59,130 nucleotides of DNA. Origin: an uncultured Muribaculaceae bacterium (GTDB taxonomy: Bacteria; Bacillota_I; Bacilli_A; RF39; UBA660). The notes under the pieces were generated by a model. That model had not been told where the DNA came from, ran no database searches, and worked only from the letters and a program-made list of their open reading frames with translations. A program made the position numbers and the translations under genes. The stretch lies in contig CAZKFB010000003.1 of NCBI GenBank assembly GCA_964551965.1, positions 1 to 59,130 of the forward strand, read 5' to 3'. Below are positions 1-59,130 of this stretch, one piece after another; the first letter of the stretch is position 1, and each line of letters begins with the position of its first letter.

Positions 1-1
1 T

Positions 2-955
2 ATTTCTAAGATTGAAGCAGATAAGATGGAAATAGTTGAAACTAATTATAATCCATCGGAGATACTAGAGAATGTAGCTAAACTTGTTAAACCAAGAATT
101 GGAGAAAAACCTATTGAAATGGTTACATTATTTGCTCCGGACTTACCTTATATGTTATATGGAGATAGTGGAAAACTAAGACAAATTGTTACAAACATTT
201 TAACTAATGCTGTTAAATATACGGAGAAGGGTAGAATTGCTTTCTATGTTAATTGTATTAATGAAGGCGAATACTCTAAATTAGTTATATCAGTAGAAGA
301 TACTGGTCGTGGTATTAAACCTGAACAAATCGATAAATTATTTACTAAATTCCAAAGACTTGATGAAGATAAAAATACAACTTTAGAGGGAACGGGACTA
401 GGGTTAGCCATTACTAAAAGATTTGTTGAAATGATGGGTGGAAAGATAATTGTTCAAAGTAAATATGGAGAAGGATCTAAATTCACAGTATACTTAAGTC
501 AAAAAATAGTTGCTCGTGAACAAACGGAAGAATCTGTTGTTAAAGAAATACTGAATAAATCTAAAATACCGGAGAAGATAGACTTCAAATCTAAAAAAGT
601 TCTAATTGTCGATGATAATAAAATTAATTTACGTGTTGCATCTAAGTTACTATCTAACTTTGATATAACAGCAGATACCGTAGAAAGTGGCTTTGAATGT
701 ATTGATAAAATCAATGAAGGTATTAAATATGATTTAATCTTACTTGATGATATGATGCCAAGAATGAGTGGAGTAGAAACATTACAAAAACTAAAAGAAA
801 TATCAGGATTTAATATACCGGTAGTTGCTTTAACAGCTAATGCTATTTCAGGTATGAGAGAGCAATACTTAGAATCAGGATTTAATGATTATTTAGCTAA
901 GCCTATTGAAAGAGAAGAACTATCGAGAGTATTAAGAGAATATTTAAGCAAATAA
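2..955 (+). CDS. Hybrid sensor histidine kinase/response regulator, 5' truncated by window edge (end of HisKA + HATPase_c + REC)
   Basis: Frame open from base 2 (ISKIEADKME, end of HisKA); N box (QIVTNILTNAVKYT), DTGRG, GTGLGL; receiver with VLIVDDN, LLDDMMP, ALTA, AKP. Confidence 0.92.
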   Translation: MSKIEADKMEIVETNYNPSEILENVAKLVKPRIGEKPIEMVTLFAPDLPYMLYGDSGKLRQIVTNILTNAVKYTEKGRIAFYVNCINEGEYSKLVISVEDTGRGIKPEQIDKLFTKFQRLDEDKNTTLEGTGLGLAITKRFVEMMGGKIIVQSKYGEGSKFTVYLSQKIVAREQTEESVVKEILNKSKIPEKIDFKSKKVLIVDDNKINLRVASKLLSNFDITADTVESGFECIDKINEGIKYDLILLDDMMPRMSGVETLQKLKEISGFNIPVVALTANAISGMREQYLESGFNDYLAKPIEREELSRVLREYLSK

Positions 956-986
956 AAAGACTAGCTATTATAACTAGTCTTTTTAA
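956..986. terminator. Bidirectional intrinsic terminator
   Basis: aaaagactag/ctagtctttt inverted repeat with A and T tracts between convergent genes. Confidence 0.7.
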
Positions 987-1429
987 TTATTATTTAGAAA
1001 ATCATCAATTGCATTTGCATCAATAGTATCTTGTTTTGTAGTTTCCTCTTTAATTAATCTAACTTCATTAGTTTCTTCGATATTATTATCTTTCATATCA
1101 ATTGCAATTTCTTTTTCTCCTAGGACTTGAACACGATAGTTACCTTTTCCCGAAACAATTATATGAATAGTTTTAGTTTTTACTAAATCACTTAATTGTT
1201 TAACAGTATCAATAATGAAATTTAAATCTGCTTTATTAGCATTATAGATTTCTTCATTATAATCTTCTAATTCAGCAGTTTGTTTAATAAGCATTATTTG
1301 CTCAATCATGTCATCAATCATCGTTTTAGCATTCATATAGAAACCACGATCATTAACGAATATATTCTTTTCAAATTCAGTAACATTAGCTTCAGCTTCT
1401 GTTATTAGTGTTTTTACTTCTTCCCTCAT
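983..1429 (-). CDS. Hypothetical protein (148 aa, acidic, helical)
   Basis: ORF with GGAAAG upstream; no motif recognised. Confidence 0.75.
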   Translation of the reverse strand: MREEVKTLITEAEANVTEFEKNIFVNDRGFYMNAKTMIDDMIEQIMLIKQTAELEDYNEEIYNANKADLNFIIDTVKQLSDLVKTKTIHIIVSGKGNYRVQVLGEKEIAIDMKDNNIEETNEVRLIKEETTKQDTIDANAIDDFLNNN

Positions 1430-1582
1430 TATTCTTTCCTCCTATTATATATAAATTATAGCATATTTTATAATCTTGTAAATAAGTAATTTACTTTTTA
1501 TATTTATATGGGATGTAAAGTGCTTTATAAAAATAATTAACAAACTATTCAAATATGTTAGAATTATAATAGGAGTGATTAT

Positions 1583-1702
1583 ATGGACAATGTATTAGAT
1601 GAACTAGAATTACTTGAAGAAATAGATGACATTTTATTATCATTGGATGAAAACAATGATGATGATTCACAAGAGAGTGAGGAAGATAACGATGGACAGT
1701 AG
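1583..1702 (+). CDS. 39-aa very acidic small protein (MDNVLDELELLEEIDDILLSLDENNDDDSQESEEDNDGQ), not in ORF track
   Basis: TATAAT at 1565, AGGAG RBS at 1571, ATG 1583, TAG 1700-1702 overlapping the next start. Confidence 0.6.
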   Translation: MDNVLDELELLEEIDDILLSLDENNDDDSQESEEDNDGQ

Positions 1703-3167
1703 TTCAAGACTTTCAGCATATAGAAAATTAATACAAGAGATAAAGAGTGTAGTTAAAGAAAAGAACTTAAGTAGAAGCGATAATTCTTTAATTAAGGGTT
1801 TATTGACTGTATTACAATTTGATTGTGAATTTAAAATATTAAGTGAATGTTATTCTAATAGTGAAGAGTTTAATAAAGTTGTTCCTGATGTAGAAACTAT
1901 TTATGAAAATTATAAAAAAGAATTAGATGTATTAGAAGAAAAGAAAAGAAATAATCAATTTGCTGGTATGGATAGTTTCCGTTATCAAAGATTATCTAAA
2001 GCTACAAATAGATTAGATAATATCTTAAAAATGGTTAAGACTAGAGAATTTAACCATTATATGAATGCAATAGTTGCTTCTTTAAATGAAAGCGATCAAA
2101 TAATTGAAGTATGTGGAACTATATTGAGTGAAGGTGTTCAAGACTTTAGTAGATTATTTGGATGCAGTGCGGTTAAATCTAATGAAGATGGACATATGAC
2201 TGTCGATGGTGATTATGTCGATACTATTTATACTTTATTAAGTCATTCAGATACGATTAAACTAGCAGAACAATATTTGCGTTCTTATAGATTATTGCAT
2301 TTAGATGAATTAAAAGCCAATAGGGATGTTAATAATCGTTTCCGTTGGTATTTGAGTATTATTCAAGATAATTTAGAAGTATTTAGAGAATATATGAAAT
2401 TAATTCAATATTCAAGTAAGAAGAGTCATGAAAAATTATCTATTTGTGAAGCTAAAATAGGAACTTTAGAATTAGAAGCTCATGAGACAAGAAATATTTT
2501 AAGAAGAAATAGTATTCAACAAGAAATATTACGTTTAAAAGAAACAATTGATACTATAAATAATAATCTTGAAAGAGTATTAGAATTAGAGAGTAAAATA
2601 GAATCACTTGGTTGTGGAGGTTTAATTGAAGCTTTAGATACAACAATGAGAGACTCGGAAAATACTCCGGAAGCTAAAGTTGTTCAAATATTAAGACCAT
2701 TGTCGAAGAACTCATTCAATATGAATAACTTAATTGAAAGTGTAAGTGCAGGAATAAGAAAAGAAGATGAAGAAATTGAAAAACGTCAAACTTCTCTTGA
2801 TAGCAAATTGAACGATATTCATAATCCTGTATTAAAAAGTGCTCTAAAGAATAATCCGGAAGATGTTCAAGTTCTATTAAGAATGAGAAATCCTAGTTAT
2901 GGAGCTACTGATGAACAAAAGAGTATAGGGGTATCTCCATACTTAGCTGCCTTATGTTTAAAAGCTATAAAAGATTCTAAGAATTTAACTAGTGAAGAAA
3001 TTGAACAAGCTAGTGAATCATATAATAAAGCAGGCGTATTTGCTAAGATTCAAGCAGATAATGGAATAGTTGCTAATTGTTTATCTTCAATTAATAATTT
3101 AGTAAGTGAAGTAGTTAGTCGTGTTCCTTATGATCCAAACGATTATGAGAAGATAGCATTATTATAA
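1692..3167 (+). CDS. Hypothetical coiled-coil-rich protein (~491 aa)
   Basis: Track ORF 1626..3167; ATG 1692 has GAGGA upstream whereas 1626 lies inside the small acidic ORF; heptad-like E/K/L-rich segments. Confidence 0.75.
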   Translation: MDSSSRLSAYRKLIQEIKSVVKEKNLSRSDNSLIKGLLTVLQFDCEFKILSECYSNSEEFNKVVPDVETIYENYKKELDVLEEKKRNNQFAGMDSFRYQRLSKATNRLDNILKMVKTREFNHYMNAIVASLNESDQIIEVCGTILSEGVQDFSRLFGCSAVKSNEDGHMTVDGDYVDTIYTLLSHSDTIKLAEQYLRSYRLLHLDELKANRDVNNRFRWYLSIIQDNLEVFREYMKLIQYSSKKSHEKLSICEAKIGTLELEAHETRNILRRNSIQQEILRLKETIDTINNNLERVLELESKIESLGCGGLIEALDTTMRDSENTPEAKVVQILRPLSKNSFNMNNLIESVSAGIRKEDEEIEKRQTSLDSKLNDIHNPVLKSALKNNPEDVQVLLRMRNPSYGATDEQKSIGVSPYLAALCLKAIKDSKNLTSEEIEQASESYNKAGVFAKIQADNGIVANCLSSINNLVSEVVSRVPYDPNDYEKIALL

Positions 3168-3268
3168 AAAGATATTTTAATATCTTTTTTTCTTACTTAT
3201 TTTTATAAAAGATGTTATAATATAGATGTATTTGTAATATTTTACATAAAAGGTGAGAGGGTGTAATA

Positions 3269-3493
3269 ATGGCAAAAAAGAATGTTCATGCAGAGAAAGA
3301 TATTAGTGTTTTAGAGTTAGACCCTAAAGTTAATAAAATATTAAAAGAAAACAATATTAATACAGTTGGAGATTTATGGGTTTTAAATAAGAAAAAGCTT
3401 AAAGAAATAGGTATTGCAGATTCTGATATTAAGTTTATATCAATAAAACTTCAATTATTGGGATTAGACTTGAACAAAAAGATATATAATTAA
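3269..3493 (+). CDS. Stand-alone RNA polymerase alpha C-terminal-domain-like protein (74 aa)
   Basis: ISVLELDPKVNKILKENNINTVGDL matches the alphaCTD pattern I-x-x-L-x-L-x-x-R-x-x-N-x-L-x-x-x-x-I-x-T-x-x-D-L; ends LGLDL. Confidence 0.7.
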   Translation: MAKKNVHAEKDISVLELDPKVNKILKENNINTVGDLWVLNKKKLKEIGIADSDIKFISIKLQLLGLDLNKKIYN

Positions 3494-3585
3494 AGACAAG
3501 TAAGTGTCTTTTTTTATTATTTTAATAATTTAACTCGATTTTTATGTTATAATCATGATAGTAGGTAGGTATAGGAGGTATACGT

Positions 3586-5775
3586 ATGCGTATTAATGAA
3601 ATTAGAAAAAGTATTATTCAATCATCATCAGCAGAATATATTGATGAAATAACGGAGTATTTATGTAATTGTAACTTTGCTAATAAAGGTATAAAGGAAG
3701 TTGAGGATTTATTTGCTTACTCTTATAATAATAAATCTAAAAGAGATGAAGAAGACTTCAAATATTTCTATGATAAAGTTGCATATATAGATTTTTGTAA
3801 GTTCAATAATATGGGCCACAATGCATTAGCTGCTAAAAAATATTTAGCTGCAGCATTTAATCCTAAAACGCGTGAATTTTCCTATAACTCTAATAAGTTT
3901 TATAAAGAAGGTAATACTAATTTAGATACTATTTTAGTATTAAATGTAAAGGGTAAAGAGATATATAAAGTTTTAACTTCTATATATACTTGTTTAAGAG
4001 ATAATGGAATTGACAATTGTATTACTATACCATCTTTTAATCGTTTTGAGGAGGGATTAACAGATAGTATTCGTATTAGTATTAATGCTGCTGATATGGA
4101 AAGAGTTGTTAATCTAATTAATGATTTACCTCTACCTATAATAAATTTAATTGACAAACCAAATATACTATATCCTAGAGTTAATGATTATATTGGTTAT
4201 GATAGACACTTTTCTCAAATAGATGGTGTTGATGCTAGAGTTTCTCGTATTTTATGTGGTGAAATTTCTTATGCTTTATTCTCTACAACAATAGATTATA
4301 TCAATAATGATGGAAATGAAAAAATCGAGAATGGAGAAGAAACTATTCTTGAATATAGAAAGAAATGCTTAGCAGAAGATAAGCCTTTAGTTGAATGTGA
4401 TTTAAGAATATTACAACGTATGATTTCTATAGATCCATCTAATAAGGATTTATTTAAGAAAAATCTTAGAGATGCTCTTTTAGGAACTACAAAGACTAAA
4501 TCTGCTTACATTAATAAAGAAACAAATGAACTATTTGATGATATTTATGGACGTCTTGATGATGAATCTATTTTATATAATGAGAGTATAGAATTTAATG
4601 TTGAAGCTCCAGTTGTTGAAGTAGAAGATTTAGTTAAAGCTGCTGCTGAAATGGAAGAAGAATTTAATAAAGGTACTGATATAGTAGCTGCGGCTGATAA
4701 TGATCTTTTGGTTACTGAAGAACAACCTAAAGACTTATTAGTTACTGAAGAACAACCTAAGGATTTATTGGTTACTGAAGAACAATCTAAAGATCTATTA
4801 GTTCAAGAAGAACAATCAAAGGAATTAATGGTTGCTGAAGAACAACAAGATTTATTAGTACAAGAGCCAAAAGAAGAAGTAAAAAAAGAAGAAAGCCTAT
4901 ATGAAGCATTTATGAGTAGAAGTGGATCAAGTGAAGAATACTTAAATTCTTTACTTGCTAATGCAATGGGTGGAGTAAAAGCTCCTGAAGAACAAGGAAC
5001 TGTAGCTAAAGAAGAAACTGTTCAAGAAGAGATGGGTACTGAAGGTTCATCTGAAGAAATACAAGCTTCAAGTGCTGTTGAAGAATCAGAAGTTGCAAAA
5101 GAAGATGTTCATTTCTATGAAGAAGCAGCAAGTGTCGGAACTAATTTCGTTGTAGAATCTACTTCAGCTGAAGAGATTGCTAAAGATAAAACTCAAGAAG
5201 AACAAGGTAGTGAGCTAGTAAGACCCGAAGATATGTCTGAAGAACAAAAGAAGTTAGTAAGGGATACTTTTGCTGAGATACCTCAAGAAGATTCAAGATT
5301 CTTAAATTACTTAGATGATGTTTTAAGTAAATTACCTGATACAGGATTAAATATTGAATCTATAAGTGAACAAGCTGAAGAAACACTAGATCCAATGGAG
5401 GTTCAAAGTTTATCATCTAATGCTTTAGATCAACAAATGACATATGAAAGAGCTTTAAAATATAAAGATTTAGTAAGATCAATTAATGTCTTAAATACTA
5501 AAGTTAGAGGGACAGACTTTACTTTATTAGATTATTTTGATCAACAACAACTATTAACAAGAATAAAACCAAACGGTAGATATATGACATTTACTGATGA
5601 AGTTTATAGTGGGCTAGAAGTTGTTGAAGAATGTGTAATTAAATATGTTGCTAATTATGGAAATGTACCATTAGATAAAATAATGGAAGAATATGGCATT
5701 CAAGAATTACAACAACAAGAAAAACAAGATAAGCCTAAAGGATTAAAAGGATTATTTAAGAGAAAAAGATCATAA
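3586..5775 (+). CDS. Large hypothetical protein (729 aa): globular N-domain, long acidic low-complexity linker with 10-aa repeats, basic C-tail
   Basis: AGGAGG RBS, extended -10 at 3545-3553; E/Q/S-rich centre; ends KPKGLKGLFKRKRS. Confidence 0.8.
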   Translation: MRINEIRKSIIQSSSAEYIDEITEYLCNCNFANKGIKEVEDLFAYSYNNKSKRDEEDFKYFYDKVAYIDFCKFNNMGHNALAAKKYLAAAFNPKTREFSYNSNKFYKEGNTNLDTILVLNVKGKEIYKVLTSIYTCLRDNGIDNCITIPSFNRFEEGLTDSIRISINAADMERVVNLINDLPLPIINLIDKPNILYPRVNDYIGYDRHFSQIDGVDARVSRILCGEISYALFSTTIDYINNDGNEKIENGEETILEYRKKCLAEDKPLVECDLRILQRMISIDPSNKDLFKKNLRDALLGTTKTKSAYINKETNELFDDIYGRLDDESILYNESIEFNVEAPVVEVEDLVKAAAEMEEEFNKGTDIVAAADNDLLVTEEQPKDLLVTEEQPKDLLVTEEQSKDLLVQEEQSKELMVAEEQQDLLVQEPKEEVKKEESLYEAFMSRSGSSEEYLNSLLANAMGGVKAPEEQGTVAKEETVQEEMGTEGSSEEIQASSAVEESEVAKEDVHFYEEAASVGTNFVVESTSAEEIAKDKTQEEQGSELVRPEDMSEEQKKLVRDTFAEIPQEDSRFLNYLDDVLSKLPDTGLNIESISEQAEETLDPMEVQSLSSNALDQQMTYERALKYKDLVRSINVLNTKVRGTDFTLLDYFDQQQLLTRIKPNGRYMTFTDEVYSGLEVVEECVIKYVANYGNVPLDKIMEEYGIQELQQQEKQDKPKGLKGLFKRKRS
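4702..4870 (+). repeat. Intragenic 30-bp tandem repeat (~5.5 copies) encoding DLLVTEEQPK-like units
   Basis: gttactgaagaacaa recurs at 4711, 4741, 4771, with degenerate copies at 4801 and 4831. Confidence 0.9.
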
Positions 5776-5837
5776 GATCTTTTTTTTATTGAATTGTAAC
5801 TTTTTTTTTGGTATAGTAATTCACTAAGAGGTGTATT

Positions 5838-6314
5838 ATGATGGATTTTACTACTAGAGATGTTTACCATATTATAAATGTTGCTTTAATGGAAAAAGAT
5901 TATCATTCATTAAGTATAGACAAGAAGAGAAGCGCTGTAACTGAATGCTTTAATAATTATTTTGCTTATAAGATATCTCAATTGCATGCTAATTTACTTG
6001 AAAGTGAAGAGTGTAATACCCCAATAGATTATCTTAGAGTATTAGAATCTATTGTTGAAGGAGATCATATGGATAGTCTATCTCATCCTGTTCATTGTTT
6101 AATGAGTCTTATTTCGGGATTACAATCTTATGAAATAGTATGGGAAATAGATGATTCTTTAGATAAACCTTTAATAACTAGTGATAATATATTAAGACAA
6201 TTCGCTACTAGTAGAGATGTGAGTATAGTAGATGCGTTTGGTGTTCTATATGAATATTTTATGACTAGTCCAAACTTAATACCTGAAGATGAAAGACGTT
6301 TATTAAGACAATAA
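5838..6314 (+). CDS. Hypothetical protein (158 aa)
   Basis: GAGGTG RBS; no motif recognised. Confidence 0.75.
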   Translation: MMDFTTRDVYHIINVALMEKDYHSLSIDKKRSAVTECFNNYFAYKISQLHANLLESEECNTPIDYLRVLESIVEGDHMDSLSHPVHCLMSLISGLQSYEIVWEIDDSLDKPLITSDNILRQFATSRDVSIVDAFGVLYEYFMTSPNLIPEDERRLLRQ

Positions 6315-6344
6315 AAAATCTTAAGTTAATCTTAAGATTTTTTT
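6314..6344. terminator. Bidirectional intrinsic terminator
   Basis: aaaaatcttaag/cttaagattttt inverted repeat between convergent genes. Confidence 0.7.
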
Positions 6345-6795
6345 ATTTTATATGATATCCATTTTCATTTAAACCAAGATTTTTAAGTGTTCTTAATTTT
6401 TCTTCAATGGAATATGTTGTTATTTCTGGTATTATTCTTTTTATTTTTTCACTATTGGCAAAATTAATTATCATTTCAACAACAAAGTCTGACGATTGAA
6501 GATAGTCTTCATCTTTTTCATTAATAGTTCTTAATTTAGTTAGATAACCATTAATATAATTTGACCAATAATATGCATTTCCTTTAACATATACTACTCC
6601 ATATACATCTTGATTGTTTAATAGGAAATAGATTGAATTATTTACATCATATTCTTGATCTTCATCTTTAGAAGTCAATATATCAATATTTTCTTCAATA
6701 AATTTTAATGCATAATATTCTTCTATTCCGGAATTTATTAAATTTTCTAATAATCTTTTAAATTGTTTGTATTCATTTACTTCTTGTAACTCCAT
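6343..6795 (-). CDS. Hypothetical protein (150 aa) overlapping the 3' end of the HipA-like kinase; candidate antitoxin/partner
   Basis: ATG at 6795 preceded by GGAGG (track start 6819 less likely); 23-nt overlap with kinase. Confidence 0.7.
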   Translation of the reverse strand: MELQEVNEYKQFKRLLENLINSGIEEYYALKFIEENIDILTSKDEDQEYDVNNSIYFLLNNQDVYGVVYVKGNAYYWSNYINGYLTKLRTINEKDEDYLQSSDFVVEMIINFANSEKIKRIIPEITTYSIEEKLRTLKNLGLNENGYHIK

Positions 6796-7921
6796 CTTGC
6801 TTCCTCCTGTATGTTTCAATAATGCTTTGTAAGATTTCTAAATGATTATCAAATAATGTTAATATATAATTAAATGTAGTGCTATCCATTTCCATATAAT
6901 TTTCTGCTTCAGCTTGTCTTATTAATTTTTCAATTAAATTGGAAGATACGGAAGATATCATTTGAATAGCTATTTCGTTGTCTTCTTTATCGGAAACTCT
7001 TAAATAATGTTCAAGAACTTCAGGTATTTTTTTCTTGATTTTTTTCATTGGATCTATCGAGTCTTCCGTATCGACAACTAATGTTGGAAAAGCACGATAT
7101 AGGATGTCTTTTCGATTTTCTTCGGGATCTAATCCTCTAATTAGAGCATCTTTATAATATGTCATCATATTTCTATTAAATTCCATTATATGTTCTTCCA
7201 TATTTGGGTAGTTTAAACCAAAAGATGTGGAATTATCGAAAAGTGGGGAATATCTAACATTCTTGTTTGCTATAATACCCCAATTGTTAGGATGTCTATC
7301 ATATTGCATAGTTATTATATCAAATATAAGATTTTTTCTTAAACCTTCAATTATTCTTTCTTTATCTGTTCTTTCAATTTCATTAAAGTTAAATACGATT
7401 GATTGAATACAATCTAAGTTATTTAAATAATTAAACAGGTATCTTTTTCGATCATAGGCTTTAAGCTTTAAGAAATCGTCAGGAATATCATATAGATATC
7501 GGAATAACTTATTTTTTATCAATATCTCTTTCTTATTCTTATAGGGATATTGATTCATGAATTCTTGAAATAATTCGGCTCCTAGAACTAGTTTTTCTTT
7601 TCCTTTAATAATTGATTTAGTAACTACTCCTAATTGCCCATTAAAAGATGCTATTCGATATTCAGCGTGAGGTATACCTAAGTATTCTGCTAAATAAGAA
7701 GATAGGATTTCGCCCCATACATTTATCTTTGCATCTTTTAAAGGTTTAAATAAGTATCTCTCTCCCTCATAGTTAAACCACATTAGGGCGTCGACTCCAT
7801 TACCTTCAAGTTCAACAAAGTCTTTTTGCAGTAATTCTTTCATATCCCCATTGAATTCATAATTGTAGGCATCTTTTAATACATTTTCAATACTCAGTAA
7901 CTCTTTATATTCTTTAAACAT
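6773..7921 (-). CDS. HipA/CtkA-like protein kinase (HipA C-terminal domain family)
   Basis: YLFK, WGEILSSYLAEYLGIPHAEY, DRHPNNWG and SPLFDNS motifs. Confidence 0.85.
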   Translation of the reverse strand: MFKEYKELLSIENVLKDAYNYEFNGDMKELLQKDFVELEGNGVDALMWFNYEGERYLFKPLKDAKINVWGEILSSYLAEYLGIPHAEYRIASFNGQLGVVTKSIIKGKEKLVLGAELFQEFMNQYPYKNKKEILIKNKLFRYLYDIPDDFLKLKAYDRKRYLFNYLNNLDCIQSIVFNFNEIERTDKERIIEGLRKNLIFDIITMQYDRHPNNWGIIANKNVRYSPLFDNSTSFGLNYPNMEEHIMEFNRNMMTYYKDALIRGLDPEENRKDILYRAFPTLVVDTEDSIDPMKKIKKKIPEVLEHYLRVSDKEDNEIAIQMISSVSSNLIEKLIRQAEAENYMEMDSTTFNYILTLFDNHLEILQSIIETYRRKQDGVTRSK

Positions 7922-7981
7922 ATTAACACCCTAAATAAATTATAATATAAATTAGAAAATAAAAAAAGATACATTAGTATC

Positions 7982-8341
7982 TTAAACTACTTGTTTTAGT
8001 TCTTTTTCTTGAGCTATATACTTATCATATAAGTCTTTATATTCAATTGGACTAAATAGAGAAGCGTTTTGTAAAATAATAAAACATTTGATTTCTCTTT
8101 CTGAATAATTAACTTCTTCAGTATTAATACTTCTTCTATTAATTATTGGCTCTTCTTTACTTTTATAGTTTTGAGCATTAATTGATCTAAAAGCATTTAA
8201 TCTATTTATGCAATTGGTAAAATATGCAATTTGATTTTCATCGAGACTAGTATCTAGAAAGTTTAATACATATTTTTTTCTTGAGTTTATATTCTGTGTA
8301 TTCTTCTTTGTATCAATTACACTTCTTGGTATTAATGTCAT
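7982..8341 (-). CDS. Hypothetical protein (119 aa)
   Basis: AAGGGAG RBS; no motif. Confidence 0.7.
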   Translation of the reverse strand: MTLIPRSVIDTKKNTQNINSRKKYVLNFLDTSLDENQIAYFTNCINRLNAFRSINAQNYKSKEEPIINRRSINTEEVNYSEREIKCFIILQNASLFSPIEYKDLYDKYIAQEKELKQVV

Positions 8342-8440
8342 ATATTTTCTCCCTTCGTTTTGAATAGACTAGATTTTAAACCATATTATAAATATATGCA
8401 AATGAGATAATAGTATGATAGAATATTAATTGGTGATTAT

Positions 8441-9064
8441 ATGCGTACAGAAATTAAAGATTTTAAAAGGGAAGAATTGTTTCATCATTATAATAGTAGA
8501 GCTAATGCTTTTTCTTTTGTAACTACTAATATTGATATTACGAATCTATATAAATTAGGTAAATTAAAAGATACTCAATATGGTGTAATATCTTATTATA
8601 TTAGTAAGGTAGTAAATACTTTAGATACTTTTAAAATGCGCTATGAAGATGGAAAATTTATTTATTATGATGTAATTCATCCAAATTTTACCGAAAAGTT
8701 AGATGATGATTTAATTGGCTTCTTTGATATTGATTATGTTGAAGATTTAGATCTATTCATCAAGAACTATAAAGATAGATTAAATAAGTTTAAAACTACT
8801 AGGGAAAGTTCTTGTGTTCATGAACAAGATGCTTTTTGGCAATCTTGTCAGCCTTGGTATTCTTTTACTTCTTGCGTTCCCCCATTTGATAATAGTATAA
8901 CTATTCCTCAATTTATATGGGATAAATTTAGATTTGAGGGTGATCGTGTATTCATGAATTTAATGGTTATGACTCATCATGGCTTTGTCGATGGTTATCA
9001 AATCGGCCTATTCATAAATAGATTTCAAGAAGAGATAAATAATATTAAAATTAATGAAGAATAA
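8441..9064 (+). CDS. CatA-like O-acetyltransferase (chloramphenicol acetyltransferase family)
   Basis: 207 aa; catalytic HHGFVDG motif, QPWYSFTS and IPQFIWDK segments typical of type A CAT. Confidence 0.85.
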   Translation: MRTEIKDFKREELFHHYNSRANAFSFVTTNIDITNLYKLGKLKDTQYGVISYYISKVVNTLDTFKMRYEDGKFIYYDVIHPNFTEKLDDDLIGFFDIDYVEDLDLFIKNYKDRLNKFKTTRESSCVHEQDAFWQSCQPWYSFTSCVPPFDNSITIPQFIWDKFRFEGDRVFMNLMVMTHHGFVDGYQIGLFINRFQEEINNIKINEE

Positions 9065-9120
9065 TATATTTATTCTTCTTTTTTTTATGTTATAATGATT
9101 ATTGTAGGAGAGTTTGAAGT

Positions 9121-10863
9121 ATGATAAAAGAATATTTTAAATTTATTAAAGAGTATTTAAGTTTAGCAGAAATCAAGAAATTATATTTAGTAATAAATAT
9201 GATTACTGCTTTTTTCTATAAATTATTTGAACTCTTATTACCTTTATTTGCATCACTTATTATTAAGTATTTAACAGTAAATGATGTAGAAATGACATAT
9301 TTTTATTTAATATTATTTGTTGTAGATTATTTACTTTACTATATATCCTTATATGCTAATTATAAAGTATATGGTTATAATATTAGTTATTGTTATGATA
9401 AATTGACTAGTAAGGTATTTAATAAGTTATTAAGTGTCGATGGTAATTTTTCTCGTATGTTTTCTAAGGGAAGAATAATGAATACGATTAATGGGGATAT
9501 TATCACGGTTGGTGATATGAATGATGAGATATGTGAATTCTTACTTGGTGCTTTTCAAGTAATTATGGTTCTAATAATAGTAGCGGTTAATAATGTCTTT
9601 GTTGCGCTTATTTTAGTTGTTTTTACATTCTTCTATATAGCATTCCGAAATAATGCTGATAGATTAATTGATATCTATTATAGTAAAAGTATAAGTGATG
9701 ATGATCGATATAGTACACTTTTAACTCAAATAGTATCAGGATTACAAGAGATTAAGACGTTTAATATGTTAGATAAATTAAAGATTAAACTTAATAATAT
9801 TCAAAAGAATTTTACTAAGCACTATGGAATAAAGAGACATTATTATACATTGAGAGATAATGATTCTAAGTTTATTACTTATGGATTTAGATTCTTACTA
9901 TATCTATTATTAGTTAGTTTACTTGCTTTAGGTTATATAGATATAGCATTCTTAGTACTTGTTATTTCTTATCATGAGAATTTAGTTGATTATGTATCTT
10001 ATTTCATTGATTCTACGACTGCTATTCGTGAGGGTAATATATCAGTTAGAAGAATAAATGATATATTAAATTATAAGTCGGAGAAAATAGTATTTGGTAA
10101 TTATGATACGAAAGATATATTTGGATCTATTGAATTTAAAGATGTTACATTAAAGATAAAAAAAGATACGATATTAGATAATGTAAGTTTTAAAATCAAC
10201 CATAATGAAGTCGTTGCTATTGTTGGGGAACCGGGGGCTGGTAAGAGTATGTTATTTAATGTCTTACTTAGACAATTTAAACCTACTTCCGGTCTTGTTA
10301 CTTTAGATAATATCGATATATTTGAATATGACAATGGAACTTATACATCTAGTATTGGAGTTATTAATCAGAAACCTTTTATATTTAATATGAGTATAAG
10401 AAAGAATTTAGATTTTGTTTGTAAAGATAAAAATAAACAAATAGAAGCTTGTAAGACTGCTGGTATTCATGATTTTATTAGCAGTTTACCTAAAGGATAT
10501 AATACTATTTTAAGAGAGAATGGAAGTAATATTTCTGGTGGGCAAAAGCAAATGATTAGTATTGCTAGAACACTTCTTACTGAGGCAGAAATATTATTAC
10601 TTGATGATATTACAACTTCATTAGATCCCGATACAGCAAAACTTGTACCTAATTTAATAAGTAAGATTAGAGATGATCATACAATTATTATGATAACAAA
10701 GAAACCTGAACTTATGAAGGAAGCGGATCGTATAATTGTTCTTGATAAGGGTAAAGTAGTTGATGTTGGAACCCATAAAGAATTAATTGAGAGAAATGAA
10801 ATCTATCAAAACTTACAATCACGTAAGTCACCAAGTAGAATTGGGGTGTTTGACAATGATTAA
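9121..10863 (+). CDS. ABC exporter, fused permease/ATPase, with degenerate catalytic residues
   Basis: TM N-half; Walker A GEPGAGKS, ISGGQ, Walker B LLLDD (no Glu), switch ITKK (no His). Confidence 0.9.
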   Translation: MIKEYFKFIKEYLSLAEIKKLYLVINMITAFFYKLFELLLPLFASLIIKYLTVNDVEMTYFYLILFVVDYLLYYISLYANYKVYGYNISYCYDKLTSKVFNKLLSVDGNFSRMFSKGRIMNTINGDIITVGDMNDEICEFLLGAFQVIMVLIIVAVNNVFVALILVVFTFFYIAFRNNADRLIDIYYSKSISDDDRYSTLLTQIVSGLQEIKTFNMLDKLKIKLNNIQKNFTKHYGIKRHYYTLRDNDSKFITYGFRFLLYLLLVSLLALGYIDIAFLVLVISYHENLVDYVSYFIDSTTAIREGNISVRRINDILNYKSEKIVFGNYDTKDIFGSIEFKDVTLKIKKDTILDNVSFKINHNEVVAIVGEPGAGKSMLFNVLLRQFKPTSGLVTLDNIDIFEYDNGTYTSSIGVINQKPFIFNMSIRKNLDFVCKDKNKQIEACKTAGIHDFISSLPKGYNTILRENGSNISGGQKQMISIARTLLTEAEILLLDDITTSLDPDTAKLVPNLISKIRDDHTIIMITKKPELMKEADRIIVLDKGKVVDVGTHKELIERNEIYQNLQSRKSPSRIGVFDND

Positions 10864-12565
10864 GAGATATTATAGTATTGTAAAACAATTCTTTTCATTG
10901 CGAGCTTGTAAACCATCATTATTATTTCATTTATTCTTTTCTGCTCTTTTGCGAAGTCTTTCACTTTTAACAATTCCTTTAGTTGCATCAAAGATAATTG
11001 ATGTAGCATCGACAGGAAATTATCAGCTAACAATAAAGATGGTTTTAGCTTATATTCTATGTGCAATCATGTATGTTATGTTACATCATTATAATTTTGA
11101 AGCTTATGCTCAAAATTCTATTTATACGCATAATAAACTACAAGAATTAATGCTAGATAAAGTAACTACTTTTGATGAAAATTTTACTAAAGAAATATCT
11201 GTACCTTTCATTGTTAATACATCATACAATGATGTTGGATCAGCTATGCAAGTACCGGATAATCTCTTTGATGCAATTACATCTCTCATTAATATTATAA
11301 TAGCTATTATTATATTATTTAGAGTAGATATTATTGTTGGTTTCTTTACTTTCATTGTATTTATAATTTCAATGATATGTCTTGATTACAATATGCAAAG
11401 AAGGAATGATGAACTTGCTAAACAAAGAATAAGTCAAGATGAAGTTTCTGGTATAATGGGACAAGTAATTGATGGAACTAAAGAGATAAAAGCTTTCAAT
11501 ATGGAAAGCGATATTGAATCTTTATTAGAAGAAAATAAGAATAAATGGAGAGAACATTACTTTAAGAAACGAGTATATCAAGATCGAGTTCAATTTAGTA
11601 TTCCCGAATTATTTGGTTTTGGTAAAAGTGTTGTCTATTTAGTATTAATAATTCTTATTTTTAATCAAAAATATAATGTAGCAACTCTAGTTTTAGTAAT
11701 AGGCTATTATGGTAATATTCAAACCCAATTAATAAAACTATTTAAAACCTTAGAAGCGATAAGTGGAAAAGCAATACGAGTTGAAAGAATTCATAAAATA
11801 TTGAATTATAAAAATAAGAATATGATTGAATATGGGGATAATAATACGGATGATATAAAGGGACATATTCAATTTAAAGATGTATATTTTAATTATGAAA
11901 AACAGGCTTCTTTAACTAATATTAACTTTACTATTGAACCGAATACCTTTACAGCTATAGTTGGTAAAAGTGGTTCTGGTAAATCAACGATATTTAGATT
12001 ATTACTTCGTCTTTATCGTGTAAATAAAGGTTGTATTCTATTGGATAATATAAATATCTATGATTATAGTAAAGAAGTATATGCATCTAATGTTTCAATT
12101 GTTACTCAAAAACCTTTTATCTTCGATATGAGTATAAGAGAAAACTTCAATTTAGTAGATTCTAATCATGAACATCAAATTGAAGCATGTAAAATATGTG
12201 GAATTCATGATTTCATTATGAGCTTAAAAGACGGATATAATACGAAGATGGTAAAAGACGCTGAAAACATTTCGACAGGACAAAAGCAATTAATAGCTCT
12301 TGCAAGAACTCTTTTATCTAAATCAGAAGTATTATTATTTGATGAAGTAACATCTTCTTTAGATGTAGAAACAAGTGAACAAGTAGTGAAGATATTCCAA
12401 AATCTTCGTAAGAACCATACGGTATTAATGATAACTCATAAACCAGAACTAATGGCGATTGCTGATGATATCATTGTCATCGATAAGGGAAAAATGGTTG
12501 GAAGAGGTAAACATTCTGATTTAATTAAGAGTTGTCCTGAATATCAAATATTACATAAAAAATAA
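10856..12565 (+). CDS. ABC exporter, fused permease/ATPase (partner subunit)
   Basis: ATG 10856 after GGGGTG overlaps upstream stop; GKSGSGKS, degenerate signature ISTGQ, LLFDE, ITH. Confidence 0.9.
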   Translation: MIKRYYSIVKQFFSLRACKPSLLFHLFFSALLRSLSLLTIPLVASKIIDVASTGNYQLTIKMVLAYILCAIMYVMLHHYNFEAYAQNSIYTHNKLQELMLDKVTTFDENFTKEISVPFIVNTSYNDVGSAMQVPDNLFDAITSLINIIIAIIILFRVDIIVGFFTFIVFIISMICLDYNMQRRNDELAKQRISQDEVSGIMGQVIDGTKEIKAFNMESDIESLLEENKNKWREHYFKKRVYQDRVQFSIPELFGFGKSVVYLVLIILIFNQKYNVATLVLVIGYYGNIQTQLIKLFKTLEAISGKAIRVERIHKILNYKNKNMIEYGDNNTDDIKGHIQFKDVYFNYEKQASLTNINFTIEPNTFTAIVGKSGSGKSTIFRLLLRLYRVNKGCILLDNINIYDYSKEVYASNVSIVTQKPFIFDMSIRENFNLVDSNHEHQIEACKICGIHDFIMSLKDGYNTKMVKDAENISTGQKQLIALARTLLSKSEVLLFDEVTSSLDVETSEQVVKIFQNLRKNHTVLMITHKPELMAIADDIIVIDKGKMVGRGKHSDLIKSCPEYQILHKK

Positions 12566-12663
12566 GATATCTTTATTGATATCTTTTCTTTTTGCAGGCA
12601 AAAATTTGCAAAATTTATTAATTTGCAGTATAATAGGGCACATTAAAAAAAGGGGTTGTTATT

Positions 12664-13587
12664 ATGAAATATAATTGGGCGAAGGTCCCTAGTGTACCTG
12701 CAGTTTTTAGAATATTAAAGAAAGAAATTAGATTTGAAGATCAAAGATTATCAAAAACTTTTTTCGATGCTTTAGAAGATTTCTTCTATTATGGAACTCT
12801 TTTGGGATATATTAAAAATACTAATTTTAAAAGAGTATTATCTCAAGTATTAAAGATTAAGAAAGTTGGATATCTTCTTGATGTATTTAATGGCAAGAAA
12901 TCAATGAATGTTAATGATAAAACAAGAATTGTATTATCTAAAGATTTAACTGATTCAGAACTTAAATACTTTATGTTAAAAGAAATAATTACTAATGTTT
13001 CTTCAATTTCTTTAATGACTACTAGAAATATTGTGAAAGATCATTTATTAAGTAAAGGTATTTATGGAGAAGAAACCAGTTATGAAGATAGATATCTAGA
13101 AAAAGGATTCAGACTTATCGAAGATGGTATTATTTATGATATGACCGAAAGCATTAATTATGCTAGTAGAAAAGAACATCGACCAATGAAAACTAAAAAG
13201 TTTGAAAAACATGTATTTGGTAGATCAACTAAGTTCTTATCTAATTTTACTTATCATCCAGTTTTCCAAGAATTAACAACTATGGTTGGTAGGAGAATTA
13301 TACCTAATAGTAATACTTTAACTGATGAACAAGTATTAAAACAATTGGGAAGCGATACTTTAAGTGAAAGATTTACTGATAAATTATTTATTAAATTAAG
13401 TAGTCTATATGGTGACGATGTTTATGATATTATTGGCAAATTAGGAATTATCTATAAAAGAGAAACTGATGAATATGGAGAAAACTTTATTAAAGATAAT
13501 TATTTAAGAGTAGTTCATGCTAAGAAGGCATATAAAGATCTTTATACTTATGAATCAGAAAAAAGACCAATGAGTAAGGCATGTTAG
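12664..13587 (+). CDS. Hypothetical protein (307 aa), possibly degenerate zincin-like
   Basis: AAGGGG RBS; LKEIIT followed later by IEDG resembles HExxH...E spacing without the histidines (weak). Confidence 0.7.
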   Translation: MKYNWAKVPSVPAVFRILKKEIRFEDQRLSKTFFDALEDFFYYGTLLGYIKNTNFKRVLSQVLKIKKVGYLLDVFNGKKSMNVNDKTRIVLSKDLTDSELKYFMLKEIITNVSSISLMTTRNIVKDHLLSKGIYGEETSYEDRYLEKGFRLIEDGIIYDMTESINYASRKEHRPMKTKKFEKHVFGRSTKFLSNFTYHPVFQELTTMVGRRIIPNSNTLTDEQVLKQLGSDTLSERFTDKLFIKLSSLYGDDVYDIIGKLGIIYKRETDEYGENFIKDNYLRVVHAKKAYKDLYTYESEKRPMSKAC

Positions 13588-14669
13588 CTATGACAGACGA
13601 AAGATTAAGAAAAATACTAGGGAATTTGCCAACGGAAAAATATTATCCAATAAAACGTTTTTTAGGTATGAATGCCGTAGCTGCATTTTCTCTTTCTATT
13701 ATTAATTCCATTCCTATAATTGATTATTCTCTTATGCTACTATATGTAATGAACTGTATGGGATTTACTTATATGAAACAATCTCGAGGAATTGATTTTA
13801 CGAAAAGTTATATTGATTTAGAAGAAGACTATAATTTATTCTTAAGTAATTATAGTAATCTTATGAATACTTTAGATATGAAATCTCTTGCTAGTCTATG
13901 TGAATCATTTTACTATTTATATGATAAAGGTTATTTATCAATAGATGGAACTTTTAATAATGAAAAGGAATCTTTTTTTGAAGGAAGAAGATTTCAATTA
14001 GCCAATATCTTTAATGGATGTGGACTATGTAGACATAAAGCAAATTCTTTAAAGGATATATTAAATTATTGTGGATATCCAACAGCATCTATTCCGATTT
14101 ATACAAGAAGATATGAAAACTATACTCAAGAAGATAAGGAAAGTATTAGAGAGTACTTAGATAAGGCATTTGAAGATATTGAGAAAGATGAGGCTTTAAG
14201 AACTTTTGTCGTCGATGCATTCTTAAATGTTGAAGTATTAACTCACCAATTTGTTGTCAATCAACAAAGAAATGATGAAAAGTCTAAGAGAAAAGAGAAA
14301 ATAGCAAGAAAGTATGGAAATCATTTAATAATATTAACTAGTGATGGAAGTAAAAGAATTACTTATGATCCAACAGATAATTTATTCTATCAATTTAAAG
14401 ATAAAGATAGTTTAGATATTATTAATGAATATGGTATTAGATCAGAAAGTAAGTTTAGATTGATTAATCATGCTAATACTCCATCAGAAGAAAAGATATT
14501 TTGGAATAATTTAAAGTTAGAACCTAAGAATCTAGAAGGCCTTAGAGATGCGCAAATGGAAGCTGAAAAAAGATTAGATGATAATTTAGATATAATTGAA
14601 AGATTCCAAAAAGATAATATACCTCTAATGAGAACTTTAAGAGATAAAGCATATAAGTTAATTGTGTAG
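13581..14669 (+). CDS. Transglutaminase-like (Cys-His-Asp) family protein with N-terminal hydrophobic segment
   Basis: GLCRHKA, NHLIIL and YDPT motifs in triad order. Confidence 0.65.
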   Translation: MLAMTDERLRKILGNLPTEKYYPIKRFLGMNAVAAFSLSIINSIPIIDYSLMLLYVMNCMGFTYMKQSRGIDFTKSYIDLEEDYNLFLSNYSNLMNTLDMKSLASLCESFYYLYDKGYLSIDGTFNNEKESFFEGRRFQLANIFNGCGLCRHKANSLKDILNYCGYPTASIPIYTRRYENYTQEDKESIREYLDKAFEDIEKDEALRTFVVDAFLNVEVLTHQFVVNQQRNDEKSKRKEKIARKYGNHLIILTSDGSKRITYDPTDNLFYQFKDKDSLDIINEYGIRSESKFRLINHANTPSEEKIFWNNLKLEPKNLEGLRDAQMEAEKRLDDNLDIIERFQKDNIPLMRTLRDKAYKLIV

Positions 14670-14677
14670 GTGATATT

Positions 14678-15148
14678 ATGAAAAAGATAGAAGCTCAAAT
14701 GATAGCTCCTGAGAAATCTAAATTATTACTTGAATATATTGGACAGTTTATGTCATATGATGAAGTTACTGGTAAAATATTAATTGATTATGATAAAGAT
14801 CCAGAAACAAGACAAAATATGTGTTATATGGAAATAATGTTAGATGATGGATTTGAAAGACATTTTAAAACGGATATTACTTTAGATCAAAGCGATGTCT
14901 TAAGTGAACAAATACTTACAGATATTGCTTGTATGTATGCAAATGATGATGAGGTTAGTATAAGTGGCTACTATTCAATTAATTCTATGCATAGTTCAAT
15001 GCATGGTATTGAAATAAAGAATAATAAGGGAAGTCGTATTCTAGTAGACTTTTTATGTCGAGGGATGAACTTTGATAAAGTAGTTGAAAGCTATTCTAAT
15101 AAGATAATAGAAGAACAAAGTAGAAATAAGGGGATTAGTAATATTTAA
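14678..15148 (+). CDS. Hypothetical protein (156 aa)
   Basis: AGGTGA RBS; no motif. Confidence 0.75.
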   Translation: MKKIEAQMIAPEKSKLLLEYIGQFMSYDEVTGKILIDYDKDPETRQNMCYMEIMLDDGFERHFKTDITLDQSDVLSEQILTDIACMYANDDEVSISGYYSINSMHSSMHGIEIKNNKGSRILVDFLCRGMNFDKVVESYSNKIIEEQSRNKGISNI

Positions 15149-15210
15149 TAAATATCTATTCCCTTTTTTATTTTGTTTTTGTATAATGAACTTAGAAAAG
15201 AGTGATTATT

Positions 15211-16104
15211 ATGGAATACTATATTGATTTAGGTTCTTCAACAATTAAAGTATATAGTTACTTAGATAGTTTAAATCTATTAGAAGAACATTCGATTTAT
15301 TTTAAAAATAATTTTGATTCAGAAAATGGAATAAGTGCTGTTAATCGTCAAGAATTAATAGATTATTTTGAACATTTAAAATCTAAATATGATATGCACT
15401 ATGAAAATACCCATATCTTTGTTACAGGTATATTTAGAAACTTAAGTTATGCGAGAAAATGTGAGTTAGTTAGATTATTTAATGATACTTTTGATTTACA
15501 TTTTAATATTATTAGTCATGGAATTGAAGCTTATTATTTAGGTAAAGCTATGGAAAATAATTATGATGGCAAAAAAGTGTTAATTATTAATATGGGTGGA
15601 AAAACAACAGAACTTGTAACTTTTGCTAAAGAAGAAATTGTAAAAGTAGATAAGTTGGAAATTGGTGTTGCTGATATATTAAATAATTTTTTAAATATTA
15701 ATGATAAATCTAGTAAAGATAAAGTAGAAACTATTGTTGATTTTGTTAATGAAAGAATTAAAGATGTTAAGTTTGATCAAGACTATGATGCTGCAATATT
15801 TACGGGTGGAGAAGAAAGATTTGAATTATTAACTAAATTTAACTTAGTAGAAAATACTTTATTCAATGATGGAATTCATAAATATATGGTTTCTTTAGAT
15901 GATTATGTCAAAGGAACTGAGAAAGTCTTCTATGATATAAGTTTAGAAGAGTTGTATAAATTGATGCCAGGAAATCCTAAATGGATGGATGGAGCAAGAG
16001 CTGGAGCTATTATTCCATTAAGTATATTCTATAAAGCAAATATTAAATGGGTTATACCTTCTGATTTAAACTTAATTAATGGTGTTATTAATGATAATAA
16101 GTAA
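15211..16104 (+). CDS. Ppx/GppA-like phosphatase (ASKHA fold)
   Basis: YIDLGSSTIK, ISHGIEA and INMGGKTTE motifs; track start GTG 15202. Confidence 0.7.
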   Translation: MEYYIDLGSSTIKVYSYLDSLNLLEEHSIYFKNNFDSENGISAVNRQELIDYFEHLKSKYDMHYENTHIFVTGIFRNLSYARKCELVRLFNDTFDLHFNIISHGIEAYYLGKAMENNYDGKKVLIINMGGKTTELVTFAKEEIVKVDKLEIGVADILNNFLNINDKSSKDKVETIVDFVNERIKDVKFDQDYDAAIFTGGEERFELLTKFNLVENTLFNDGIHKYMVSLDDYVKGTEKVFYDISLEELYKLMPGNPKWMDGARAGAIIPLSIFYKANIKWVIPSDLNLINGVINDNK

Positions 16105-16174
16105 CTCAAGTAAAACTTGAGTTTTTATTATTTATTTGCTATGATATTGAATGTTTTAAAAAGAAGGGGAAAAT

Positions 16175-16873
16175 ATGTTAGAATTTATAAAGAATTGTTT
16201 TAAAAACATAAGTGTTAAATGTAATTATCAAGAGTTGGCGGGAGTTAAAAAAGTTATAGCTTTTGCTTTTTGCGCTATTCTTATTGCTCTTGTCTTAGGT
16301 ATTGCTGCTGCTATGATAGTTGCAATGCTTGCATTAGCTATTTGTATTATACCTATAGGTTTAGTAATTAATGGTGTTCAATTATTAGTTCCATTAATTA
16401 AACAATCATTGAAAGTTGCTAAAATGAAAAAGAAATTAAAAAAACAAAAGCGTAGACAATCACAAGAACTTGTTGAACTTTATACTAACAATATGGAGAG
16501 TATTAATAATACTATAGGAGCATTAGAAAATAGTTCTACTATTGTTGAAGATGAATTAGGTAGAGAAGTAGAAACACAAGAATTAGTTGATATTAGTCTA
16601 GAAGACCTTGTATGTTATATTCAATATATAGCTACAATTAATCCTGGCGATGCAGAAATGTTAATGGGGCTTCATTCTCGTCTAGATATGCTAAAATCAA
16701 TTATGGATAGAACTATAAGTCATGAAGAACGTGAAAAACTTGAAAGTGAATACTATAGTATAATGTTCAGTGTTCAAGAAAAACTTATTGAATATGTTGA
16801 TGGCATAAATAGTATAAATGATACTTTTGTTAAAGGAACAAAAAAAAGAAGATTATTTAATAGGGGATTATAA
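16175..16873 (+). CDS. Hypothetical membrane protein (232 aa)
   Basis: Long hydrophobic stretch near N-terminus, charged helical C-domain. Confidence 0.75.
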   Translation: MLEFIKNCFKNISVKCNYQELAGVKKVIAFAFCAILIALVLGIAAAMIVAMLALAICIIPIGLVINGVQLLVPLIKQSLKVAKMKKKLKKQKRRQSQELVELYTNNMESINNTIGALENSSTIVEDELGREVETQELVDISLEDLVCYIQYIATINPGDAEMLMGLHSRLDMLKSIMDRTISHEEREKLESEYYSIMFSVQEKLIEYVDGINSINDTFVKGTKKRRLFNRGL

Positions 16874-17584
16874 TCTTCTTTTTATTTCTAATAATTTATT
16901 TACTTCATAAGTTGGTATTAAATTTCCTGCTTCTTTATTTTGTGGGTTATACCAAATAGTATCAAAACCATTATTAATTCCGCTAGCAATATCTGTAGTG
17001 AGGGAATCTCCGATAAATATAACATTACTTTTGGGTTCTTTTAAATCGTTAAATAGAGCATCCCAGAAATTGTGATCAGGTTTAGAAAAACCTAAAACTT
17101 CTGAACAATATATACTTGTAAAATATTTTTTAAAATCAACTTTGTTTAATTTATTTGTTGCGGCATTATATGGGCCATTAGTTGCAATAGCTAGACGGTA
17201 TTTATCGTATAGATATTCAAGAATCTCTCTAGCGCCTTCAATACTTTCAATATCAACACCTAAATTGCTACAATAAAGATTATTAATAGTTATAGCATGA
17301 TCAAAATCTTGAAGATGGAAGAATTCAAAAAATCTATTTGATCTTAAATAAGTTCTTAATTCTTCAACGTTCTCTTGAATATAAAGATGCTCAGGGACTA
17401 TCATTGTTCTATGTTCCCATCGGTACCAATATTCATAATCAAACTGTAAAAAAGCATAAAATAATTCATCTTGATAGGGAATACCTAAATACTCAGAAAT
17501 AACTTTAAATGCATAATTAGAAGCTTTAGTATTATCTATTAAAGTATCATCTAAATCAAGTATTATCGTGCTATATTTTTTCAT
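16868..17584 (-). CDS. YjjG-like HAD-superfamily nucleotidase
   Basis: ILDLDDTL, ATNG, KPD, IGDSLTTDIASG, TIWYNP. Confidence 0.9.
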   Translation of the reverse strand: MKKYSTIILDLDDTLIDNTKASNYAFKVISEYLGIPYQDELFYAFLQFDYEYWYRWEHRTMIVPEHLYIQENVEELRTYLRSNRFFEFFHLQDFDHAITINNLYCSNLGVDIESIEGAREILEYLYDKYRLAIATNGPYNAATNKLNKVDFKKYFTSIYCSEVLGFSKPDHNFWDALFNDLKEPKSNVIFIGDSLTTDIASGINNGFDTIWYNPQNKEAGNLIPTYEVNKLLEIKRRL

Positions 17585-17684
17585 GATATCCCTCCTTGAT
17601 TTGTTATTATATCATATTTACACTGATATGCTAGAAAATAAATACAAAACTAAATTATTTGATATAATTATAGTAGGTGATTGT

Positions 17685-18779
17685 ATGATACAAGAGTTTT
17701 TACAAGGATTAAAAAGTAAGTACCAATATGATGATAATATATTAAAAGCAATTGAGATAACAATTAATTTAATGATTAAAAAGTATGGGAATGAAGCATT
17801 GAATGATATCTTAGAATTATTTAATAGTATTCCGATTTTTCCTTTTGTTGGATTAAATCAGAGTATTGTTAATGAAAAAATGAAAGAGTGTTTTGAAGGA
17901 AATAATCCTCATATTATTGAAGATGAAGAAGAGAATATATATGGTACTAATGCCGTAGGATCTGTATATTGTTATAATCCAATATTTAATGAAGATATGG
18001 AAGTAGTAGGAGAATCCAATTTTATAATTGTTGATGATAAAAAGGGTACAACTCAAGAAGCGGATTATTTTAATACTTTTGGTACAACAATAAATATTCC
18101 TTATTTCTTACATGAAGTTAATCATGCTTATGGTATGCAAAAGAAGAAATATGTTAATATAGATAATCAAATATTATGTAAACATGGATTATTTACTTCT
18201 GTTATTGATTATAAAAAGGAAGGAGATAAATATCATATAAGTACAACTAGTGGAAAAGATATTGTATTTGAAGAGATCATTAATCAAATGATAACCCAAG
18301 ATATGTTATGTGATTTCTTTAATGTTAATTCGTATAATGAAGTTAAACCAATACTTGATAGTATTAAATATGTTCCGATGGAATATGATTCTCTTCTAGT
18401 ATTTATTGGTAGAGAACTTAGTTTTGCAATGGGCGAGCAAGCAATTATGGATTTTAGAAGAGAAAATGATGAATCAGTCATTGAAGAATTTAATAATATG
18501 GCTGGACAAAGTGATATAGCAATTGAATATTTAGATGGAATAAAACCTCTTGAATATTTTGTTAACAAAACATATGATTTATTTCAACTTATTATTAACA
18601 AGTATAAATATGGCATTGAAAAATATGGTGAATTATCAGCAGAACTTATGTTAGATTCTTTAGCCCCCGTATATGCTTATGCAGATAAAAAGAATAATAC
18701 AGTTACTTTAGAAAAATATAAACAACAAAGAGAAAAAGTAATGAGTCCTTATAATAATCCGGATAAAAAATTAGACTAG
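17685..18779 (+). CDS. Putative zincin metallopeptidase-like protein (~364 aa)
   Basis: LHEVNH (HExxH) plus downstream FEEIIN; ATG 17685 has AGGTG RBS and TGATATAAT at 17660; track start 17568 overlaps the opposite gene. Confidence 0.6.
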   Translation: MIQEFLQGLKSKYQYDDNILKAIEITINLMIKKYGNEALNDILELFNSIPIFPFVGLNQSIVNEKMKECFEGNNPHIIEDEEENIYGTNAVGSVYCYNPIFNEDMEVVGESNFIIVDDKKGTTQEADYFNTFGTTINIPYFLHEVNHAYGMQKKKYVNIDNQILCKHGLFTSVIDYKKEGDKYHISTTSGKDIVFEEIINQMITQDMLCDFFNVNSYNEVKPILDSIKYVPMEYDSLLVFIGRELSFAMGEQAIMDFRRENDESVIEEFNNMAGQSDIAIEYLDGIKPLEYFVNKTYDLFQLIINKYKYGIEKYGELSAELMLDSLAPVYAYADKKNNTVTLEKYKQQREKVMSPYNNPDKKLD

Positions 18780-18793
18780 TTCCTCATGAGAAT

Positions 18794-18822
18794 TTGACAT
18801 TTTTAAATATTTCATATATAAT
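18794..18822 (+). promoter_or_regulatory. Consensus sigmaA promoter
   Basis: TTGACA 18794-18799, 17-nt spacer, TATAAT 18817-18822. Confidence 0.85.
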
Positions 18823-18894
18823 GGCTTTCAAGTGAGGAGATATAAGTTAATCGAGCTATCTCGGGTGAAGAGCCTACACAATTATTATAATTGG

Positions 18895-18928
18895 AGTCAC
18901 GAACTATCTTGTTCGTGGCTTTTTGTTT
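18895..18928 (+). terminator. Intrinsic terminator / attenuator hairpin 1
   Basis: agtcacgaac-tatctt-gttcgtggct (10 bp incl. one GU) followed by ttttgttt. Confidence 0.75.
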
Positions 18929-18957
18929 GGAGTTACGAGCATAAAGGAGGATGTAAT

Positions 18958-19038
18958 ATGAAAAATTATGTCATGTATTTTTATAATTGTTTCTATGCTG
19001 TCAGTGACTCAATAACCATTATGAGTGAGTTATTTTAA
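18958..19038 (+). CDS. 26-aa small ORF MKNYVMYFYNCFYAVSDSITIMSELF (leader peptide or small protein)
   Basis: AAAGGAGG at 18943-18950, 7 nt before ATG; equals the C-terminal part of track ORF 18832..19038. Confidence 0.6.
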   Translation: MKNYVMYFYNCFYAVSDSITIMSELF

Positions 19039-19073
19039 CCAAATAATGACATACTTGGATTTTAATCATTGAT

Positions 19074-19108
19074 AACATAGACTTAATTATTTGTCTATGT
19101 TTTTGTTT
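19074..19108 (+). terminator. Intrinsic terminator / attenuator hairpin 2
   Basis: aacatagac / gtctatgtt stem followed by tttgttt. Confidence 0.7.
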
Positions 19109-19171
19109 ACACATTAATCTTTTTCTACTAATTAGTATGTTATAATTTTAAATAGTAGGAGTGTGATGTTT

Positions 19172-20149
19172 ATGGCTGTAATTGAAGTAAAGAATTTATC
19201 AAAAAAGTTTAAAGTAAAAATAAAGGAAAAAGGTTTAAAAGGTAGTTTAAAAACTATAATTAAACCAAAATATAAGACAATAGAAGCTGTAAAAGATATT
19301 AGTTTTGAAGTAGAAAAAGGAGAAATTGTTGCCTTTATTGGACCTAATGGAGCAGGTAAAAGTACAACAATTAAGATGATGACAAGTATATTGAATCCTG
19401 ATTCAGGTTCTATTAAAGTACTAGGATTTGATCCAATGAAAGATCGTAAGAAATTATCATACGCAATTGGAACAGTATTTGGTCAAAAAGAACAATTATG
19501 GACGCATTTAACTCCATACGATAACTTTAAGTTCTTTGGAGCTATTTATGATATTCCATCCTATGCTGTTGATAAAAAGATAGAGGAATTTAAAGCATTG
19601 TTTGAATTGGAAGAATTTATAGATACTCCAGTTCGTAATCTATCTTTAGGTCAAAGAATTAGATGTGAAATTGTTGCATCTTTAATTCATGAACCTAAAG
19701 TAATGTTCTTAGATGAACCAACGATTGGTCTTGATCCGGTAGTTAAAGAAAATATTAGAACTTTAATTAAACGAATGAATAAGGAATATAAGACAACAAT
19801 AATATTAACGAGTCACGATGTATCTGACATTGAAAAACTATGTAAACGAGTAATCATTATTAATAATGGACAATTAGTAATGGATGATTCAATGGAGAAT
19901 TTAAAATATCATTATTTAAACAAAAAGATTGTTGATGCTAAGATGAGAGAAAAAGTTAATCTAGATGATGAAGATGGTATAACAATTCTTAAGGATAAAG
20001 GATATAACATTAAAATAGAAGTTGATATTACTAAGAGAAGTGTAACTGATGCGTTAAAACTATTGAATCCTGATAATATAGTTGATATTAATATATCTAA
20101 TACTCCACTAGAGGATATTATTAGTAGTATTTATAAAAATAAGGAGTAA
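19172..20149 (+). CDS. ABC transporter ATP-binding subunit (DrrA-like)
   Basis: GPNGAGKS, LSLGQ, FLDEPTIGLD, TSH; start may be 19163 or 19166. Confidence 0.92.
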   Translation: MAVIEVKNLSKKFKVKIKEKGLKGSLKTIIKPKYKTIEAVKDISFEVEKGEIVAFIGPNGAGKSTTIKMMTSILNPDSGSIKVLGFDPMKDRKKLSYAIGTVFGQKEQLWTHLTPYDNFKFFGAIYDIPSYAVDKKIEEFKALFELEEFIDTPVRNLSLGQRIRCEIVASLIHEPKVMFLDEPTIGLDPVVKENIRTLIKRMNKEYKTTIILTSHDVSDIEKLCKRVIIINNGQLVMDDSMENLKYHYLNKKIVDAKMREKVNLDDEDGITILKDKGYNIKIEVDITKRSVTDALKLLNPDNIVDINISNTPLEDIISSIYKNKE

Positions 20150-20150
20150 C

Positions 20151-20942
20151 ATGAAAAAGTATTTATTTATAATAAAAACCGAAATAATGTCTAATTTCCA
20201 ATATATATGGAATGTTTTATTTGGATTTGTTGGTTATGCAATTATATTATTTATTCTATTTAACTTATGGAAATATCTCTATAGTGATCCTAGTCAATTA
20301 ATAAATGGCTATAACATGAATCAAATGACATGGTATGTAATTATTACTGAGATTCTTTGGAGTACTTTAGGTGGTAGAAAATTATGTCGTAAGATAAGTA
20401 ATGATGTTAAAAGTGGTAATATAGCTTACAACATAAATAAACCTTATGATTATATTGGTTATTCTCTATCTACTCATTTAGGAGATATGATAGTAAAAGG
20501 AATTATATTTACTATTTTAGGAATGCTTCTTGGATATATATTTTTAGGATCTTTTCCAAATTTAAATATAATTAGTATATTAATACTTATCTTAGTAGCA
20601 ATTTTAGCATCAATTATTAGTTGTTTATTAATTATTATAATTGGACTATTTTCTTTCTTTATTGAAGATTCAGGACCATTCTATTGGTTATATAGTAAAT
20701 TTATTCTTATTTTAGGAACGATATTTCCTATTGAATACTTTCCTAAAGTAATGCAAGGATTTTTGAATTATAGTCCAGTTTATGTAGTTAGTTATGGACC
20801 TGCTAAATTGTTTGTTGATTTTTCTTATTCAAGAGCTTTATCAATAATAATTGCCCAAGTAGTTTATATTATTGTTGTATCTTTAATTGCAAACATTATA
20901 TATAGAAAGGGAGTGAAGAGAATAAATGTTAACGGTGGTTAA
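20151..20942 (+). CDS. ABC-2 type permease
   Basis: Six hydrophobic segments, G-I-A-x-x-I-x-KP loop, operonic with the ATPase. Confidence 0.85.
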   Translation: MKKYLFIIKTEIMSNFQYIWNVLFGFVGYAIILFILFNLWKYLYSDPSQLINGYNMNQMTWYVIITEILWSTLGGRKLCRKISNDVKSGNIAYNINKPYDYIGYSLSTHLGDMIVKGIIFTILGMLLGYIFLGSFPNLNIISILILILVAILASIISCLLIIIIGLFSFFIEDSGPFYWLYSKFILILGTIFPIEYFPKVMQGFLNYSPVYVVSYGPAKLFVDFSYSRALSIIIAQVVYIIVVSLIANIIYRKGVKRINVNGG

Positions 20943-21720
20943 AAATCAAATAAAAGTTAATTTATTAACACTTAAATATGCTATTATGAGAGAAATGATT
21001 AATAAAATCACATTCTTTTCTAATATTATATTTATGATATTGAATAATTCATGTATGATTGTTCAATGGGTTGTTCTTTTTTCCATTAAAAGTGATATGG
21101 GGGGATATACTTTTCGAGATGTCCTTCTATTATGGGGACTTGCAGCAGGGACATATGGAGTATCACATTTTTTCTTTAAGAGATGTTTTAATCTATCAGA
21201 AACTATTAATAATGGTTCTTTAGACAATTATATTATTCAACCTAAAAATATCTTATTATCAGCTATTACTTCGGATGTTGAAGTGTCAGCCTTAGGTGAT
21301 ATGGTATTTGCTATAATAGTCTATTTTATATATGGATTTACTATTAGAGGATTTATTCTATTCATCTTGTTTTCTATAACAGGAGGTTTAATGATAACAG
21401 CTATTTCTGTTATCTTGAATAGTTTGAGCTTTTGGTTTAATAATGCCGATATGATTGCTGAATCAGGTAATGGTTTAATGACTAACTTTGCAACATATCC
21501 GGATGGAATATTTAAGGGAATTACTAAATGGTTACTATTTACAATTATTCCGGTTGGAATAGTTAATTATATACCAATAAAAGCAATAATAGCTTTTAAT
21601 CCAACATTGTTATTAATCAATGTTGTTGGTTGTATAATATTGGTTACTTTAGCATTCTTAGTATTCTATTTAGGTTTAAAAAGATATTCATCTACTAACT
21701 TGATGAATGCAAGAATTTAA
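20926..21720 (+). CDS. ABC-2 type permease (second subunit)
   Basis: Six hydrophobic segments, GSLDNYIIQP and YPDGIF motifs. Confidence 0.85.
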   Translation: MLTVVKNQIKVNLLTLKYAIMREMINKITFFSNIIFMILNNSCMIVQWVVLFSIKSDMGGYTFRDVLLLWGLAAGTYGVSHFFFKRCFNLSETINNGSLDNYIIQPKNILLSAITSDVEVSALGDMVFAIIVYFIYGFTIRGFILFILFSITGGLMITAISVILNSLSFWFNNADMIAESGNGLMTNFATYPDGIFKGITKWLLFTIIPVGIVNYIPIKAIIAFNPTLLLINVVGCIILVTLAFLVFYLGLKRYSSTNLMNARI

Positions 21721-21764
21721 GGATACGAACAAGATAGTATAAAAGATCTAATTTCTTAGATCTT

Positions 21765-22391
21765 TTAAAGTGCCTGATTTTTTATATCTCCATAAAAATT
21801 ATCTCCACAATTTTGTATTAGATATTCATTAGCTTTATATATTTTAGTAAATTCATATCCGTTAGATTTATCTTGAAATGCATTAAATAGAAGATAACCA
21901 ATTAGAAATATATTCATTTCTTTTATATTGTTATTATAGAAGTTTTTCTTTAAAAATTCTTCTTCAGTAGGAACGTACATATAACTAGTTAAATCAATAA
22001 AGTAGAAATGATTATCATGTATTATGTAGTTATAGTATAAGTCTTGTATTTTAAATCCATTATCACTCAAAATGATAATATCTTCTTTGATTCCTTCATA
22101 GTCTATTGAATCTCTATCTAATTCACTTTCTAGTAGTTTATTTTCAGTATATCCAATTACCATACCATCTTTGATAATTAAGTCTTGAGGTTTATTAAAG
22201 AATTTTAGGGGTAGAGTACTTAATTTTTCTATACCATTAATACTTATTATTTTATATGGAGAAGTTCTATTGTTTGAAAATAGTTTTATTACTTTATCTT
22301 CATAGTTATAAGCAGTTACTTCTTTTCCAGCACCTAAAATATTATCTTCTCTTATGTATTGTTCAATATTTTCATAGTTTATTTTATTCAT
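21765..22391 (-). CDS. Minimal protein-kinase-like fold protein (208 aa)
   Basis: LGAGKEVTAY Gly-loop, VIK, QDLYYN and FID motifs. Confidence 0.55.
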   Translation of the reverse strand: MNKINYENIEQYIREDNILGAGKEVTAYNYEDKVIKLFSNNRTSPYKIISINGIEKLSTLPLKFFNKPQDLIIKDGMVIGYTENKLLESELDRDSIDYEGIKEDIIILSDNGFKIQDLYYNYIIHDNHFYFIDLTSYMYVPTEEEFLKKNFYNNNIKEMNIFLIGYLLFNAFQDKSNGYEFTKIYKANEYLIQNCGDNFYGDIKNQAL

Positions 22392-22481
22392 ACTAATATC
22401 CTCACTTTTAATATTATAGCAAATTTTTAATATTTATAGTAAAATAGATAATTATATTTAATTAATGTTAGGGGAGTTTAT

Positions 22482-23855
22482 ATGTTAAGAAATGTAATTT
22501 CCGTAATTGATGGAGCTGCCGGTTCTTGTGGTAAAGCTAAAGTAATTGGTGAGATAGCTACTTTAGAAGGAATTAATTTAGGTGCTAGTGTAACCAATTG
22601 TATGCCTAATGCTGGTCATTCTTTTGTTGATAATAGAGGTAAAAAAATAGTATTTCGCAATATTCCCGTATCTTCAGTTAACCCTAAAACAGAATTATTT
22701 ATTGGTCCAGGATCAGCAATTGATATGGAAGTATTTAAAGATGAATATATGCGAGTTCAGAAAATTGTTGGAAATCGAAAAATATATATTCATGAGATGA
22801 CTCCCTTAATAGAAGAAAGACATAAAGCATATGAAAGGGAGCATATAAAAAGCGGTTCGACTTTTAAAGGATGTGGAGCTGTTACTCAAGAGAAAGTTAT
22901 TCGTGATGAAAAGTTAAGATTCTTTAAAGATTTTAAAAATGCTATAGTTTTATCCAATGATGATTGGTTAGATTGTCTTTATAAACATTTAGATAATGAA
23001 TCTGAATATGTTATGATGGAAGGATCTCAGGGTTGTGACTTAGATTTAAACCATAGTGGTAATTATCCTTATGTAACGAGTAGAAATGTATCAACAACTC
23101 AGTTGCTTGCCGATTCAGGAATTTCTGCAGAAAGATTGTTACAAACAATTTTAGTAATTAGACCTTTTCCAATTAGAATAAGCAATATTACTAAAACAGG
23201 TAAATATATCTATACTGGTTCTTATGGTACGGGGGAAGAATTAAAATGGACACAAGTAAATTTAGCTAGTATGTATGGTGGTTATCCATTTAAAGGCGAT
23301 GTTGATTTATATTCATCTAAATTAGCATGTGATATTGTTTCAAGACTTATTGATGAATGTCCGGAAGTATATTTAAAACAAGTATTTAAAAATAATTATA
23401 AAAATATTGTGGTAGAAAACATTACTCTTTTAGAAGCCTTAGAAATTGAGAGATTAGTTCATAAATCAAGAGGAGAAAGAGAGTACCAAACCGAGTTAAT
23501 AGATTTACCAACATTAGATTCTGAATTACCGGAAAACACGATAATAGATCAATCAGAAGAGACAACAGTTACAAAGATGGAGAGAAGAATATTTGATCTC
23601 GATATAAATAAATTAAAAAATAATTGCCGTATTAATACACCATCTAGTTTATATCTTAACTTTTTTGAACATTTAGGATACGAATTTATAAATGAAAAAG
23701 GTTTATTTGATGATATATATTTTAATAGGTATTTAAGAGAATATTTAAATTGGTTAGAGTATGAAACGGGCATTGATATATCAGCTTTAGGTACGGGACA
23801 AATTAATGGAAGTAGGATTGTAAAACAAAGAATATTGAGAGATATAATAAAGTAA
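22482..23855 (+). CDS. Adenylosuccinate synthetase-family enzyme with PurZ/PurZ0-like signatures and ~100-aa insertion
   Basis: GSCGK (Ser15 in place of the Asp of PurA GDEGK), MPNAGH, GSTFKG, EGSQG, YPYVTSR, RPFPIR, TTVTKMERR, LNF, LGTG. Confidence 0.85.
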   Translation: MLRNVISVIDGAAGSCGKAKVIGEIATLEGINLGASVTNCMPNAGHSFVDNRGKKIVFRNIPVSSVNPKTELFIGPGSAIDMEVFKDEYMRVQKIVGNRKIYIHEMTPLIEERHKAYEREHIKSGSTFKGCGAVTQEKVIRDEKLRFFKDFKNAIVLSNDDWLDCLYKHLDNESEYVMMEGSQGCDLDLNHSGNYPYVTSRNVSTTQLLADSGISAERLLQTILVIRPFPIRISNITKTGKYIYTGSYGTGEELKWTQVNLASMYGGYPFKGDVDLYSSKLACDIVSRLIDECPEVYLKQVFKNNYKNIVVENITLLEALEIERLVHKSRGEREYQTELIDLPTLDSELPENTIIDQSEETTVTKMERRIFDLDINKLKNNCRINTPSSLYLNFFEHLGYEFINEKGLFDDIYFNRYLREYLNWLEYETGIDISALGTGQINGSRIVKQRILRDIIK

Positions 23856-23895
23856 TTATTGCTTATTAATGATATAATTATTGTAGGTGATTACT

Positions 23896-24660
23896 ATGAA
23901 AAATGATTATGATAAATTTGCTTTAAAAAGACAACAAGATATAATTAATGGACTTAAACCTTCACATCGCTTTGTTGAAAAACCAATGATGAAGAGCATG
24001 ATGCCTGACTTGAAAGACAAAAAAATATTAATGCTTGGATGTGGAACTGGTGAAGAATCGGTTTTACTTGAAAATTTTGGAGCTGATCCTAAAAATATTG
24101 TAGGTATCGATTTATCTAGCAATTCTATTGAAATTGCTAAAAAGTCTTATCCTGATATTGAATTTATAGTAGGTGATATGAATTCTTTACCTTTTGATGA
24201 TAATACTTTTGATTTTTGTTATAGTAGTTTAGCTGTACATTATAGTGGAACTCCAAATAAAGTTTATAATGAAGTTTATCGAGTTTTAAATAGTGATGGA
24301 TTATTCTTATTTTCCGTTGCGCATCCCCTAAGATGGGCATCAGAAGAAAAGAGTATTGATGGTGATATTGCAAGAGTTATTGGATGTTCTAAAAGTGACA
24401 AAGCAAATAATGTATATGGAAAATATCATACATTTGAAAAGCATACCTTCTCATCTTTTGCTTGGCAAGATGATGGAGAAATATTGGAGTTTTATGTTGG
24501 ATCTCCATCCATGCATTTTAAATTGCTAAAGTCTGCTAAATTTGATATAATTGATTTCACTGAGTCAAAATGCGTTGAAGAAGCTAAGGAAGTAGATATA
24601 AATTATTACACTAAAAATGTTGAAGTACCTCAATTTATGGCATTCTTAGCTAAAAAGTAA
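23896..24660 (+). CDS. Class I SAM-dependent methyltransferase
   Basis: LMLGCGTG, GIDLS, GDMNSLPF, LNSDG; track start GTG 23887. Confidence 0.9.
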   Translation: MKNDYDKFALKRQQDIINGLKPSHRFVEKPMMKSMMPDLKDKKILMLGCGTGEESVLLENFGADPKNIVGIDLSSNSIEIAKKSYPDIEFIVGDMNSLPFDDNTFDFCYSSLAVHYSGTPNKVYNEVYRVLNSDGLFLFSVAHPLRWASEEKSIDGDIARVIGCSKSDKANNVYGKYHTFEKHTFSSFAWQDDGEILEFYVGSPSMHFKLLKSAKFDIIDFTESKCVEEAKEVDINYYTKNVEVPQFMAFLAKK

Positions 24661-24670
24661 AGGGGTTATT

Positions 24671-25435
24671 ATGAATAAAAAAGAGATATTAAAGAATGTC
24701 GATATTTTATATGCTATGTGGAAAAAAGGAGTTCTTGGAGGAGAAGTAATGCCGGAAGATGCAAATCCGCATCTAGAAAAATCTTCTTTAGAAAATTATC
24801 TATATTTTACTTTACCGATGGCTTTAAATTATCAGAGAAATTCTTATACTTTATGGGAAAGTGCAAATAAAACTTATAATGATGAAGAGACAAGATTTGT
24901 CTTTGATCCAAAAGAGTGCTTAAATAGGAGTTTTGAAGAGGTTCAATATGCTTTAACGAAATATAAAGTTGCTTTGCAGCGTCAAAAACAAACAGAGATA
25001 TGGTTAACTCTTTGTAAGACTTTTGTTGAATTATTTGATGGGGATATCAGGAATCTTTTTATAGAGTTCGATAATGATGTCGATAAAATTAGGGATTTTA
25101 TTCAAAATATAAATAAAAAGAAGTTTCCATATTTATCAGGAACTAAGATTTGTAATTATTGGCTATTTGTAATTTGGCAATATACAGGAATTCAATATAA
25201 AAATATTGAAAATCTAACAGTAGCTCCTGATACACATGTTATTAAATCTACTCATAGATTAGGTTTAATTAATGATTCAGAACTAGAAAGTTCAAAGGTT
25301 CAATCTATTGTAATTGAAAGATGGAATGAATTATTTGAAGGGACGAAGTATAAACCTATAGATATTCATACTCCATTATGGTTATGGAGTAGAAATGGGT
25401 TTATTGATTTAGATGAAAATATTCTAAATAAATAG
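24671..25435 (+). CDS. HhH-GPD superfamily DNA glycosylase-like protein
   Basis: HhH-like YLSGTKI with Lys and APDTHV with Asp; no Cys4 Fe-S motif. Confidence 0.55.
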   Translation: MNKKEILKNVDILYAMWKKGVLGGEVMPEDANPHLEKSSLENYLYFTLPMALNYQRNSYTLWESANKTYNDEETRFVFDPKECLNRSFEEVQYALTKYKVALQRQKQTEIWLTLCKTFVELFDGDIRNLFIEFDNDVDKIRDFIQNINKKKFPYLSGTKICNYWLFVIWQYTGIQYKNIENLTVAPDTHVIKSTHRLGLINDSELESSKVQSIVIERWNELFEGTKYKPIDIHTPLWLWSRNGFIDLDENILNK

Positions 25436-25461
25436 TAAAAAAATATAAGGGAGTTGAAGTA

Positions 25462-27207
25462 ATGAAAAAGAATAAAGAAAAATCAAATTTTTGGAAAAAT
25501 GTAAAAAAGACTTGGAAGTACATAAAAGATGCTAAAGGCAATTTAGCTGGCTATGCAGTAGTTAGTATTGGTGAAGGTGTAATAGGTGCAATATTACCTT
25601 TAATATCAGCTAAGATTATCTTAAATATTACTGATGGATTAATGTCACAGTTAATACTAACAGCATTATCAGTATTTGCGATAGAATTTGTTTTATATAT
25701 TATGTATTTCTTTAAGGGGTTCTTTTATCAAAGAGTATATCAAAAAACACTCATTAATTTGCAAACTGCTGTAGCAAGAGAAACTCTAAATTTAGAGATA
25801 AAAGAGATTGATAAAGCATCGTCAGGATTATTTATTGACCGATTAAATAAAGATACGGGAGATATTTCTGGATTATTTATGGAATATACTTATTGGTTAT
25901 CTTATGTTATATCAAATGTAGGAGTACTAGTTGCTGTATTCATACTTAATAAATATTTATTCATATATGCCATAATAACTTCTATTGCTATTTTCTTAAT
26001 AAATAGAAAGAGACTTAGTAAACAATATGAAGTCCAAAAGAATTTAAAAAAGATTCAAGAGAAGAAAACAGGTCTTGTTGGGGAACTTGTTAGAGGTATT
26101 AGAGATATTAAAGTATTAAATGCAAGCGATAATATTCTAAGACAAACTACAGATAAGATTATTGAATCTTCTAATGAAGAAGTTAAAATGTTAAATATTA
26201 GAAGAATATATCAATATTTTGAAAGCAATTTAAGATCGTTAACTGATTTTATATTTATAGTAATTGGATGTGTATTATATGAACATTCATTGTTAACGAT
26301 ACCGACTTTTATAATTATTTATAATTATCAACCAAAAATAAGAAACTTACTTATGGGTGTAGTTCAGATTTCAGAATTTAATAAAAAGTTTATTGTTGCT
26401 TCCGATCGTATTTATGAAGTAATTGAAGATGAAACATTTGCTAAAGAAAAATTTGGAGATTTAGATATTAAAAAACTATCAGGTCATATTGAATTTAATA
26501 ATGTTAAGTTTGGCTATAACGAAAATACAGGAATAATAAATAATATGAGTTTTGAAATTGATCCTAATCAAAAAGTTGCCTTCGTAGGTAAGAGTGGGGC
26601 CGGTAAGACAACAATATTTAGTTTAATAACTAAACTATACTCTATTGATGAAGGTGAGATATTATTAGATGGACACAATATCAATGATTTAACTCGTGAT
26701 TCTCTAAGAGATAATATGTCTATTATTACGCAAAATCCATATATCTTTAATTTCTCAATTAAGGATAACTTACTTTTAGCAAAAGAGAATGCTAGTATGA
26801 GAGAAATTAGAAAAGCTTGTAAGATGGCATGTATAGACGACTTTATAATGTCATTGCCAGAAAAGTATGATACTATGGTTGGAGAAAATGGAGTAATACT
26901 ATCAGGAGGTCAAAAGCAAAGACTTGCAATAGCTAGAGCACTATTAATGAAAACGGAGATTATTCTATTTGATGAAGCTACTAGTGCATTGGATAACGAA
27001 ACCCAAAGTGAAATTCAAAATGCTATAGATAACTTAAAGGGAGAGTATACAGTATTAATTGTTGCTCATAGATTATCAACAGTAATTGATAGTGATAAGA
27101 TATTCGTAGTTGATGATGGAAAGATAATTGATAGTGGTTCTCATAAAGAATTACTTAAGAAGAGTGAATTCTATAGAAACTTATATGAAAAAGATTTAAA
27201 TGTTTAA
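25462..27207 (+). CDS. ABC exporter, fused permease/ATPase (canonical site)
   Basis: GKSGAGKT, LSGGQKQR, LFDEATSALD, VAHRLST. Confidence 0.92.
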   Translation: MKKNKEKSNFWKNVKKTWKYIKDAKGNLAGYAVVSIGEGVIGAILPLISAKIILNITDGLMSQLILTALSVFAIEFVLYIMYFFKGFFYQRVYQKTLINLQTAVARETLNLEIKEIDKASSGLFIDRLNKDTGDISGLFMEYTYWLSYVISNVGVLVAVFILNKYLFIYAIITSIAIFLINRKRLSKQYEVQKNLKKIQEKKTGLVGELVRGIRDIKVLNASDNILRQTTDKIIESSNEEVKMLNIRRIYQYFESNLRSLTDFIFIVIGCVLYEHSLLTIPTFIIIYNYQPKIRNLLMGVVQISEFNKKFIVASDRIYEVIEDETFAKEKFGDLDIKKLSGHIEFNNVKFGYNENTGIINNMSFEIDPNQKVAFVGKSGAGKTTIFSLITKLYSIDEGEILLDGHNINDLTRDSLRDNMSIITQNPYIFNFSIKDNLLLAKENASMREIRKACKMACIDDFIMSLPEKYDTMVGENGVILSGGQKQRLAIARALLMKTEIILFDEATSALDNETQSEIQNAIDNLKGEYTVLIVAHRLSTVIDSDKIFVVDDGKIIDSGSHKELLKKSEFYRNLYEKDLNV

Positions 27208-27242
27208 AAAAAGACAATTATTAACAATTGTCTTTTTACTTT

Positions 27243-28046
27243 CTATATATTTAATTCTAATCCTACGCCAACTTCGTTTATTTCTAATTCTTTTCCCATC
27301 TCGATTTTAGCTTGTAGAGATACACAGTGACATGGATATAATAATTTAATATTATTATTCTTTAAGTATTCTATTGTTTTATATAATCTTTCATCTTTAT
27401 CGAATAGGTGGAAACCACCGATTACACCAATTACTCTTTCATCATTACATACTTTTTTAGCATATTCGATGATATTACAAATACCACTATGAGAGCATCC
27501 TGTTATTACAAAAATACCTTCATTACATTTATATGCAATTGCTGTATCGTCTTTTAAATAATCATCTTCTTTATTATCATCAATAATTGTCTTTCCTATT
27601 GAATATCTGTTTTCAAAATCAAAACTAGTTGGTATTTCTCCTAAATAATAGATGTTATTGCTTATTTTGTAAGGTTTATCAGTTAAATTTAGATTGTACT
27701 TATCATTAAGTTCATCTTTGTTTAATGGTGAACCAATATATAATCCAGTTTTATCTTCTTTATAACAAAAAGATAATGGATGAGCTATTAATTCTATATC
27801 TTTTTTATCTTTAATAAAATATTTTAGCCCTTTTGTATGATCATCATGTCCATGCGATATTACAAGTTTGTCTATATTATAAATATCAATTCCCATTTTC
27901 TTAGCATTTGATATAAATATATCTGAATAACCTGTATCGAATAATATTTTTGTGTCTTCGTCTTCAATATAATAAGATACAGCAGGTTCTCCTAAATAAT
28001 ATTCATCAATGTAAGTATTATTATCAACTAAAACTCTTAGCTTCAT
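27243..28046 (-). CDS. MBL-fold metallo-hydrolase
   Basis: LFDTG, ISHGHDDH, GCSHSG, GGFH, PCHC. Confidence 0.88.
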   Translation of the reverse strand: MKLRVLVDNNTYIDEYYLGEPAVSYYIEDEDTKILFDTGYSDIFISNAKKMGIDIYNIDKLVISHGHDDHTKGLKYFIKDKKDIELIAHPLSFCYKEDKTGLYIGSPLNKDELNDKYNLNLTDKPYKISNNIYYLGEIPTSFDFENRYSIGKTIIDDNKEDDYLKDDTAIAYKCNEGIFVITGCSHSGICNIIEYAKKVCNDERVIGVIGGFHLFDKDERLYKTIEYLKNNNIKLLYPCHCVSLQAKIEMGKELEINEVGVGLELNI

Positions 28047-28152
28047 GGATAACTTCTCCTTTTTAATAACTATATTAATTATAAATTATTTTATAATTAT
28101 TTACTAGTATTAAATGCTATAATATTGTTGTAATAGCATTGGTGGTGATTCT

Positions 28153-28944
28153 ATGAATTTTGATTTACTCAATCAAATGATTGAATATATTGAATCAAAT
28201 CTTGATAACAAAATAGATTATAATATATTGAGTAAAATAACTAATACTAATATTTTTATTCTTGAAAGAATATTTATGTTTTTAACTAATATGACAATTA
28301 ATGAATACATAAAGAAAAGAAGATTAAGTAAGGCTTTTGAAGAAATAAGAAATACAGATGCTAAGATAATAGATATAGCTTTCAAATATCAATATAATTC
28401 AGCAACTTCTTTTAATCGAGCATTTAAACAACTATTTAATATAACTCCAACAGAATGTCGAAAAGGAGTAGGTAATTATAAAATAATGCCTAAAGAACAT
28501 TTTACAGTTAATAAAGGCAAATATAACTTTGATTATGAAGTTAAAAAAATAGATAGTATTACTCTATATTGTTACCATGTTAGTGCAGAAACTCTAAATG
28601 ATTTATTATATGAAATTAGACATTTATATAAAAGAGTACAAAGTACGGAAATATATGATATTTTCAATGAAATAGGAATGTATGGAGTATATGCCAAAGA
28701 AGGAGATTTACATAATTACTATTTGGGATCTACTAAATATTATCCTGAATTAGAGGAATATAAGATTAAAGAAAATGAATATGCTGAATTTAAATTATTA
28801 TCAAGATATCAAAGAGATATAGTAGATTTAGAAAATAGAATCGATAGACAATGGATACCTTCAACTAATTACCATATAAAGAGTAAATATAAAGTTGAAT
28901 TATATAAAGGTGATTCTTGTTATATTTATCTACCACTCAATTAA
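28153..28944 (+). CDS. AraC-family regulator with GyrI-like effector domain
   Basis: YIKKRRLSKA, IIDIAFKYQYNSATSFNRAFK-P; C-terminal GyrI-like region. Confidence 0.88.
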   Translation: MNFDLLNQMIEYIESNLDNKIDYNILSKITNTNIFILERIFMFLTNMTINEYIKKRRLSKAFEEIRNTDAKIIDIAFKYQYNSATSFNRAFKQLFNITPTECRKGVGNYKIMPKEHFTVNKGKYNFDYEVKKIDSITLYCYHVSAETLNDLLYEIRHLYKRVQSTEIYDIFNEIGMYGVYAKEGDLHNYYLGSTKYYPELEEYKIKENEYAEFKLLSRYQRDIVDLENRIDRQWIPSTNYHIKSKYKVELYKGDSCYIYLPLN

Positions 28945-29015
28945 CTTAACAAATTTAATATTTAAAATGTAAAGAAAAAATCACTTATGTATTCTAAAAT
29001 TGTATTGGTGGTTTT

Positions 29016-30731
29016 ATGTTTAAGAGAAATATTAAAATTACAAGAGATTATTTTTCTTTAGTAAGTTTTAAAAACAAATATCTAATTACTTTTATAATAG
29101 TTGATCTAATAAATGTCTTAGTTAGTTTATTAGTTCCTTATTTTATATCCTTGATTGTTGAAAATGTAACTAATGGTCTTTATGAATTAGCTTTTCTTTT
29201 TGTTATGTTGTTAGGATTAACATATGTATTTAACAAACTTGGATCTTATTGTACTAATTGGTGCTATGCTAATTTCTTTAAGGAAGCTTATGTCGATGTT
29301 CATAAGACTCTTGTAAATAGTATATATAACTTTGATGAAGAGTTTTCAAAGAAAGTATCTGTTGGAAAGATTATTAATTCTTCTAATATGGATATTGTTA
29401 ATATTGCTGAAATACCTTCTTTTATAATTGAATTATCTATTGAGCTAATTCGATTATTAGTCATATACTTTGTATTTGCTAAACAAAATATATTAGTTGC
29501 TATATATGTTATTATAATTAATCTAGTATATTATAATTTTGCTCAAAGATGTAATGATAAGAATACTTTTTATTTTAAGAAGCAAAGAAATTATGCAGAT
29601 AAGATAACGGGATTATTATCACAAATATTAACTGGGCTTAAAGATATTAAGAGTTTTGGTATAGGAGATAAATTAAATAATAAATTGGATGGTTATCGAA
29701 AAAGATGGCAAGAGAGTTATTTCTTAAAGAGAAAATATTATTTTACAAGAAAGACGATAATTGGGTTAATAATGGATCTAGGTAAGATATCACTCTATAT
29801 TATTTTAATAGCATCTCTTATGAAAGGGTTATTACCTATATCAATGTTCTTATTACTTATTTCTTACTATGATAAAGCTCGAGAATCGGTTAATGATATA
29901 ATGGGATTTGATGTATCTATTAGAGAAGAATCAGTTTCTCTTTATCGAATTAATGAAATAATTAATTATGGCAATAATGTATTAAAACTAGATGGAACTA
30001 TTCATAATGATAATATTATGGGTGTTGTTGAATTTAAAAATGTCTCATTTAAATATAGCAATGTTCCAACTTTAAAAAATATTTCTTTTGTTGCTAATCC
30101 TAATGAAGTAACTACAATAGTAGGTAAGACGGGGGCCGGTAAGTCAACTATATTTAATCTATTACTCAGAATGTATAAAGTAGATAAAGGTAAAATACTA
30201 ATAGATAATTTAAATATATATGAGTATTCTAAAGATGTTCATAATTCTAATATTAGTATAGTTAATCAGAAAACTTTTATCTTTAATATGAGTATAAGAG
30301 CTAATTTATCTCTAATTGATTCCAATAAAAAAAGGCAAATAGATGCCTGTAAGAGAGCTGGAATACATGATTTTATAATGTCTTTACCGGATGGGTATAA
30401 TACAATTTTAAAGGAAGATGCAACTAATATAAGTGGTGGTCAAAAACAATTGTTATCTTTAGCTAGAGCACTACTTACTACTTCAGAAATATTGTTACTT
30501 GATGAAGTTACTTCTTCACTAGATCCCAATACCACAAATAAGATTATATCTTTATTAGATGATCTAAAAGTAGATCATACTCTTATCGTTATAACTCATA
30601 ATAAAGATTTAATGAAAGTAGCAGATAAACTTATTGTCTTAAAAGATGGAAGAATAGAATGTATTGGTAAACATGATTATCTAATGGAAAATAGTGAAGT
30701 TTACAGGGAATTGAATGCTATGGATGAATAG
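29016..30731 (+). CDS. ABC exporter, fused permease/ATPase
   Basis: GKTGAGKS, ISGGQKQ, LLDEVTSSLD, ITH. Confidence 0.92.
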   Translation: MFKRNIKITRDYFSLVSFKNKYLITFIIVDLINVLVSLLVPYFISLIVENVTNGLYELAFLFVMLLGLTYVFNKLGSYCTNWCYANFFKEAYVDVHKTLVNSIYNFDEEFSKKVSVGKIINSSNMDIVNIAEIPSFIIELSIELIRLLVIYFVFAKQNILVAIYVIIINLVYYNFAQRCNDKNTFYFKKQRNYADKITGLLSQILTGLKDIKSFGIGDKLNNKLDGYRKRWQESYFLKRKYYFTRKTIIGLIMDLGKISLYIILIASLMKGLLPISMFLLLISYYDKARESVNDIMGFDVSIREESVSLYRINEIINYGNNVLKLDGTIHNDNIMGVVEFKNVSFKYSNVPTLKNISFVANPNEVTTIVGKTGAGKSTIFNLLLRMYKVDKGKILIDNLNIYEYSKDVHNSNISIVNQKTFIFNMSIRANLSLIDSNKKRQIDACKRAGIHDFIMSLPDGYNTILKEDATNISGGQKQLLSLARALLTTSEILLLDEVTSSLDPNTTNKIISLLDDLKVDHTLIVITHNKDLMKVADKLIVLKDGRIECIGKHDYLMENSEVYRELNAMDE

Positions 30732-30757
30732 TATTAATGCGATGCAAATGGGCATAA

Positions 30758-30783
30758 AAAAACTAGGTATATTACCTAGTTTT
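30758..30783. terminator. Bidirectional terminator between ABC gene and tRNA
   Basis: aaaactaggta/tacctagtttt inverted repeat. Confidence 0.7.
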
Positions 30784-30792
30784 AATTTCTAA

Positions 30793-30867
30793 TGGAGCAA
30801 GTGAGGGTAGTCGAAACCCCGTCTCAACCTTGGCAAGGTCGCATTCTAGCCGTTGAACCACACCTGC
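30793..30867 (-). tRNA. tRNA-Gly(GCC)
   Basis: 75-nt cloverleaf: acceptor GCAGGTG/CACTTGC, anticodon loop TTGCCAA, TTCGA loop, encoded CCA. Confidence 0.95.
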
Positions 30868-31018
30868 ATTGCATTAATAATATAACAAATATATTTGATT
30901 AAATCAAGTGTAAAATTACATTAAATTTATTGCCTGTATTTATAATAAGTGGTTTAATAAATTACTATAAATATTATTTCTAATGTGATATAATGGTTTA
31001 TAGTAGAGAGGTAATGAT

Positions 31019-33106
31019 ATGAAAAGTAGATTTAATGAATTACTAAAGAAACTAAAAAATGTTAATTATAAAACTTTACTTATATATATATATACAAATA
31101 TAATTAACTTTTTAAAATATAATCGTCAATTTATATACTATACCATATTTACTGTTTTAAGTTGTACTATATTGAGATATTATACGATTGGTAATTTAAA
31201 AACAATGGATGGTACATATTTTGATTTGGCTGTTATTTTATTGTTTGGTAGTATAGCATATTTATTTAAGCCACGAAAACAATTTGCCTATTTCTTAACT
31301 ATTATGCTTATATTTACTATAATGAATGTTATTAATACAGTTTATTATGCATTCTTTACTTCTTTTGCATCTTTTAGCTTATTAGGTACAGTTGGTCAAA
31401 CTGCTACAGTTGGTGGAGCTGTATTTGAAAAACTTAAGATATATCATTTCATATATTTACTAATGCCAATTTGTTTTACGATAATTCATATTTATTTAAA
31501 GAAACGTGATTATATTAAAGTTGTTGAAAAAGTTGAAGATAGTAAAAAACTATTCTTTGGCGTTGCAATTATTGGTGGTATTTGTCTATTTCTTAATATT
31601 TCTACTTTAGAGGGTAAAGATATTAGTAGATTCTCTAAACAATGGAATAGGGAATATGTAGTTGAAAGATTTGGTGTTATTGTATATCAAGGAAATGATT
31701 TATTTCAAACTATAAGGAGTAAAGTAAATTCAATATTTGGATATGAAGAAGCAGCAAATGAATTTGTTGATTATTATGCTGAAAATACTATTCCAAAGAG
31801 TGATAATAAATATACTAATAAGTTTAAAGGTTATAATGTTATAGTATTACATTTAGAGAGTGTTATGTCATTCCTAGTCGATTTAAAAATCAATGGAGAG
31901 GAAGTAACTCCTAATTTAAATAAGTTAATTCATGAAGGAATGTATTTTGATAACTTCTATCCTCAAGTAAGTACTGGTACTTCTTCTGATAGTGAGTTTA
32001 CATTTAATACAAGTTTAATGCCTGCTCAAACAGGAACTGTTAATGTTAATTTCTTTGATCGTGATTATGTAACTTTAGAAAAGTTATTGAGGGAAAAGAA
32101 TTATTATACTTTCAGTATGCATGGTAATAAAGCAAGTATGTGGAATCGAAATAAAATGCATGAATCTTTAGGTTATTTAGATTTCTATTCTAAAGATTAC
32201 TATGATATTGATGAAGTAATTGGTCTTGGATTATCCGATCATTCATTCTTTCTTCAATCGGAAAAGATTATTAATGATATAAATAAAAATGTTAAGAGTA
32301 AAGATAATGATTATAAAAACTATATGGGTACAATTATAACTTTATCTAACCATACACCTTTTGATATTGATAACTATGTTGATCCAACAACTCTATTTGA
32401 TGTAACATATCATACGGGTTTAAAGGATGAATTTGGTGAGGAAATAGTATATGATTATCTTGAGGGTAAAGATTTTACAACATTTGGTAATTATATTCAA
32501 AGTGTTCATTATGCTGATGAGTGCTTAGGGGAATTCTTCGATTATGTAAGAAGTAGCTCAGATTATGATAAGACATTATTTGTAATGTATGGCGATCATG
32601 CTGCTCAATTATCAAAAAAACAATTTGGTTTATTTGTAAATTATGATTTTGCAACCGGAGAACAAAAACTTGAAACTGATCCAACTTATATCGAATATGA
32701 TTATTATGAGAATGAATTATATAAGAATACTCCATTTATTCTATGGACTAAGGATAAGAAGATTAAGGGCAAAATAAGTTATCCGATGGGAATGATTGAT
32801 GCCTTACCAACAATATCTAATATGTTAGGTATATATAATCCTTATGCTTTAGGACATGATATATTTGAAATTAAGGATGATAATGTTGTAGTATTCCCTA
32901 ATGGCAATTTCTTAACAAATAAACTATACTATAATAACTCTAAGAACGAGAGTAGAATATTTGGCATGGAAACTATCGATAATGACTATATCGAAGAAAA
33001 GAGAAAATATGCAGAAAAGATATTACAAATATCTGATAATATAATAGTATATGATTTAATAAAAAAAGATGGATATAGAATCGAGGAAAAGAAACTTGAA
33101 CAATAA
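31019..33106 (+). CDS. ltaS: LTA synthase family protein (LtaS-like sulfatase)
   Basis: Five TM segments, HLES, SSDSEF, TLSNH, YGDH motifs. Confidence 0.88.
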   Translation: MKSRFNELLKKLKNVNYKTLLIYIYTNIINFLKYNRQFIYYTIFTVLSCTILRYYTIGNLKTMDGTYFDLAVILLFGSIAYLFKPRKQFAYFLTIMLIFTIMNVINTVYYAFFTSFASFSLLGTVGQTATVGGAVFEKLKIYHFIYLLMPICFTIIHIYLKKRDYIKVVEKVEDSKKLFFGVAIIGGICLFLNISTLEGKDISRFSKQWNREYVVERFGVIVYQGNDLFQTIRSKVNSIFGYEEAANEFVDYYAENTIPKSDNKYTNKFKGYNVIVLHLESVMSFLVDLKINGEEVTPNLNKLIHEGMYFDNFYPQVSTGTSSDSEFTFNTSLMPAQTGTVNVNFFDRDYVTLEKLLREKNYYTFSMHGNKASMWNRNKMHESLGYLDFYSKDYYDIDEVIGLGLSDHSFFLQSEKIINDINKNVKSKDNDYKNYMGTIITLSNHTPFDIDNYVDPTTLFDVTYHTGLKDEFGEEIVYDYLEGKDFTTFGNYIQSVHYADECLGEFFDYVRSSSDYDKTLFVMYGDHAAQLSKKQFGLFVNYDFATGEQKLETDPTYIEYDYYENELYKNTPFILWTKDKKIKGKISYPMGMIDALPTISNMLGIYNPYALGHDIFEIKDDNVVVFPNGNFLTNKLYYNNSKNESRIFGMETIDNDYIEEKRKYAEKILQISDNIIVYDLIKKDGYRIEEKKLEQ

Positions 33107-33734
33107 AGATAATAATATAGTAAAAAGTATAATATTTATAATCGTTGTAGTTATTGTTGTTTCTTTAATTGGAATTGGTTCATACTATATTTTATTAAAT
33201 AATGACAATAAGGAAACAAAAGAAACTAATAAGAGTATTGATGAGATTGCTGCCTATAATTTGCGTTTAAATGAAAACGATTCTGAAGAATTTAAAAACG
33301 AATTTAATAATTTAAAGAGTATATTATCAAGTTCTGAAATTGATAAAGATAAGTATGCAGAAAGCGTTGCTAAATTATTTGTTATAGATTTATATACAAT
33401 GGATACTAAGACAAATAAATATGATGTAGGTGGATCTGAATTAGTTCTTCCTGTCTTCAAAGATAATTATACATTAAATGTTACTAATACAATATATAAT
33501 TACTTAGAGGATAATACTGATGGTAAGAGAAATCAAAATTTACCTCACGTTAGAAAAGTTGATGTAATAAAAAATGATACTAAAGAGTATACTATTAGTG
33601 GAGATAATACTCCTTATAATGCCCATGTATTTAATATGAAATTATCATATAAATATGATTTGGGTTATGATTCTGAAGTAGAAGTAATAGTAGTATATAA
33701 AGATAATTTTATGTATGTAGTAGAAAAGAATTAG
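33069..33734 (+). CDS. Membrane-anchored hypothetical protein
   Basis: Single N-terminal TM helix, extracellular domain. Confidence 0.75.
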   Translation: MDIESRKRNLNNKDNNIVKSIIFIIVVVIVVSLIGIGSYYILLNNDNKETKETNKSIDEIAAYNLRLNENDSEEFKNEFNNLKSILSSSEIDKDKYAESVAKLFVIDLYTMDTKTNKYDVGGSELVLPVFKDNYTLNVTNTIYNYLEDNTDGKRNQNLPHVRKVDVIKNDTKEYTISGDNTPYNAHVFNMKLSYKYDLGYDSEVEVIVVYKDNFMYVVEKN

Positions 33735-33777
33735 CAATAATTCTTTTTTTGTTATATAATAGAAACTAAAAAAAGAG

Positions 33778-35319
33778 ATGATGACTATGGTTTGTATAAG
33801 TGAAGTTTTATCTAGATATGGAATAAGTGATTATTTTAGTTATGGAAAGTATATGGCTAAAATAGATAATTATGATTCTTTTGGCTCTGCTAAAGTAATA
33901 TTAGTAACAGCTACTAATCCTACTAAATATGGTGAAGGTAAGACGACTGTTGCTATTGGATTAAATGATGCTATAAACTCCTTAAATCATAAATCTATTG
34001 TTAATTTAAGAGAACCTTCTATGGGTCCAGTATTTGGACTTAAAGGAGGAGCTACGGGTGGAGGAAAAGCTGTTATTAATCCCGAGAATGAAATTAACTT
34101 ACATTTTACTGGCGATATGCATGCTATAACATCAGCTAATAATTTAATATGTGCTATGATTGATAATGAGATTTATCACAATAATAAATTGGATATCGAA
34201 ACAGTTACATTTAATAGATGTATGGATATGAATGATCGTGCTCTTAGAAATATTAATATTGGTACTCGTACAGATCACTTTGATATTACAGCAGCAAGTG
34301 AGATTATGGCGATTCTTTGTTTAGCAACAGACTATGATGATTTAAGACGAAGAATTGATAATATAATAATTGGTTATAATTCTCATTTAATGCCTATTCA
34401 TGTATCAAGTCTTGATATAACGGATGCTATAATGGCAATACTATTTAATGCCATTAAACCTAATGCTGTTGCTACTGGAGAAGGAAACTTAGCTTTAGTT
34501 CATGGTGGTCCTTTTGCCAATATCGCGCATGGATGTTCATCAATAATGAGTTTAAAGACTTCTACTAATTTAAGTGATTATGTTGTGACGGAAGCAGGAT
34601 TTGGTGCTGATGCTGGAGCTTATAAATTTATGGATATATTAATGCGCAATAATAAGATTAACTTATCTGCAATTGTTTTAGTTACTACCATAAGAGCATT
34701 AAAACTAAATGGGGATGGAGATTTATCCCACGGTATCGAAAATTTAAATGCTCATATCGAAAATCTTAGATTAATGAATGACAATATTGTTGTTACTTTA
34801 AATAGGTTTGAAGATGACAAAACGGAAGAGATTAATTTTGTAAATAATTATGTTACTTCATTAAGTTGTGAATTTAGTGTTAATACAGTTTATCGCGATG
34901 GAAGCGCTGGTGCTATAGATCTTGCCAATAAAGTAATGAGTTTTAAAGAAAAAGCAAAAGTAAGGCAACTATATGATCTTGAAGATGATTTATATTATAA
35001 AATAGATTCTTATGTTAAAAATATATGTCATGCTGATGGATTTACTTGTTCTATAGATGTTATGAATAAAATAAATAAACTTGATAGTTATAAATATCCA
35101 ATATGTGTTGCTAAAACTCAATACAGTTTAAGTGATAATGCTAAAATGTTAGGTAATCCTACTGGATATAAAATGACATTAAGAGATATTAAAGTATTGA
35201 ATGGGGCTGAATTAATTGTATGTTATTTCGGTTCAATCATTACTATGCCGGGATTAAATGAATATCCTTCAGCTAAAGAAATATCAATTGAAGATGGCAA
35301 TATTGTTTTACCAAGATAA
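33778..35319 (+). CDS. fhs: Formate--tetrahydrofolate ligase
   Basis: TKYGEGKTT, LREPSMGPVFGLKGGATGGG, HGGPFANIAHG, TEAGFGAD, TMPGL. Confidence 0.95.
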   Translation: MMTMVCISEVLSRYGISDYFSYGKYMAKIDNYDSFGSAKVILVTATNPTKYGEGKTTVAIGLNDAINSLNHKSIVNLREPSMGPVFGLKGGATGGGKAVINPENEINLHFTGDMHAITSANNLICAMIDNEIYHNNKLDIETVTFNRCMDMNDRALRNINIGTRTDHFDITAASEIMAILCLATDYDDLRRRIDNIIIGYNSHLMPIHVSSLDITDAIMAILFNAIKPNAVATGEGNLALVHGGPFANIAHGCSSIMSLKTSTNLSDYVVTEAGFGADAGAYKFMDILMRNNKINLSAIVLVTTIRALKLNGDGDLSHGIENLNAHIENLRLMNDNIVVTLNRFEDDKTEEINFVNNYVTSLSCEFSVNTVYRDGSAGAIDLANKVMSFKEKAKVRQLYDLEDDLYYKIDSYVKNICHADGFTCSIDVMNKINKLDSYKYPICVAKTQYSLSDNAKMLGNPTGYKMTLRDIKVLNGAELIVCYFGSIITMPGLNEYPSAKEISIEDGNIVLPR

Positions 35320-35356
35320 AAAGCCAAAATAAAATGACGAATAATCGTCATTTTTT

Positions 35357-35557
35357 TTAATCTTCATCTAGGTGAGTAAATAAAATACCTATATTAATTA
35401 ATCCAGTTAATCCAACTAGTGAATAAACAATTCTTGAAATCATTGATTCAGCACCAAATATTGCTTGTACTAGATTTATATCTAATAAGCCAATAAATCC
35501 CCAGTTAATAGCACCTATAATGGTAATAACTAAGCAGATTTTTTGTAATGTATTCAT
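35357..35557 (-). CDS. DUF378 family small membrane protein
   Basis: IIGAINWGFIG...LVGL pattern. Confidence 0.85.
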   Translation of the reverse strand: MNTLQKICLVITIIGAINWGFIGLLDINLVQAIFGAESMISRIVYSLVGLTGLINIGILFTHLDED

Positions 35558-35644
35558 AAATCTCCCTCATTTCTATTATTATTGTGAGTATTAATTAATT
35601 TTTTATACATTAAATATAATATTTATCATAATCTTAATTAGGAG

Positions 35645-36721
35645 ATGATTGTTTTGAAAAAAATTATACTTATGTTATTAGGTATAATATTACTTACTGG
35701 TTGTAGTACAAAAACAGATAATTTAAAGAGTTTTAAAGATGCTAATAGTAAACATGAAACATATGAATTAAAGGGCAATATGAAGATTATTAGTAATGAA
35801 GATGAATTTACTTATAAGATAACGGTTGGAGTTAAAGATAATGAATTATTTAAAGTTTCTTTAACAAATACGATTAATGATCATGAACAAATAATCTTAA
35901 GAAATGAAGAAGGAGTTTATGTTGTAACCCCATCTTTAAATAAGAGCTTTAAGTTTATGAGTGAATGGCCAAATAATTCTAGTCAAGCTTATTTAATTGG
36001 TAATTTAGTAAGTGATGTTAGTAAGAATAGCAAAGCTAATATTGAAAGTATTAATAATGGATATCAAATAACGACGACAGTTAATTATCCAAATAATCCT
36101 AAATTAGTTAAAGAGAGTATTAAAACAGATAAGGATTTTAATTTAAAAAGTGTTGATATCATGGATGAAGAGAACAATGTTCTTATGAATGTCGAATTCA
36201 AAGATATCAATTATAAACCGAACTTTTCTCGTGATTACTTTGATTTAAGTGTAACTGATAAAAGTGAAAAGTCGGAGGAAGAAGAGAAAAAAGTTGAAGA
36301 TTGTAAGGAGACTTGCAAAGAAGATGAAGAGTGTAAAAATAGTTGTACGACAAAAAGTACTTCTAATATCTTAGAAGATATCATATATCCATTATATGTT
36401 CCTGTAGATACATATCTTTCTAGTAAAGATACAATAGAAACGAAAGATGGGAACCGTGTAATATTAACATTTGCTGGCGTTGATCCTTTTATTTTAGTTG
36501 AAGAAGTTGCCAACTTTTCTGATGAAATGGAAGTAATTCCCGTAAGTGGTGAACCATTACAAGTTGGTTCTTCAATTGGTGCTTTATCGGATAATTCTAT
36601 ATACTTTACTAGTAATGGAGTAGATTACTATTTAACAAGCAATACACTAAAGAGTAGTGAAATGCAATTAATTGCAGAAAGTATAACAAATGGAACAAAT
36701 TTAGTTGCAGGAGTTAAATAG
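35645..36721 (+). CDS. LolA-like lipoprotein (YdcC-like, C-terminal DUF4367-type region)
   Basis: LTGC lipobox, QIILRNEEGVYVVTPSLNKSFKF, YPLYVP. Confidence 0.75.
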   Translation: MIVLKKIILMLLGIILLTGCSTKTDNLKSFKDANSKHETYELKGNMKIISNEDEFTYKITVGVKDNELFKVSLTNTINDHEQIILRNEEGVYVVTPSLNKSFKFMSEWPNNSSQAYLIGNLVSDVSKNSKANIESINNGYQITTTVNYPNNPKLVKESIKTDKDFNLKSVDIMDEENNVLMNVEFKDINYKPNFSRDYFDLSVTDKSEKSEEEEKKVEDCKETCKEDEECKNSCTTKSTSNILEDIIYPLYVPVDTYLSSKDTIETKDGNRVILTFAGVDPFILVEEVANFSDEMEVIPVSGEPLQVGSSIGALSDNSIYFTSNGVDYYLTSNTLKSSEMQLIAESITNGTNLVAGVK

Positions 36722-36757
36722 TTGTATTATAATATTAACTCGTGAAGAGGTGTAGTT

Positions 36758-36934
36758 ATGGATAAACAAATTGATAGCATTAATGCTTTAGTAACAGCTT
36801 TTGAATCTCGCAACGAACAACTTCACGAAGAGATAAAAAAGAATGAGCGAATTATCGAAGAAATGAAAACGGAGTTAGTTAGTATTCAGGAGAGTATACC
36901 TGACGAAAGTGATAGTAAAATAAAAGTAGCATAA
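36758..36934 (+). CDS. 58-aa coiled-coil small protein, not in ORF track
   Basis: TATAAT 36727, GAGGTG RBS, ATG 36758, TAA 36932-36934. Confidence 0.65.
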   Translation: MDKQIDSINALVTAFESRNEQLHEEIKKNERIIEEMKTELVSIQESIPDESDSKIKVA

Positions 36935-36938
36935 TCAG

Positions 36939-37658
36939 CTACTTTTTATTTTGTATAGAAATAAACTTACGATTTAAATAATATCCTTTATTTGCTTCAA
37001 TAGATTCATCTAGTTCTTTTATTCCGTCATATATTTCATAGTCACGATGAGCATCACTTCCGAAAGTAATACGATTGTCATAGTTGTTTAAATATAGATC
37101 GATTAGTTCACTTTTAGGAAATCCTTCTTCATGTAATCTTCTCTTAGCGGAAGAATTAACTTCTAAAGTTATATTGTTCTTAACCATTGCTTCAAATATT
37201 TGATTTATTAATTCGTATGGAGGATTATCCGGATATTTTCTTCTAATGTAATCTAAGTGACCAATAGAATCTACTAAGCCTTGTTTAGCGATTTGCAAGA
37301 TGGTTTCGTAATAGGCATTAATATCACTAGTTAAAATGTGATTACTACCTATAATATAATCAAGATCTAATTCTTGAATAGCATGCATTTCTTCTTCGTG
37401 CTTTTCTGGATTACCAACTTCGATAGCTTTTAGTATCTTTAAGTTAGGATACATCTCTTGAACTCGCATTATCTCTTCTTTATATAATTTATATCTATTT
37501 ATAAATTGTTTTAGAGAAATAGAATCGAGTTCTAAATGTTCGGATATGGCAATTGCTTCTAAACCTAGAGACTCAGATCTTTTAGCAATACCCTCAATAG
37601 TCATTTGACCATCGTAAGAATAGATTGAATGCATATGTGTATCCATTAAATATTTCAT
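36939..37658 (-). CDS. PHP-domain phosphatase (HisJ-like)
   Basis: DTHMHSIYSYDG, SEH, GSNH, GHLD, LEVNSS, GSDAH. Confidence 0.88.
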   Translation of the reverse strand: MKYLMDTHMHSIYSYDGQMTIEGIAKRSESLGLEAIAISEHLELDSISLKQFINRYKLYKEEIMRVQEMYPNLKILKAIEVGNPEKHEEEMHAIQELDLDYIIGSNHILTSDINAYYETILQIAKQGLVDSIGHLDYIRRKYPDNPPYELINQIFEAMVKNNITLEVNSSAKRRLHEEGFPKSELIDLYLNNYDNRITFGSDAHRDYEIYDGIKELDESIEANKGYYLNRKFISIQNKK

Positions 37659-37766
37659 AATTCCTTCACCCAATTAAAATATACTATAAGATTTATCATA
37701 AATAAAATACTAATAATTTATTATAAAGATAAATAAAATTTATGATATAATTTATTTGGTGATATT

Positions 37767-38639
37767 ATGAATAACATTAATCTAAATTCTTTAAAATATT
37801 TTTATGAAGTAGCATTAACTTTAAATATTACTAAGACAGCAGAAATCTTGAATATTAGTCAACCTGCTTTAACTCATTCCATTAAAGAATTAGAGAGTAG
37901 TTTGAATACTAAACTATTTAATCGATTCAAAAGTGGAGTAACTTTAACTAAAAGCGGAGAGATATTATTTCAATATGCTAGTAGTATATTTAATGATTTA
38001 GGTAGTGCAATTCATATGATTCAAGATGAAAATAATAGTAAAGTTAAGATCTATATTGGAGCAACAACTACGAATTTTTTAGAACCAATTAAAGAAAATT
38101 TAGAAAATCTAAAGAATAAGTATCCTAATGTAGAAATAGATATATCTTTAGAAAGTATTGATGTACTAGATAATAGACGTAAATTAGGTAAGTTAGACAT
38201 ATTAATAAAGAATGATTATGAATTAATGGATAATATGGAAATAGTTAATAGTTTTGAAATAAAAGATTCTTTTATAGTATCTTCGAAACACTTTCCATTA
38301 CTTAATAGTAAAGTATTCTCTTTGAGTGAATTATTAAATAATTATCCTTTTGTTTTACTTAGTAATATAACCCACGGAAGAAGAAACTTTGACAATTATT
38401 TAAAACAGCACAATATTGAATTTACTCCCAATTATGAATTTAATAGTTATAGTTTATGTAAAGAACTTATTCGTATGGGATTTGGTATAGGTATTGGAAA
38501 TCCTATTCACTATGAATCAGAAGAATTTACTATTATAAAAACTGATTTCTCTTTACCGGTAAGAAGCTTTGATATATGTTATAATAAATCTTCAAAAAGT
38601 GAAGCATTAGATTATTTTATTAATAGTTTAAGAAAATAA
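37767..38639 (+). CDS. LysR-family transcriptional regulator
   Basis: NITKTAEILNISQPALTHSIKELE...LFNR...LTKSG. Confidence 0.92.
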   Translation: MNNINLNSLKYFYEVALTLNITKTAEILNISQPALTHSIKELESSLNTKLFNRFKSGVTLTKSGEILFQYASSIFNDLGSAIHMIQDENNSKVKIYIGATTTNFLEPIKENLENLKNKYPNVEIDISLESIDVLDNRRKLGKLDILIKNDYELMDNMEIVNSFEIKDSFIVSSKHFPLLNSKVFSLSELLNNYPFVLLSNITHGRRNFDNYLKQHNIEFTPNYEFNSYSLCKELIRMGFGIGIGNPIHYESEEFTIIKTDFSLPVRSFDICYNKSSKSEALDYFINSLRK

Positions 38640-38673
38640 ATAATTATGGTATAATAACGAGTAGGTGGGACAA

Positions 38674-39234
38674 ATGAAAAAGAAAAAGAATAATAATCAA
38701 GATTTTAATATTTATACGAAAGAGATAAAAAAGAAAAAATATGTTAATGATGACTATAAAATGGCAGTATCTTTTATTGTTGTATTATTAATTGTTTTAG
38801 TATTTATTGGAGCATTATTTTTCTTAAATGGTAAATTTGTATCTAAGGATATCTTACAAGATGATAAGACAACTACGACAACAACAGCACCATCATATGA
38901 TGATTCAGTAATATTAGTAAATAGAATATTAAGTGTTAATAATGATAAGTACTATGTTATGGTATATGATTTTAATGATGATATTCATAATGCACTTTAT
39001 TCATCATTAGTAAGTTCTTATAAGGGAGAAAAAATTAAGTTATATTCTACTAATATTGGTATTGCTCTAAATAGTAAATATTATAATAAAGATAAGAAAG
39101 AAAATATAATGGTTTCTAATTATAAAGATTTTAATTTTACAAGACCGGTATTATTAGAGATAAATAAGAATAAAGTTAGTAGAACTATTACTACTGAGAA
39201 AGAAATTATTTCAATATTAAAAGAGACTAAATAA
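38674..39234 (+). CDS. Membrane-anchored hypothetical protein
   Basis: Single TM helix followed by Thr-rich linker. Confidence 0.7.
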   Translation: MKKKKNNNQDFNIYTKEIKKKKYVNDDYKMAVSFIVVLLIVLVFIGALFFLNGKFVSKDILQDDKTTTTTTAPSYDDSVILVNRILSVNNDKYYVMVYDFNDDIHNALYSSLVSSYKGEKIKLYSTNIGIALNSKYYNKDKKENIMVSNYKDFNFTRPVLLEINKNKVSRTITTEKEIISILKETK

Positions 39235-39254
39235 GTCTCTTTATTTATGTTATA

Positions 39255-40442
39255 ATGAAGGTGGTGAAATATATGAAAGACATCCAAGAAAGATTCAATA
39301 TAAAGAAAAGTAATAATATTATAAACATTGTTCTAATAGTAATTGTATTCTCTTTATTATCTAGTGCAATTACCGGAATAACTATTTATTATTTAAATAA
39401 TAAGAATGTTATATTAAGTGATAATGAGAAAGAATTATTAGATACTTATAAGAGTATAAATGATAAATATTATAAAGATATAGATATTAGTAAAGTTAAA
39501 GATGCAGCTATAGATGGAATGATGGACTATTTAAATGAAGATTATTCAGAATTATTAAAAGATTATGAATCAGATAGTTTATTAGATAAATTAAATGGTC
39601 AATATAAGGGTATTGGGGTATCTATAGGTGTATCTAATAAGGAAGTTGCAATAATTGAAGTTAGGGATGATACTCCCGCTAAAAAGGCTGATATTAGAGT
39701 TGGAGATATCATATTAAAGATCAATGAACAAGAGATTAATACTTCTAATATTGAAAGTATTACTTCAATAGTTGAGAGCAGTGATTCTATTACTTTAGAA
39801 TTAAAGAGAGATAAAGAGACTTTAACTAAGAATGTTGATGTTAAAACGATTATTAAACCTTCAGTATCTTCTACTATTATTAATAGAAATGGTAAGAATA
39901 TTGGATATATCTATATCGAAACTTTCTCTAATACGACAGATATTCAATTTAAGGATAGTTTAGAATTACTTGAAAGTAAGAATATAGATTCACTTATTAT
40001 TGATGTTAGAAATAATACGGGAGGATATTTAGAAACGGCTGAAAGAATAGCATCACTTTTTATTATCAAGAATAAACCTATATATCAATTTAAAGCAAAA
40101 GATTCTTTTAAGATTGTCTATGACAAAACCAATGATTCACGAAAATATGACATTGCTGTTTTAATAAATGAAAGAACAGCATCAGCAAGTGAAATATTAG
40201 CATTAGCTTTAAAAGAAAGTTATGGAGCTATTCTCGTTGGTACGAGATCGTATGGAAAAGGATCTGTTCAACAATTAGGTAATCTAAATAGTAAGGAAAA
40301 TTATAAGATAACAATAGCTAAATGGTATTCTCCTAATGGTAATTCAATAGATGAAGTTGGGATAACTCCGGGTATATTTATTGAAAATGATTCAAATGTC
40401 GACAAACAATTAGAAAAAGCAATCGAAGTATTAAATAATTAG
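39255..40442 (+). CDS. S41 C-terminal processing protease with PDZ domain (CtpA-like)
   Basis: IDVRNNTGG, TASASE, SYGKGSVQ, WYSPNG. Confidence 0.92.
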   Translation: MKVVKYMKDIQERFNIKKSNNIINIVLIVIVFSLLSSAITGITIYYLNNKNVILSDNEKELLDTYKSINDKYYKDIDISKVKDAAIDGMMDYLNEDYSELLKDYESDSLLDKLNGQYKGIGVSIGVSNKEVAIIEVRDDTPAKKADIRVGDIILKINEQEINTSNIESITSIVESSDSITLELKRDKETLTKNVDVKTIIKPSVSSTIINRNGKNIGYIYIETFSNTTDIQFKDSLELLESKNIDSLIIDVRNNTGGYLETAERIASLFIIKNKPIYQFKAKDSFKIVYDKTNDSRKYDIAVLINERTASASEILALALKESYGAILVGTRSYGKGSVQQLGNLNSKENYKITIAKWYSPNGNSIDEVGITPGIFIENDSNVDKQLEKAIEVLNN

Positions 40443-40484
40443 TTGTAGTATTGTATAAAAAGTGACATATTTTTATCAAAAAAA

Positions 40485-40528
40485 TGTCAAATTATATGTT
40501 TATTTACACAAATCGACAAAACTCGACA
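40485..40528. promoter_or_regulatory. Candidate Spo0A boxes upstream of spo0A
   Basis: Minus-strand TGTCGAT (40512-40518) and TGTCGAG (40522-40528), 10 bp apart; plus-strand TGTCAAA (40485-40491); consensus TGNCGAA. Confidence 0.5.
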
Positions 40529-40610
40529 TTTTTTGCTATTTCCTAATTCAAAACAATATAATATAATACTGATTAGCAGTTCAAAGATTATTAGAAAAAG
40601 GAGATACGTT

Positions 40611-41369
40611 ATGGCTAAACGTTTATTGGTTGTTGATTCAAACATCCAAAATGGAGAAGCAGTATGGAAGTATTTTAAGAATTCTAGTAGTATTGAAGTA
40701 ATTAACGTTGTAAGTAGTAAAGAAGAGGCAGTTAGATATCTGAAAGATGCTGATGTTATTGTTGTCGATCTTTTGCTTAATGGGCTTGATAGTATGATGT
40801 TATTTTCAAGTATTAAGGAACTATGTTTAAATACGAAGGTAATAGCAACAAGTGAATTTGTAACTAATGATATGATAAGTAGTTTAAATGAATATAATAT
40901 CAACTACTTTATTAAGAAACCTTATAGTCCGGAATCATTAGAACGAGTTATTAATAGTCTATATATTGCAAATGAAACGGTAGATAATAAGGAGATCATT
41001 CATAATGAAGATTCGGAAGAAAATGTTATAAAGGTTACTAATATGTTGCATTCATTAGGTATACCATCACATATAAAAGGCTATAGTTATATAAGAGATG
41101 GCATTTTAAAGATACTTAACAATTCGCGTTTAGTAGGTTCGATTACTAAAGAATTATATCCGGAAATTGCTGTTAATTATAATACGACTTCATCGAGAGT
41201 TGAAAGAGCAATAAGACATGCAATTGAAGTTTCTTGGGTAAGGGGAGATTATCATATGATGGAAGAACTATTTGGTAATTCTGTCGATGTTGATCGAAGT
41301 AAACCAACGAATGCTGAATTTATTGTAACTTTAGCAGATCGATTAAAAATTGATTCAAAATATGTATAA
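40611..41369 (+). CDS. spo0A: Sporulation master regulator Spo0A
   Basis: Receiver domain plus IPSHIKGY, ITKELYPEIA, SRVERAIRHAIE, KPTNAEFI; AAGGAG RBS before ATG 40611. Confidence 0.93.
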   Translation: MAKRLLVVDSNIQNGEAVWKYFKNSSSIEVINVVSSKEEAVRYLKDADVIVVDLLLNGLDSMMLFSSIKELCLNTKVIATSEFVTNDMISSLNEYNINYFIKKPYSPESLERVINSLYIANETVDNKEIIHNEDSEENVIKVTNMLHSLGIPSHIKGYSYIRDGILKILNNSRLVGSITKELYPEIAVNYNTTSSRVERAIRHAIEVSWVRGDYHMMEELFGNSVDVDRSKPTNAEFIVTLADRLKIDSKYV

Positions 41370-41412
41370 ATATTATTAAAAATCCTCATATAATTACTAG
41401 GAGGATTTTTAT

Positions 41413-43146
41413 ATGTTTGAATACAGTAAGATTAAAAGTGAATTATTAAAGTCATCAGAAAAAGAAATGATGGAATTACATCATCCTTATGTAGGAACAG
41501 AACATCTTCTTTTAAGTTTACTTAAGAAAGAAGAAATAGCTGATATAGCTGAGTCTTATCATTTAAATTATGAAATATTCAAAGAGACTCTAATTGAAAT
41601 AGTTGGTAAGGCAAAGAAAAAATCAGAAGTTATACTCTATACTCCTTTAATGAGAAATGTCATCAATAAAGCTAAAGATGATATATATAATATCTTTTAT
41701 ACTCTTTTATCAAGTGATGATGGTATAGCTTTAAGAATACTGGAAATAATGGGAATTGATATTGAAGGATTAGCTTCATCAGTAAGTGATAATAATTCTT
41801 TTGATTTTGGTGAACCAATAACTTCAAAAGATATATTAGTTGGAAGAGAAAAAGAGATAAATAGTATAATTGAGATATTACTTAGAAGAAATAAAAATAA
41901 TCCTTTACTTATAGGGGAAGCTGGAGTAGGTAAAAGTGCCATTGTCTATGAACTTTCAAGAAGAATAGAAGAATCTTTAGTACCTGATCGATTAAAAGGC
42001 TATAAGATAATTGGTTTAGATATGTCAAATATGTTATCAAATACCAAATATCGAGGGGAATTTGAAACAAAGATTAATAATCTAATAAAGAAAGTAAAGA
42101 ATAAGAAGATAATATTATTTATTGATGAAATACATACGATTGTTAAATCGGGAGGAGGAGAATCATCAATAGATGCGGCTAATATATTAAAACCTTATTT
42201 AACTAATCGAAGTGTAACAATCATTGGAGCAACGACAACTAATGAATACGAAGAATTCATTGCTAAAGATAAAGCTTTAGCTCGAAGATTTGCTGTAGTT
42301 AATATTATGGAACCCGATGAAGAAAGCACCAAAAATATCTTAAAGAAAATAAAGAAAGTATATGAAGACTATCATGGATATCATATAAGTGATGCTATAA
42401 TTAATCGTATAGTTGAATACAGTAATCTATATATGAAGAATAGATGTAATCCCGATAAGTCAATAGAAATAATGGATGTTCTATTGTCAAGAGCTGCTAT
42501 TAATAGTAAAGAGAGTATGTATTTAGAAAACCATGACTTTGTAAGTGCATTAAAGACTAAGAATGTTATGATCAGTGATGTCGATGAAGTAATTGAATCA
42601 TTAACTGGTATTCATATCTTAAAAAGCAAAGATTATTCTTTATTAAAGACTAGATTAAATAATTATATCGAAAGCCATGATATGAATAAGATTATTAAAA
42701 ATAAATCATTTATTCTATCAGGTAAAACTAATCTTGCTGATCAGGTAGTTAATATAATAAAAGATACTTTAAAATATAAATTAATTACTTTAGATATGAA
42801 AGAGTTTGCAACTCTTACTAGCATTAATAGATTAGTTGGAAGTGATCCCGGATATTCTAATTTTAGTGAGTTTAATATTTTGGATAGAATAAAATATCAA
42901 CCATTTACTTTACTTTATTTAAAAAACTATGAATATGCTCATCCTAGTGTTAAAAACTTGTTTAAATCAATTAATGAGAAACATTACTACAGTGATAAAA
43001 AGAATAATATTATTAGTTTTAATAATAGTTTAATTGTAATGGGGGAAAGTAATACGAATAATAGTATCGGATTTAATAATAATACTTGTAAAGATAACAG
43101 CAATTTTATTGTTAATTTAAAAGAAAAAGCAACTATTATGATATAA
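41413..43146 (+). CDS. ClpC-like AAA+ protein, short, with degenerate second ATPase module
   Basis: Clp-N (YVGTEHLLL), NNPLLIGEAGVGKS, LFIDEIH, LARRF; D2 remnant SGKT, RLVGSDPGY, no Walker B DE. Confidence 0.85.
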   Translation: MFEYSKIKSELLKSSEKEMMELHHPYVGTEHLLLSLLKKEEIADIAESYHLNYEIFKETLIEIVGKAKKKSEVILYTPLMRNVINKAKDDIYNIFYTLLSSDDGIALRILEIMGIDIEGLASSVSDNNSFDFGEPITSKDILVGREKEINSIIEILLRRNKNNPLLIGEAGVGKSAIVYELSRRIEESLVPDRLKGYKIIGLDMSNMLSNTKYRGEFETKINNLIKKVKNKKIILFIDEIHTIVKSGGGESSIDAANILKPYLTNRSVTIIGATTTNEYEEFIAKDKALARRFAVVNIMEPDEESTKNILKKIKKVYEDYHGYHISDAIINRIVEYSNLYMKNRCNPDKSIEIMDVLLSRAAINSKESMYLENHDFVSALKTKNVMISDVDEVIESLTGIHILKSKDYSLLKTRLNNYIESHDMNKIIKNKSFILSGKTNLADQVVNIIKDTLKYKLITLDMKEFATLTSINRLVGSDPGYSNFSEFNILDRIKYQPFTLLYLKNYEYAHPSVKNLFKSINEKHYYSDKKNNIISFNNSLIVMGESNTNNSIGFNNNTCKDNSNFIVNLKEKATIMI

Positions 43147-43171
43147 TAAATTCAAGAATAGAGGGTGTATT

Positions 43172-44041
43172 ATGAACTCAAATGAATTAGATAAGAATAA
43201 AATCAATCGTGTTGCTACACCAATAAAAATAGATGGTAGTGGTCAACCAATAGTAAATAAAGATAATAAAGAAATAGTTATTGTAAAGAAAGAGAAACCT
43301 CAAGGTTCTATTACTACGGTTCTTGTTATTATTCTTTTACTTATTCTTGCATTTCTTGCATTTCTAGCATTCTATATAATTATTCCTGAATATATTAAGG
43401 AATCGGATAATAATTATAAAGTTGATCCAACAACGACCAAGATGAATACTATTGAAAATTTTCAAATTACTACGGGTTTAATATCAGACAATCCTTTAGT
43501 TAATACACCGGGAGAATATATTATAAGTGAAGATGCTAAAATAAGCATCGTTAATACTAGTACAGGTATAAGTGTTATTGTAAATGGAGTATTTATCGAT
43601 AGTGCATCTTACTTATCTAATCGTGTTGCTATGCTTGATGATTTAATAATGATTAATTTACTTGGAAATAATAGCCGTACCAGTAAACTATATGCCGTTG
43701 ATTTAAAGGGAAATGTAGTATTTAAACTATTTAATCTAACGGAGGACGGTATGCTTCTTAATGGAGATGCTGATATTCAATATAATACAGTTACTTTCAT
43801 TGTAAGTTCATCTAGAGTATCTGGTAATAATTTAATATTAAACAATGATTATGGTAATCTAAATGGTTTAAATATATGTAATTATGAACTTTTAGGTGAG
43901 CATAATATTGATGAATCATTCTCAGCTATTAGTTATTATTCATTTGAGTATTTAGGTAATCATAAATTTAGTAAACCAACTCTTATTAATAGTATATCTT
44001 TAGGGGAATATCGAAGTACTTCTAATCTATGTAATGAATAA
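43172..44041 (+). CDS. Membrane-anchored hypothetical protein
   Basis: Single TM helix, beta-rich extracellular part. Confidence 0.7.
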   Translation: MNSNELDKNKINRVATPIKIDGSGQPIVNKDNKEIVIVKKEKPQGSITTVLVIILLLILAFLAFLAFYIIIPEYIKESDNNYKVDPTTTKMNTIENFQITTGLISDNPLVNTPGEYIISEDAKISIVNTSTGISVIVNGVFIDSASYLSNRVAMLDDLIMINLLGNNSRTSKLYAVDLKGNVVFKLFNLTEDGMLLNGDADIQYNTVTFIVSSSRVSGNNLILNNDYGNLNGLNICNYELLGEHNIDESFSAISYYSFEYLGNHKFSKPTLINSISLGEYRSTSNLCNE

Positions 44042-44122
44042 AAAGAACTCATACTTTAGTAAGAGTTTTTTTATTGAATAAAACTGTTTAAAATTGTATA
44101 ATTTATTTTAGGAGGCATTATA

Positions 44123-45517
44123 ATGAAAATATATAATACATTAACAAAAAAACTCGAAAATTTTATTCCTAATGAAGAAGGACACGTTAAGATGTATACT
44201 TGTGGACCAACTGTTTATCATTATGCTCATATAGGTAATATGAGAAATTATATTGGTCATGATATTTTAGAGAGAACTTTTGAATATTTAGGCTATGAAG
44301 TAACAAGAGCAATGAATATTACTGATGTAGGTCATTTAACAAGTGATTCTGATTCTGGTGAAGACAAGATGGAAGTAGCAAAAAGACGTGAAAATAAAAC
44401 GGCTATGGAAATTGCTAAGTTCTATACGGAAGCATTCTTTAACGATTTTCAAGCTTTAAACTGTAAAATGCCTGATATTATTTCTCCAGCAACGGAAAAT
44501 ATAGATATGTATATTAAAATGATTGAAAAATTACTTGATGATGGATTCGCATATATAAGTGGTGGCAATGTTTACTTTGATATTTCTAAACTTGATGATT
44601 ACTATGTATTAACTAATCATCAAGAAGATAAGATGGTAGTTGGAGCTCGTGAAGGGGTTGAAGTAGATGATTCAAAGAGAAACCAAGCAGATTTTGTATT
44701 GTGGTTTACTACATCTAAATTTGAGAATCATGAATTACTATGGGAATCTCCTTGGGGACTAGGGTATCCTGGATGGCATATTGAATGTTCAGGAATATCA
44801 ATTAAGTATTTAGGAGAATCTTTAGATATTCATGGTGGTGGAGTAGACAATATATTCCCACATCATACTAATGAGATTGCTCAAAGTGAGGCATATTTAG
44901 GTCATAAATGGTGTAATTATTGGTTTCACAATGAACACTTATTAGATGAAACAGGAAAAATGAGTAAGAGTAATGGAGAATTTTTAACGGTTTCCTTATT
45001 AAAAGAAAAAGGATATGATCCATTAAGTTTTCGTTTCATGTGTTTAAATTCTCATTATCGTAAGCAATTAGTATTCTCTTATTCAGCATTGAATCAATCA
45101 GAAGCAACTTACAAGAAATTATTAAATAAAATCGAATCTATTGAAGATACTGGTGAATTAGATGAAGGAGAATTCTCTAATTATAATGAAGATTTTATTG
45201 AGAGTATTAGCAATGATTTAAATACAGCTAATGCTTTATCTGTTCTTTATGAATTATTAAAAGATGATCAAGTAAATGGACATACAAAGTTAGAATTAAT
45301 TAAGAAGTTTGATAAAGTATTTGCTCTTAATTTAATAAGAGAAAAAAGTGTAGCTTCTAATGATGAAGAAATACAATCTCTAATTGAAAAGAGAAATGAA
45401 GCAAAGAAGAATAAAGATTTTGAACTTGCTGATTCAATAAGAGAAGAATTAAAGATAAGAGGTATTGAATTAATAGATACTAGAGAAGGAACTAAATATA
45501 AAATTGTAGGTGAATAA
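44123..45517 (+). CDS. cysS: Cysteine--tRNA ligase
   Basis: CGPTVY, HIGN, PGWHIECS, DIHGGG, KMSKS. Confidence 0.97.
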   Translation: MKIYNTLTKKLENFIPNEEGHVKMYTCGPTVYHYAHIGNMRNYIGHDILERTFEYLGYEVTRAMNITDVGHLTSDSDSGEDKMEVAKRRENKTAMEIAKFYTEAFFNDFQALNCKMPDIISPATENIDMYIKMIEKLLDDGFAYISGGNVYFDISKLDDYYVLTNHQEDKMVVGAREGVEVDDSKRNQADFVLWFTTSKFENHELLWESPWGLGYPGWHIECSGISIKYLGESLDIHGGGVDNIFPHHTNEIAQSEAYLGHKWCNYWFHNEHLLDETGKMSKSNGEFLTVSLLKEKGYDPLSFRFMCLNSHYRKQLVFSYSALNQSEATYKKLLNKIESIEDTGELDEGEFSNYNEDFIESISNDLNTANALSVLYELLKDDQVNGHTKLELIKKFDKVFALNLIREKSVASNDEEIQSLIEKRNEAKKNKDFELADSIREELKIRGIELIDTREGTKYKIVGE

Positions 45518-46136
45518 AATGATTATATTATTATATTTATTATTATTGTTTGTTCCTTTAATGTCTTATTTTAAATTAAAAAGTGAAGAGAAGAAATTAG
45601 TAGATATTTCTAATAAAAAAGATTTAAGTGGATTTGAAATAGCTAAAAGAATAGTTGATGAAAATGTCTATATTATTGAAGTAAGGGATACTATGTTAAA
45701 TACTTATTATAAGTCACGAGAGACTCTTAAGTTTAGTACTAGGGTATTTCATTCTTCTGATATATTATCTTCCGTTATAGCATCTAAATTAGCGTTTCAA
45801 ACAAAAAAGAAAAGTTTTTTAACAGGTTCTTTATTAAATATATTAGATATCTTAAATATTGTTTCTTTTATTTGCTTCTTAGTTGGAGTTTTATATGACA
45901 TGAACTTTGTTATTTTAGCTATTGCTATAATAGTTTGTAGTTTAGGTATAATTCTAATAGATATGATTAGTAATAAAGAAGTAAATGATCAAGCATTTGA
46001 TTATTTAGTAAAAAATAAGATAATAGATGAAAAGTATGATTACTTAAAAGATATAGTAAAATATGAATATGTTGCTAGAATATTTACTATAATACCTGAT
46101 AGTATTCAAAAACTCTTTAAAACTGTGTTTAAATAA
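45510..46136 (+). CDS. YugP-like zinc-peptidase-family membrane protein lacking HExxH
   Basis: SGFEIAKRI and LNTYY...LKFS resemble YugP; SVIASKLAFQ sits where AVAAHEVGHA is expected. Confidence 0.55.
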   Translation: MNKMIILLYLLLLFVPLMSYFKLKSEEKKLVDISNKKDLSGFEIAKRIVDENVYIIEVRDTMLNTYYKSRETLKFSTRVFHSSDILSSVIASKLAFQTKKKSFLTGSLLNILDILNIVSFICFLVGVLYDMNFVILAIAIIVCSLGIILIDMISNKEVNDQAFDYLVKNKIIDEKYDYLKDIVKYEYVARIFTIIPDSIQKLFKTVFK

Positions 46137-46191
46137 ACATAGTTTTTTTCTTGAAAAAATTTCAAATAATGATAGAATATATATCACAGGA

Positions 46192-47933
46192 GTGGTAATG
46201 ATGTCAGAAAATATAATAACTCAACAAGAGTTAATGGATAAAGCAAGAGAAGTATTTGATTTAGGGAATCGCGAAGAATCAGCTAAACTTTATGAAGAAG
46301 CATATAGAATGAAGAAAAATGGAGTGTGTGCTTTTCAAGTATTTGTATGGTATATAAGTCAATCTGATTATGAAAAAGCATGTTATTGGCTAATGGAATT
46401 AGATAATTTCAATGAATATAAAAATGATTTCTATACTTATGCATTATTATTAAATAATTTTGTTAATCTACCTGAAGATTAAATAATCTAGAAATAAGAG
46501 ATTTAAGACTAGATAGAAGCGATTTAAGATTTGGGGATCGTGATTTAAATAATAGAATAAGAGATGCAATTTTAAGTGAAAGATATAATGTAGCTTATGG
46601 ACTTATTAATAGAATAATAAATACAGGTAGTAGTCAACCTCAAGAATATGTTATCTATCGTCTATTGAGAGAAAAGGAACAAAAAGAACCTAAAAGAATT
46701 AAAAAAATGATTACGGAAGAAAGATTTGATGACTTATATGATTTCTTAAATACAAAACCTAATTATCAAAAGAAAGATGAATTAGCAATGCATGTATTAA
46801 AAGATATATATGATATGTTAGATGGCATTATTATTAAGAAGGCTAAAAAGGCTTCAGTAAGATTAACTGACGCAATTTATAATTCGGATTATAGTACGGC
46901 ATTAGAACTATGCCATAATGATATCGTATTAGAATCTTTATTAAAGAAAGCTATAGAAATAAATCAAGATAACATAGTTAGTAAATATAATGGAAATTTA
47001 GGTTATTATTTCTATGATACTTGTGAAGCTATTTACTTTGCTCTAAAAAATAAAAATTATGATTTTGTTAAAGATAAAATCAAAGAATATATAGGTGTAA
47101 TAGGTCAAGTTTGTTATAATAATTATCTAATGTGTATGGTCGAAGTATATAAATTAATGCCTGAATATGAAAGTGATTTATTAAACTTATTGAGTGATGT
47201 AACTTATGGACATAAAGTAATTGATACGGTGTATTTAAAGAAACTATTTGGTATTGCCTTAAATGAACATAGATATGAAGCTGCTGAATCTTTATTACAT
47301 ACATTTGAATATATGAGAGAAATAACTGATATTAATGTCGAATATATGAGATTTGTATATAATCGTGAATTATATTTAAATAAAGATATAAGTTATGGGG
47401 AACAGGAAAGCGATAATTTATTAGTAGCAAGAATAAATGAATTGCTTAAAGAACAAAGTAATGATTCTCAAATTAAGACATTAGAAGCTAATAATTTACA
47501 TGAAGAATTTGTAATTAAGTATACTTTAAAGAATATAGATTCTTGTTTCTATAGAATAGGAGATTCAGAATACCCAACTAGCTTCTATATTAAGAAGAAA
47601 AAGTTTACTTCTAAAGAATTTAAGAGAGATATTGCTGTTACAAAGATAAGTATTTGTATTAAAAAGGGCAATTATGAAGATGCATTAGAAACTGTTAAGA
47701 ATGGTCTTGCTTATTCTAAAGAGTTTGATTATGTATTATTATCTTATGCTTCTTATTTATATGATTTAATGGGTAATGAAGAGAGATTAGAGTATATTAA
47801 TAGTATTTTATTAAATGTATTTGGAATTGAGGACTATAGAGATATTATTAATAGTGGTGAAGTAGCTCTTTTAGATAACAGTGTTAAGATGAAAGAATTT
47901 GTTAAAAAATTAATTAATAAACCAATAGAATAG
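46192..47933 (+). pseudogene. ~580-aa TPR-like helical protein split by an apparent 1-bp deletion near 46477
   Basis: ORF 46192..46482 stops at TAA while the frame of ORF 46665..47933 is already open from 46476; no RBS before TTG 46665. Confidence 0.75.
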
Positions 47934-47988
47934 TTTTCTATTGGTTTATTTTTATGATTTTTATATTATAATAAGTATAGGTGATAAT

Positions 47989-48354
47989 ATGAAAAGAAGA
48001 GTAGTATTAATAAGTATCATAGTATTAATAATAGGAATAATAATTGGTATTATTCTATATTTAAATAGTGATTATAAATTAAATTTAGATCGTAAGAATA
48101 ATATAGAGAGTGTTGGTAGTGAGTATTATGAGAACTATTATTATCCTAGCGTAGGCGAAGATTATATAAAGAAATATATGGATAATAGTATCAAGATACC
48201 TTTATCTACAATTAGTAATAGTAAAGATTTAAATAGTAAGATTAAAGATAAATTATTTGATAAATGTGATGTTAATAATACTTATATTGAAATAACACCA
48301 GTAAGTCCTTTTAAATCTGATAGTTATAGAATTAAAGTTAATTTAGATTGTTAA
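47989..48354 (+). CDS. Small membrane-anchored hypothetical protein
   Basis: AGGTGA RBS before ATG 47989; N-terminal TM helix. Confidence 0.7.
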   Translation: MKRRVVLISIIVLIIGIIIGIILYLNSDYKLNLDRKNNIESVGSEYYENYYYPSVGEDYIKKYMDNSIKIPLSTISNSKDLNSKIKDKLFDKCDVNNTYIEITPVSPFKSDSYRIKVNLDC

Positions 48355-48371
48355 AATTAAGAGGGGATAAT

Positions 48372-49217
48372 GTGGGAGATAAAATAATAAATGAGATATT
48401 AAATCTATATGATGAATATTTAGATACACTTAGACATATAAGTGGTTTTGAGTTGGATGTAGATAAAGTTAATCGTATTAATGGTTTTTCTAGTGTTCAA
48501 GAGCTTGATAAATATTTAGGTAGGGGAATAAGTGATGCACACTCAGAATTAATTGATGAATTTATTAGGAATATGTTAGGACTAATAGACTTTAATGAAG
48601 TTAGTAATCTAAGAACATATATTTATTATCCTGATTTTAAAATAAAAACTCATATTAATAATCCTGCCAATATATATGCTAAGAATTTTTCTTTAGAAAA
48701 AGCGGTAATAATATCTCCCGTCTATGAGTTAAATCTAGTTAGAGGAAGTTATCGAACTAGAACGGAAGTATTACGTATGAAACGTTTATCTGTATCTCCT
48801 AAAGTAGATGTATTATCTTGTAAGAAAGAGAGTATAGATAGTTATGCATTTAAATGTTTAGAAAGGGATTTAATAAATAGATTTAAAAAGAAATTTGGAA
48901 GTACTCCCAATAGTGATGATTTAATACTATTAAGGAATATTGCTATTAAATATATATTGGAGAACTTAAAGGGTAGACAAGATATTGGCAATGAAGTACT
49001 TTATCAAGAAGATGCCATTGTATCTTATGATTATGATAAGACAAAGAAAAGTATAAGTGATGAATATAGTATAAATTATAATGATACTTATAAGAGCAAA
49101 TCTAATGTTACTACTCCTTGGATTTATCGAGGATTAGTTAACTTTGATAACCGAGAGATTTTTTCTCATCAAGACAATTCAGTTATACCTTTATCTTATA
49201 TGCGAAAAAGACAATAA
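48372..49217 (+). CDS. Hypothetical protein (~281 aa)
   Basis: GAGGGG RBS before GTG 48372; track start 48348. Confidence 0.7.
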   Translation: MGDKIINEILNLYDEYLDTLRHISGFELDVDKVNRINGFSSVQELDKYLGRGISDAHSELIDEFIRNMLGLIDFNEVSNLRTYIYYPDFKIKTHINNPANIYAKNFSLEKAVIISPVYELNLVRGSYRTRTEVLRMKRLSVSPKVDVLSCKKESIDSYAFKCLERDLINRFKKKFGSTPNSDDLILLRNIAIKYILENLKGRQDIGNEVLYQEDAIVSYDYDKTKKSISDEYSINYNDTYKSKSNVTTPWIYRGLVNFDNREIFSHQDNSVIPLSYMRKRQ

Positions 49218-49240
49218 AAAAACGTATTATTTAATACGTT

Positions 49241-50203
49241 TTATTTATTTTGATTTAATTGATAGTTCATATACTTATTATATGCTCTTTCAATATCTTT
49301 ATCATTTATCTTGATATTATTTCTTTTTCTTAAATCATTAAGTGCTTGATATTGCATAGTTGAGTCTTTTTCTTGTTTATCTTCAGCTAATGTTGATTTG
49401 ATTTCTTCTTTCATGTCTTCTAATTTTTCTTTTTCATATTCTTTAGTTTTTAGAATTACATGATATCCATAACTAGTTTTTACTGGTGTTGTAGTATAGT
49501 TGTTTACTTTTAGAGCAAATGCTGCATTATCAAATTCGGTAACATTTTTTCCTTTAGAAAATCTTCCTAAATCTTCAAATTTAACGTCATCATTTTTTTC
49601 ATATTTTTTGAAAGCATCAAGTGCACTAGTACCTGATTTAATATCTTTCTTTATAGCTTCAATAATTTCATTAGCTTTCTCTTTAGCTTTAGTGTCGTTT
49701 GCTGTATCAGTTCCGCTTGGTGTAACTAGAATATGTACAGCTTCGATATCACCAACTACTTCATCTTTATAATATTTTTCAACTTCTTTATCAGTTACTT
49801 TAGATTTGGCAAAATCATTTGTTAATAGAGTTCTAAGTCTATTTGCTCTAACCATGTCTAAGTAATCTTCTAGAGATGAATAACCATAATATTGTAAAGC
49901 ATTAAGAAGTTGTTCTTCACTTTCATAGTTTGCTCTCATATTAGTTTCCATAGCAGTTACATAAGCATCAATATCACTTTTAGAATCTTTGTATTCACTT
50001 TCAAGTAATTTAGTATCAACTTTATCTAAGATAATACTTGTTGCATAGTCCTCTTTAAATTCTTGCCAAATCTCATCAACTGAGTATTTTGTTCCATCAC
50101 CTAACTCAACTAACACTTCTTCACCATTCTTAAGTTTAGGATTTTGTCCACAACCTGTAAGTAATAGGGTAAGTGTTGCAAGTAATAATAACTTTTTCTT
50201 CAT
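49241..50203 (-). CDS. prsA: Foldase lipoprotein PrsA (parvulin PPIase)
   Basis: LTGC lipobox, AVHILV, DLGRF, EFDNAAFAL, PVKTSYGYHVI. Confidence 0.9.
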   Translation of the reverse strand: MKKKLLLLATLTLLLTGCGQNPKLKNGEEVLVELGDGTKYSVDEIWQEFKEDYATSIILDKVDTKLLESEYKDSKSDIDAYVTAMETNMRANYESEEQLLNALQYYGYSSLEDYLDMVRANRLRTLLTNDFAKSKVTDKEVEKYYKDEVVGDIEAVHILVTPSGTDTANDTKAKEKANEIIEAIKKDIKSGTSALDAFKKYEKNDDVKFEDLGRFSKGKNVTEFDNAAFALKVNNYTTTPVKTSYGYHVILKTKEYEKEKLEDMKEEIKSTLAEDKQEKDSTMQYQALNDLRKRNNIKINDKDIERAYNKYMNYQLNQNK

Positions 50204-50261
50204 AAATTCCCTCCATAGTTAGTATTATAGCACTAAAAAAGTTAAAATACTATAAATCATG

Positions 50262-50290
50262 CACAAAATAAGTGTTTTTACCATACAATA
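50262..50290 (+). promoter_or_regulatory. Candidate sigmaK promoter
   Basis: CACA, 16-nt spacer, CATACAATA matches mACm-N16-CATA---TA. Confidence 0.55.
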
Positions 50291-50318
50291 AAGTGAGTAA
50301 TGAAAAGGAGGGAGATTA

Positions 50319-50408
50319 ATGAATAAGTGTGGTAACAATGTTTCTGGTGCAGCATTTATCTTAGTATTATTTATCTTACTTATAATTATCGTAGGGGCTT
50401 TTATTTAG
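50319..50408 (+). CDS. YjcZ/SscA-family small sporulation membrane peptide (29 aa), not in ORF track
   Basis: AAGGAGGGAG RBS; MNKCGNNVSGAAFILVLFILLIIIVGAFI carries the family motif F-x-L-V-L-F-I-L-L-I-I-x-G. Confidence 0.8.
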   Translation: MNKCGNNVSGAAFILVLFILLIIIVGAFI

Positions 50409-50423
50409 AGTGGAGGTGAAAAT

Positions 50424-50546
50424 ATGAACTGTTGTGCTTCTCAATCCTCAAATAAAAATACTAATTCTTATGGTAATACATTCTTTATAATATTAGTATT
50501 ATTTATTCTACTTGCTATTATTGTTAGTTCAATATATGCATACTAA
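50424..50546 (+). CDS. Second YjcZ/SscA-family peptide (40 aa), not in ORF track
   Basis: GGAGGTG RBS; MNCCASQSSNKNTNSYGNTFFIILVLFILLAIIVSSIYAY; hairpin plus T-tract after the stop. Confidence 0.75.
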   Translation: MNCCASQSSNKNTNSYGNTFFIILVLFILLAIIVSSIYAY

Positions 50547-50748
50547 GGGGCTTTGCCTCTTTTTTCTTGTTAAATTTTAGTGAAATAAATGTCATATTGT
50601 GTCAAATCTATATTAATATAATAATAATTGGTGTTATAATAAATTTAGACTAAGTTATGTAACTTATGTTTTTTTGCTAAAAAAATTTGCAATTTGTAGT
50701 TATTTATGATAGTATATTAACCAACTTAAAAAGGGAGATTAAGTTAGT

Positions 50749-51414
50749 GTGAAAGGAAAAGAAGATATGAAAGAGAATTATGCGACAATTGAGTTTACTT
50801 TATCTAGATCGATGTACAATGCCGTTAAGAGAATTTTTGACATAGTTGTAAGTTTGATTTCATTAATTTTATTATCACCAATACTTTTAATAATTGCAAT
50901 TGCAATCAGATTAGAAGATGGAGGCAAAGCCATTTTAGTTCAAGATCGAATCGGACTAAATGGTAAACTATTCAAATTCTATAAATTTAGATCAATGATT
51001 AAAGATGCTGATAAAGTTTTATTTGAATTATTAGAAAGTGATGAACAATTAGCATTAGAATATAAAATTAATAAGAAGTTAGTAAACGATCCGAGAATTA
51101 CTAAGATTGGTAAATTTATTAGAAAGACTTCTCTAGATGAGTTACCTCAATTAATCAATATTTTAAAAGGAGATATGTCATTTGTTGGTAATAGACCTTA
51201 TTTACCTAGAGAAATTGATGATATGCAACCTTATTATGAAAGCATTGTTAAATCTAAGCCGGGCTTAACTGGATTGTGGCAAGTAAGCGGAAGAAGTAAT
51301 TTAACATTTAAAAATAGATGTAAGATTGAAGCTAATTACAGTGAAAAGATGAGTTTATCTTTAGATATTAAAATATTCTTTAAGACATTTGCAGTTATAT
51401 TAAAAGGATTATAG
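50749..51414 (+). CDS. Priming sugar transferase (Bac_transf family)
   Basis: KRIFDI, FYKFRSM, DPRITKIGKFIRKTSLDELPQ, VGNRP, PGLTGLWQVSGR. Confidence 0.93.
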   Translation: MKGKEDMKENYATIEFTLSRSMYNAVKRIFDIVVSLISLILLSPILLIIAIAIRLEDGGKAILVQDRIGLNGKLFKFYKFRSMIKDADKVLFELLESDEQLALEYKINKKLVNDPRITKIGKFIRKTSLDELPQLINILKGDMSFVGNRPYLPREIDDMQPYYESIVKSKPGLTGLWQVSGRSNLTFKNRCKIEANYSEKMSLSLDIKIFFKTFAVILKGL

Positions 51415-51484
51415 GATAATCCTTTTTTTATTGAAAAAGAAGTTTACTTGTAATATACTTGAGTATGAGAGGAAATGGGTGTTT

Positions 51485-52903
51485 ATGAGATTAAAGAAAA
51501 TTTATAAATATATTATATCTATTGTGTTTTTTATACCATTAGTAATATTAAGTTATAATATCTATAAGTTAAATTTTTTACCAATGAATTATTATTTAAT
51601 ATTAAATGCGATATTATTATCATTGCTAACATTAGCTAATATTTGTCTATTTGTTAGAAAGAAATGGACTAAAGTTATTACGGTAATATTATATGCATTA
51701 CTAGTTGCTATAAGTGTTATTGGTATTAAATATATAGGAGATACTAATAATTTCTTAGATAAGAACTTTGATAACGCTAAGAATACATATGATTTATCCT
51801 ATTATATTTTAAGTAAAAATAATTATAAGAAAGAAGATTTAGTAGGTAAAGAAGTATATTATTATGAGAAAACTAGTAAGATTAATGAAGTTATCGCAAG
51901 AATTAATAAAGATATAAAGGTTAATTTAATATCTATTAATTCTGTAGATCGATTAATTAAAAGTGATTTATTTTTAATTGATAGTGCTTCTTATGATATG
52001 CAATGTGAATTAGGAACTATGAAGAAAAGTGATTATAAAATAGTATATGAAGTTAATATGACTTTTGAAGAAGATAACAGTAGTAATGAAGAAAATGAAG
52101 AAGAAAATAATAAGACTCCAGTAAAAGAAAAAGATCCCGATGTATTAAATATATATATTGGTGGATATGATTTTTCGGGTGTAAGAATGGATTTCAATGC
52201 TTTAGTTACATTGAATATGAGAACACATAAGATGGTTGTTACTAGTATACCTAGAGATTATTACCTAACTGTTCCTGGAAAGGGAAAAGATACTTTATCT
52301 ACTATGAGCCCTTATGGAGTAAAGAATAATGTTAGATCAGTAGAAAACTTACTAGGAGTAAAAGTTGACTATTACTTAATAGTTGAAACGACAAGTTTAG
52401 TTAAGCTGGTTGATACTATTGGTGGTATTACTTATTGTTCTGATAAAGCTTATACTACAGATCACGCTTTAGTAATTGGAACTTATGATGATTCTCAAGG
52501 AGAACATTTAGAGGTTATTAAGGGATGTCAACAATTAAATGGTATTGAAACTCTTACTGTTGCAAGAGAGAGAAATGCTTATGATACACAAGATATTGCG
52601 AGAACGAAAAATGATGCTAAGATTATGAATGCTATTTTAAATAAGATGAAGTCACCAAGTATTGCAACTAAATATACTAGTGTATTAAATGCTGTTGGTG
52701 GAATGTATACAACAACAATGCCAAAGACAGTAGTACAAGACGGAGTTAAGAGTATTCTTACTTCTAATTGGAGTATTAAAAATGTCTATCTAACAGGTAA
52801 GACAACTTGGGGAACATGTGAACTTTCTGGTGCATATAAGTATGTAATGCATCCAAGTCAACCTTCAGTTAATAGTGCAAAACAAGCTATAAGAGAAGTT
52901 TAA
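51485..52903 (+). CDS. LCP (LytR-CpsA-Psr) family protein
   Basis: Three N-terminal TMs; SIPRDYY, KVDYY, VDTIGGI, ARER; track start 51431. Confidence 0.88.
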   Translation: MRLKKIYKYIISIVFFIPLVILSYNIYKLNFLPMNYYLILNAILLSLLTLANICLFVRKKWTKVITVILYALLVAISVIGIKYIGDTNNFLDKNFDNAKNTYDLSYYILSKNNYKKEDLVGKEVYYYEKTSKINEVIARINKDIKVNLISINSVDRLIKSDLFLIDSASYDMQCELGTMKKSDYKIVYEVNMTFEEDNSSNEENEEENNKTPVKEKDPDVLNIYIGGYDFSGVRMDFNALVTLNMRTHKMVVTSIPRDYYLTVPGKGKDTLSTMSPYGVKNNVRSVENLLGVKVDYYLIVETTSLVKLVDTIGGITYCSDKAYTTDHALVIGTYDDSQGEHLEVIKGCQQLNGIETLTVARERNAYDTQDIARTKNDAKIMNAILNKMKSPSIATKYTSVLNAVGGMYTTTMPKTVVQDGVKSILTSNWSIKNVYLTGKTTWGTCELSGAYKYVMHPSQPSVNSAKQAIREV

Positions 52904-52968
52904 AAATAATCCTTTATGGATTATTTTTTTATGTTTATATGCTATAATCTATAATAGGAGTGATGATA

Positions 52969-53973
52969 ATGAAAATATTAGTAACTGGAGGATGTGGATA
53001 TATTGGATCTCATACAACAGTAGAACTACTTAATAACAACTACGAAGTTGTAATATTAGATAATTTATCTAATAGCAAGATAGATGTATTGGATAAAATA
53101 AAGAAGTTAACTAATAAAGATGTTATTTTCTATGAAGGTAATATGATAGATAGTGATCTTTTAGAGAAAATATTTACGGAGAATAAAATAGATGCTGTAA
53201 TTGATTTTGCTGCTTACAAAGCGGTAGGTGAATCAGTTAAGAAACCAATTGACTACTATATCAATAATGTATCTACAGTATTAGAATTAATTAGTGCAAT
53301 GAAAAAGCATGATGTTAAGAAAATTGTATTCTCTTCATCAGCTACCGTTTATGGTGATCCAGAAACGGTACCAATAACTGAAGACTCGAAAACGGGTGGA
53401 ACTACTAATCCTTATGGAACAAGTAAACTAATGGTCGAAAGAATATTAAAAGATTTATATAATTCAGATAATGAGTGGGATATTTGTATACTTAGATACT
53501 TTAATCCAATTGGGGCTCATGAATCAGGACTTATTGGCGAATCTCCTAATGGTATACCAGCTAATTTAATGCCATATATTGCTAAAGTAGCTAGCGGTGA
53601 ATTAGAAGTATTAAGTGTATTTGGAAATGATTATAATACGCCTGATGGTACGGGAGTAAGAGATTATATTCATGTAGTGGATTTAGCTATTGGACATATT
53701 AAAGCATTAGAAAAACTTGAAAGAGAAGGTAAAGGTTTATTTATATATAATTTAGGTACTGGTACAGGTTATAGTGTGCTTGATATGATAGATGCTTTTG
53801 AGAAAGCTAATAATATTAAAGTAAATTATAAAATAGTAGATAGAAGACCGGGAGATATTGCTGAATGCTATGCTGATCCAAAGAAAGCAAGAGAAGAACT
53901 AGGATTTGTAGCAACGAGAACTTTAGAAGATATGTGTCGCGATTCATGGAATTTTGAAAAGAACTATAAATAG
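52969..53973 (+). CDS. galE: UDP-glucose 4-epimerase
   Basis: [39 protein letters not shown]. Confidence 0.96.
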
Positions 53974-54022
53974 TAAAAAATTATGTTATAATTATAAAGG
54001 ATTTATTTAGAAAAGTGATACT

Positions 54023-54544
54023 ATGAGTAAAAAGAAAAAAGTAATTATAGCTATATTATTTATGTTTGTAATATTATGGTGTATAGGTATTTATTTACTA
54101 AGTGATATGAATACCGATAATTCTAATGGTAAGAGTTTAAGTTTTATATCAATATTCATTGAAGATACATTAAAGATAACTAATGAATTTGATATTACTT
54201 CAAGTAATCCTAGTCCCGAAAAGCTATTAAGAGCAAGTATATTACTAAATAAGCCACTTAGAAAAGTAGCTCATGCTTCCGTATACTTTGTCTTAGGATT
54301 CATAATTCTTCTTATTATTAATATGATATTAGATAATAAAAAATATTTTATATCATTGTTTATAACTATTTCTATTACGATTACTCTAGCTATACTCGAT
54401 GAATATCATCAAACAATGGTTGCCGGTAGAACGGGTGCTGTATTAGATGTCGTAATTGATAATATAGGTGCAATAGTAGGTTGTTTATTCTATACTACTT
54501 ATTATATAGCTTATCGATTAGGATTGAAAAAGAAAGACAATTAA
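54023..54544 (+). CDS. VanZ-family membrane protein
   Basis: RKVAHASVYF, DEYHQTMVAGR, DVVID. Confidence 0.88.
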   Translation: MSKKKKVIIAILFMFVILWCIGIYLLSDMNTDNSNGKSLSFISIFIEDTLKITNEFDITSSNPSPEKLLRASILLNKPLRKVAHASVYFVLGFIILLIINMILDNKKYFISLFITISITITLAILDEYHQTMVAGRTGAVLDVVIDNIGAIVGCLFYTTYYIAYRLGLKKKDN

Positions 54545-54623
54545 TAAAGATTATACTTAGGTATAATCTTTTTAACTTTACTTTTTAATTAAAAAATGTT
54601 AAAGTATTACCTAAAAAAGAGGG

Positions 54624-55571
54624 ATGAAATGTATGTTAAGACTAAAAAGTAAATTTGCAGTGTTATCTATGCTTGGTATGTTGGGATTTAGTTTAGCTGG
54701 ATGTGGCAAGAAAGATGATCATATTGTTGATAATGATGTCTATTTTTATTATGATGATAAGGATGAAACAGATTCTAATGAAATAGATACTAACAATGAC
54801 AATATTAATATAATATATATTAACAATGGCACGATTTCGGTAAATGCAATAGAAACTGTTACTGCTAAATGTGATGTAAATATTCGTGAAACTCCAATCG
54901 ATGGAAATGTATTGAAAGTTTTACTAAAGGGGGAATCATTACCACTTTTAGAAAAACTAGATAATGGTTGGTATGCTGTTAAGTTTGACGGCGGAGTTGC
55001 TTATATATGTGGCAAGTATTTGAGTGTTATGACAGAATATGAGATTACTTCAAGTATTAAAGACATTTACTATACAAACGATACTACAGAATTAAAGGTA
55101 TCTGCATGTTTTAGTAATTCTGGTAAAGAAGAAACTATTTCCATTGATAAAAACGTATGTATTGAAGTGTATGGTGAAGAAGGAGATTCCTACATTGCTT
55201 GTGTTGATGGACATATTGGTTATATTGGAAGAGAAAATCTAACTAAACTATCTGGTGAATTTGCTGTTATCGATTTAAGTGATAAAACAATTACTCTATA
55301 TAGGGATAACGAAGTAGTATCTGTTTTACCTGCTACTATTAATATCGATGCTTCTAACGCTAAAGGTTTATTTTACATATTTGAGATTAAAACTGATAGA
55401 TGTTTAATTGGTAAAGATTATCAAGTTTATGTTGATTATGTAGCTTATTATAATGGTGGTTCTTCATATATTACTTATGGATCTGATGGTGGAGTTAATG
55501 TACCTGAAGAATCAATAGATGAAGTAAGAAAAACACTTCATCTTAGTTCAGAAATAATTGTTCAACAATAA
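54624..55571 (+). CDS. Lipoprotein with SH3b domains and degenerate L,D-transpeptidase (YkuD)-like domain
   Basis: LAGC lipobox; VNIRETP...GWYAV...YI SH3b; VIDLSDKTITLY and GSDGGVNVP in place of SHGC. Confidence 0.7.
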   Translation: MKCMLRLKSKFAVLSMLGMLGFSLAGCGKKDDHIVDNDVYFYYDDKDETDSNEIDTNNDNINIIYINNGTISVNAIETVTAKCDVNIRETPIDGNVLKVLLKGESLPLLEKLDNGWYAVKFDGGVAYICGKYLSVMTEYEITSSIKDIYYTNDTTELKVSACFSNSGKEETISIDKNVCIEVYGEEGDSYIACVDGHIGYIGRENLTKLSGEFAVIDLSDKTITLYRDNEVVSVLPATINIDASNAKGLFYIFEIKTDRCLIGKDYQVYVDYVAYYNGGSSYITYGSDGGVNVPEESIDEVRKTLHLSSEIIVQQ

Positions 55572-55652
55572 AGAGATTTAATCTCTTTTTTTATGTATTA
55601 ATTGATAAAAAACAATTATTTTGCTAATATTATATTGAAAGTAGGTAAGACA

Positions 55653-56822
55653 ATGAAAATAGCAATTGCTGGCGCTGGATATGTTGGATTATCATTAGCT
55701 GTTTTATTAAGTCAAAAATGTGAAGTTGTCGCGTTTGATGTCAATAAAGAGAAAGTGGATTCTATTAATAATAGAATTAGTCCCATTACGGATGCATATA
55801 TAGAAGATTATCTTAGTAATAAAGAATTAAATTTAAGGGCATCTACTGATTATAAAGATGCTTTTGATAATGCGGACTATGTAATAATAAGTACACCAAC
55901 TAACTATGATGATGAAACAAATTACTTTGATACTTCCTTAGTTGAAGATGTAATTAAAAAAGTAATTGAAATTGGCAGTGAGAAGACCACAATGATAATT
56001 AAATCAACAATACCTGTAGGTTTTACGGAAGATATTAAAGTAAAGTATAAAATAGATAATATATTATTCTCTCCAGAATTTTTGAGAGAAGGTAAAGCTT
56101 TATATGATAATTTATATCCTTCAAGAATTATTATTGGAGCTAAATCTGAAGAAGCTAAAAAATTTGGAGAATTATTGAAATCTTCAGCTTTAAAAGAAGA
56201 TGTTGAAGTAATATATATGAATAGTACGGAAGCAGAAGCAGTAAAGTTATTTGCTAATACTTATTTAGCACTAAGAGTATCTTATTTCAATGAACTTGAT
56301 ACTTATGCGGAGATTAAGTGCTTAAATACTAAAGATATTATTGAAGGTGTATGTTTAGATCCAAGAATAGGTAATTATTATAATAATCCTTCTTTCGGTT
56401 ATGGCGGTTATTGCTTACCTAAAGATACTAAACAATTGTTAGCAAATTATAATAATGTTCCGGAGAATATAATAGGTGCAATTATTAATTCAAATGAAAC
56501 AAGAAAAGATCATATAACAGAAATGATTAAGAAGAAGAAACCAAAAGTAGTTGGTGTGTATAGATTAATCATGAAAAGTGGATCTGATAACTTTAGGTCA
56601 AGTGCTATCTTTGGTATTATCGAAAGATTAAAGAGAGATGGTATTAATGTTTCTATATATGAACCAAGTATCAAAGAAAATACTTATCATGGTATTGAAA
56701 TTATTCATGACCTTGATTTATTTAAATCAATAAGTGATGTTGTAATTACAAATAGGTATGATGATAAGCTAGAAGATATAAAAGATATTATTTATACTAG
56801 AGATGTATTCTCACGTGACTAA
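55653..56822 (+). CDS. ugd: UDP-glucose 6-dehydrogenase
   Basis: GAGYVG, STPT, KSTIP, SPEFLREG, YGGYCLPKD, DNFRSS; track start 55602. Confidence 0.95.
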   Translation: MKIAIAGAGYVGLSLAVLLSQKCEVVAFDVNKEKVDSINNRISPITDAYIEDYLSNKELNLRASTDYKDAFDNADYVIISTPTNYDDETNYFDTSLVEDVIKKVIEIGSEKTTMIIKSTIPVGFTEDIKVKYKIDNILFSPEFLREGKALYDNLYPSRIIIGAKSEEAKKFGELLKSSALKEDVEVIYMNSTEAEAVKLFANTYLALRVSYFNELDTYAEIKCLNTKDIIEGVCLDPRIGNYYNNPSFGYGGYCLPKDTKQLLANYNNVPENIIGAIINSNETRKDHITEMIKKKKPKVVGVYRLIMKSGSDNFRSSAIFGIIERLKRDGINVSIYEPSIKENTYHGIEIIHDLDLFKSISDVVITNRYDDKLEDIKDIIYTRDVFSRD

Positions 56823-56878
56823 TTTGAATTTTCTATGTATTTATGGTATAATAATCAGCAATTTAAGGGGGTTATTAT

Positions 56879-57475
56879 ATGAGTTATGAAAGTGAATTAT
56901 TATTAGGTAAAGTAAAAGAGAAAGACATAATTTCATATAAAATAATGCAATATTTAGGTAATTCTGGAACATATGGTTTAAAAGAAATGAAATTAGCTAA
57001 TATATTGGATTCTAGATTGTATAGTATGTTTTTAAAATCTATAGATAAAGAAAGTGCCAAAAGATTAAAAGCTATTGATGCTTTAATATGTGAAACAATT
57101 ATCAATATCGTTGGTGATACTAATTGGGCAATCGATAGAAATGGTGCTGAAATGGTTGACAATTATCAAAACTGGGGTGATCCAGAATTTAGATCATGTG
57201 ATATTCATCGAATTAAAAGAGATGATAGTGGTTTCTATGTCGAGGAATCTAGTAATAATTATGATGAGAGTATTAATCGAGTTTCTAATGCTTTCTTAAA
57301 TACCAATAAAAAATCTTTTGACGATTTACATCGATTATATTTTGAAAAAGAAAGTATAATGCGTGGTAATTATTCTTTAAGACAAGGATTAATGGATTAT
57401 GATTTTCCAAGATTAATCTCTAGTCATTTAGGATATTATCAAGAAAAAAATATAAGAAGAAAATTAGTTAGTTAA
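56879..57475 (+). CDS. Hypothetical protein (198 aa)
   Basis: AAGGGGG RBS, TGGTATAAT at 56844. Confidence 0.7.
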   Translation: MSYESELLLGKVKEKDIISYKIMQYLGNSGTYGLKEMKLANILDSRLYSMFLKSIDKESAKRLKAIDALICETIINIVGDTNWAIDRNGAEMVDNYQNWGDPEFRSCDIHRIKRDDSGFYVEESSNNYDESINRVSNAFLNTNKKSFDDLHRLYFEKESIMRGNYSLRQGLMDYDFPRLISSHLGYYQEKNIRRKLVS

Positions 57476-57531
57476 AAACTTAGGTAAAACTAAGTTTTTT
57501 TATGCTATAATGCTAATTGGAGAGTGGTAGT

Positions 57532-58176
57532 ATGGCATCAGCAATTATTCATATAGCAGTTGCTAAGAAAGTAAATGAAGTATTAAATGTTAATCCCGAA
57601 AATCATCTTTTATTGGGTGCAATAGCTCCTGATATTGCTAAGATGGTTGGATCTGAAAGATATATAAGTCATTTTATAGACGAAAGTGATAAAGAAACTA
57701 CTAGTATTCCTAATATTGATAATTTCTTAAGTAAGTATAAGAAGTATTTAAATAATCCTTATGAACTAGGATACTATATTCATCTTCTTACAGATGTTCT
57801 TTGGTTTAAAGAGTATTTACCTAATATAGCTAATGAAGAGGAATATATTATCTATAATAAAGAAGGTATACCAATTAAGTATGATGAAGATGAATATTCA
57901 AAAATTATTTATAATGATTATACTAATATGAATATAGAAGTAGTAGATTATTATGGAATGGATTTTTCTCTATTCTATGAAAATTTTGAATATCCGGAAA
58001 ACCATATTAAAGAAGTTGATGAAAAATACTTTGATGATGTTATAAAGAAGTTTGGTGAGTTATCTAGTGCGGAAGCTAAAGATGATACTTATGTAATGGA
58101 TATTGAGAGAATAGTTCACTTTATTGAATATGCAACAGTTTATTGTTTAGATGAATTAAAGAATTTAAATTACTAA
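57532..58176 (+). CDS. Zinc-dependent phospholipase C-like metal-binding hydrolase
   Basis: IIH, LGAIAPD, SHF, GYYIHLLTD. Confidence 0.7.
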   Translation: MASAIIHIAVAKKVNEVLNVNPENHLLLGAIAPDIAKMVGSERYISHFIDESDKETTSIPNIDNFLSKYKKYLNNPYELGYYIHLLTDVLWFKEYLPNIANEEEYIIYNKEGIPIKYDEDEYSKIIYNDYTNMNIEVVDYYGMDFSLFYENFEYPENHIKEVDEKYFDDVIKKFGELSSAEAKDDTYVMDIERIVHFIEYATVYCLDELKNLNY

Positions 58177-58315
58177 GAATAAAGGAAATCAATTTATTCT
58201 TTTTTAGTGACAAAAAACCTGTAAAGAAATAATATAATATATCGAAATATATACTATTAACATACATTTATGATAAACTTAGGCCATAAAAATAATATAG
58301 TATGAAGGGAAAAAT

Positions 58316-59130
58316 ATGAAAAAAAGAAATATAATGATATTGGTACTGTTACTGGCAATTGGTTTTGCTGCAGTATCAACAACACTTACATTAAATGGTA
58401 CACTTAATATAGGAGAAAACACGCAAGACTTTGATGTATATTTTAGTAAGTCTATAGAAGATGGAGTAGAGAATAAAAAACTAATAAAAGATGATACACA
58501 TTTAGAGTTTACAAAAGATATGAGTCTAGTAGGAGATACATATACATTAGAATATGATGTAACAAATGGATCAAGAAACTATGATGCAGAAATAACTATT
58601 AACTGTACAGAATCAAATGAGTATTTGAGTGTTACAAATGAATTTGATACAACATCTAACTTATTAGCAACAGAAACAAGAAGAGGAAAGTTAACAATAG
58701 AAGTATTAAAACCTTATGTAGGAACTGAAAGTGAACCAACAAAAGACATAAGTATAACATGTGAAATAGTAGGAAGTGTAGTAGAAAGAGATTCATTAGG
58801 TGAGGGTACACCAGCCGATAAAGTAAAACAAAGTAATTGGACAATAACAGGAGACAATGACAATAATGGAGAAGTATCAAAAGGTGATTTAATAACACTA
58901 GATACAGAATCATTCTATGTTTATGATATAGATGGAGATAATGTAAAAGCTATAAGTCAATATAACTTACTTGTAGGAAGTTATAATGTAACAAATCCAA
59001 CAGGATTACAAGACGCAACTGCACTTGGATATAAAAGTGGAGTAACAACAGTAGGAACAGTAGCCTATGATTCAACATCACCTTATAGTAATGTCTATGA
59101 AACAAGTGAAATAAAGACATATGTAGATGC
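58316..59130 (+). CDS. Secreted/surface beta-rich protein, 3' truncated by window edge, not in ORF track
   Basis: GAAGGG RBS; MKKRNIMILVLLLAIGFAAVSTTLTLNG signal; frame open to window end. Confidence 0.85.
   Translation, partial: MKKRNIMILVLLLAIGFAAVSTTLTLNGTLNIGENTQDFDVYFSKSIEDGVENKKLIKDDTHLEFTKDMSLVGDTYTLEYDVTNGSRNYDAEITINCTESNEYLSVTNEFDTTSNLLATETRRGKLTIEVLKPYVGTESEPTKDISITCEIVGSVVERDSLGEGTPADKVKQSNWTITGDNDNNGEVSKGDLITLDTESFYVYDIDGDNVKAISQYNLLVGSYNVTNPTGLQDATALGYKSGVTTVGTVAYDSTSPYSNVYETSEIKTYVD

Follow-up and report, generated by a model that had tools for sequence, protein, structure and literature searches.

Leader region and annotation of the window

All positions refer to the window, the whole 59,130-nt stretch of DNA that was analysed, and all features described lie on the plus strand. 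An operon encoding a DrrA-like ABC ATPase and two ABC2_membrane_6 permeases is preceded by a leader that comprises, from 5' to 3', a sigma-70-type promoter (promoter P1), an aptamer-like four-way junction, an intrinsic terminator (terminator 1), a strand resembling part of that terminator (third strand, S3), a ribosome-binding site (RBS) with a 26-codon open reading frame (ORF), an inverted repeat, a second terminator-like hairpin (terminator 2) and an extended -10 box (Table 1). A preliminary description, made from the DNA sequence only, had listed the TTGACA-17-TATAAT promoter, the hairpins GAGAUA/UAUCUC (18837-18862) and CAAUUA/UAAUUG, both terminators, the RBS, the 26-aa ORF and the complementarity between 18967 and 19046, and every feature that it listed was found at, or within 1-2 nt of, the position given there. 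Transcription is predicted to start at about 18829-18831, 1-3 nt 5' of aptamer helix P1. The region 18830-19110 is more stable than its shuffles (z = -3.1, 0 of 200 as good). Three parts of the leader exceed chance expectation, each being conserved or recurrent in other genomes: the initial ~100 nt, the repeat behind terminator 1 and the TGnTATAAT box. The ATPase probably starts at the ATG at 19172, with the RBS GGAG at 19158-61.

Table 1. Positions of the leader features, of the elements of the conserved RNA and of the operon genes in the window
Feature	Position (nt)	Strand	Sequence, score or source
Promoter P1, sigma-70-type	18794-18822	+	TTGACA-17-TATAAT, 12/12 match
Aptamer-like four-way junction	18830-18900	+	Covariance model 99 bits, E 1e-16 to 1e-18
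Helix P1	18832-35 / 18897-900		GUGA / UCAC
J1/2	18836		G
Helix P2, enclosing internal loop and small distal hairpin	18837-42 / 18857-62		GAGAUA / UAUCUC
P2 internal loop	18843-45 / 18853-56		UAA / GAGC
Helix P3	18863-66 / 18872-75		GGGU / GCCU
J3/4	18876-78		ACA
Helix P4	18879-84 / 18888-93		CAAUUA / UAAUUG
J4/1	18894-96		GAG
Terminator 1, intrinsic	18894-18928 (stem 18894-18921; 5' arm 18894-18904; 3' arm 18911-18921; U-run to 18928)	+	-16.5 kcal/mol
Third strand S3	18929-18941	+	GGAGUUACGAGCA; 13-bp hairpin, -15.9 kcal/mol
RBS	18943-18950	+	AAAGGAGG
26-codon ORF and stop, ATG at 18958	18958-19038	+	MKNYVMYFYNCFYAVSDSITIMSELF
Inverted repeat	18967-18974 / 19046-19053	+	TATGTCAT / ATGACATA; exact reverse complements, 8 bp
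Possible decayed second aptamer copy	19018-19108	+	Covariance model 7.5 bits, E 0.12
Terminator 2	Stem 19074-19101, U-run to 19108	+	-10.0 kcal/mol, 2 G-C pairs
Extended -10 box, likely internal promoter P2	19138-19146	+	TGTTATAAT
Operon, DrrA-like ABC ATPase and two ABC2_membrane_6 permeases	19172-21720	+	Pfam
DrrA-like ABC ATPase	19172-20149	+	NCBIfam drrA subfamily 247 bits, below its cutoff
ABC2_membrane_6 permease	20151-20942	+	Pfam
ABC2_membrane_6 permease	20926-21720	+	Pfam

Distribution of the conserved RNA

For the window leader, a DNA search against 40 related genomes gave a match limited to 18829-18925 (query 40-136), at 79-87% identity in four genomes of the same genus (G001, G006, G007 and G015), with diverging flanks, and promoter P1 was kept along with the RNA in all four. 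G006 and G007 carry the same ABC operon downstream and a second, diverged aptamer copy between copy 1 and the operon, in which P2 is changed from GAGAUA/UAUCUC to UAUGUA/UACAUA, and in G001 and G015 the gene for a 141-aa protein directly follows the RNA. Upstream of homologous operons, where a lack of conserved structure or peptide would, by the preliminary description, count against its reading, the structured RNA was conserved and the 26-aa peptide was not.

A covariance model, first built from 7 sequences, detected the RNA, within the window's family (small-genome gut Bacilli), in 40 of 301 genomes from 34 of 214 genera, often with 2-3 copies per genome and with a single copy in the window's own genome; 399 class-wide and 399 phylum-wide sampled genomes gave no hit outside that family. 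In a species-representative genome collection, at least 120 stretches matched an IUPAC pattern of the invariant core, and the matches listed were mostly metagenome-assembled genomes labelled uncultured Bacilli, Tenericutes, Mycoplasmatota, Candidatus Onthousia, Pelethosoma or Coprovivens, with a few from Clostridia of digesters. Six pattern matches on viral contigs had no covariance-model hit and were rejected as coincidences within coding sequence. Within 80 pattern-selected loci the covariance model gave 106 hits, and at least ~150 copies were collected in total. Two Bacillota classes carry the RNA, and the genes associated with it differ between them. Tandem copies form at least 15 pairs, 8-61 nt apart and nearly all before the ABC operon, in which the two units differ systematically in P2 and P4 sequence.

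Fold and covariation

The minimum-free-energy fold of 18830-18901 alone (72 nt, -13.5 kcal/mol) is exactly the four-way junction of helices P1-P4. The consensus reads AAGUGAG, P2 5' strand, UAA, variable hairpin, GAGC, P2 3' strand, GGG..loop..CCU, ACA, variable hairpin P4 (C...G), GAG and UCAC, with the invariant elements GUGAG, UAA, GAGC, GGG, CYUACAC and GGAGUCA. About 35 bases are near-invariant, and these are mostly unpaired and lie in the junction and in the internal loop, whose UAA/GAGC sequence seems to resemble the UAA/GAN tertiary motif.

Over 106 copies, in alignments that were fitted to the covariance model and are biased towards the structure, 89.9% of cells were paired, versus 70.7% in shuffles and 35-51% with slid partners, changes on both sides occurred at 23 of 30 pairs, and P2 was paired in 99.8% of cells, one of its pairs being UA in 48, GC in 47, AU in 7 and CG in 3 copies. 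Helix P1 was GUGA/UCAC in 117 copies, GUGA/UCGC (G.U) in 8, GCGA/UCGC in 2 and ACGA/UCGU in 1; as this helix has only 4 bp and is near-invariant, its covariation depends on the three sequences with double changes. The aptamer is therefore conserved and covarying and bears invariant unpaired nucleotides, as a riboswitch aptamer would. Covariation across homologous leaders, which the preliminary description had proposed as a check, bears out its reading of a structured RNA behind the promoter: the element is a conserved, covarying cis-regulatory RNA with a terminator-coupled platform and no match in Rfam.

Position, terminator 1 and third strand

A promoter matching at least 10 of 12 positions, with its -10 box ending 8-11 nt before GUGAG, precedes 88 of 137 distinct copies listed, and most copies that do not have such a promoter are second copies of tandems. 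Downstream, 144 of the 147 copies listed are followed by a co-oriented gene, which typically starts 20-60 nt away, giving the consistent 5'-UTR position and orientation of a riboswitch.

Terminator 1 was the sole terminator-like site in a 1-kb scan (0.2 expected). Its 5' arm includes J4/1 and the 3' strand of helix P1, which together form GGAGUCAC. In 119 of 146 copies listed, at least 4 of the 8 nt of GGAGUCAC are paired into a hairpin that is followed by a U-run, and in many copies the P4 3' strand also falls within the terminator 5' arm. Because GGAGUCAC is common to the aptamer and to the terminator 5' arm, the two structures are mutually exclusive, and this exclusivity predicts that a ligand turns expression ON. 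An expression platform that competes with an aptamer helix is likewise as in known riboswitches.

The preliminary description had pointed to a near repeat (GGAGUCACGAAC at 18893, GGAGUUACGAGC at 18929) whose second copy could pair with the 3' strand of terminator 1. This third strand, 18929-18941, resembles the terminator 5' arm and can pair with the 3' arm (18910-18922) with the U-run as loop; the pairing scan gave 10 contiguous bp. For the full leader, the form with helix P1 enforced and the third-strand hairpin had an energy of -30.4 kcal/mol, versus -32.6 kcal/mol for the terminator form. The pairing recurs: in 49 of 134 loci the 3' arm has at least 7 contiguous pairs with the 30 nt that follow the U-run of that locus, versus 15.3 +/- 3.4 for shuffles and 14.5 when downstream segments were permuted among loci, and the third strand covaries with the terminator arm of its own locus. 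Since it is transcribed after the termination decision, it cannot be an antiterminator; it may lock the read-through mRNA in the aptamer-folded state.

Downstream genes and probable internal promoter

Among the 144 listed copies with a downstream gene, a DrrA-like ABC ATPase, accompanied by the two permeases, follows 54, members of one large GNAT cluster, some fused to HD domains, follow 22, a ~200-aa protein (cluster 4, Spo0A-C-like) follows 19, and a 141-aa and a 288-aa protein follow 7 and 5, respectively. Rarer targets are other GNATs, a class I methyltransferase, S66 (LdcA/MccF family) and S51 peptidases, an MFS efflux protein, an NTP_transf_2 nucleotidyltransferase, a P-loop kinase-like protein, a Ham1-NUDIX fusion, a PF01663 phosphodiesterase and a dCTP deaminase. 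The Clostridial copies (~50% G+C) have RimJ/RimL-like GNATs downstream, and since GNATs thus stand also behind these distant copies, the GNAT association is the most widely shared link.

The structure model of the cluster-4 protein (pLDDT 82) gave as its seven best PDB fold matches, without exception, the Spo0A C-terminal DNA-binding domain (probability 0.80-0.99, five at 0.98-0.99; target-normalised TM-score 0.60-0.70), with weak Foldseek E-values (0.16-1.5); a profile search against PDB sequences gave no match, so that matches came from the fold search only. The Spo0A-C-like proteins behind the RNA are receiver-less. They were absent from 10 motif-bearing genomes, with the positive control detected in 3 of 3, and were rejected as an obligate trans partner of the RNA; their absence from motif-bearing genomes makes them a target of the switch and not its sensor.

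The regulon is heterogeneous, includes transcription-factor-like proteins and many uncharacterised ones, and indicates no single metabolite. The gene set looks like a detoxification or resistance regulon and suggests a toxic compound that the cell exports, acetylates or modifies in some other way; amine-bearing or nucleotide-like xenobiotics or antibiotics are candidate ligands.

The same ABC operon was found behind the RNA in 44 loci. A TGnTATAAT box occupies equivalent positions in the window, G006 and G007, and in 11 of ~36 distinct ABC loci TGnTAnAAT precedes the ABC start codon by 25-50 nt, versus a chance rate of ~2% per locus by our own rough estimate. The suggestion that TGTTATAAT at 19138 serves as a separate promoter is strengthened by this recurrence; the extended -10 box is likely an internal promoter (promoter P2) downstream of the switch, and the operon, given the recurrent box, probably has basal, switch-bypassing expression.

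Proposed mechanism

Given the observed conservation, structure, covariation, position, terminator overlap and gene association of the RNA, 18830-18928 probably belongs to a class, so far uncatalogued, of candidate transcriptional ON riboswitches, which would sense a ligand as follows. The strong promoter would be constitutive, with the RNA beginning 1-3 nt before helix P1. With no ligand, GGAGUCAC(GAA) would pair with the downstream 3' arm, and transcription would stop at the U-run, leaving an RNA of ~100 nt. A bound ligand would stabilise the four-way junction P1-P4 and keep GGAGUCAC in helix P1 and J4/1, so that the terminator would not form and polymerase would read through. After read-through, the third strand (18929-18941) would pair with the idle terminator 3' arm, which would bring the aptamer-folded state near the stability of the terminator state in the full-length mRNA. 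In most genomes the regulated gene would be the one lying 20-60 nt after the switch, and ABC operons would often be controlled by two tandem switches. In the window, the second unit may have decayed to a non-conserved stretch that by chance has an RBS and a 26-codon frame, and the weak extended -10 promoter (19138-19146) would keep the ABC exporter expressed at a basal level whatever the state of the switch. Conjectural in this scheme are that a ligand binds, that the polarity in vivo is ON, what the third strand does and that copy 2 has decayed.

A more specific form, which we advance tentatively and regard as possible, is that a xenobiotic or antibiotic-like compound of the gut (an amine-bearing or a nucleotide/aminoacyl-nucleotide-type toxin) is sensed directly by the RNA, which would then be a new class of natural riboswitch and would activate a dedicated resistance regulon, and that a post-terminator lock strand of a kind not described before stabilises the ON fold. 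The regulon would then consist of ABC and MFS efflux, GNATs, MccF-like S66 and S51 peptidases, nucleotide hydrolases (including Ham1-NUDIX, HD and PF01663) and the Spo0A-C-like factor.

Should a small molecule be bound by the RNA, both the riboswitch class and its fold would be new. Its hosts belong to a large family of small-genome gut Bacilli that is uncultured and little understood, and its regulon consists almost wholly of genes without known specificity, so that identification of the ligand would at one stroke give each of them a function and would also show which toxic compound these gut organisms resist. The tandem units, the bypass promoter and the recurrent third strand are additions to the standard terminator/antiterminator scheme.

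Alternative readings and the second module

The same conserved leader might instead be an attenuator that responds to a macromolecular effector (the ribosome, a tRNA, a small RNA or an RNA-binding antiterminator protein). Leaders in which a protein decides between terminator and antiterminator are common in Bacillota, and the heterogeneous regulon, with its Spo0A-C-like DNA-binding proteins, allows no ligand to be deduced. We nevertheless hold such an effector to be unlikely, since the commonest co-located candidate, the Spo0A-C-like protein, is missing from 10 motif-bearing genomes, a compact four-way junction with ~35 near-invariant and mostly unpaired nucleotides round it is what a ligand pocket typically shows, two Bacillota classes share the motif and differ in the genes behind it, and tandem copies are characteristic of riboswitches and T-boxes.

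A further reading concerns the part of the window leader behind the switch, which the preliminary description had taken for a ribosome-controlled attenuator. The RBS AAAGGAGG is strong and well spaced, the ORF ends 36 nt before the terminator-like hairpin, TCTATG in the ORF repeats the terminator 3' arm, and possible pairings of 6-8 bp could link the place of the ribosome in the ORF to formation of the terminator. AAAGGAGGAT and a short ORF also occupy this position after the switch in two further ABC loci, L095 and L061, and BmrB provides a precedent for leader-peptide attenuation before an ABC exporter. Several observations speak against ribosome-dependent attenuation, as in bmrB-bmrCD or the erm leaders, working as a second layer behind the switch. 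A DNA search found no homologue of the ORF region in other sampled genomes of the genus, the 26-aa peptide was absent from a collection of 15 billion proteins, and the ORF, the 8-bp inverted repeat and terminator 2 showed no conservation outside the species. The short ORFs of L095 and L061 (23 and 4 codons) are unrelated to that of the window, the three having no common sequence, and the syntenic relatives G006 and G007 have aptamer copy 2 at the ORF position, without an RBS. Same-species contigs (99% identical) differ from the window by 5 substitutions in 410 nt, none of them in the aptamer, terminator or third strand; only two fall in the ORF, one synonymous (N3) and one non-synonymous (Y13C), too few to be informative on purifying selection. 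The possible pairings are not conserved, and in these contigs one partner becomes a wobble. Terminator 2 is weak (-10 kcal/mol), was not flagged in the terminator scan and is followed by the internal promoter. The ORF is thus conserved neither in position nor in sequence, as that of a leader-peptide attenuator would be, and the attenuator reading is quite unlikely; the 26-codon ORF is species-specific and probably not a functional gene.

With moderate confidence, the second module is taken to be the remains of whatever once stood between the switch and the operon. In one locus a visibly decayed Spo0A-C-like gene lies between the two. Copy 1 is separated from the ABC start by 234 nt in the window and by ~180-220 nt in tandem loci. 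Decay of aptamer copy 2 is possible on grounds of synteny only, the sequence similarity of 19018-19108 being not significant either to eight copy-2 sequences in local alignment (z = -0.8 to 2.0) or to copy 2 of G006 and G007 (z = 1.6-2.0). The ORF region was also considered as a fragment of an ABC permease and rejected: the tblastn match (E 0.001, one of ~380 queries) was equalled by 176 of 2000 shuffles, and there was no DNA similarity.

The ~100-nt terminated transcript could alternatively act mainly in trans, as a small RNA, with the genes behind it standing there by coincidence. A strong promoter and a terminator of its own would fit this reading, as would the lack of a conserved gene directly behind it in the window, and SreA and SreB of Listeria are precedents for terminated riboswitch RNAs that act in trans. 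This we judge improbable, since a co-oriented gene lies 3' of nearly all listed copies at short distance, genomes with several copies have each of them before functionally related genes, the terminator 5' arm overlaps conserved aptamer strands, and the copies occur in tandem; a trans role could exist alongside the cis role. A role of the ORF product as a bioactive small peptide, whether like a type I toxin, as had also been proposed, or of another kind, is highly implausible: the peptide is short, aromatic and hydrophobic, with a strong RBS and a structured mRNA, but its hydrophobic run of ~12-14 residues is too short for a membrane helix, no antisense promoter scores above 9/12, so that neither the membrane-spanning peptide nor the overlapping antisense RNA of a type I system was found, and it is not conserved.

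Comparison with described RNAs

Searches of Rfam 15 with the whole window at gathering thresholds, and with the 550-nt leader and a Clostridial copy at E <= 10, returned no relevant family, and 18 diverse loci at gathering thresholds returned no family matching the RNA. At gathering thresholds the hits were confined to a tRNA in the window and to T-box leaders that lie away from the RNA in two loci, and the best permissive hits on the RNA reached 14-21 bits with unrelated miRNA/sRNA models whose thresholds are 44-80 bits. The impression given in the preliminary description, that no known riboswitch matches the leader, holds under this search. A literature search by sequence, gene association and topic found no description of the RNA, Gd4v being the nearest by description; large unnamed catalogues of RNA motifs from microbiomes may include it without comment (PMC8040213).

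Gd4v, a guanidine-IV variant, is an orphan candidate that is enriched in gut metagenomes, is associated with GNATs and efflux genes and uses a terminator-based ON platform; it consists of two hairpins and a pseudoknot, occurs in Actinobacteria, Bacteroidetes and Firmicutes, and lies upstream of a PRK07324 transaminase in more than half of cases (Lenkeit et al. 2022, PMC9788692). Both RNAs are orphan riboswitch candidates with GNAT and efflux genes and ON terminators, but the present RNA has a four-way junction in place of the two hairpins with loop-loop pseudoknot that define guanidine-IV/Gd4v, occurs mainly in one family of Bacilli, and has no transaminase downstream among the copies listed. 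The terminator-coupled ON riboswitches for toxic ligands, namely guanidine (guanidine-I and -IV), fluoride, azaaromatics (yjdF) and Na+/Li+, resemble the present RNA, which likewise has a 5'-UTR aptamer sharing its 3' strand with the terminator 5' arm, a ligand-bound state predicted to permit read-through, exporters and modifying enzymes (including GNATs) as targets, and tandem arrangements. Unlike them, the present RNA is a four-way junction with a UAA/GAGC loop and has, in about one third of members, an extra post-terminator strand that pairs with the 3' arm.

Tandem riboswitches with separate expression platforms have been reviewed (Sherlock et al. 2022, PMC9481103). As in these, two aptamer and terminator units stand in series in at least 15 loci, and by analogy they should give a steeper, more digital response; in the window, unlike these, only the first unit is intact. 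The leader-peptide attenuators of resistance genes (erm and cat leaders, bmrB-bmrCD) are like the window leader in placing a short ORF with an RBS between promoter and terminator, before an ABC exporter, but the ORF of the window is unconserved and homologous loci have the RNA aptamer instead. The RNA represents a new riboswitch-like class that combines a putative terminator platform of ON type with tandem units, a probable bypass promoter and an uncommon strand behind the terminator.

Two flavours of the motif and erosion between tandem copies

Across alignments A3 and A4, which cover all loci, the riboswitch-like four-way-junction motif exists in two flavours. In one, P2 is of the GAGAUA type and P4 of the AAUU type; in the other, P2 is of the UAUG(U/C)A type and P4 is closed by CG. 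The junction nucleotides are identical in both. Among the inspected examples, the GAGAUA/AAUU flavour is mostly the promoter-proximal copy, and the UAUG(U/C)A/CG-closed flavour appears mostly to be the copy adjoining the ABC operon. Matches to the core IUPAC pattern, the search string of invariant motif bases, in IMG/VR contigs (L161-L166) were rejected as chance occurrences in two unrelated viral coding sequences, with P2 complementarity and a covariance model match both absent, and provide a rough sense of the false-positive rate of the pattern.

Between the two motif copies of locus L047, a gene for a Spo0A-C-like protein is visibly decayed, with fragments MIKRLVEFSELEQINMIISGTSYAMF... and MDELGTYLYKDV... 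separated by stops and frame changes. The gene that separates switch 1 from switch 2 is thereby shown to be open to erosion.

Coding regions flanking the leader and the ABC operon

Upstream of the leader, the 403-aa and 232-aa proteins were without a Pfam match, and an NCBIfam search with the 403-aa protein likewise gave none. In G006, a same-genus relative with a syntenic ABC operon, the upstream position is held instead by a 337-aa protein that looks sigma-factor-like by eye.

The 208-aa protein carries a kinase-like, glycine-rich motif with a lysine at its N-terminus, and no family match was found in Pfam or NCBIfam. By eye, it is similar to the kinase-like proteins of motif-regulated operons elsewhere (cluster 20).

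Features in the window and at L047
Feature	Position	Strand	Basis
232-aa protein, upstream of leader	16175-16873	+	Pfam search
403-aa protein, upstream of leader	17568-18779	+	Pfam/NCBIfam search
208-aa protein	21765-22391	-	kinase-like motif
Divergent adenylosuccinate-synthetase-like protein, 457 aa	22482-23855	+	NCBIfam match
Decayed Spo0A-C-like gene, between two motif copies	L047 (CALVJZ010000055.1), about 1260-1530		visible fragments

Canonical purA was not found in the window's own genome (81% complete). The adenylosuccinate-synthetase-like protein, with P-loop sequence DGAAGSCGKAKV and a C-terminal extension of ~190 aa, had PurZ (succino-amino-deoxyadenylate synthase) as its top NCBIfam match, with a score of 174 bits that falls short of the cutoff of 300 bits; the archaeal-type short PurA ranked second.

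Small proteins sharing a motif with the Spo0A-C-like cluster

Many motif-regulated loci (e.g. L075, L048, L031, L033 and L065) encode proteins of 60-180 aa, otherwise unassigned in function, several of which have in common with the Spo0A-C-like cluster a motif like LGF/Y..x..GTxYL. In the genomes concerned, these small proteins may constitute a divergent and sizeable family of Spo0A-C-like regulators that lack a receiver domain.

Follow-up and report, generated by a model that had tools for sequence, protein, structure and literature searches.

A PurZ-like synthetase family and its Ppx/GppA-like partner in gut Bacilli without PurB

Phages begin to make the unusual DNA base 2-aminoadenine (Z) with the enzyme PurZ, and the lyase PurB completes the pathway. 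A PurZ-like gene on a bacterial contig raises the question of what such an enzyme does in a cell. In the literature searched, PurZ and Z-DNA are phage-only biology. The PurZ group has been described as 147 phage and 4 archaeal sequences (PMC12884076), and natural dZ-DNA as "reported exclusively in phage genomes" (PMC13128860). Here, PurZ-like genes form a conserved, selected and horizontally mobile bacterial family that is found in at least 178 gut species.

The window, meaning the whole stretch of DNA analysed, is an entire 59-kb contig. It encodes a two-component system, a HipA-like kinase, CAT, ABC transporters, FTHFS, CysRS, PrsA, LytR, sugar-nucleotide enzymes, and a tRNA-Gly. A sequence-only reading of this DNA had placed the PurZ-like gene outside any phage context. 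That holds as far as Pfam shows, for no terminase, capsid, integrase or phage polymerase was found in the 59-kb window, several ORFs of which carry no annotation. In IMG/VR, the 457-aa family has no members; the relatives there, at 33-40% identity, lie in phage replication modules. A prophage or phage locus was rejected on the basis of the 59 kb without phage genes and the IMG/VR result.

A Ser-type protein of the PurA family

The gene lies at positions 22,482 to 23,855 of the forward strand and encodes 457 amino acids from an ATG start. A Shine-Dalgarno sequence, AGGGGAG (22,470-22,476, same strand), can be read 5 nt ahead of the ATG. By its profile matches, the assignment of this ORF to the PurA family is not due to chance, because Pfam PF00709 matches with an E value of 2.4e-25 and the best of all NCBIfam models is that of PurZ, NF038379 (E 4.3e-51, 173.9 bits, residues 7-262 aligned). 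The NF038379 score is below the curated cut-off of 300 bits. The adenylosuccinate synthase model TIGR00184 gives 94.7 bits against a cut-off of 395.55. The AF2 model of the protein has a pLDDT of 93.9, and its top Foldseek match is phiVC8 PurZ (6fko, TM 0.86). TM scores are 0.82-0.88 against phiVC8 PurZ, S-2L PurZ and Pyrococcus horikoshii PurA, and ~0.63 against long PurA.

The P-loop, DGAAGSCGKAK (residues 10-20; 22,509-22,541, forward strand), has Ser15 at the position of PurA Asp13, and its A13-G14-S15-C16-G17-K18 core does not vary across 65 members of the family. The equivalent of the aspartate loop, TTVTKMERR (residues 361-369; 23,562-23,588, forward strand), has Met366 at the position of PurA Arg303 and an invariant Glu367 at that of Arg304. 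Both replacements, Asp13 to Ser15 and Arg303 to Met366, are seen when the protein is aligned with E. coli PurA (GTQWGDEGKGK and NEFGATTGRRRRTG). Canonical PurA carries a GDEGKG P-loop that includes the catalytic Asp, a G-x-T-T-G-R-R-R-R loop and a GTP-binding (S/T)KxD, where this protein reads GSCGKA, TTVTKMERR and LNFFE. The aspartate loop is of the PurZ type, T-T-V-T-K..R-R without Arg303. Among the 150 best 50%-cluster representatives, GS and TTVT are present in all, and the P-loop Asp is present in none. The motifs listed in the sequence-only reading all lie where it had put them: DGAAGSCGKAK at 10-20, MPNAGH at 41-46, VIRPFPIR at 225-232, EELKW at 252-256, TTVTKMERR at 361-369, LNFFE at 392-396 and LGTG at 436-439.

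The residues of S-2L PurZ that contact dGMP are G22, S23, N49, A50, S131, T132, R146, Q190, T205, R240 and V241, and its ATP pocket is N305-F306-x-Q308 (PMC8342488). The dGMP contacts correspond to G14-S15, N43-A44, G125-S126-T127, R141, Q183, T199 and R232-I233, all invariant here, with V241 replaced by Ile (I233). The NTP-base pocket, N393-F394-x-E396, matches the S-2L ATP pocket; N393 and F394 are likewise invariant, and 60 of the 65 members have Q at position 396. Residue by residue, the alignment shows the PurZ-like nucleotide, ATP and aspartate-loop pocket to be intact. Two invariant residues close to the aspartate and phosphate sites, Glu367 and Cys16, could mark a changed nucleophile or altered chemistry.

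In a tree of PurA, PurZ and PurZ0, the protein is split from PurA at 100/100 and falls on the PurZ side rather than the PurZ0 side (100/92), inside an all-serine superclade of Ser-type sequences. The PurZ0 clade (100/99) excludes it. It occupies a separate 28-row clade, outside the phiVC8/SH-Ab/S-2L-type clade of characterised PurZ. The cellular family is monophyletic (100/99) and is nested with viral-contig sequences (95/86 and 100/97). The sequence-only reading had called the protein PurZ-type rather than ordinary PurA and had suggested this tree; motifs, HMM ranking, predicted fold and tree bear it out, with the protein among Ser-type PurZ and far from ordinary PurA. The likeness to GTP-using PurZ0 that it also suspected is not supported, as the tree favours PurZ and the NTP-base pocket matches the ATP pocket of S-2L PurZ. 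Its idea of a domesticated PurZ-type enzyme is supported, in that the nesting among viral-contig sequences is in keeping with a phage origin. The best explanation of these comparisons is that the protein belongs to an undescribed cellular PurZ-type subfamily of purine-nucleotide:aspartate ligases, which descends from phage PurZ-like genes and was taken up by gut Bacilli with reduced genomes.

Phage PurZ (N6-succino-2-amino-2'-deoxyadenylate synthase, also DgsS; phiVC8 6FKO/6FM1/6TNH, S-2L 7ODX; NF038379) likewise has Ser for Asp13. It also shares with the cellular protein the TTVTK loop without Arg303, the short archaeal-type architecture, the dGMP/ATP pocket residues and the side of the tree. 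However, identity is only 30-33%, the P-loop reads GSCGK rather than GSTGK, and Glu367 is invariant in the cellular family. Unlike phage PurZ, the cellular protein carries a ~120-aa helical insertion and an SNxTxxGxxIYxGxYG segment, and it is encoded by cells whose genomes have neither DatZ, MazZ nor DpoZ beside it and which lack PurB. PurZ0 of Gordonia, Arthrobacter and Microbacterium phages (7VF6) is similar in its Ser-type P-loop, TTVT loop and short fold (TM 0.81), but has GSEAKG and ...RRVG and forms its own clade. The archaeal short PurA of P. horikoshii (5K7X/2D7U) provides the best PDB sequence matches (E 3e-27) and has the same compact fold (TM 0.85-0.88), but retains GDEGKG, GTVTGRRRR and the GTP-binding Asp.

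The family-specific insertion spans residues 236-356 (23,187-23,549, forward strand), after the PIRIS strand and before the aspartate loop, and appears as a gap against all PurZ, PurZ0 and PurA references. It is predicted to be a helical bundle (pLDDT 89.8 when modelled alone), and Foldseek found no fold relative in the PDB (best E 2.4). Its dN/dS is ~0.40, compared to 0.16 for the core. The inserted domain is a candidate regulatory element.

Host purine genes and spread of the family

The PurZ-like gene is the only PF00709 match in its host genome. The search for a canonical purA that the sequence-only reading had proposed yielded none in the genome or genus. Neither PurB nor any other member of the fumarate-lyase superfamily (PF00206) was found in the host genome or in the 38 of 38 close relatives searched, and the superfamily is also absent from 18 of 20 other carriers, a complete circular genome included. 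Given this absence, the earlier supposition that Z is made by the known route is not supported. Since the hosts lack both PurA and PurB, neither Z nor AMP can be obtained by the known route. Hosts of a PurZ-like gene that have no canonical purA or PurB, and that cannot finish the known pathway, are new here. Because PurB is missing, the function of the PurZ-like enzyme is probably one not yet described, which points to a new use of PurZ chemistry, such as nucleotide-depleting immunity or pool control, or to a missing enzyme. GuaA, GuaB and GuaC were not found in the hosts with E. coli queries; absences other than those of PurA and PurB are only indicative, because of the 81% completeness and the divergence from the E. 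coli queries.

A genome-contig search with a 6-sequence alignment found the family in gut Bacilli with reduced genomes, in at least 178 species. It is accessory, being present in ~7% of the 301 genomes of the order and in 14 of the 22 genomes of the genus, and missing from the other 8 and from most of the family to which the genus belongs. This patchiness bears on whether the protein is the host's highly diverged adenylosuccinate synthetase, joining IMP to aspartate with GTP. Being the sole PF00709 match would suit that role, yet it is very improbable given the replaced catalytic Asp13, the low TIGR00184 score, the full separation from PurA in the tree, the lack of a PurB to use the product, and the 8 genomes of the genus that do without the gene.

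The PurZ-like gene is under purifying selection, with a dN/dS of 0.10-0.24. The view that it is an intact cellular gene and not a decaying one therefore stands. Decayed copies with stop codons or fragments do occur in a few relatives (genomes G293, G016 and G229), as a catalytically dead, drifting relic of a phage gene would predict. For the family as a whole such a relic is hardly credible: against it are the dN/dS values, the invariance of all pocket residues in 65 members from many species, the intact copies in at least 178 species genomes, and the confidently predicted fold.

A further reading keeps the 6-phosphoryl-purine chemistry but changes the nucleophile, to ammonia or some other amine, or the 6-oxopurine nucleotide that is used. 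The enzyme would then give purine-auxotrophic cells a short-cut in salvage, forming an aminopurine nucleotide in one step that needs no PurB. The missing PurA and PurB, the Gua enzymes not found with E. coli queries, the conserved, family-specific Glu367 and Met366, and the invariant Cys16 beside Ser15 are consistent with this. The reading is nevertheless unlikely, because the T-T-V-T-K...R-R loop is common to aspartate-using PurZ, a gene with so accessory a distribution is a poor fit to a core salvage step, and decayed copies exist.

Mob_Pre and serine recombinases lie beside the PurZ-like gene and its Ppx/GppA-like partner in 4-6 loci. The PurZ-like gene is a mobile accessory gene that is sometimes cargo of mobilisable elements. 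There is no clean empty site, because the ABC-2 transporter gene next to it is accessory too, occurring in 3 of the 22 genomes of the genus.

The Ppx/GppA-like partner and other neighbours

The sole conserved neighbour of the PurZ-like gene encodes a Ppx/GppA-like ASKHA protein. Among 74 informative loci, 37 have this gene directly upstream of the PurZ-like gene, on the same strand and with a gap of 12-33 nt. In the window, its orthologue lies 6.4 kb upstream (15,202-16,104, forward strand; 300 aa) and belongs to the same BLAST family as the adjacent partners. It scores 38 bits with PF02541 (cut-off 27; aligned 43-278 of 285) and 51 bits with TIGR03706 (cut-off 307; aligned 5-296 of 300). Across the 301 genomes of the order, the two genes are found together in 12, the PurZ-like gene by itself in 8 and the Ppx-like gene by itself in 10 (odds ratio 40.7, p 7e-11). 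The two also co-occur within the genus, and either stands alone in ~40% of its carriers. The nearest relatives without the insertion (P0122, P0123, P0124, P0126 and P0127) showed no Ppx-like partner, on contigs too short or uninformative. The partner had gone unmentioned in the sequence-only reading. The hosts also have RSH enzymes and, near an RSH-like gene, a second Ppx/GppA paralogue of housekeeping type. These genes are equally compatible with a partner that acts as a GppA and with one that has no link to alarmones.

The phosphate-2 motif of the partner is INMGGKTTE in place of DIGGGSTE and does not vary among 39 orthologues; it retains the Glu but has Asn for Asp and Lys for Gly. Its hydrolase activity is uncertain, because N replaces the metal-binding D of the DxGGGSTE motif.

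Instead of a defence module, the PurZ-like and Ppx-like proteins might be two separate enzymes that clear non-canonical purine nucleotides or balance the pool when purine nucleotides are in surplus, their genes being loosely linked with others for nucleotide sanitising. Each gene is often alone, a YjjG-type HAD nucleotidase is nearby in 4 loci, one of them this window (16,868-17,584), UDG-like genes are also found nearby, and housekeeping genes, among them PFL, PrfA, TilS, FtsH and MetK, border many family loci. Two independent enzymes are nonetheless improbable in view of the tight adjacency, the strong co-occurrence and the travel of the pair on mobilisable elements, and a substrate requiring such sanitising is not known.

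Next to the PurZ-like gene in the window are genes for a SAM methyltransferase and an HhH-GPD-like protein. A module of these three genes was rejected, as such neighbours occur in 2-3 of 81 loci (the window and a sister species). An extended -10 promoter-like sequence, TGATATAAT, ahead of the methyltransferase gene also counts against it. The two genes are local context only.

The recurrence of DNA-glycosylase-like genes near the family (family-4 UDG-like in 7 of 81 loci, HhH-GPD-like in 3 of 81) would suit an enzyme that feeds Z, or a succinylated or hypermodified purine, into cell or mobile-element DNA through a lyase or processing enzyme non-homologous to PurB. The PurZ-type pocket is fully conserved, mobilisable elements carrying the gene could gain from restriction-resistant DNA, and purZ, mazZ and datZ are enough for Z in E. 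coli cellular DNA (PMC8342488). Modified DNA is still an unlikely outcome. The fumarate-lyase superfamily is absent as described above, no DatZ-like or DpoZ-like partner is conserved across the family loci, where the Ppx-like gene alone is, and natural dZ-DNA has so far been reported from phages only (PMC13128860).

A possible drain on guanine nucleotides

Our preferred, though tentative, reading is that PurZ chemistry drains guanine nucleotides into a dead end, possibly for defence. The Ppx/GppA-like partner would dephosphorylate (d)GTP or (d)GDP to the monophosphate, the role of MazZ/DUF550 in Z phages. The PurZ-like enzyme would phosphorylate the O6 of (d)GMP with ATP and join aspartate, as PurZ does, to form N6-succino-2-amino-(d)AMP. 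The product would stop before Z or A nucleotides, which it could not reach because the cells have no PurB-type lyase. The pair would then deplete the guanine (deoxy)nucleotide pool irreversibly, most likely as a mobile module that serves defence or competition. In favour of this reading are the conserved pocket, the purifying selection, the linkage of the two genes, the missing PurA and PurB, the mobility of the pair and the defence genes beside one family locus and beside distant relatives. Counting against a drain is that, unregulated and without a trigger or regulator, it would harm the cell. So do the frequent occurrence of either gene alone, the housekeeping flanks of many loci, the Asn in the phosphate-2 motif of the partner, and the invariant Glu367 and Cys16.

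The proposed partner role, a phosphohydrolase beside a ligase, is that of MazZ, DUF550 and DutZ-DUF5664, which supply dGMP from dGTP to PurZ and PurZ0. The ASKHA fold of the partner is, however, unrelated to the MazG or Dut folds of these suppliers. The dGTPase and dCTP deaminase anti-phage systems resemble the proposed pair in removing a (deoxy)nucleotide from the pool and in being accessory, mobile genes. They differ in that the pair has no homology to them and no PADLOC model, and would convert its substrate to a succino-adduct instead of hydrolysing or deaminating it.

A broader proposal, speculative and rather doubtful, is that cells, not only phages, use PurZ-type chemistry. A two-enzyme route of a Ppx/GppA-like protein and an insertion-bearing PurZ-like protein, in PurB-less gut Bacilli and mobilisable elements, would provide either immunity, by turning (d)GTP into a dead-end succino-aminopurine nucleotide, or a way of placing 2-aminoadenine or a succinylated purine in the DNA of the cell or of a mobile element without PurB.

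PADLOC-DB 2.0 has no match for the PurZ-like or the Ppx-like protein. Defence-gene neighbours are found at only 1 of 81 family loci (L006/L042), where the pair adjoins PDC-M04A/B and a Mokosh-like helicase by PADLOC models. Distant Ser-type relatives on plasmids of cultured Proteobacteria adjoin GajA (Gabija) and BilD (Bil), and these plasmid-borne relatives are tractable entry points.

Identity and active site of the PurZ-like protein

The PurZ-like ORF lies at 22482-23855 (+), has an ATG start, encodes 457 amino acids, and is preceded by the ribosome-binding site AGGGGAG at 22470-22476 (+). The sequence-only reading had proposed a domesticated PurZ/PurZ0-like synthetase on a bacterial chromosome; the ORF is real, and all of the motifs quoted for it are found at their residue numbers. 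Pfam Adenylsucc_synt matches the protein weakly (89.6 bits). The top NCBIfam model is PurZ NF038379 at 173.9 bits, below its cut-off of 300, followed by archaeal-type PurA PRK04293 (150 bits) and canonical purA TIGR00184 (94.7 bits, cut-off 395). The best PDB-sequence matches are P. horikoshii short PurA, S-2L PurZ, phiVC8 PurZ, and PurZ0. Each time, the match covers residues 7-234 and 357-440, leaving the roughly 120 residues between them, the family-specific insertion, unmatched. AlphaFold2 models the protein with confidence (pLDDT 93.9, pTM 0.92). In Foldseek comparisons, the model scores highest against phiVC8 PurZ (TM-score 0.86) and P. horikoshii PurA (0.85-0.88), followed by S-2L PurZ (0.82), PurZ0 (0.81), and the long bacterial and eukaryotic PurA proteins (about 0.6-0.69).

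The protein was aligned to PurZ from phiVC8, Alteromonas ZP6, Acinetobacter vB_AbaSI_2, and Salmonella PMBT28, to PurZ0 from Gordonia Sapo, Arthrobacter Huntingdon, and Microbacterium Goodman, and to PurA from E. coli and two related Bacilli. As had been read from the sequence, the catalytic Asp13 of PurA is replaced by Ser15, and the counterpart of GATTGRRRR is TTVTKMERR, with Met366 at the Arg303 position. In a library of 1.84 billion proteins, all 150 of the best representatives have G-S (G-G in two) and T-T-V-T, and none has the PurA Asp, which places the protein deep within the serine-type radiation. The dGMP and ATP contact residues of S-2L PurZ (PMC8342488) map to G14-S15, N43-A44, G125-S126-T127, Q183, R232-I233, and N393-F394, which are invariant among 65 family members, and to R141 and T199, which are nearly so. 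Position 396 is Glu in the window protein and Gln, like S-2L Q308, in 60 of the 65. By these contacts, the 457-aa family has the pocket of a PurZ that uses ATP. An altered nucleophile, at which the invariance of Glu367 and Cys16 hints, is a reading to which we assign a small chance.

Phylogeny, distribution and selection

A tree of PurA, PurZ, and PurZ0, which the sequence-only reading had called for, was built with IQ-TREE (LG+C20) from 73 rows and rooted on PurA. In it, the cellular 457-aa family forms a monophyletic group (100/99). This group is sister first to two further metagenomic sequences that bear the insertion and next to the shorter relatives P0123, P0126, P0128, and P0124, and all of these nest with IMG/VR sequences from viral contigs (95/86 and 100/97). 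Together with its viral-contig relatives, the family falls on the PurZ side (100/92), apart from the PurZ0 clade (100/99). Models, fold, and tree thus bear out a PurZ-type enzyme in a bacterium, and the suspected resemblance to PurZ0 is upheld by neither the pocket residues nor the tree. That the gene is a plain PurA is very improbable given its placement outside PurA.

One viral relative is part of a phage replication module that also encodes an exonuclease, SSB, a helicase, and thymidylate synthase. No member of the 457-aa family was found on IMG/VR viral contigs, where identity peaks at 40%; among GenBank phages, the best match is Bacillus phage vB_BpsS-140 (36.5% identity). The topology is what would be expected had a phage gene been captured and the insertion gained afterwards. 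A congeneric genome also carries a second PurZ-like type (G011:C13, locus L019) with the P-loop DGQAGSCGKGK, an open frame of about 520 aa, an N-terminal extension, and no large insertion. This type groups with the viral-contig clade and so may be prophage-borne.

Relatives are encoded in at least 178 genomes in a scan of GTDB-species genomes. The 80 loci kept (53-83% identity) come without exception from MAGs that are, or are labelled as, uncultured gut 'Bacilli', 'Tenericutes', or 'Mollicutes', and include one complete circular 1.5-Mb chromosome. The window's genome is 1.27 Mb, 27% GC, and 81% complete. The gene is present in 14 of the 22 genomes of the genus and, in an even sample of the order, in 20 of 301 genomes, spread over 15 of 127 genera; decay is seen in three of these 20 copies. 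Between close pairs, dN/dS is 0.10-0.24 (core 0.16, insertion 0.40). Patchy occurrence and these ratios indicate a selected but dispensable accessory gene; a dead relic is hardly credible for the family. Between different species, dS is merely 0.09-0.2 (L046/L057, L030/L034, and other representative-genome pairs), which suggests recent horizontal spread. In the literature searched, the PurZ group holds phage and four archaeal sequences only (PMC12884076), natural dZ-DNA is stated as known only from phages (PMC13128860), and nothing relevant was found on PurZ homologues outside phages or on PurA-like defence genes.

The Ppx/GppA-like partner

Over 81 loci, only one neighbour recurs, a Ppx/GppA-like ASKHA gene of ~298 aa. 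It is immediately upstream, on the same strand and with a gap of 12-33 nt, in 37 of the 74 loci with sufficient upstream DNA; the window copy (15202-16104) is 6.4 kb upstream. The partner family is strongly conserved (median identity 71%), with an unusual, invariant phosphate-2 motif, INMGGKTTE. In the genus, 10 of 10 genomes with the Ppx-like orthologue also carry the PurZ-like gene. The order sample (n=301) has 12 genomes with both genes, 8 with PurZ-like alone, 10 with Ppx-like alone, and 271 with neither (odds ratio 40.7, p 7e-11). No PurZ remnant was seen at solo Ppx-like loci. Independent nucleotide house-cleaning functions for the two genes appear rather unlikely. The evidence together gives good support to a functional, cellular, phage-derived PurZ-type enzyme in which the insertion is new and so is the partner.

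The housekeeping Ppx/GppA paralogue is 27% identical to the accessory copy and lies ~2 kb from a 500-aa RSH-like gene (G000:C27:5083-6555 and 8699-9571), suggesting that an alarmone-related role is covered by the housekeeping copy. Extra small RelA_SpoT-domain genes (SAS-like, 150-230 aa) occur, non-adjacent, only in genus genomes with the pair (G006, G007, G008, G010, G013, G014, G016, and G018); this may reflect a larger-genome subclade.

Purine route, gene neighbourhood and candidate function

Canonical purA and purB had been proposed as targets for a genome search, and neither was found in the window's 81%-complete genome. The fumarate-lyase superfamily (PF00206) is absent from 37 genomes of the family and one more of the order, and from 18 of 20 further PurZ-like carriers, the complete chromosome included; the first of these searches was positive in all 14 control genomes and, in other families of the class, in 19 of 23 genomes. 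With E. coli queries, Adk, DeoA, DeoD, two RSH proteins, and NrdDG were found in the window genome; GuaA, GuaB, GuaC, Hpt, Apt, and Gmk were not, which is indicative only in an incomplete assembly. In phages, the PurZ product becomes dZMP via host PurB (PMC8342488; bioRxiv 10.1101/2025.10.22.683976). Since purA and PurB are absent, both this step and the PurA/PurB route to AMP are unavailable in the hosts. A PurB-independent route to Z or a succinylated base is a reading that we hold to be improbable.

Because the pocket is conserved, the enzyme would be expected to activate (d)GMP with ATP and then condense it with aspartate. By analogy with MazZ or DUF550 in Z phages, the partner could plausibly supply the monophosphate. 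Without a lyase, the ligase product would be a dead end, and for this reason we tentatively favour an irreversible guanine-nucleotide drain acting as a mobile defence or competition module. Thin support comes from the accessory, mobile nature of the gene, a single defence-rich locus among 81, and proteobacterial relatives beside GajA and BilD. Mob_Pre relaxase and large serine recombinases adjoin the pair in 4-6 loci; one of these elements carries PDC-M04B and PDC-M04A, both PADLOC candidates, and a Mokosh-like helicase after the pair. The Ser-type relatives are on plasmids of cultured Proteobacteria and adjoin Gabija GajA (607 bits) and Bil BilD (550 bits). Counted against the drain are the absence of a PADLOC match for the PurZ-like protein, the many housekeeping genes (PFL, PrfA, TilS, FtsH, and MetK) among flanks that vary greatly over the 81 loci, the frequent occurrence of either gene alone, and a pair without a known trigger or regulator.

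The two plasmid-borne genes are short, PurA-like, and annotated only as 'adenylosuccinate synthetase': L142 (GGQFGSEGKGK; S. medicae plasmid pMl5, 4986-6026) and L143 (GGQYGSEGKGN; R. solanacearum megaplasmid, 4440-6155). Both have defence-island-like contexts and, in the tree, are placed on the basal/PurZ0 side. One has BilD at 1.5 kb, with PemK/Phd and a UvrD-like helicase close by; the other has an N-terminal P-loop kinase-like domain fusion and adjoins full-length GajA.

A downstream methyltransferase and weak HhH-GPD-like gene accompany the PurZ-like gene in only 2-3 of 81 loci and therefore do not belong to a conserved module. In the window, the latter is a 254-aa protein (24671-25435, +) that matches HhH-GPD only marginally (E 0.0099) and no PDB sequence at all; at L129, a homologue with 78% identity is two genes from a solo Ppx-like gene. 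Five tightly packed ORFs of 307, 362, 156, 232, and 403 aa flank the Ppx-like gene (12664-15148 and 16175-18779), match nothing in Pfam or NCBIfam and nothing convincingly in PADLOC, and have counterparts only in the sister species (L026). The ABC-2 transporter operon upstream of the PurZ-like gene (19163-21720) is accessory (3 of 22 genus genomes), so about 12-30 kb of the window looks flexible, without recognisable mobility genes. Unannotated ORFs of 513 and 729 aa (1626-5775), with no PADLOC match, lie near a weakly matched HipA_C-domain kinase (6343-7921, -; E 2.7e-7) that has an overlapping 158-aa ORF downstream.

A YjjG/PynA-type HAD nucleotidase for non-canonical pyrimidine nucleotides (16868-17584, -; TIGR02254, 122.7 bits, below cut-off) sits between the window's Ppx-like and PurZ-like genes, and three other loci have homologues close to their PurZ-like gene. 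Seven of the 81 loci (L058 4281-4970, L075 11407-12063, L123 4189-4854, and four others) have a family-4 UDG-like gene (PDB 4zbx, 1ui0; E 1e-7) no more than ~11 genes from the PurZ-like gene, a count made without phylogeny correction that suggests a frequency above chance for a single-copy gene. The UDG-like gene is directly 3' of the PurZ-like gene in two loci and directly 5' of a solo Ppx-like gene in one.

What the first reader, a model, noticed from the sequence alone, without database searches (positions are those of the whole stretch)
22482..25435. Candidate purine-modification module: PurZ-like + SAM methyltransferase + HhH glycosylase-like
Seen: three co-directional genes with gaps of 40 nt and 10 nt and no obvious terminator hairpin between them. 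Inference: synthesis of a modified purine, methylation, and base excision could form a nucleotide-modification or anti-phage system, for example poisoning phage replication or excising non-canonical bases. Caveat seen in sequence: TGATATAAT at 23870-23878 could give the methyltransferase its own promoter, and both downstream families are often found alone.
Basis: inference. Interest (0 to 1): 0.62.

Follow-up and report, generated by a model that had tools for sequence, protein, structure and literature searches.

The report
Bacterial PurZ-like gene beside unrelated neighbours
The three genes are real and intact, but they are a recent chance neighbourhood rather than a fixed module; the first gene is still notable, because it is a bacterial relative of the phage enzyme PurZ carried by small-genome gut bacteria that lack the enzyme needed to finish that pathway.

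Summary
Three intact co-directional genes lie at 22482-25435 with gaps of 40 and 10 nt and no terminator between them. A fourth gene, an ABC exporter, follows after 26 nt. The three-gene module is not conserved. Of 80 other species that carry the first gene, one close relative shares the arrangement. In the genus it is 2 of 22 genomes.

- **Gene 1** is a PurZ-type enzyme: Ser replaces the catalytic Asp, the TTVTK..RR loop is present, and the fold is PurZ-like. It carries a 111-aa helical insert. It branches inside the phage PurZ group but sits in chromosomes of uncultured small-genome gut Bacilli.
- **Its only recurrent partner** is a Ppx/GppA-family phosphatase gene directly upstream in 36 of 76 loci. 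Here that gene lies 6.4 kb away, at 15202-16104.
- **No carrier has purB** (0 of 23), so the known route to AMP or 2-aminoadenine cannot be completed.
- **Gene 3** has an HhH glycosylase fold closest to the queuosine-salvage enzyme QNG1. Elsewhere it is fused to methyltransferases or to a queuosine-salvage domain, so genes 2 and 3 may form their own pair.

A looser link remains. The glycosylase-like gene lies within 4 kb of the PurZ-like gene in 5 of 81 loci, in three different arrangements.

The parts
15202..16104 (+). Ppx/GppA-family (ASKHA fold) phosphatase-like gene. It is the orthologue of the gene that sits directly upstream of the PurZ-like gene in other species.
   Evidence: PF02541 scores 38 bits against a cut-off of 27. 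Weak match to H. pylori GppA 6PC0. It is 70-72% identical to the co-directional gene found 12-33 nt upstream of the PurZ-like gene in 36 of 76 loci.
16175..22391 (.). Seven intervening genes that separate the usual pair in this genome: an unknown 232-aa gene, a YjjG-like HAD nucleotidase (16868-17584, minus strand), an unknown 403-aa gene, an ABC ATPase with two permeases (19163-21720), and an unknown 208-aa gene (21765-22391, minus strand).
   Evidence: The close relative L006 lacks the ABC operon, the Ppx/GppA-like gene and the 232-aa gene at this place, so the region is fluid.
22482..23855 (+). PurZ-type (Ser-type) member of the adenylosuccinate synthetase family, 457 aa.
   Evidence: Motifs GSCGKAK (Ser15 in place of the PurA Asp13), NAGH and TTVTKMERR. 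The model has pLDDT 93, and its best structural matches are phiVC8 PurZ 6FKO, short PurA 5K7X, S-2L PurZ 7ODX and PurZ0 7VF6. It is nested in the Ser-type clade in the tree.
23217..23546 (+). In-frame insertion of about 111 aa (residues ~246-355) just before the aspartate-binding loop. It is predicted to form a helical bundle.
   Evidence: Phage PurZ and PurZ0 have 16-23 residues here against 111 in this protein. Predicted helices at 256-265, 283-292, 295-308 and 316-329, at high confidence.
23870..23878 (+). Extended -10 promoter-like motif TGATATAAT, 17 nt before the methyltransferase start codon.
   Evidence: The motif class is enriched 2.5-fold in the window and sits before many genes.
23896..24660 (+). 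Class I SAM-dependent methyltransferase of unknown substrate.
   Evidence: Methyltransf_11/25/31 at E down to 1e-23. Orthologues occur in 8 of 22 genomes of the genus, mostly without either neighbour; in G006 it sits 10 nt after the Ppx/GppA-like gene.
24543..24551 (+). Second extended -10 motif (TTGCTA-17-TGATATAAT), inside the 3' end of the methyltransferase gene.
   Evidence: It is the best promoter-like site in the region, matching 10 of 12 positions with a TG.
24671..25435 (+). HhH-GPD-fold, QNG1-like glycosylase-like protein.
   Evidence: The model has pLDDT 91. Its best structural matches are DUF2419/QNG1 (7U1O, E=6e-4, TM 0.61), followed by Ogg and EndoIII. K159 and D187 are invariant. 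Fusions to methyltransferases and to Q_salvage occur elsewhere.
25462..27207 (+). MsbA-like ABC exporter (fused permease and ATPase), the fourth co-directional gene.
   Evidence: ABC_membrane plus ABC_tran. It is 90% identical and syntenic in L006 only.

Best explanation
This is a lineage-specific juxtaposition of separately inherited accessory genes of nucleotide metabolism. It is not a dedicated three-gene system.

Gene 1 belongs to a bacterial clade of PurZ-type ligases. By inference it uses ATP to activate O6 of a guanine (deoxy)nucleoside monophosphate and joins L-aspartate to C6, giving an N6-succino-2-aminopurine nucleotide. Its usual operon partner is a Ppx/GppA-family phosphatase. I infer that this partner supplies the monophosphate from the di- or triphosphate, as MazZ does for phage PurZ. 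In this genome the partner has been displaced to 15202-16104.

The carrier genomes lack PurB and canonical PurA. The product therefore cannot be turned into AMP or 2-aminoadenine by the known route, and its fate is unknown.

Genes 2 and 3, the methyltransferase and the QNG1-like glycosylase, are more likely a small unit of their own acting on free modified nucleotides or nucleosides. The ABC exporter is a further neighbour.

Shown here: the protein identities, the folds, the distributions, the neighbourhoods and the absence of purB. Inferred: the substrates, the role of the phosphatase and the role of the glycosylase.
For: **Neighbourhood.** Only L006, the closest relative (83% identity), of 80 species loci has the methyltransferase, glycosylase-like and ABC genes next to the PurZ-like gene. 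De novo clustering finds one recurrent neighbour, the Ppx/GppA-like gene: 36 of 76 loci, same strand, gap 12-33 nt. Its orthologue lies at 15202-16104.

**Order-wide sample of 151 genomes.**
- The PurZ-like gene is in 8 genomes, and the phosphatase orthologue is in 9.
- Both are in 5, against about 0.5 expected.
- Each also occurs alone.

**PurZ character.**
- Ser15, NAGH and TTVTK..RR are conserved.
- The gene lies inside the Ser-type clade with SH-aLRT 99.
- The fold matches PurZ and short PurA at TM 0.83-0.88.

**purB.**
- It is absent from 0 of 26 genomes of the own genus, family and order.
- It is also absent from all 23 PurZ-like carriers, including a complete 1.5-Mb chromosome.
- It is present in 5 of 8 genomes of the same order that have canonical purA. 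My Fisher arithmetic gives p about 3e-4.

**Methyltransferase-glycosylase link.** The glycosylase-like domain is fused to class I methyltransferases in P0343, L030 and G188. It is fused to Q_salvage in G157 and G126, and sits beside HD, DUF84 NTPase and HAD phosphatase genes elsewhere. Its best structural match is QNG1.

**Promoters.** Promoter-like motifs precede genes 2 and 3.
Against: - The glycosylase-like gene lies within 4 kb of the PurZ-like gene in 5 of 81 loci, in three arrangements (window and L006; L030; L082 and L083). That is far more than independent placement predicts.
- In L083 the PurZ-like gene ends a tightly packed co-directional run with the glycosylase-like gene and a UDG-superfamily gene.
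- Class I methyltransferases recur near the PurZ-like gene (L045, L030).
- The fused methyltransferases are only 25% identical to the window's methyltransferase, so the case for a gene 2-3 pair is modest.
- The phosphatase partner is not obligatory.
- No biochemical data exist for any of these proteins.
- Co-transcription could not be tested.
Confidence: 0.6

Rival explanations
1. The PurZ-like enzyme, the methyltransferase and the glycosylase-like protein, perhaps with the exporter, work together as a purine-modification or anti-phage system. They would make, methylate and release or excise a non-canonical purine.
For: - Spacing is tight and co-directional, with no terminator.
- The arrangement is kept under purifying selection in a second species.
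- The glycosylase-like gene is near the PurZ-like gene in 5 of 81 loci, in three arrangements.
- UDG-superfamily genes lie nearby in 5 loci, and class I methyltransferases in 4.
- In G006 the methyltransferase directly follows the PurZ-like gene's usual partner.
- Glycosylases acting as antiviral effectors are established (Brig1, PMC11078745).
Against: - 75 of 80 species lack both neighbours within 6 kb.
- G157 carries both the PurZ-like and the glycosylase-like gene, but on different contigs.
- Of 8 methyltransferase-bearing genomes in the genus, only 2 have the trio.
- There are no PADLOC hits for the PurZ-like or glycosylase-like proteins.
- Promoter-like motifs precede genes 2 and 3.
Confidence: 0.15
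2. The PurZ-like enzyme, with or without the phosphatase, is a nucleotide-depleting or poisoning device acquired from phages. In a cell without PurB it would divert (d)GMP into a dead-end succino-nucleotide, for example during infection.
For: - Its origin lies inside the phage PurZ radiation.
- Its distribution is patchy, about 5% of the order, with high sequence conservation and variable flanks.
- purB is absent from all carriers.
- Occasional neighbours include AbiEii-like AAA_21 and DUF1016.
Against: - It has no match to known defence families.
- No toxin-control partner or sensor is evident.
- It is not found on viral contigs or prophages.
- Neighbours are mostly housekeeping or metabolic genes.
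Confidence: 0.15
3. Gene 1 is simply the organism's divergent housekeeping adenylosuccinate synthetase (IMP to AMP).
For: The genome has no canonical purA, and the gene is intact and under purifying selection.
Against: - No carrier has purB.
- About 130 of 151 genomes of the order have neither purA nor this gene, so AMP is evidently obtained by salvage.
- The catalytic Asp is replaced by Ser, as in PurZ.
- The gene branches within PurZ, not PurA.
Confidence: 0.03

Closest known systems
Phage PurZ (N6-succino-2-amino-2'-deoxyadenylate synthase, also called DgsS) of Vibrio phage phiVC8 and cyanophage S-2L
   Same: - Ser replaces the PurA catalytic Asp, and NAGH is kept.
- The TTVTK..RR aspartate loop is conserved, as is the small PurZ-specific insertion after the PIRV/I strand.
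- The fold is the short type (TM 0.84-0.86).
- Most clade members have Gln at the position that reads the phosphate donor's base, as S-2L has Q308. The window's own protein has Glu (residue roles from PMC8342488).
   Different: - Identity is about 30%, and the score is below the NCBIfam PurZ cut-off (174 against 300 bits).
- There is an extra 111-aa helical insert.
- Ala13 replaces the aromatic residue next to the guanine 2-amino pocket.
- The gene is chromosomal in bacteria rather than phage-borne.
- No DatZ, MazZ or DpoZ lies nearby.
- The host has no PurB to finish the pathway.
PurZ0 (Gordonia phage Archimedes, PDB 7VF6) and short archaeal PurA (Pyrococcus horikoshii, PDB 5K7X)
   Same: The same short fold (TM 0.83-0.88). 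PurZ0 also has the Ser.
   Different: PurZ0 and PurA carry Asp at the donor-base position and branch outside the clade that holds this gene. Archaeal PurA keeps the catalytic Asp.
The MazZ-PurZ pairing in Z-genome phages, where a (d)GTP pyrophosphatase feeds PurZ
   Same: A nucleotide phosphohydrolase-type gene sits directly beside the ligase gene in about half of the species (role of MazZ from PMC8342488).
   Different: The partner here is Ppx/GppA-family (ASKHA fold), not MazG-like. Its substrate is unknown, it has no phage homologue, and the pairing is facultative.
QNG1/DUF2419, the queuosine-5'-phosphate N-glycosylase used in queuine salvage
   Same: It is the best structural match of gene 3 (7U1O, TM 0.61). 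An invariant Lys and Asp lie about 28 residues apart. The domain is fused to a true Q_salvage domain in two genomes.
   Different: The window protein has no Pfam Q_salvage hit. Fusion to a separate Q_salvage domain suggests it is a distinct, second domain with its own substrate.
Brig1-type antiviral DNA glycosylases (PMC11078745)
   Same: Glycosylase-fold genes (UDG superfamily and HhH type) occur near the PurZ-like gene in some genomes.
   Different: No homology to Brig1 was tested or shown, no defence island is evident here, and there are no PADLOC hits.

Membership tests
PurZ (NCBIfam NF038379) | Score at or above the curated cut-off of 300 bits | tested here: not met
   173.9 bits, matching residues 7-262 only.
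PurZ (NCBIfam NF038379) | Ser in place of the PurA catalytic Asp13 in the P-loop (GS[TCE]GKG) | tested here: met
   GSCGKAK with Ser15, invariant across the 56-sequence alignment.
PurZ (NCBIfam NF038379) | Conserved aspartate-contacting loop TTVT followed by RR, and the catalytic His (NAGH) | tested here: met
   T361-T364, R368/R369 and H46. Residue roles are taken from PMC8342488.
PurZ (NCBIfam NF038379) | Phylogenetic position inside the Ser-type PurZ group, apart from PurA | tested here: met
   The clade is nested within 145 Ser-type sequences, with PurA as outgroup (SH-aLRT 99) and PurZ0 more basal. This is a quick tree without bootstraps.
PurZ (NCBIfam NF038379) | Phage genome context with DatZ, MazZ/DUF550 or a Z-specific polymerase | tested here: not met
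   Flanks are chromosomal in 80 species. No close relative occurs on IMG/VR contigs.
PurZ (NCBIfam NF038379) | A PurB in the cell to convert the succino-intermediate into dZMP | tested here: not met
   0 of 23 carriers have purB, while 5 of 8 genomes of the same order with canonical purA do.
PurZ (NCBIfam NF038379) | Catalysis of dGMP + Asp + ATP to dSMP | not testable with these tools
   Needs an enzyme assay.
Canonical adenylosuccinate synthetase PurA (TIGR00184) | Score at or above the cut-off (395 bits), catalytic Asp13, long-type fold | tested here: not met
   94.7 bits. Ser is at that position. TM to long PurAs is about 0.63, against 0.85 to the short type.
HhH-GPD DNA glycosylases (PF00730) | Pfam gathering score | tested here: not met
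   16.6 bits against 26.2, E=0.0099. Sequence and profile searches of the PDB found nothing meaningful.
HhH-GPD DNA glycosylases (PF00730) | HhH-GPD fold with a conserved catalytic Asp, and a Lys in bifunctional members | tested here: inconclusive
   The fold matches MjOgg, Tm1821 and EndoIII at TM 0.45-0.53 with probability 1.0. K159 and D187 are invariant. Their equivalence to the EndoIII Lys and Asp was judged by eye only.
QNG1 / Q_salvage (PF10343) | Pfam match | tested here: not met
   The window protein has no PF10343 hit. The family is nevertheless its top structural match.
Ppx/GppA phosphatases (PF02541), for the partner gene at 15202-16104 | Pfam gathering score | tested here: met
   38 bits against 27. 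The exopolyphosphatase equivalog TIGR03706 is far below its cut-off, at 51 against 307 bits.
Known anti-phage defence systems (PADLOC-DB 2.0) | Match of any component to a defence-system model | tested here: not met
   No hits for the PurZ-like, Ppx/GppA-like or glycosylase-like proteins. The methyltransferase matches only the methyltransferase domain of mad2.

The most novel reading that the evidence does not exclude
A lineage of uncultured, reduced-genome gut Bacilli has domesticated a phage PurZ-type enzyme for a cellular purpose that does not pass through PurB. One possibility is that an N6-succino-2-aminopurine nucleotide is itself the end product, serving as a signal, an antimetabolite or a pool-depleting defence. 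The other is that an unknown enzyme completes synthesis of 2-aminoadenine nucleotides in a cell. In either case the QNG1-like and UDG-like glycosylases, the methyltransferases and the nucleotide phosphatases that recur nearby would form a loose toolkit for processing this non-canonical purine.
Probability: 0.15. Interest if true: 0.85.

Novelty: new variant of a known kind. Interest (0 to 1): 0.5.

Why it matters
In the papers I could search, PurZ-type enzymes are described only from phages plus four archaeal sequences (PMC12884076). They are understood as the first step towards 2-aminoadenine DNA, which the host's PurB completes.

Here a well-conserved clade sits in bacterial chromosomes of at least 80 species that have no PurB. 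It carries a new insert and has a new type of phosphatase partner. Either these cells make a succino-purine nucleotide for its own sake, or an unknown enzyme finishes the pathway. Both outcomes would extend the biology of non-canonical purines beyond viruses.

The QNG1-like glycosylase family is also undescribed. Its fusions to methyltransferases and to a queuosine-salvage domain point to salvage of modified nucleotides in auxotrophic gut bacteria.

For the finding as posed, the useful result is negative. The three-gene module should not be treated as a system.

Tried and rejected
- **Housekeeping PurA.** Rejected because no carrier has purB, most of the order has neither gene, and the active site is the Ser type.
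- **Prophage or viral context.**
  - No phage genes lie in the flanks.
  - A single-sequence scan of IMG/VR found nothing.
  - A profile scan found only short-type relatives at 40% identity or less, without any of the neighbours.
  - The Ppx/GppA-like protein has no match in isolated phages.
- **Known defence system.** PADLOC gave no relevant hits.
- **Sequence-level identification of gene 3.**
  - phmmer against the PDB gave only spurious NAD kinase matches.
  - A family profile gave none.
  - Only structure prediction with Foldseek resolved it.
- **Contexts of the nearest short and long relatives** (P0124, P0122). The contigs were too short to be informative.
- **Literature.** No paper links PurZ with RF39, and none found describes chromosomal bacterial PurZ.
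Full report
**Observation.** The window is contig C3 of a 1.27-Mb assembly that is 81% complete and has about 27% G+C. Its relatives are uncultured gut "Bacilli/Tenericutes" genome bins with 1-2 Mb genomes.

Three intact ORFs lie on the + strand at 22482-23855, 23896-24660 and 24671-25435. The gaps are 40 and 10 nt. No terminator-like site lies between them. TGATATAAT is at 23870-23878.

A fourth co-directional gene, an MsbA-like ABC exporter at 25462-27207, follows after 26 nt. All four genes show dN/dS of 0.06-0.10 against the closest relative.

**Is it a module?**
- I fetched the loci of 80 other species that encode a homologue of gene 1 at 50-83% identity. I then searched their 6-kb flanks with all the window's neighbours. 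Only L006, the closest relative, has the methyltransferase, glycosylase-like and ABC genes beside it.
- Within the genus, 8 of 22 genomes have the methyltransferase orthologue, but only two (G000 and G003, which is L006) have the trio.
- A Pfam tally of the two genes downstream of each homologue gave 114 families among 126 proteins. None occurred more than five times.
- Across an even sample of 151 genomes from 87 genera of the order, gene 1 is in 8 and gene 3 is in 13. They overlap only in G000 and in G157, where they are on different contigs, plus a short variant in G126.
- TGNTATAAT is 2.5-fold enriched in the window and usually lies 5-40 nt before start codons. One copy precedes gene 2. 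Another, at 24543-24551, precedes gene 3.

**What gene 1's real partner is.** De novo clustering of all flanking ORFs found a single recurrent neighbour. It is a gene of about 298 aa on the same strand, 12-33 nt upstream, in 36 of 76 loci that have upstream DNA. It belongs to the Ppx/GppA family (PF02541, 38 bits against a cut-off of 27). In this window its orthologue (70-72% identity) lies at 15202-16104, 6.4 kb upstream of gene 1.

The interval is fluid. L006 lacks the ABC operon at 19163-21720. It also lacks the block that holds the Ppx/GppA-like gene. In G006 the Ppx/GppA-like gene is followed after 10 nt by the methyltransferase, with no PurZ-like gene.

In the order-wide sample the two genes co-occur in 5 genomes, against about 0.5 expected. 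Each also occurs alone.

**What gene 1 is.**
- PDB alignments show GSCGKAK where PurA has GDEGKG and PurZ has GSTGKG. They also show a conserved NAGH and the loop TTVTKMERR, like PurZ's TTVTKxxRR.
- A search of 1.84 billion representative proteins found that the best 150 hits are almost all Ser-type.
- In a tree rooted on PurA sequences from the same order, the clade lies inside the Ser-type group (SH-aLRT 99). PurZ0 is more basal, and phiVC8 and SH-Ab PurZ sit in a sister clade.
- The nearest relatives include long-insert forms (P0122, P0127) and short forms at about 50% identity.
- The closest isolated phage protein is from Bacillus phage vB_BpsS-140, at 36.5% identity.
- The AlphaFold model (pLDDT 93) best matches phiVC8 PurZ, P. 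horikoshii short PurA, S-2L PurZ and PurZ0 (TM 0.83-0.88). Long PurAs score about 0.63.
- An in-frame insertion of 111 residues (~246-355) forms a helical bundle just before the aspartate loop.
- At the position that reads the phosphate donor's base, PurA and PurZ0 have Asp and PurZ has Asn or Gln. Most clade members have Gln, and this protein has Glu.
- Ala13 replaces the aromatic residue next to the guanine 2-amino pocket (pocket description from PMC8342488).

**Metabolic context.** The genome has no canonical purA. purB and detectable relatives are absent from all 26 sampled genomes of the genus, family and order. They are also absent from all 23 carriers of the PurZ-like gene, including a complete 1.5-Mb chromosome.

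As a control, 5 of 8 genomes of the same order with canonical purA have purB, adjacent to purA where I compared coordinates (G120, G186). About 130 of 151 genomes have neither purA nor the PurZ-like gene. These bacteria evidently salvage adenine nucleotides, so gene 1 is an accessory gene and not a PurA substitute.

Because the aspartate loop is intact, the likely product is a succino-purine nucleotide. Its fate without PurB is unknown.

**What genes 2 and 3 are.** Gene 2 is a generic class I SAM methyltransferase.

Gene 3 has no significant sequence match. Its model (pLDDT 91) best matches the queuine-salvage enzyme DUF2419/QNG1, followed by the HhH-GPD DNA glycosylases. K159 and D187 are invariant.

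In other genomes the same domain has several partners:
- It is fused at its C-terminus to class I methyltransferases in P0343, L030 and G188.
- It is fused to a bona fide Q_salvage domain in G157 and G126 (E=1.6e-41).
- It is adjacent to HD, DUF84 NTPase and Cof-type HAD genes.

This points to action on free modified nucleotides or nucleosides. It also gives modest independent support for a methyltransferase-glycosylase pair. The support is only modest because the fused methyltransferases are just 25% identical to gene 2.

**Residual link.** The glycosylase-like gene lies within 4 kb of the PurZ-like gene in 5 of 81 loci, in three arrangements:
- PurZ-like, methyltransferase, glycosylase-like, as in this window and L006.
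- A glycosylase-methyltransferase fusion, two genes, the Ppx/GppA-like gene, then the PurZ-like gene, in L030.
- Glycosylase-like, a UDG-superfamily gene (L083 only), an unknown gene, then the PurZ-like gene, tightly packed, in L082 and L083.

UDG-superfamily, Nudix and YjjG-like HAD genes also recur nearby. I estimate about 0.06 such loci would be expected if the genes were placed independently. The excess could come from a shared theme of nucleotide processing or from shared accessory regions.

**Comparison with what is known, and novelty.** The papers I could search place only phage sequences and four archaeal sequences in the PurZ group (PMC12884076). No paper links PurZ with these bacteria. 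No component hits a known defence family.

Earlier notes of this scan had flagged the same protein family in other genomes. I treated these as leads. I tested the phosphatase pairing and the insertion myself, and I added the purB result, the order-wide distributions and the characterisation of gene 3.

**Verdict.** The trio is an ordinary, lineage-specific neighbourhood. Gene 1 is a new bacterial variant of the PurZ kind, and its function in a PurB-less cell is unresolved.

Noticed in passing
window 24671-25435; L111 3991-5682; L112 3080-4765; L030 2159-3532; L109 3397-4818: The QNG1-like, HhH-fold domain forms an undescribed and highly conserved family (63-85% identity across genera, more than 3500 homologues). 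It occurs alone, fused to class I methyltransferases, or fused to a Q_salvage (PF10343) domain.
   Followed up: partly
window, whole (34 sites, e.g. 19138, 28115, 30986, 38647, 57503): The extended -10 motif TGNTATAAT is 2.5-fold enriched and often lies only 5-20 nt before start codons. This suggests very short or absent mRNA leaders in this organism.
   Followed up: no
L093 (G121:C5:16500-18500) and L094 (G148:C7:12500-14500): Two genomes of the order carry a divergent PurA of about 470 aa. It scores 190-212 bits, keeps GDEGKG, and has lost the TTT..RR aspartate loop. Neither genome has purB.
   Followed up: no
proteins P0158, P0174, P0192, P0207, P0264: Some Ser-type PurZ relatives are 734-798 aa long, so they are fused to one or more additional domains of unknown nature.
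   Followed up: no
L083 2780-7413: An Erysipelotrichales genome bin has a co-directional run: a UDG-like gene, the QNG1-like gene, a UDG-superfamily gene overlapping it by a few nt, an unknown 228-aa gene, and the PurZ-like gene.
   Followed up: partly
window 16868-17584 (-); L006 3341-4054; L007 7423-8175; L062 9104-9838: A YjjG-family noncanonical pyrimidine nucleotidase (HAD) recurs within a few kb of the PurZ-like gene in four loci.
   Followed up: no
G000 contig C27:8699-9571 (-): A second, distant paralogue (about 27% identity) of the Ppx/GppA-like gene is present in this genome and in many genomes of the order. It may be the housekeeping copy.
   Followed up: no
L103 (G058:C4:24496-25500): One genome of the order holds a decayed copy of the PurZ-like gene, in fragments with an internal stop.
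   Followed up: no
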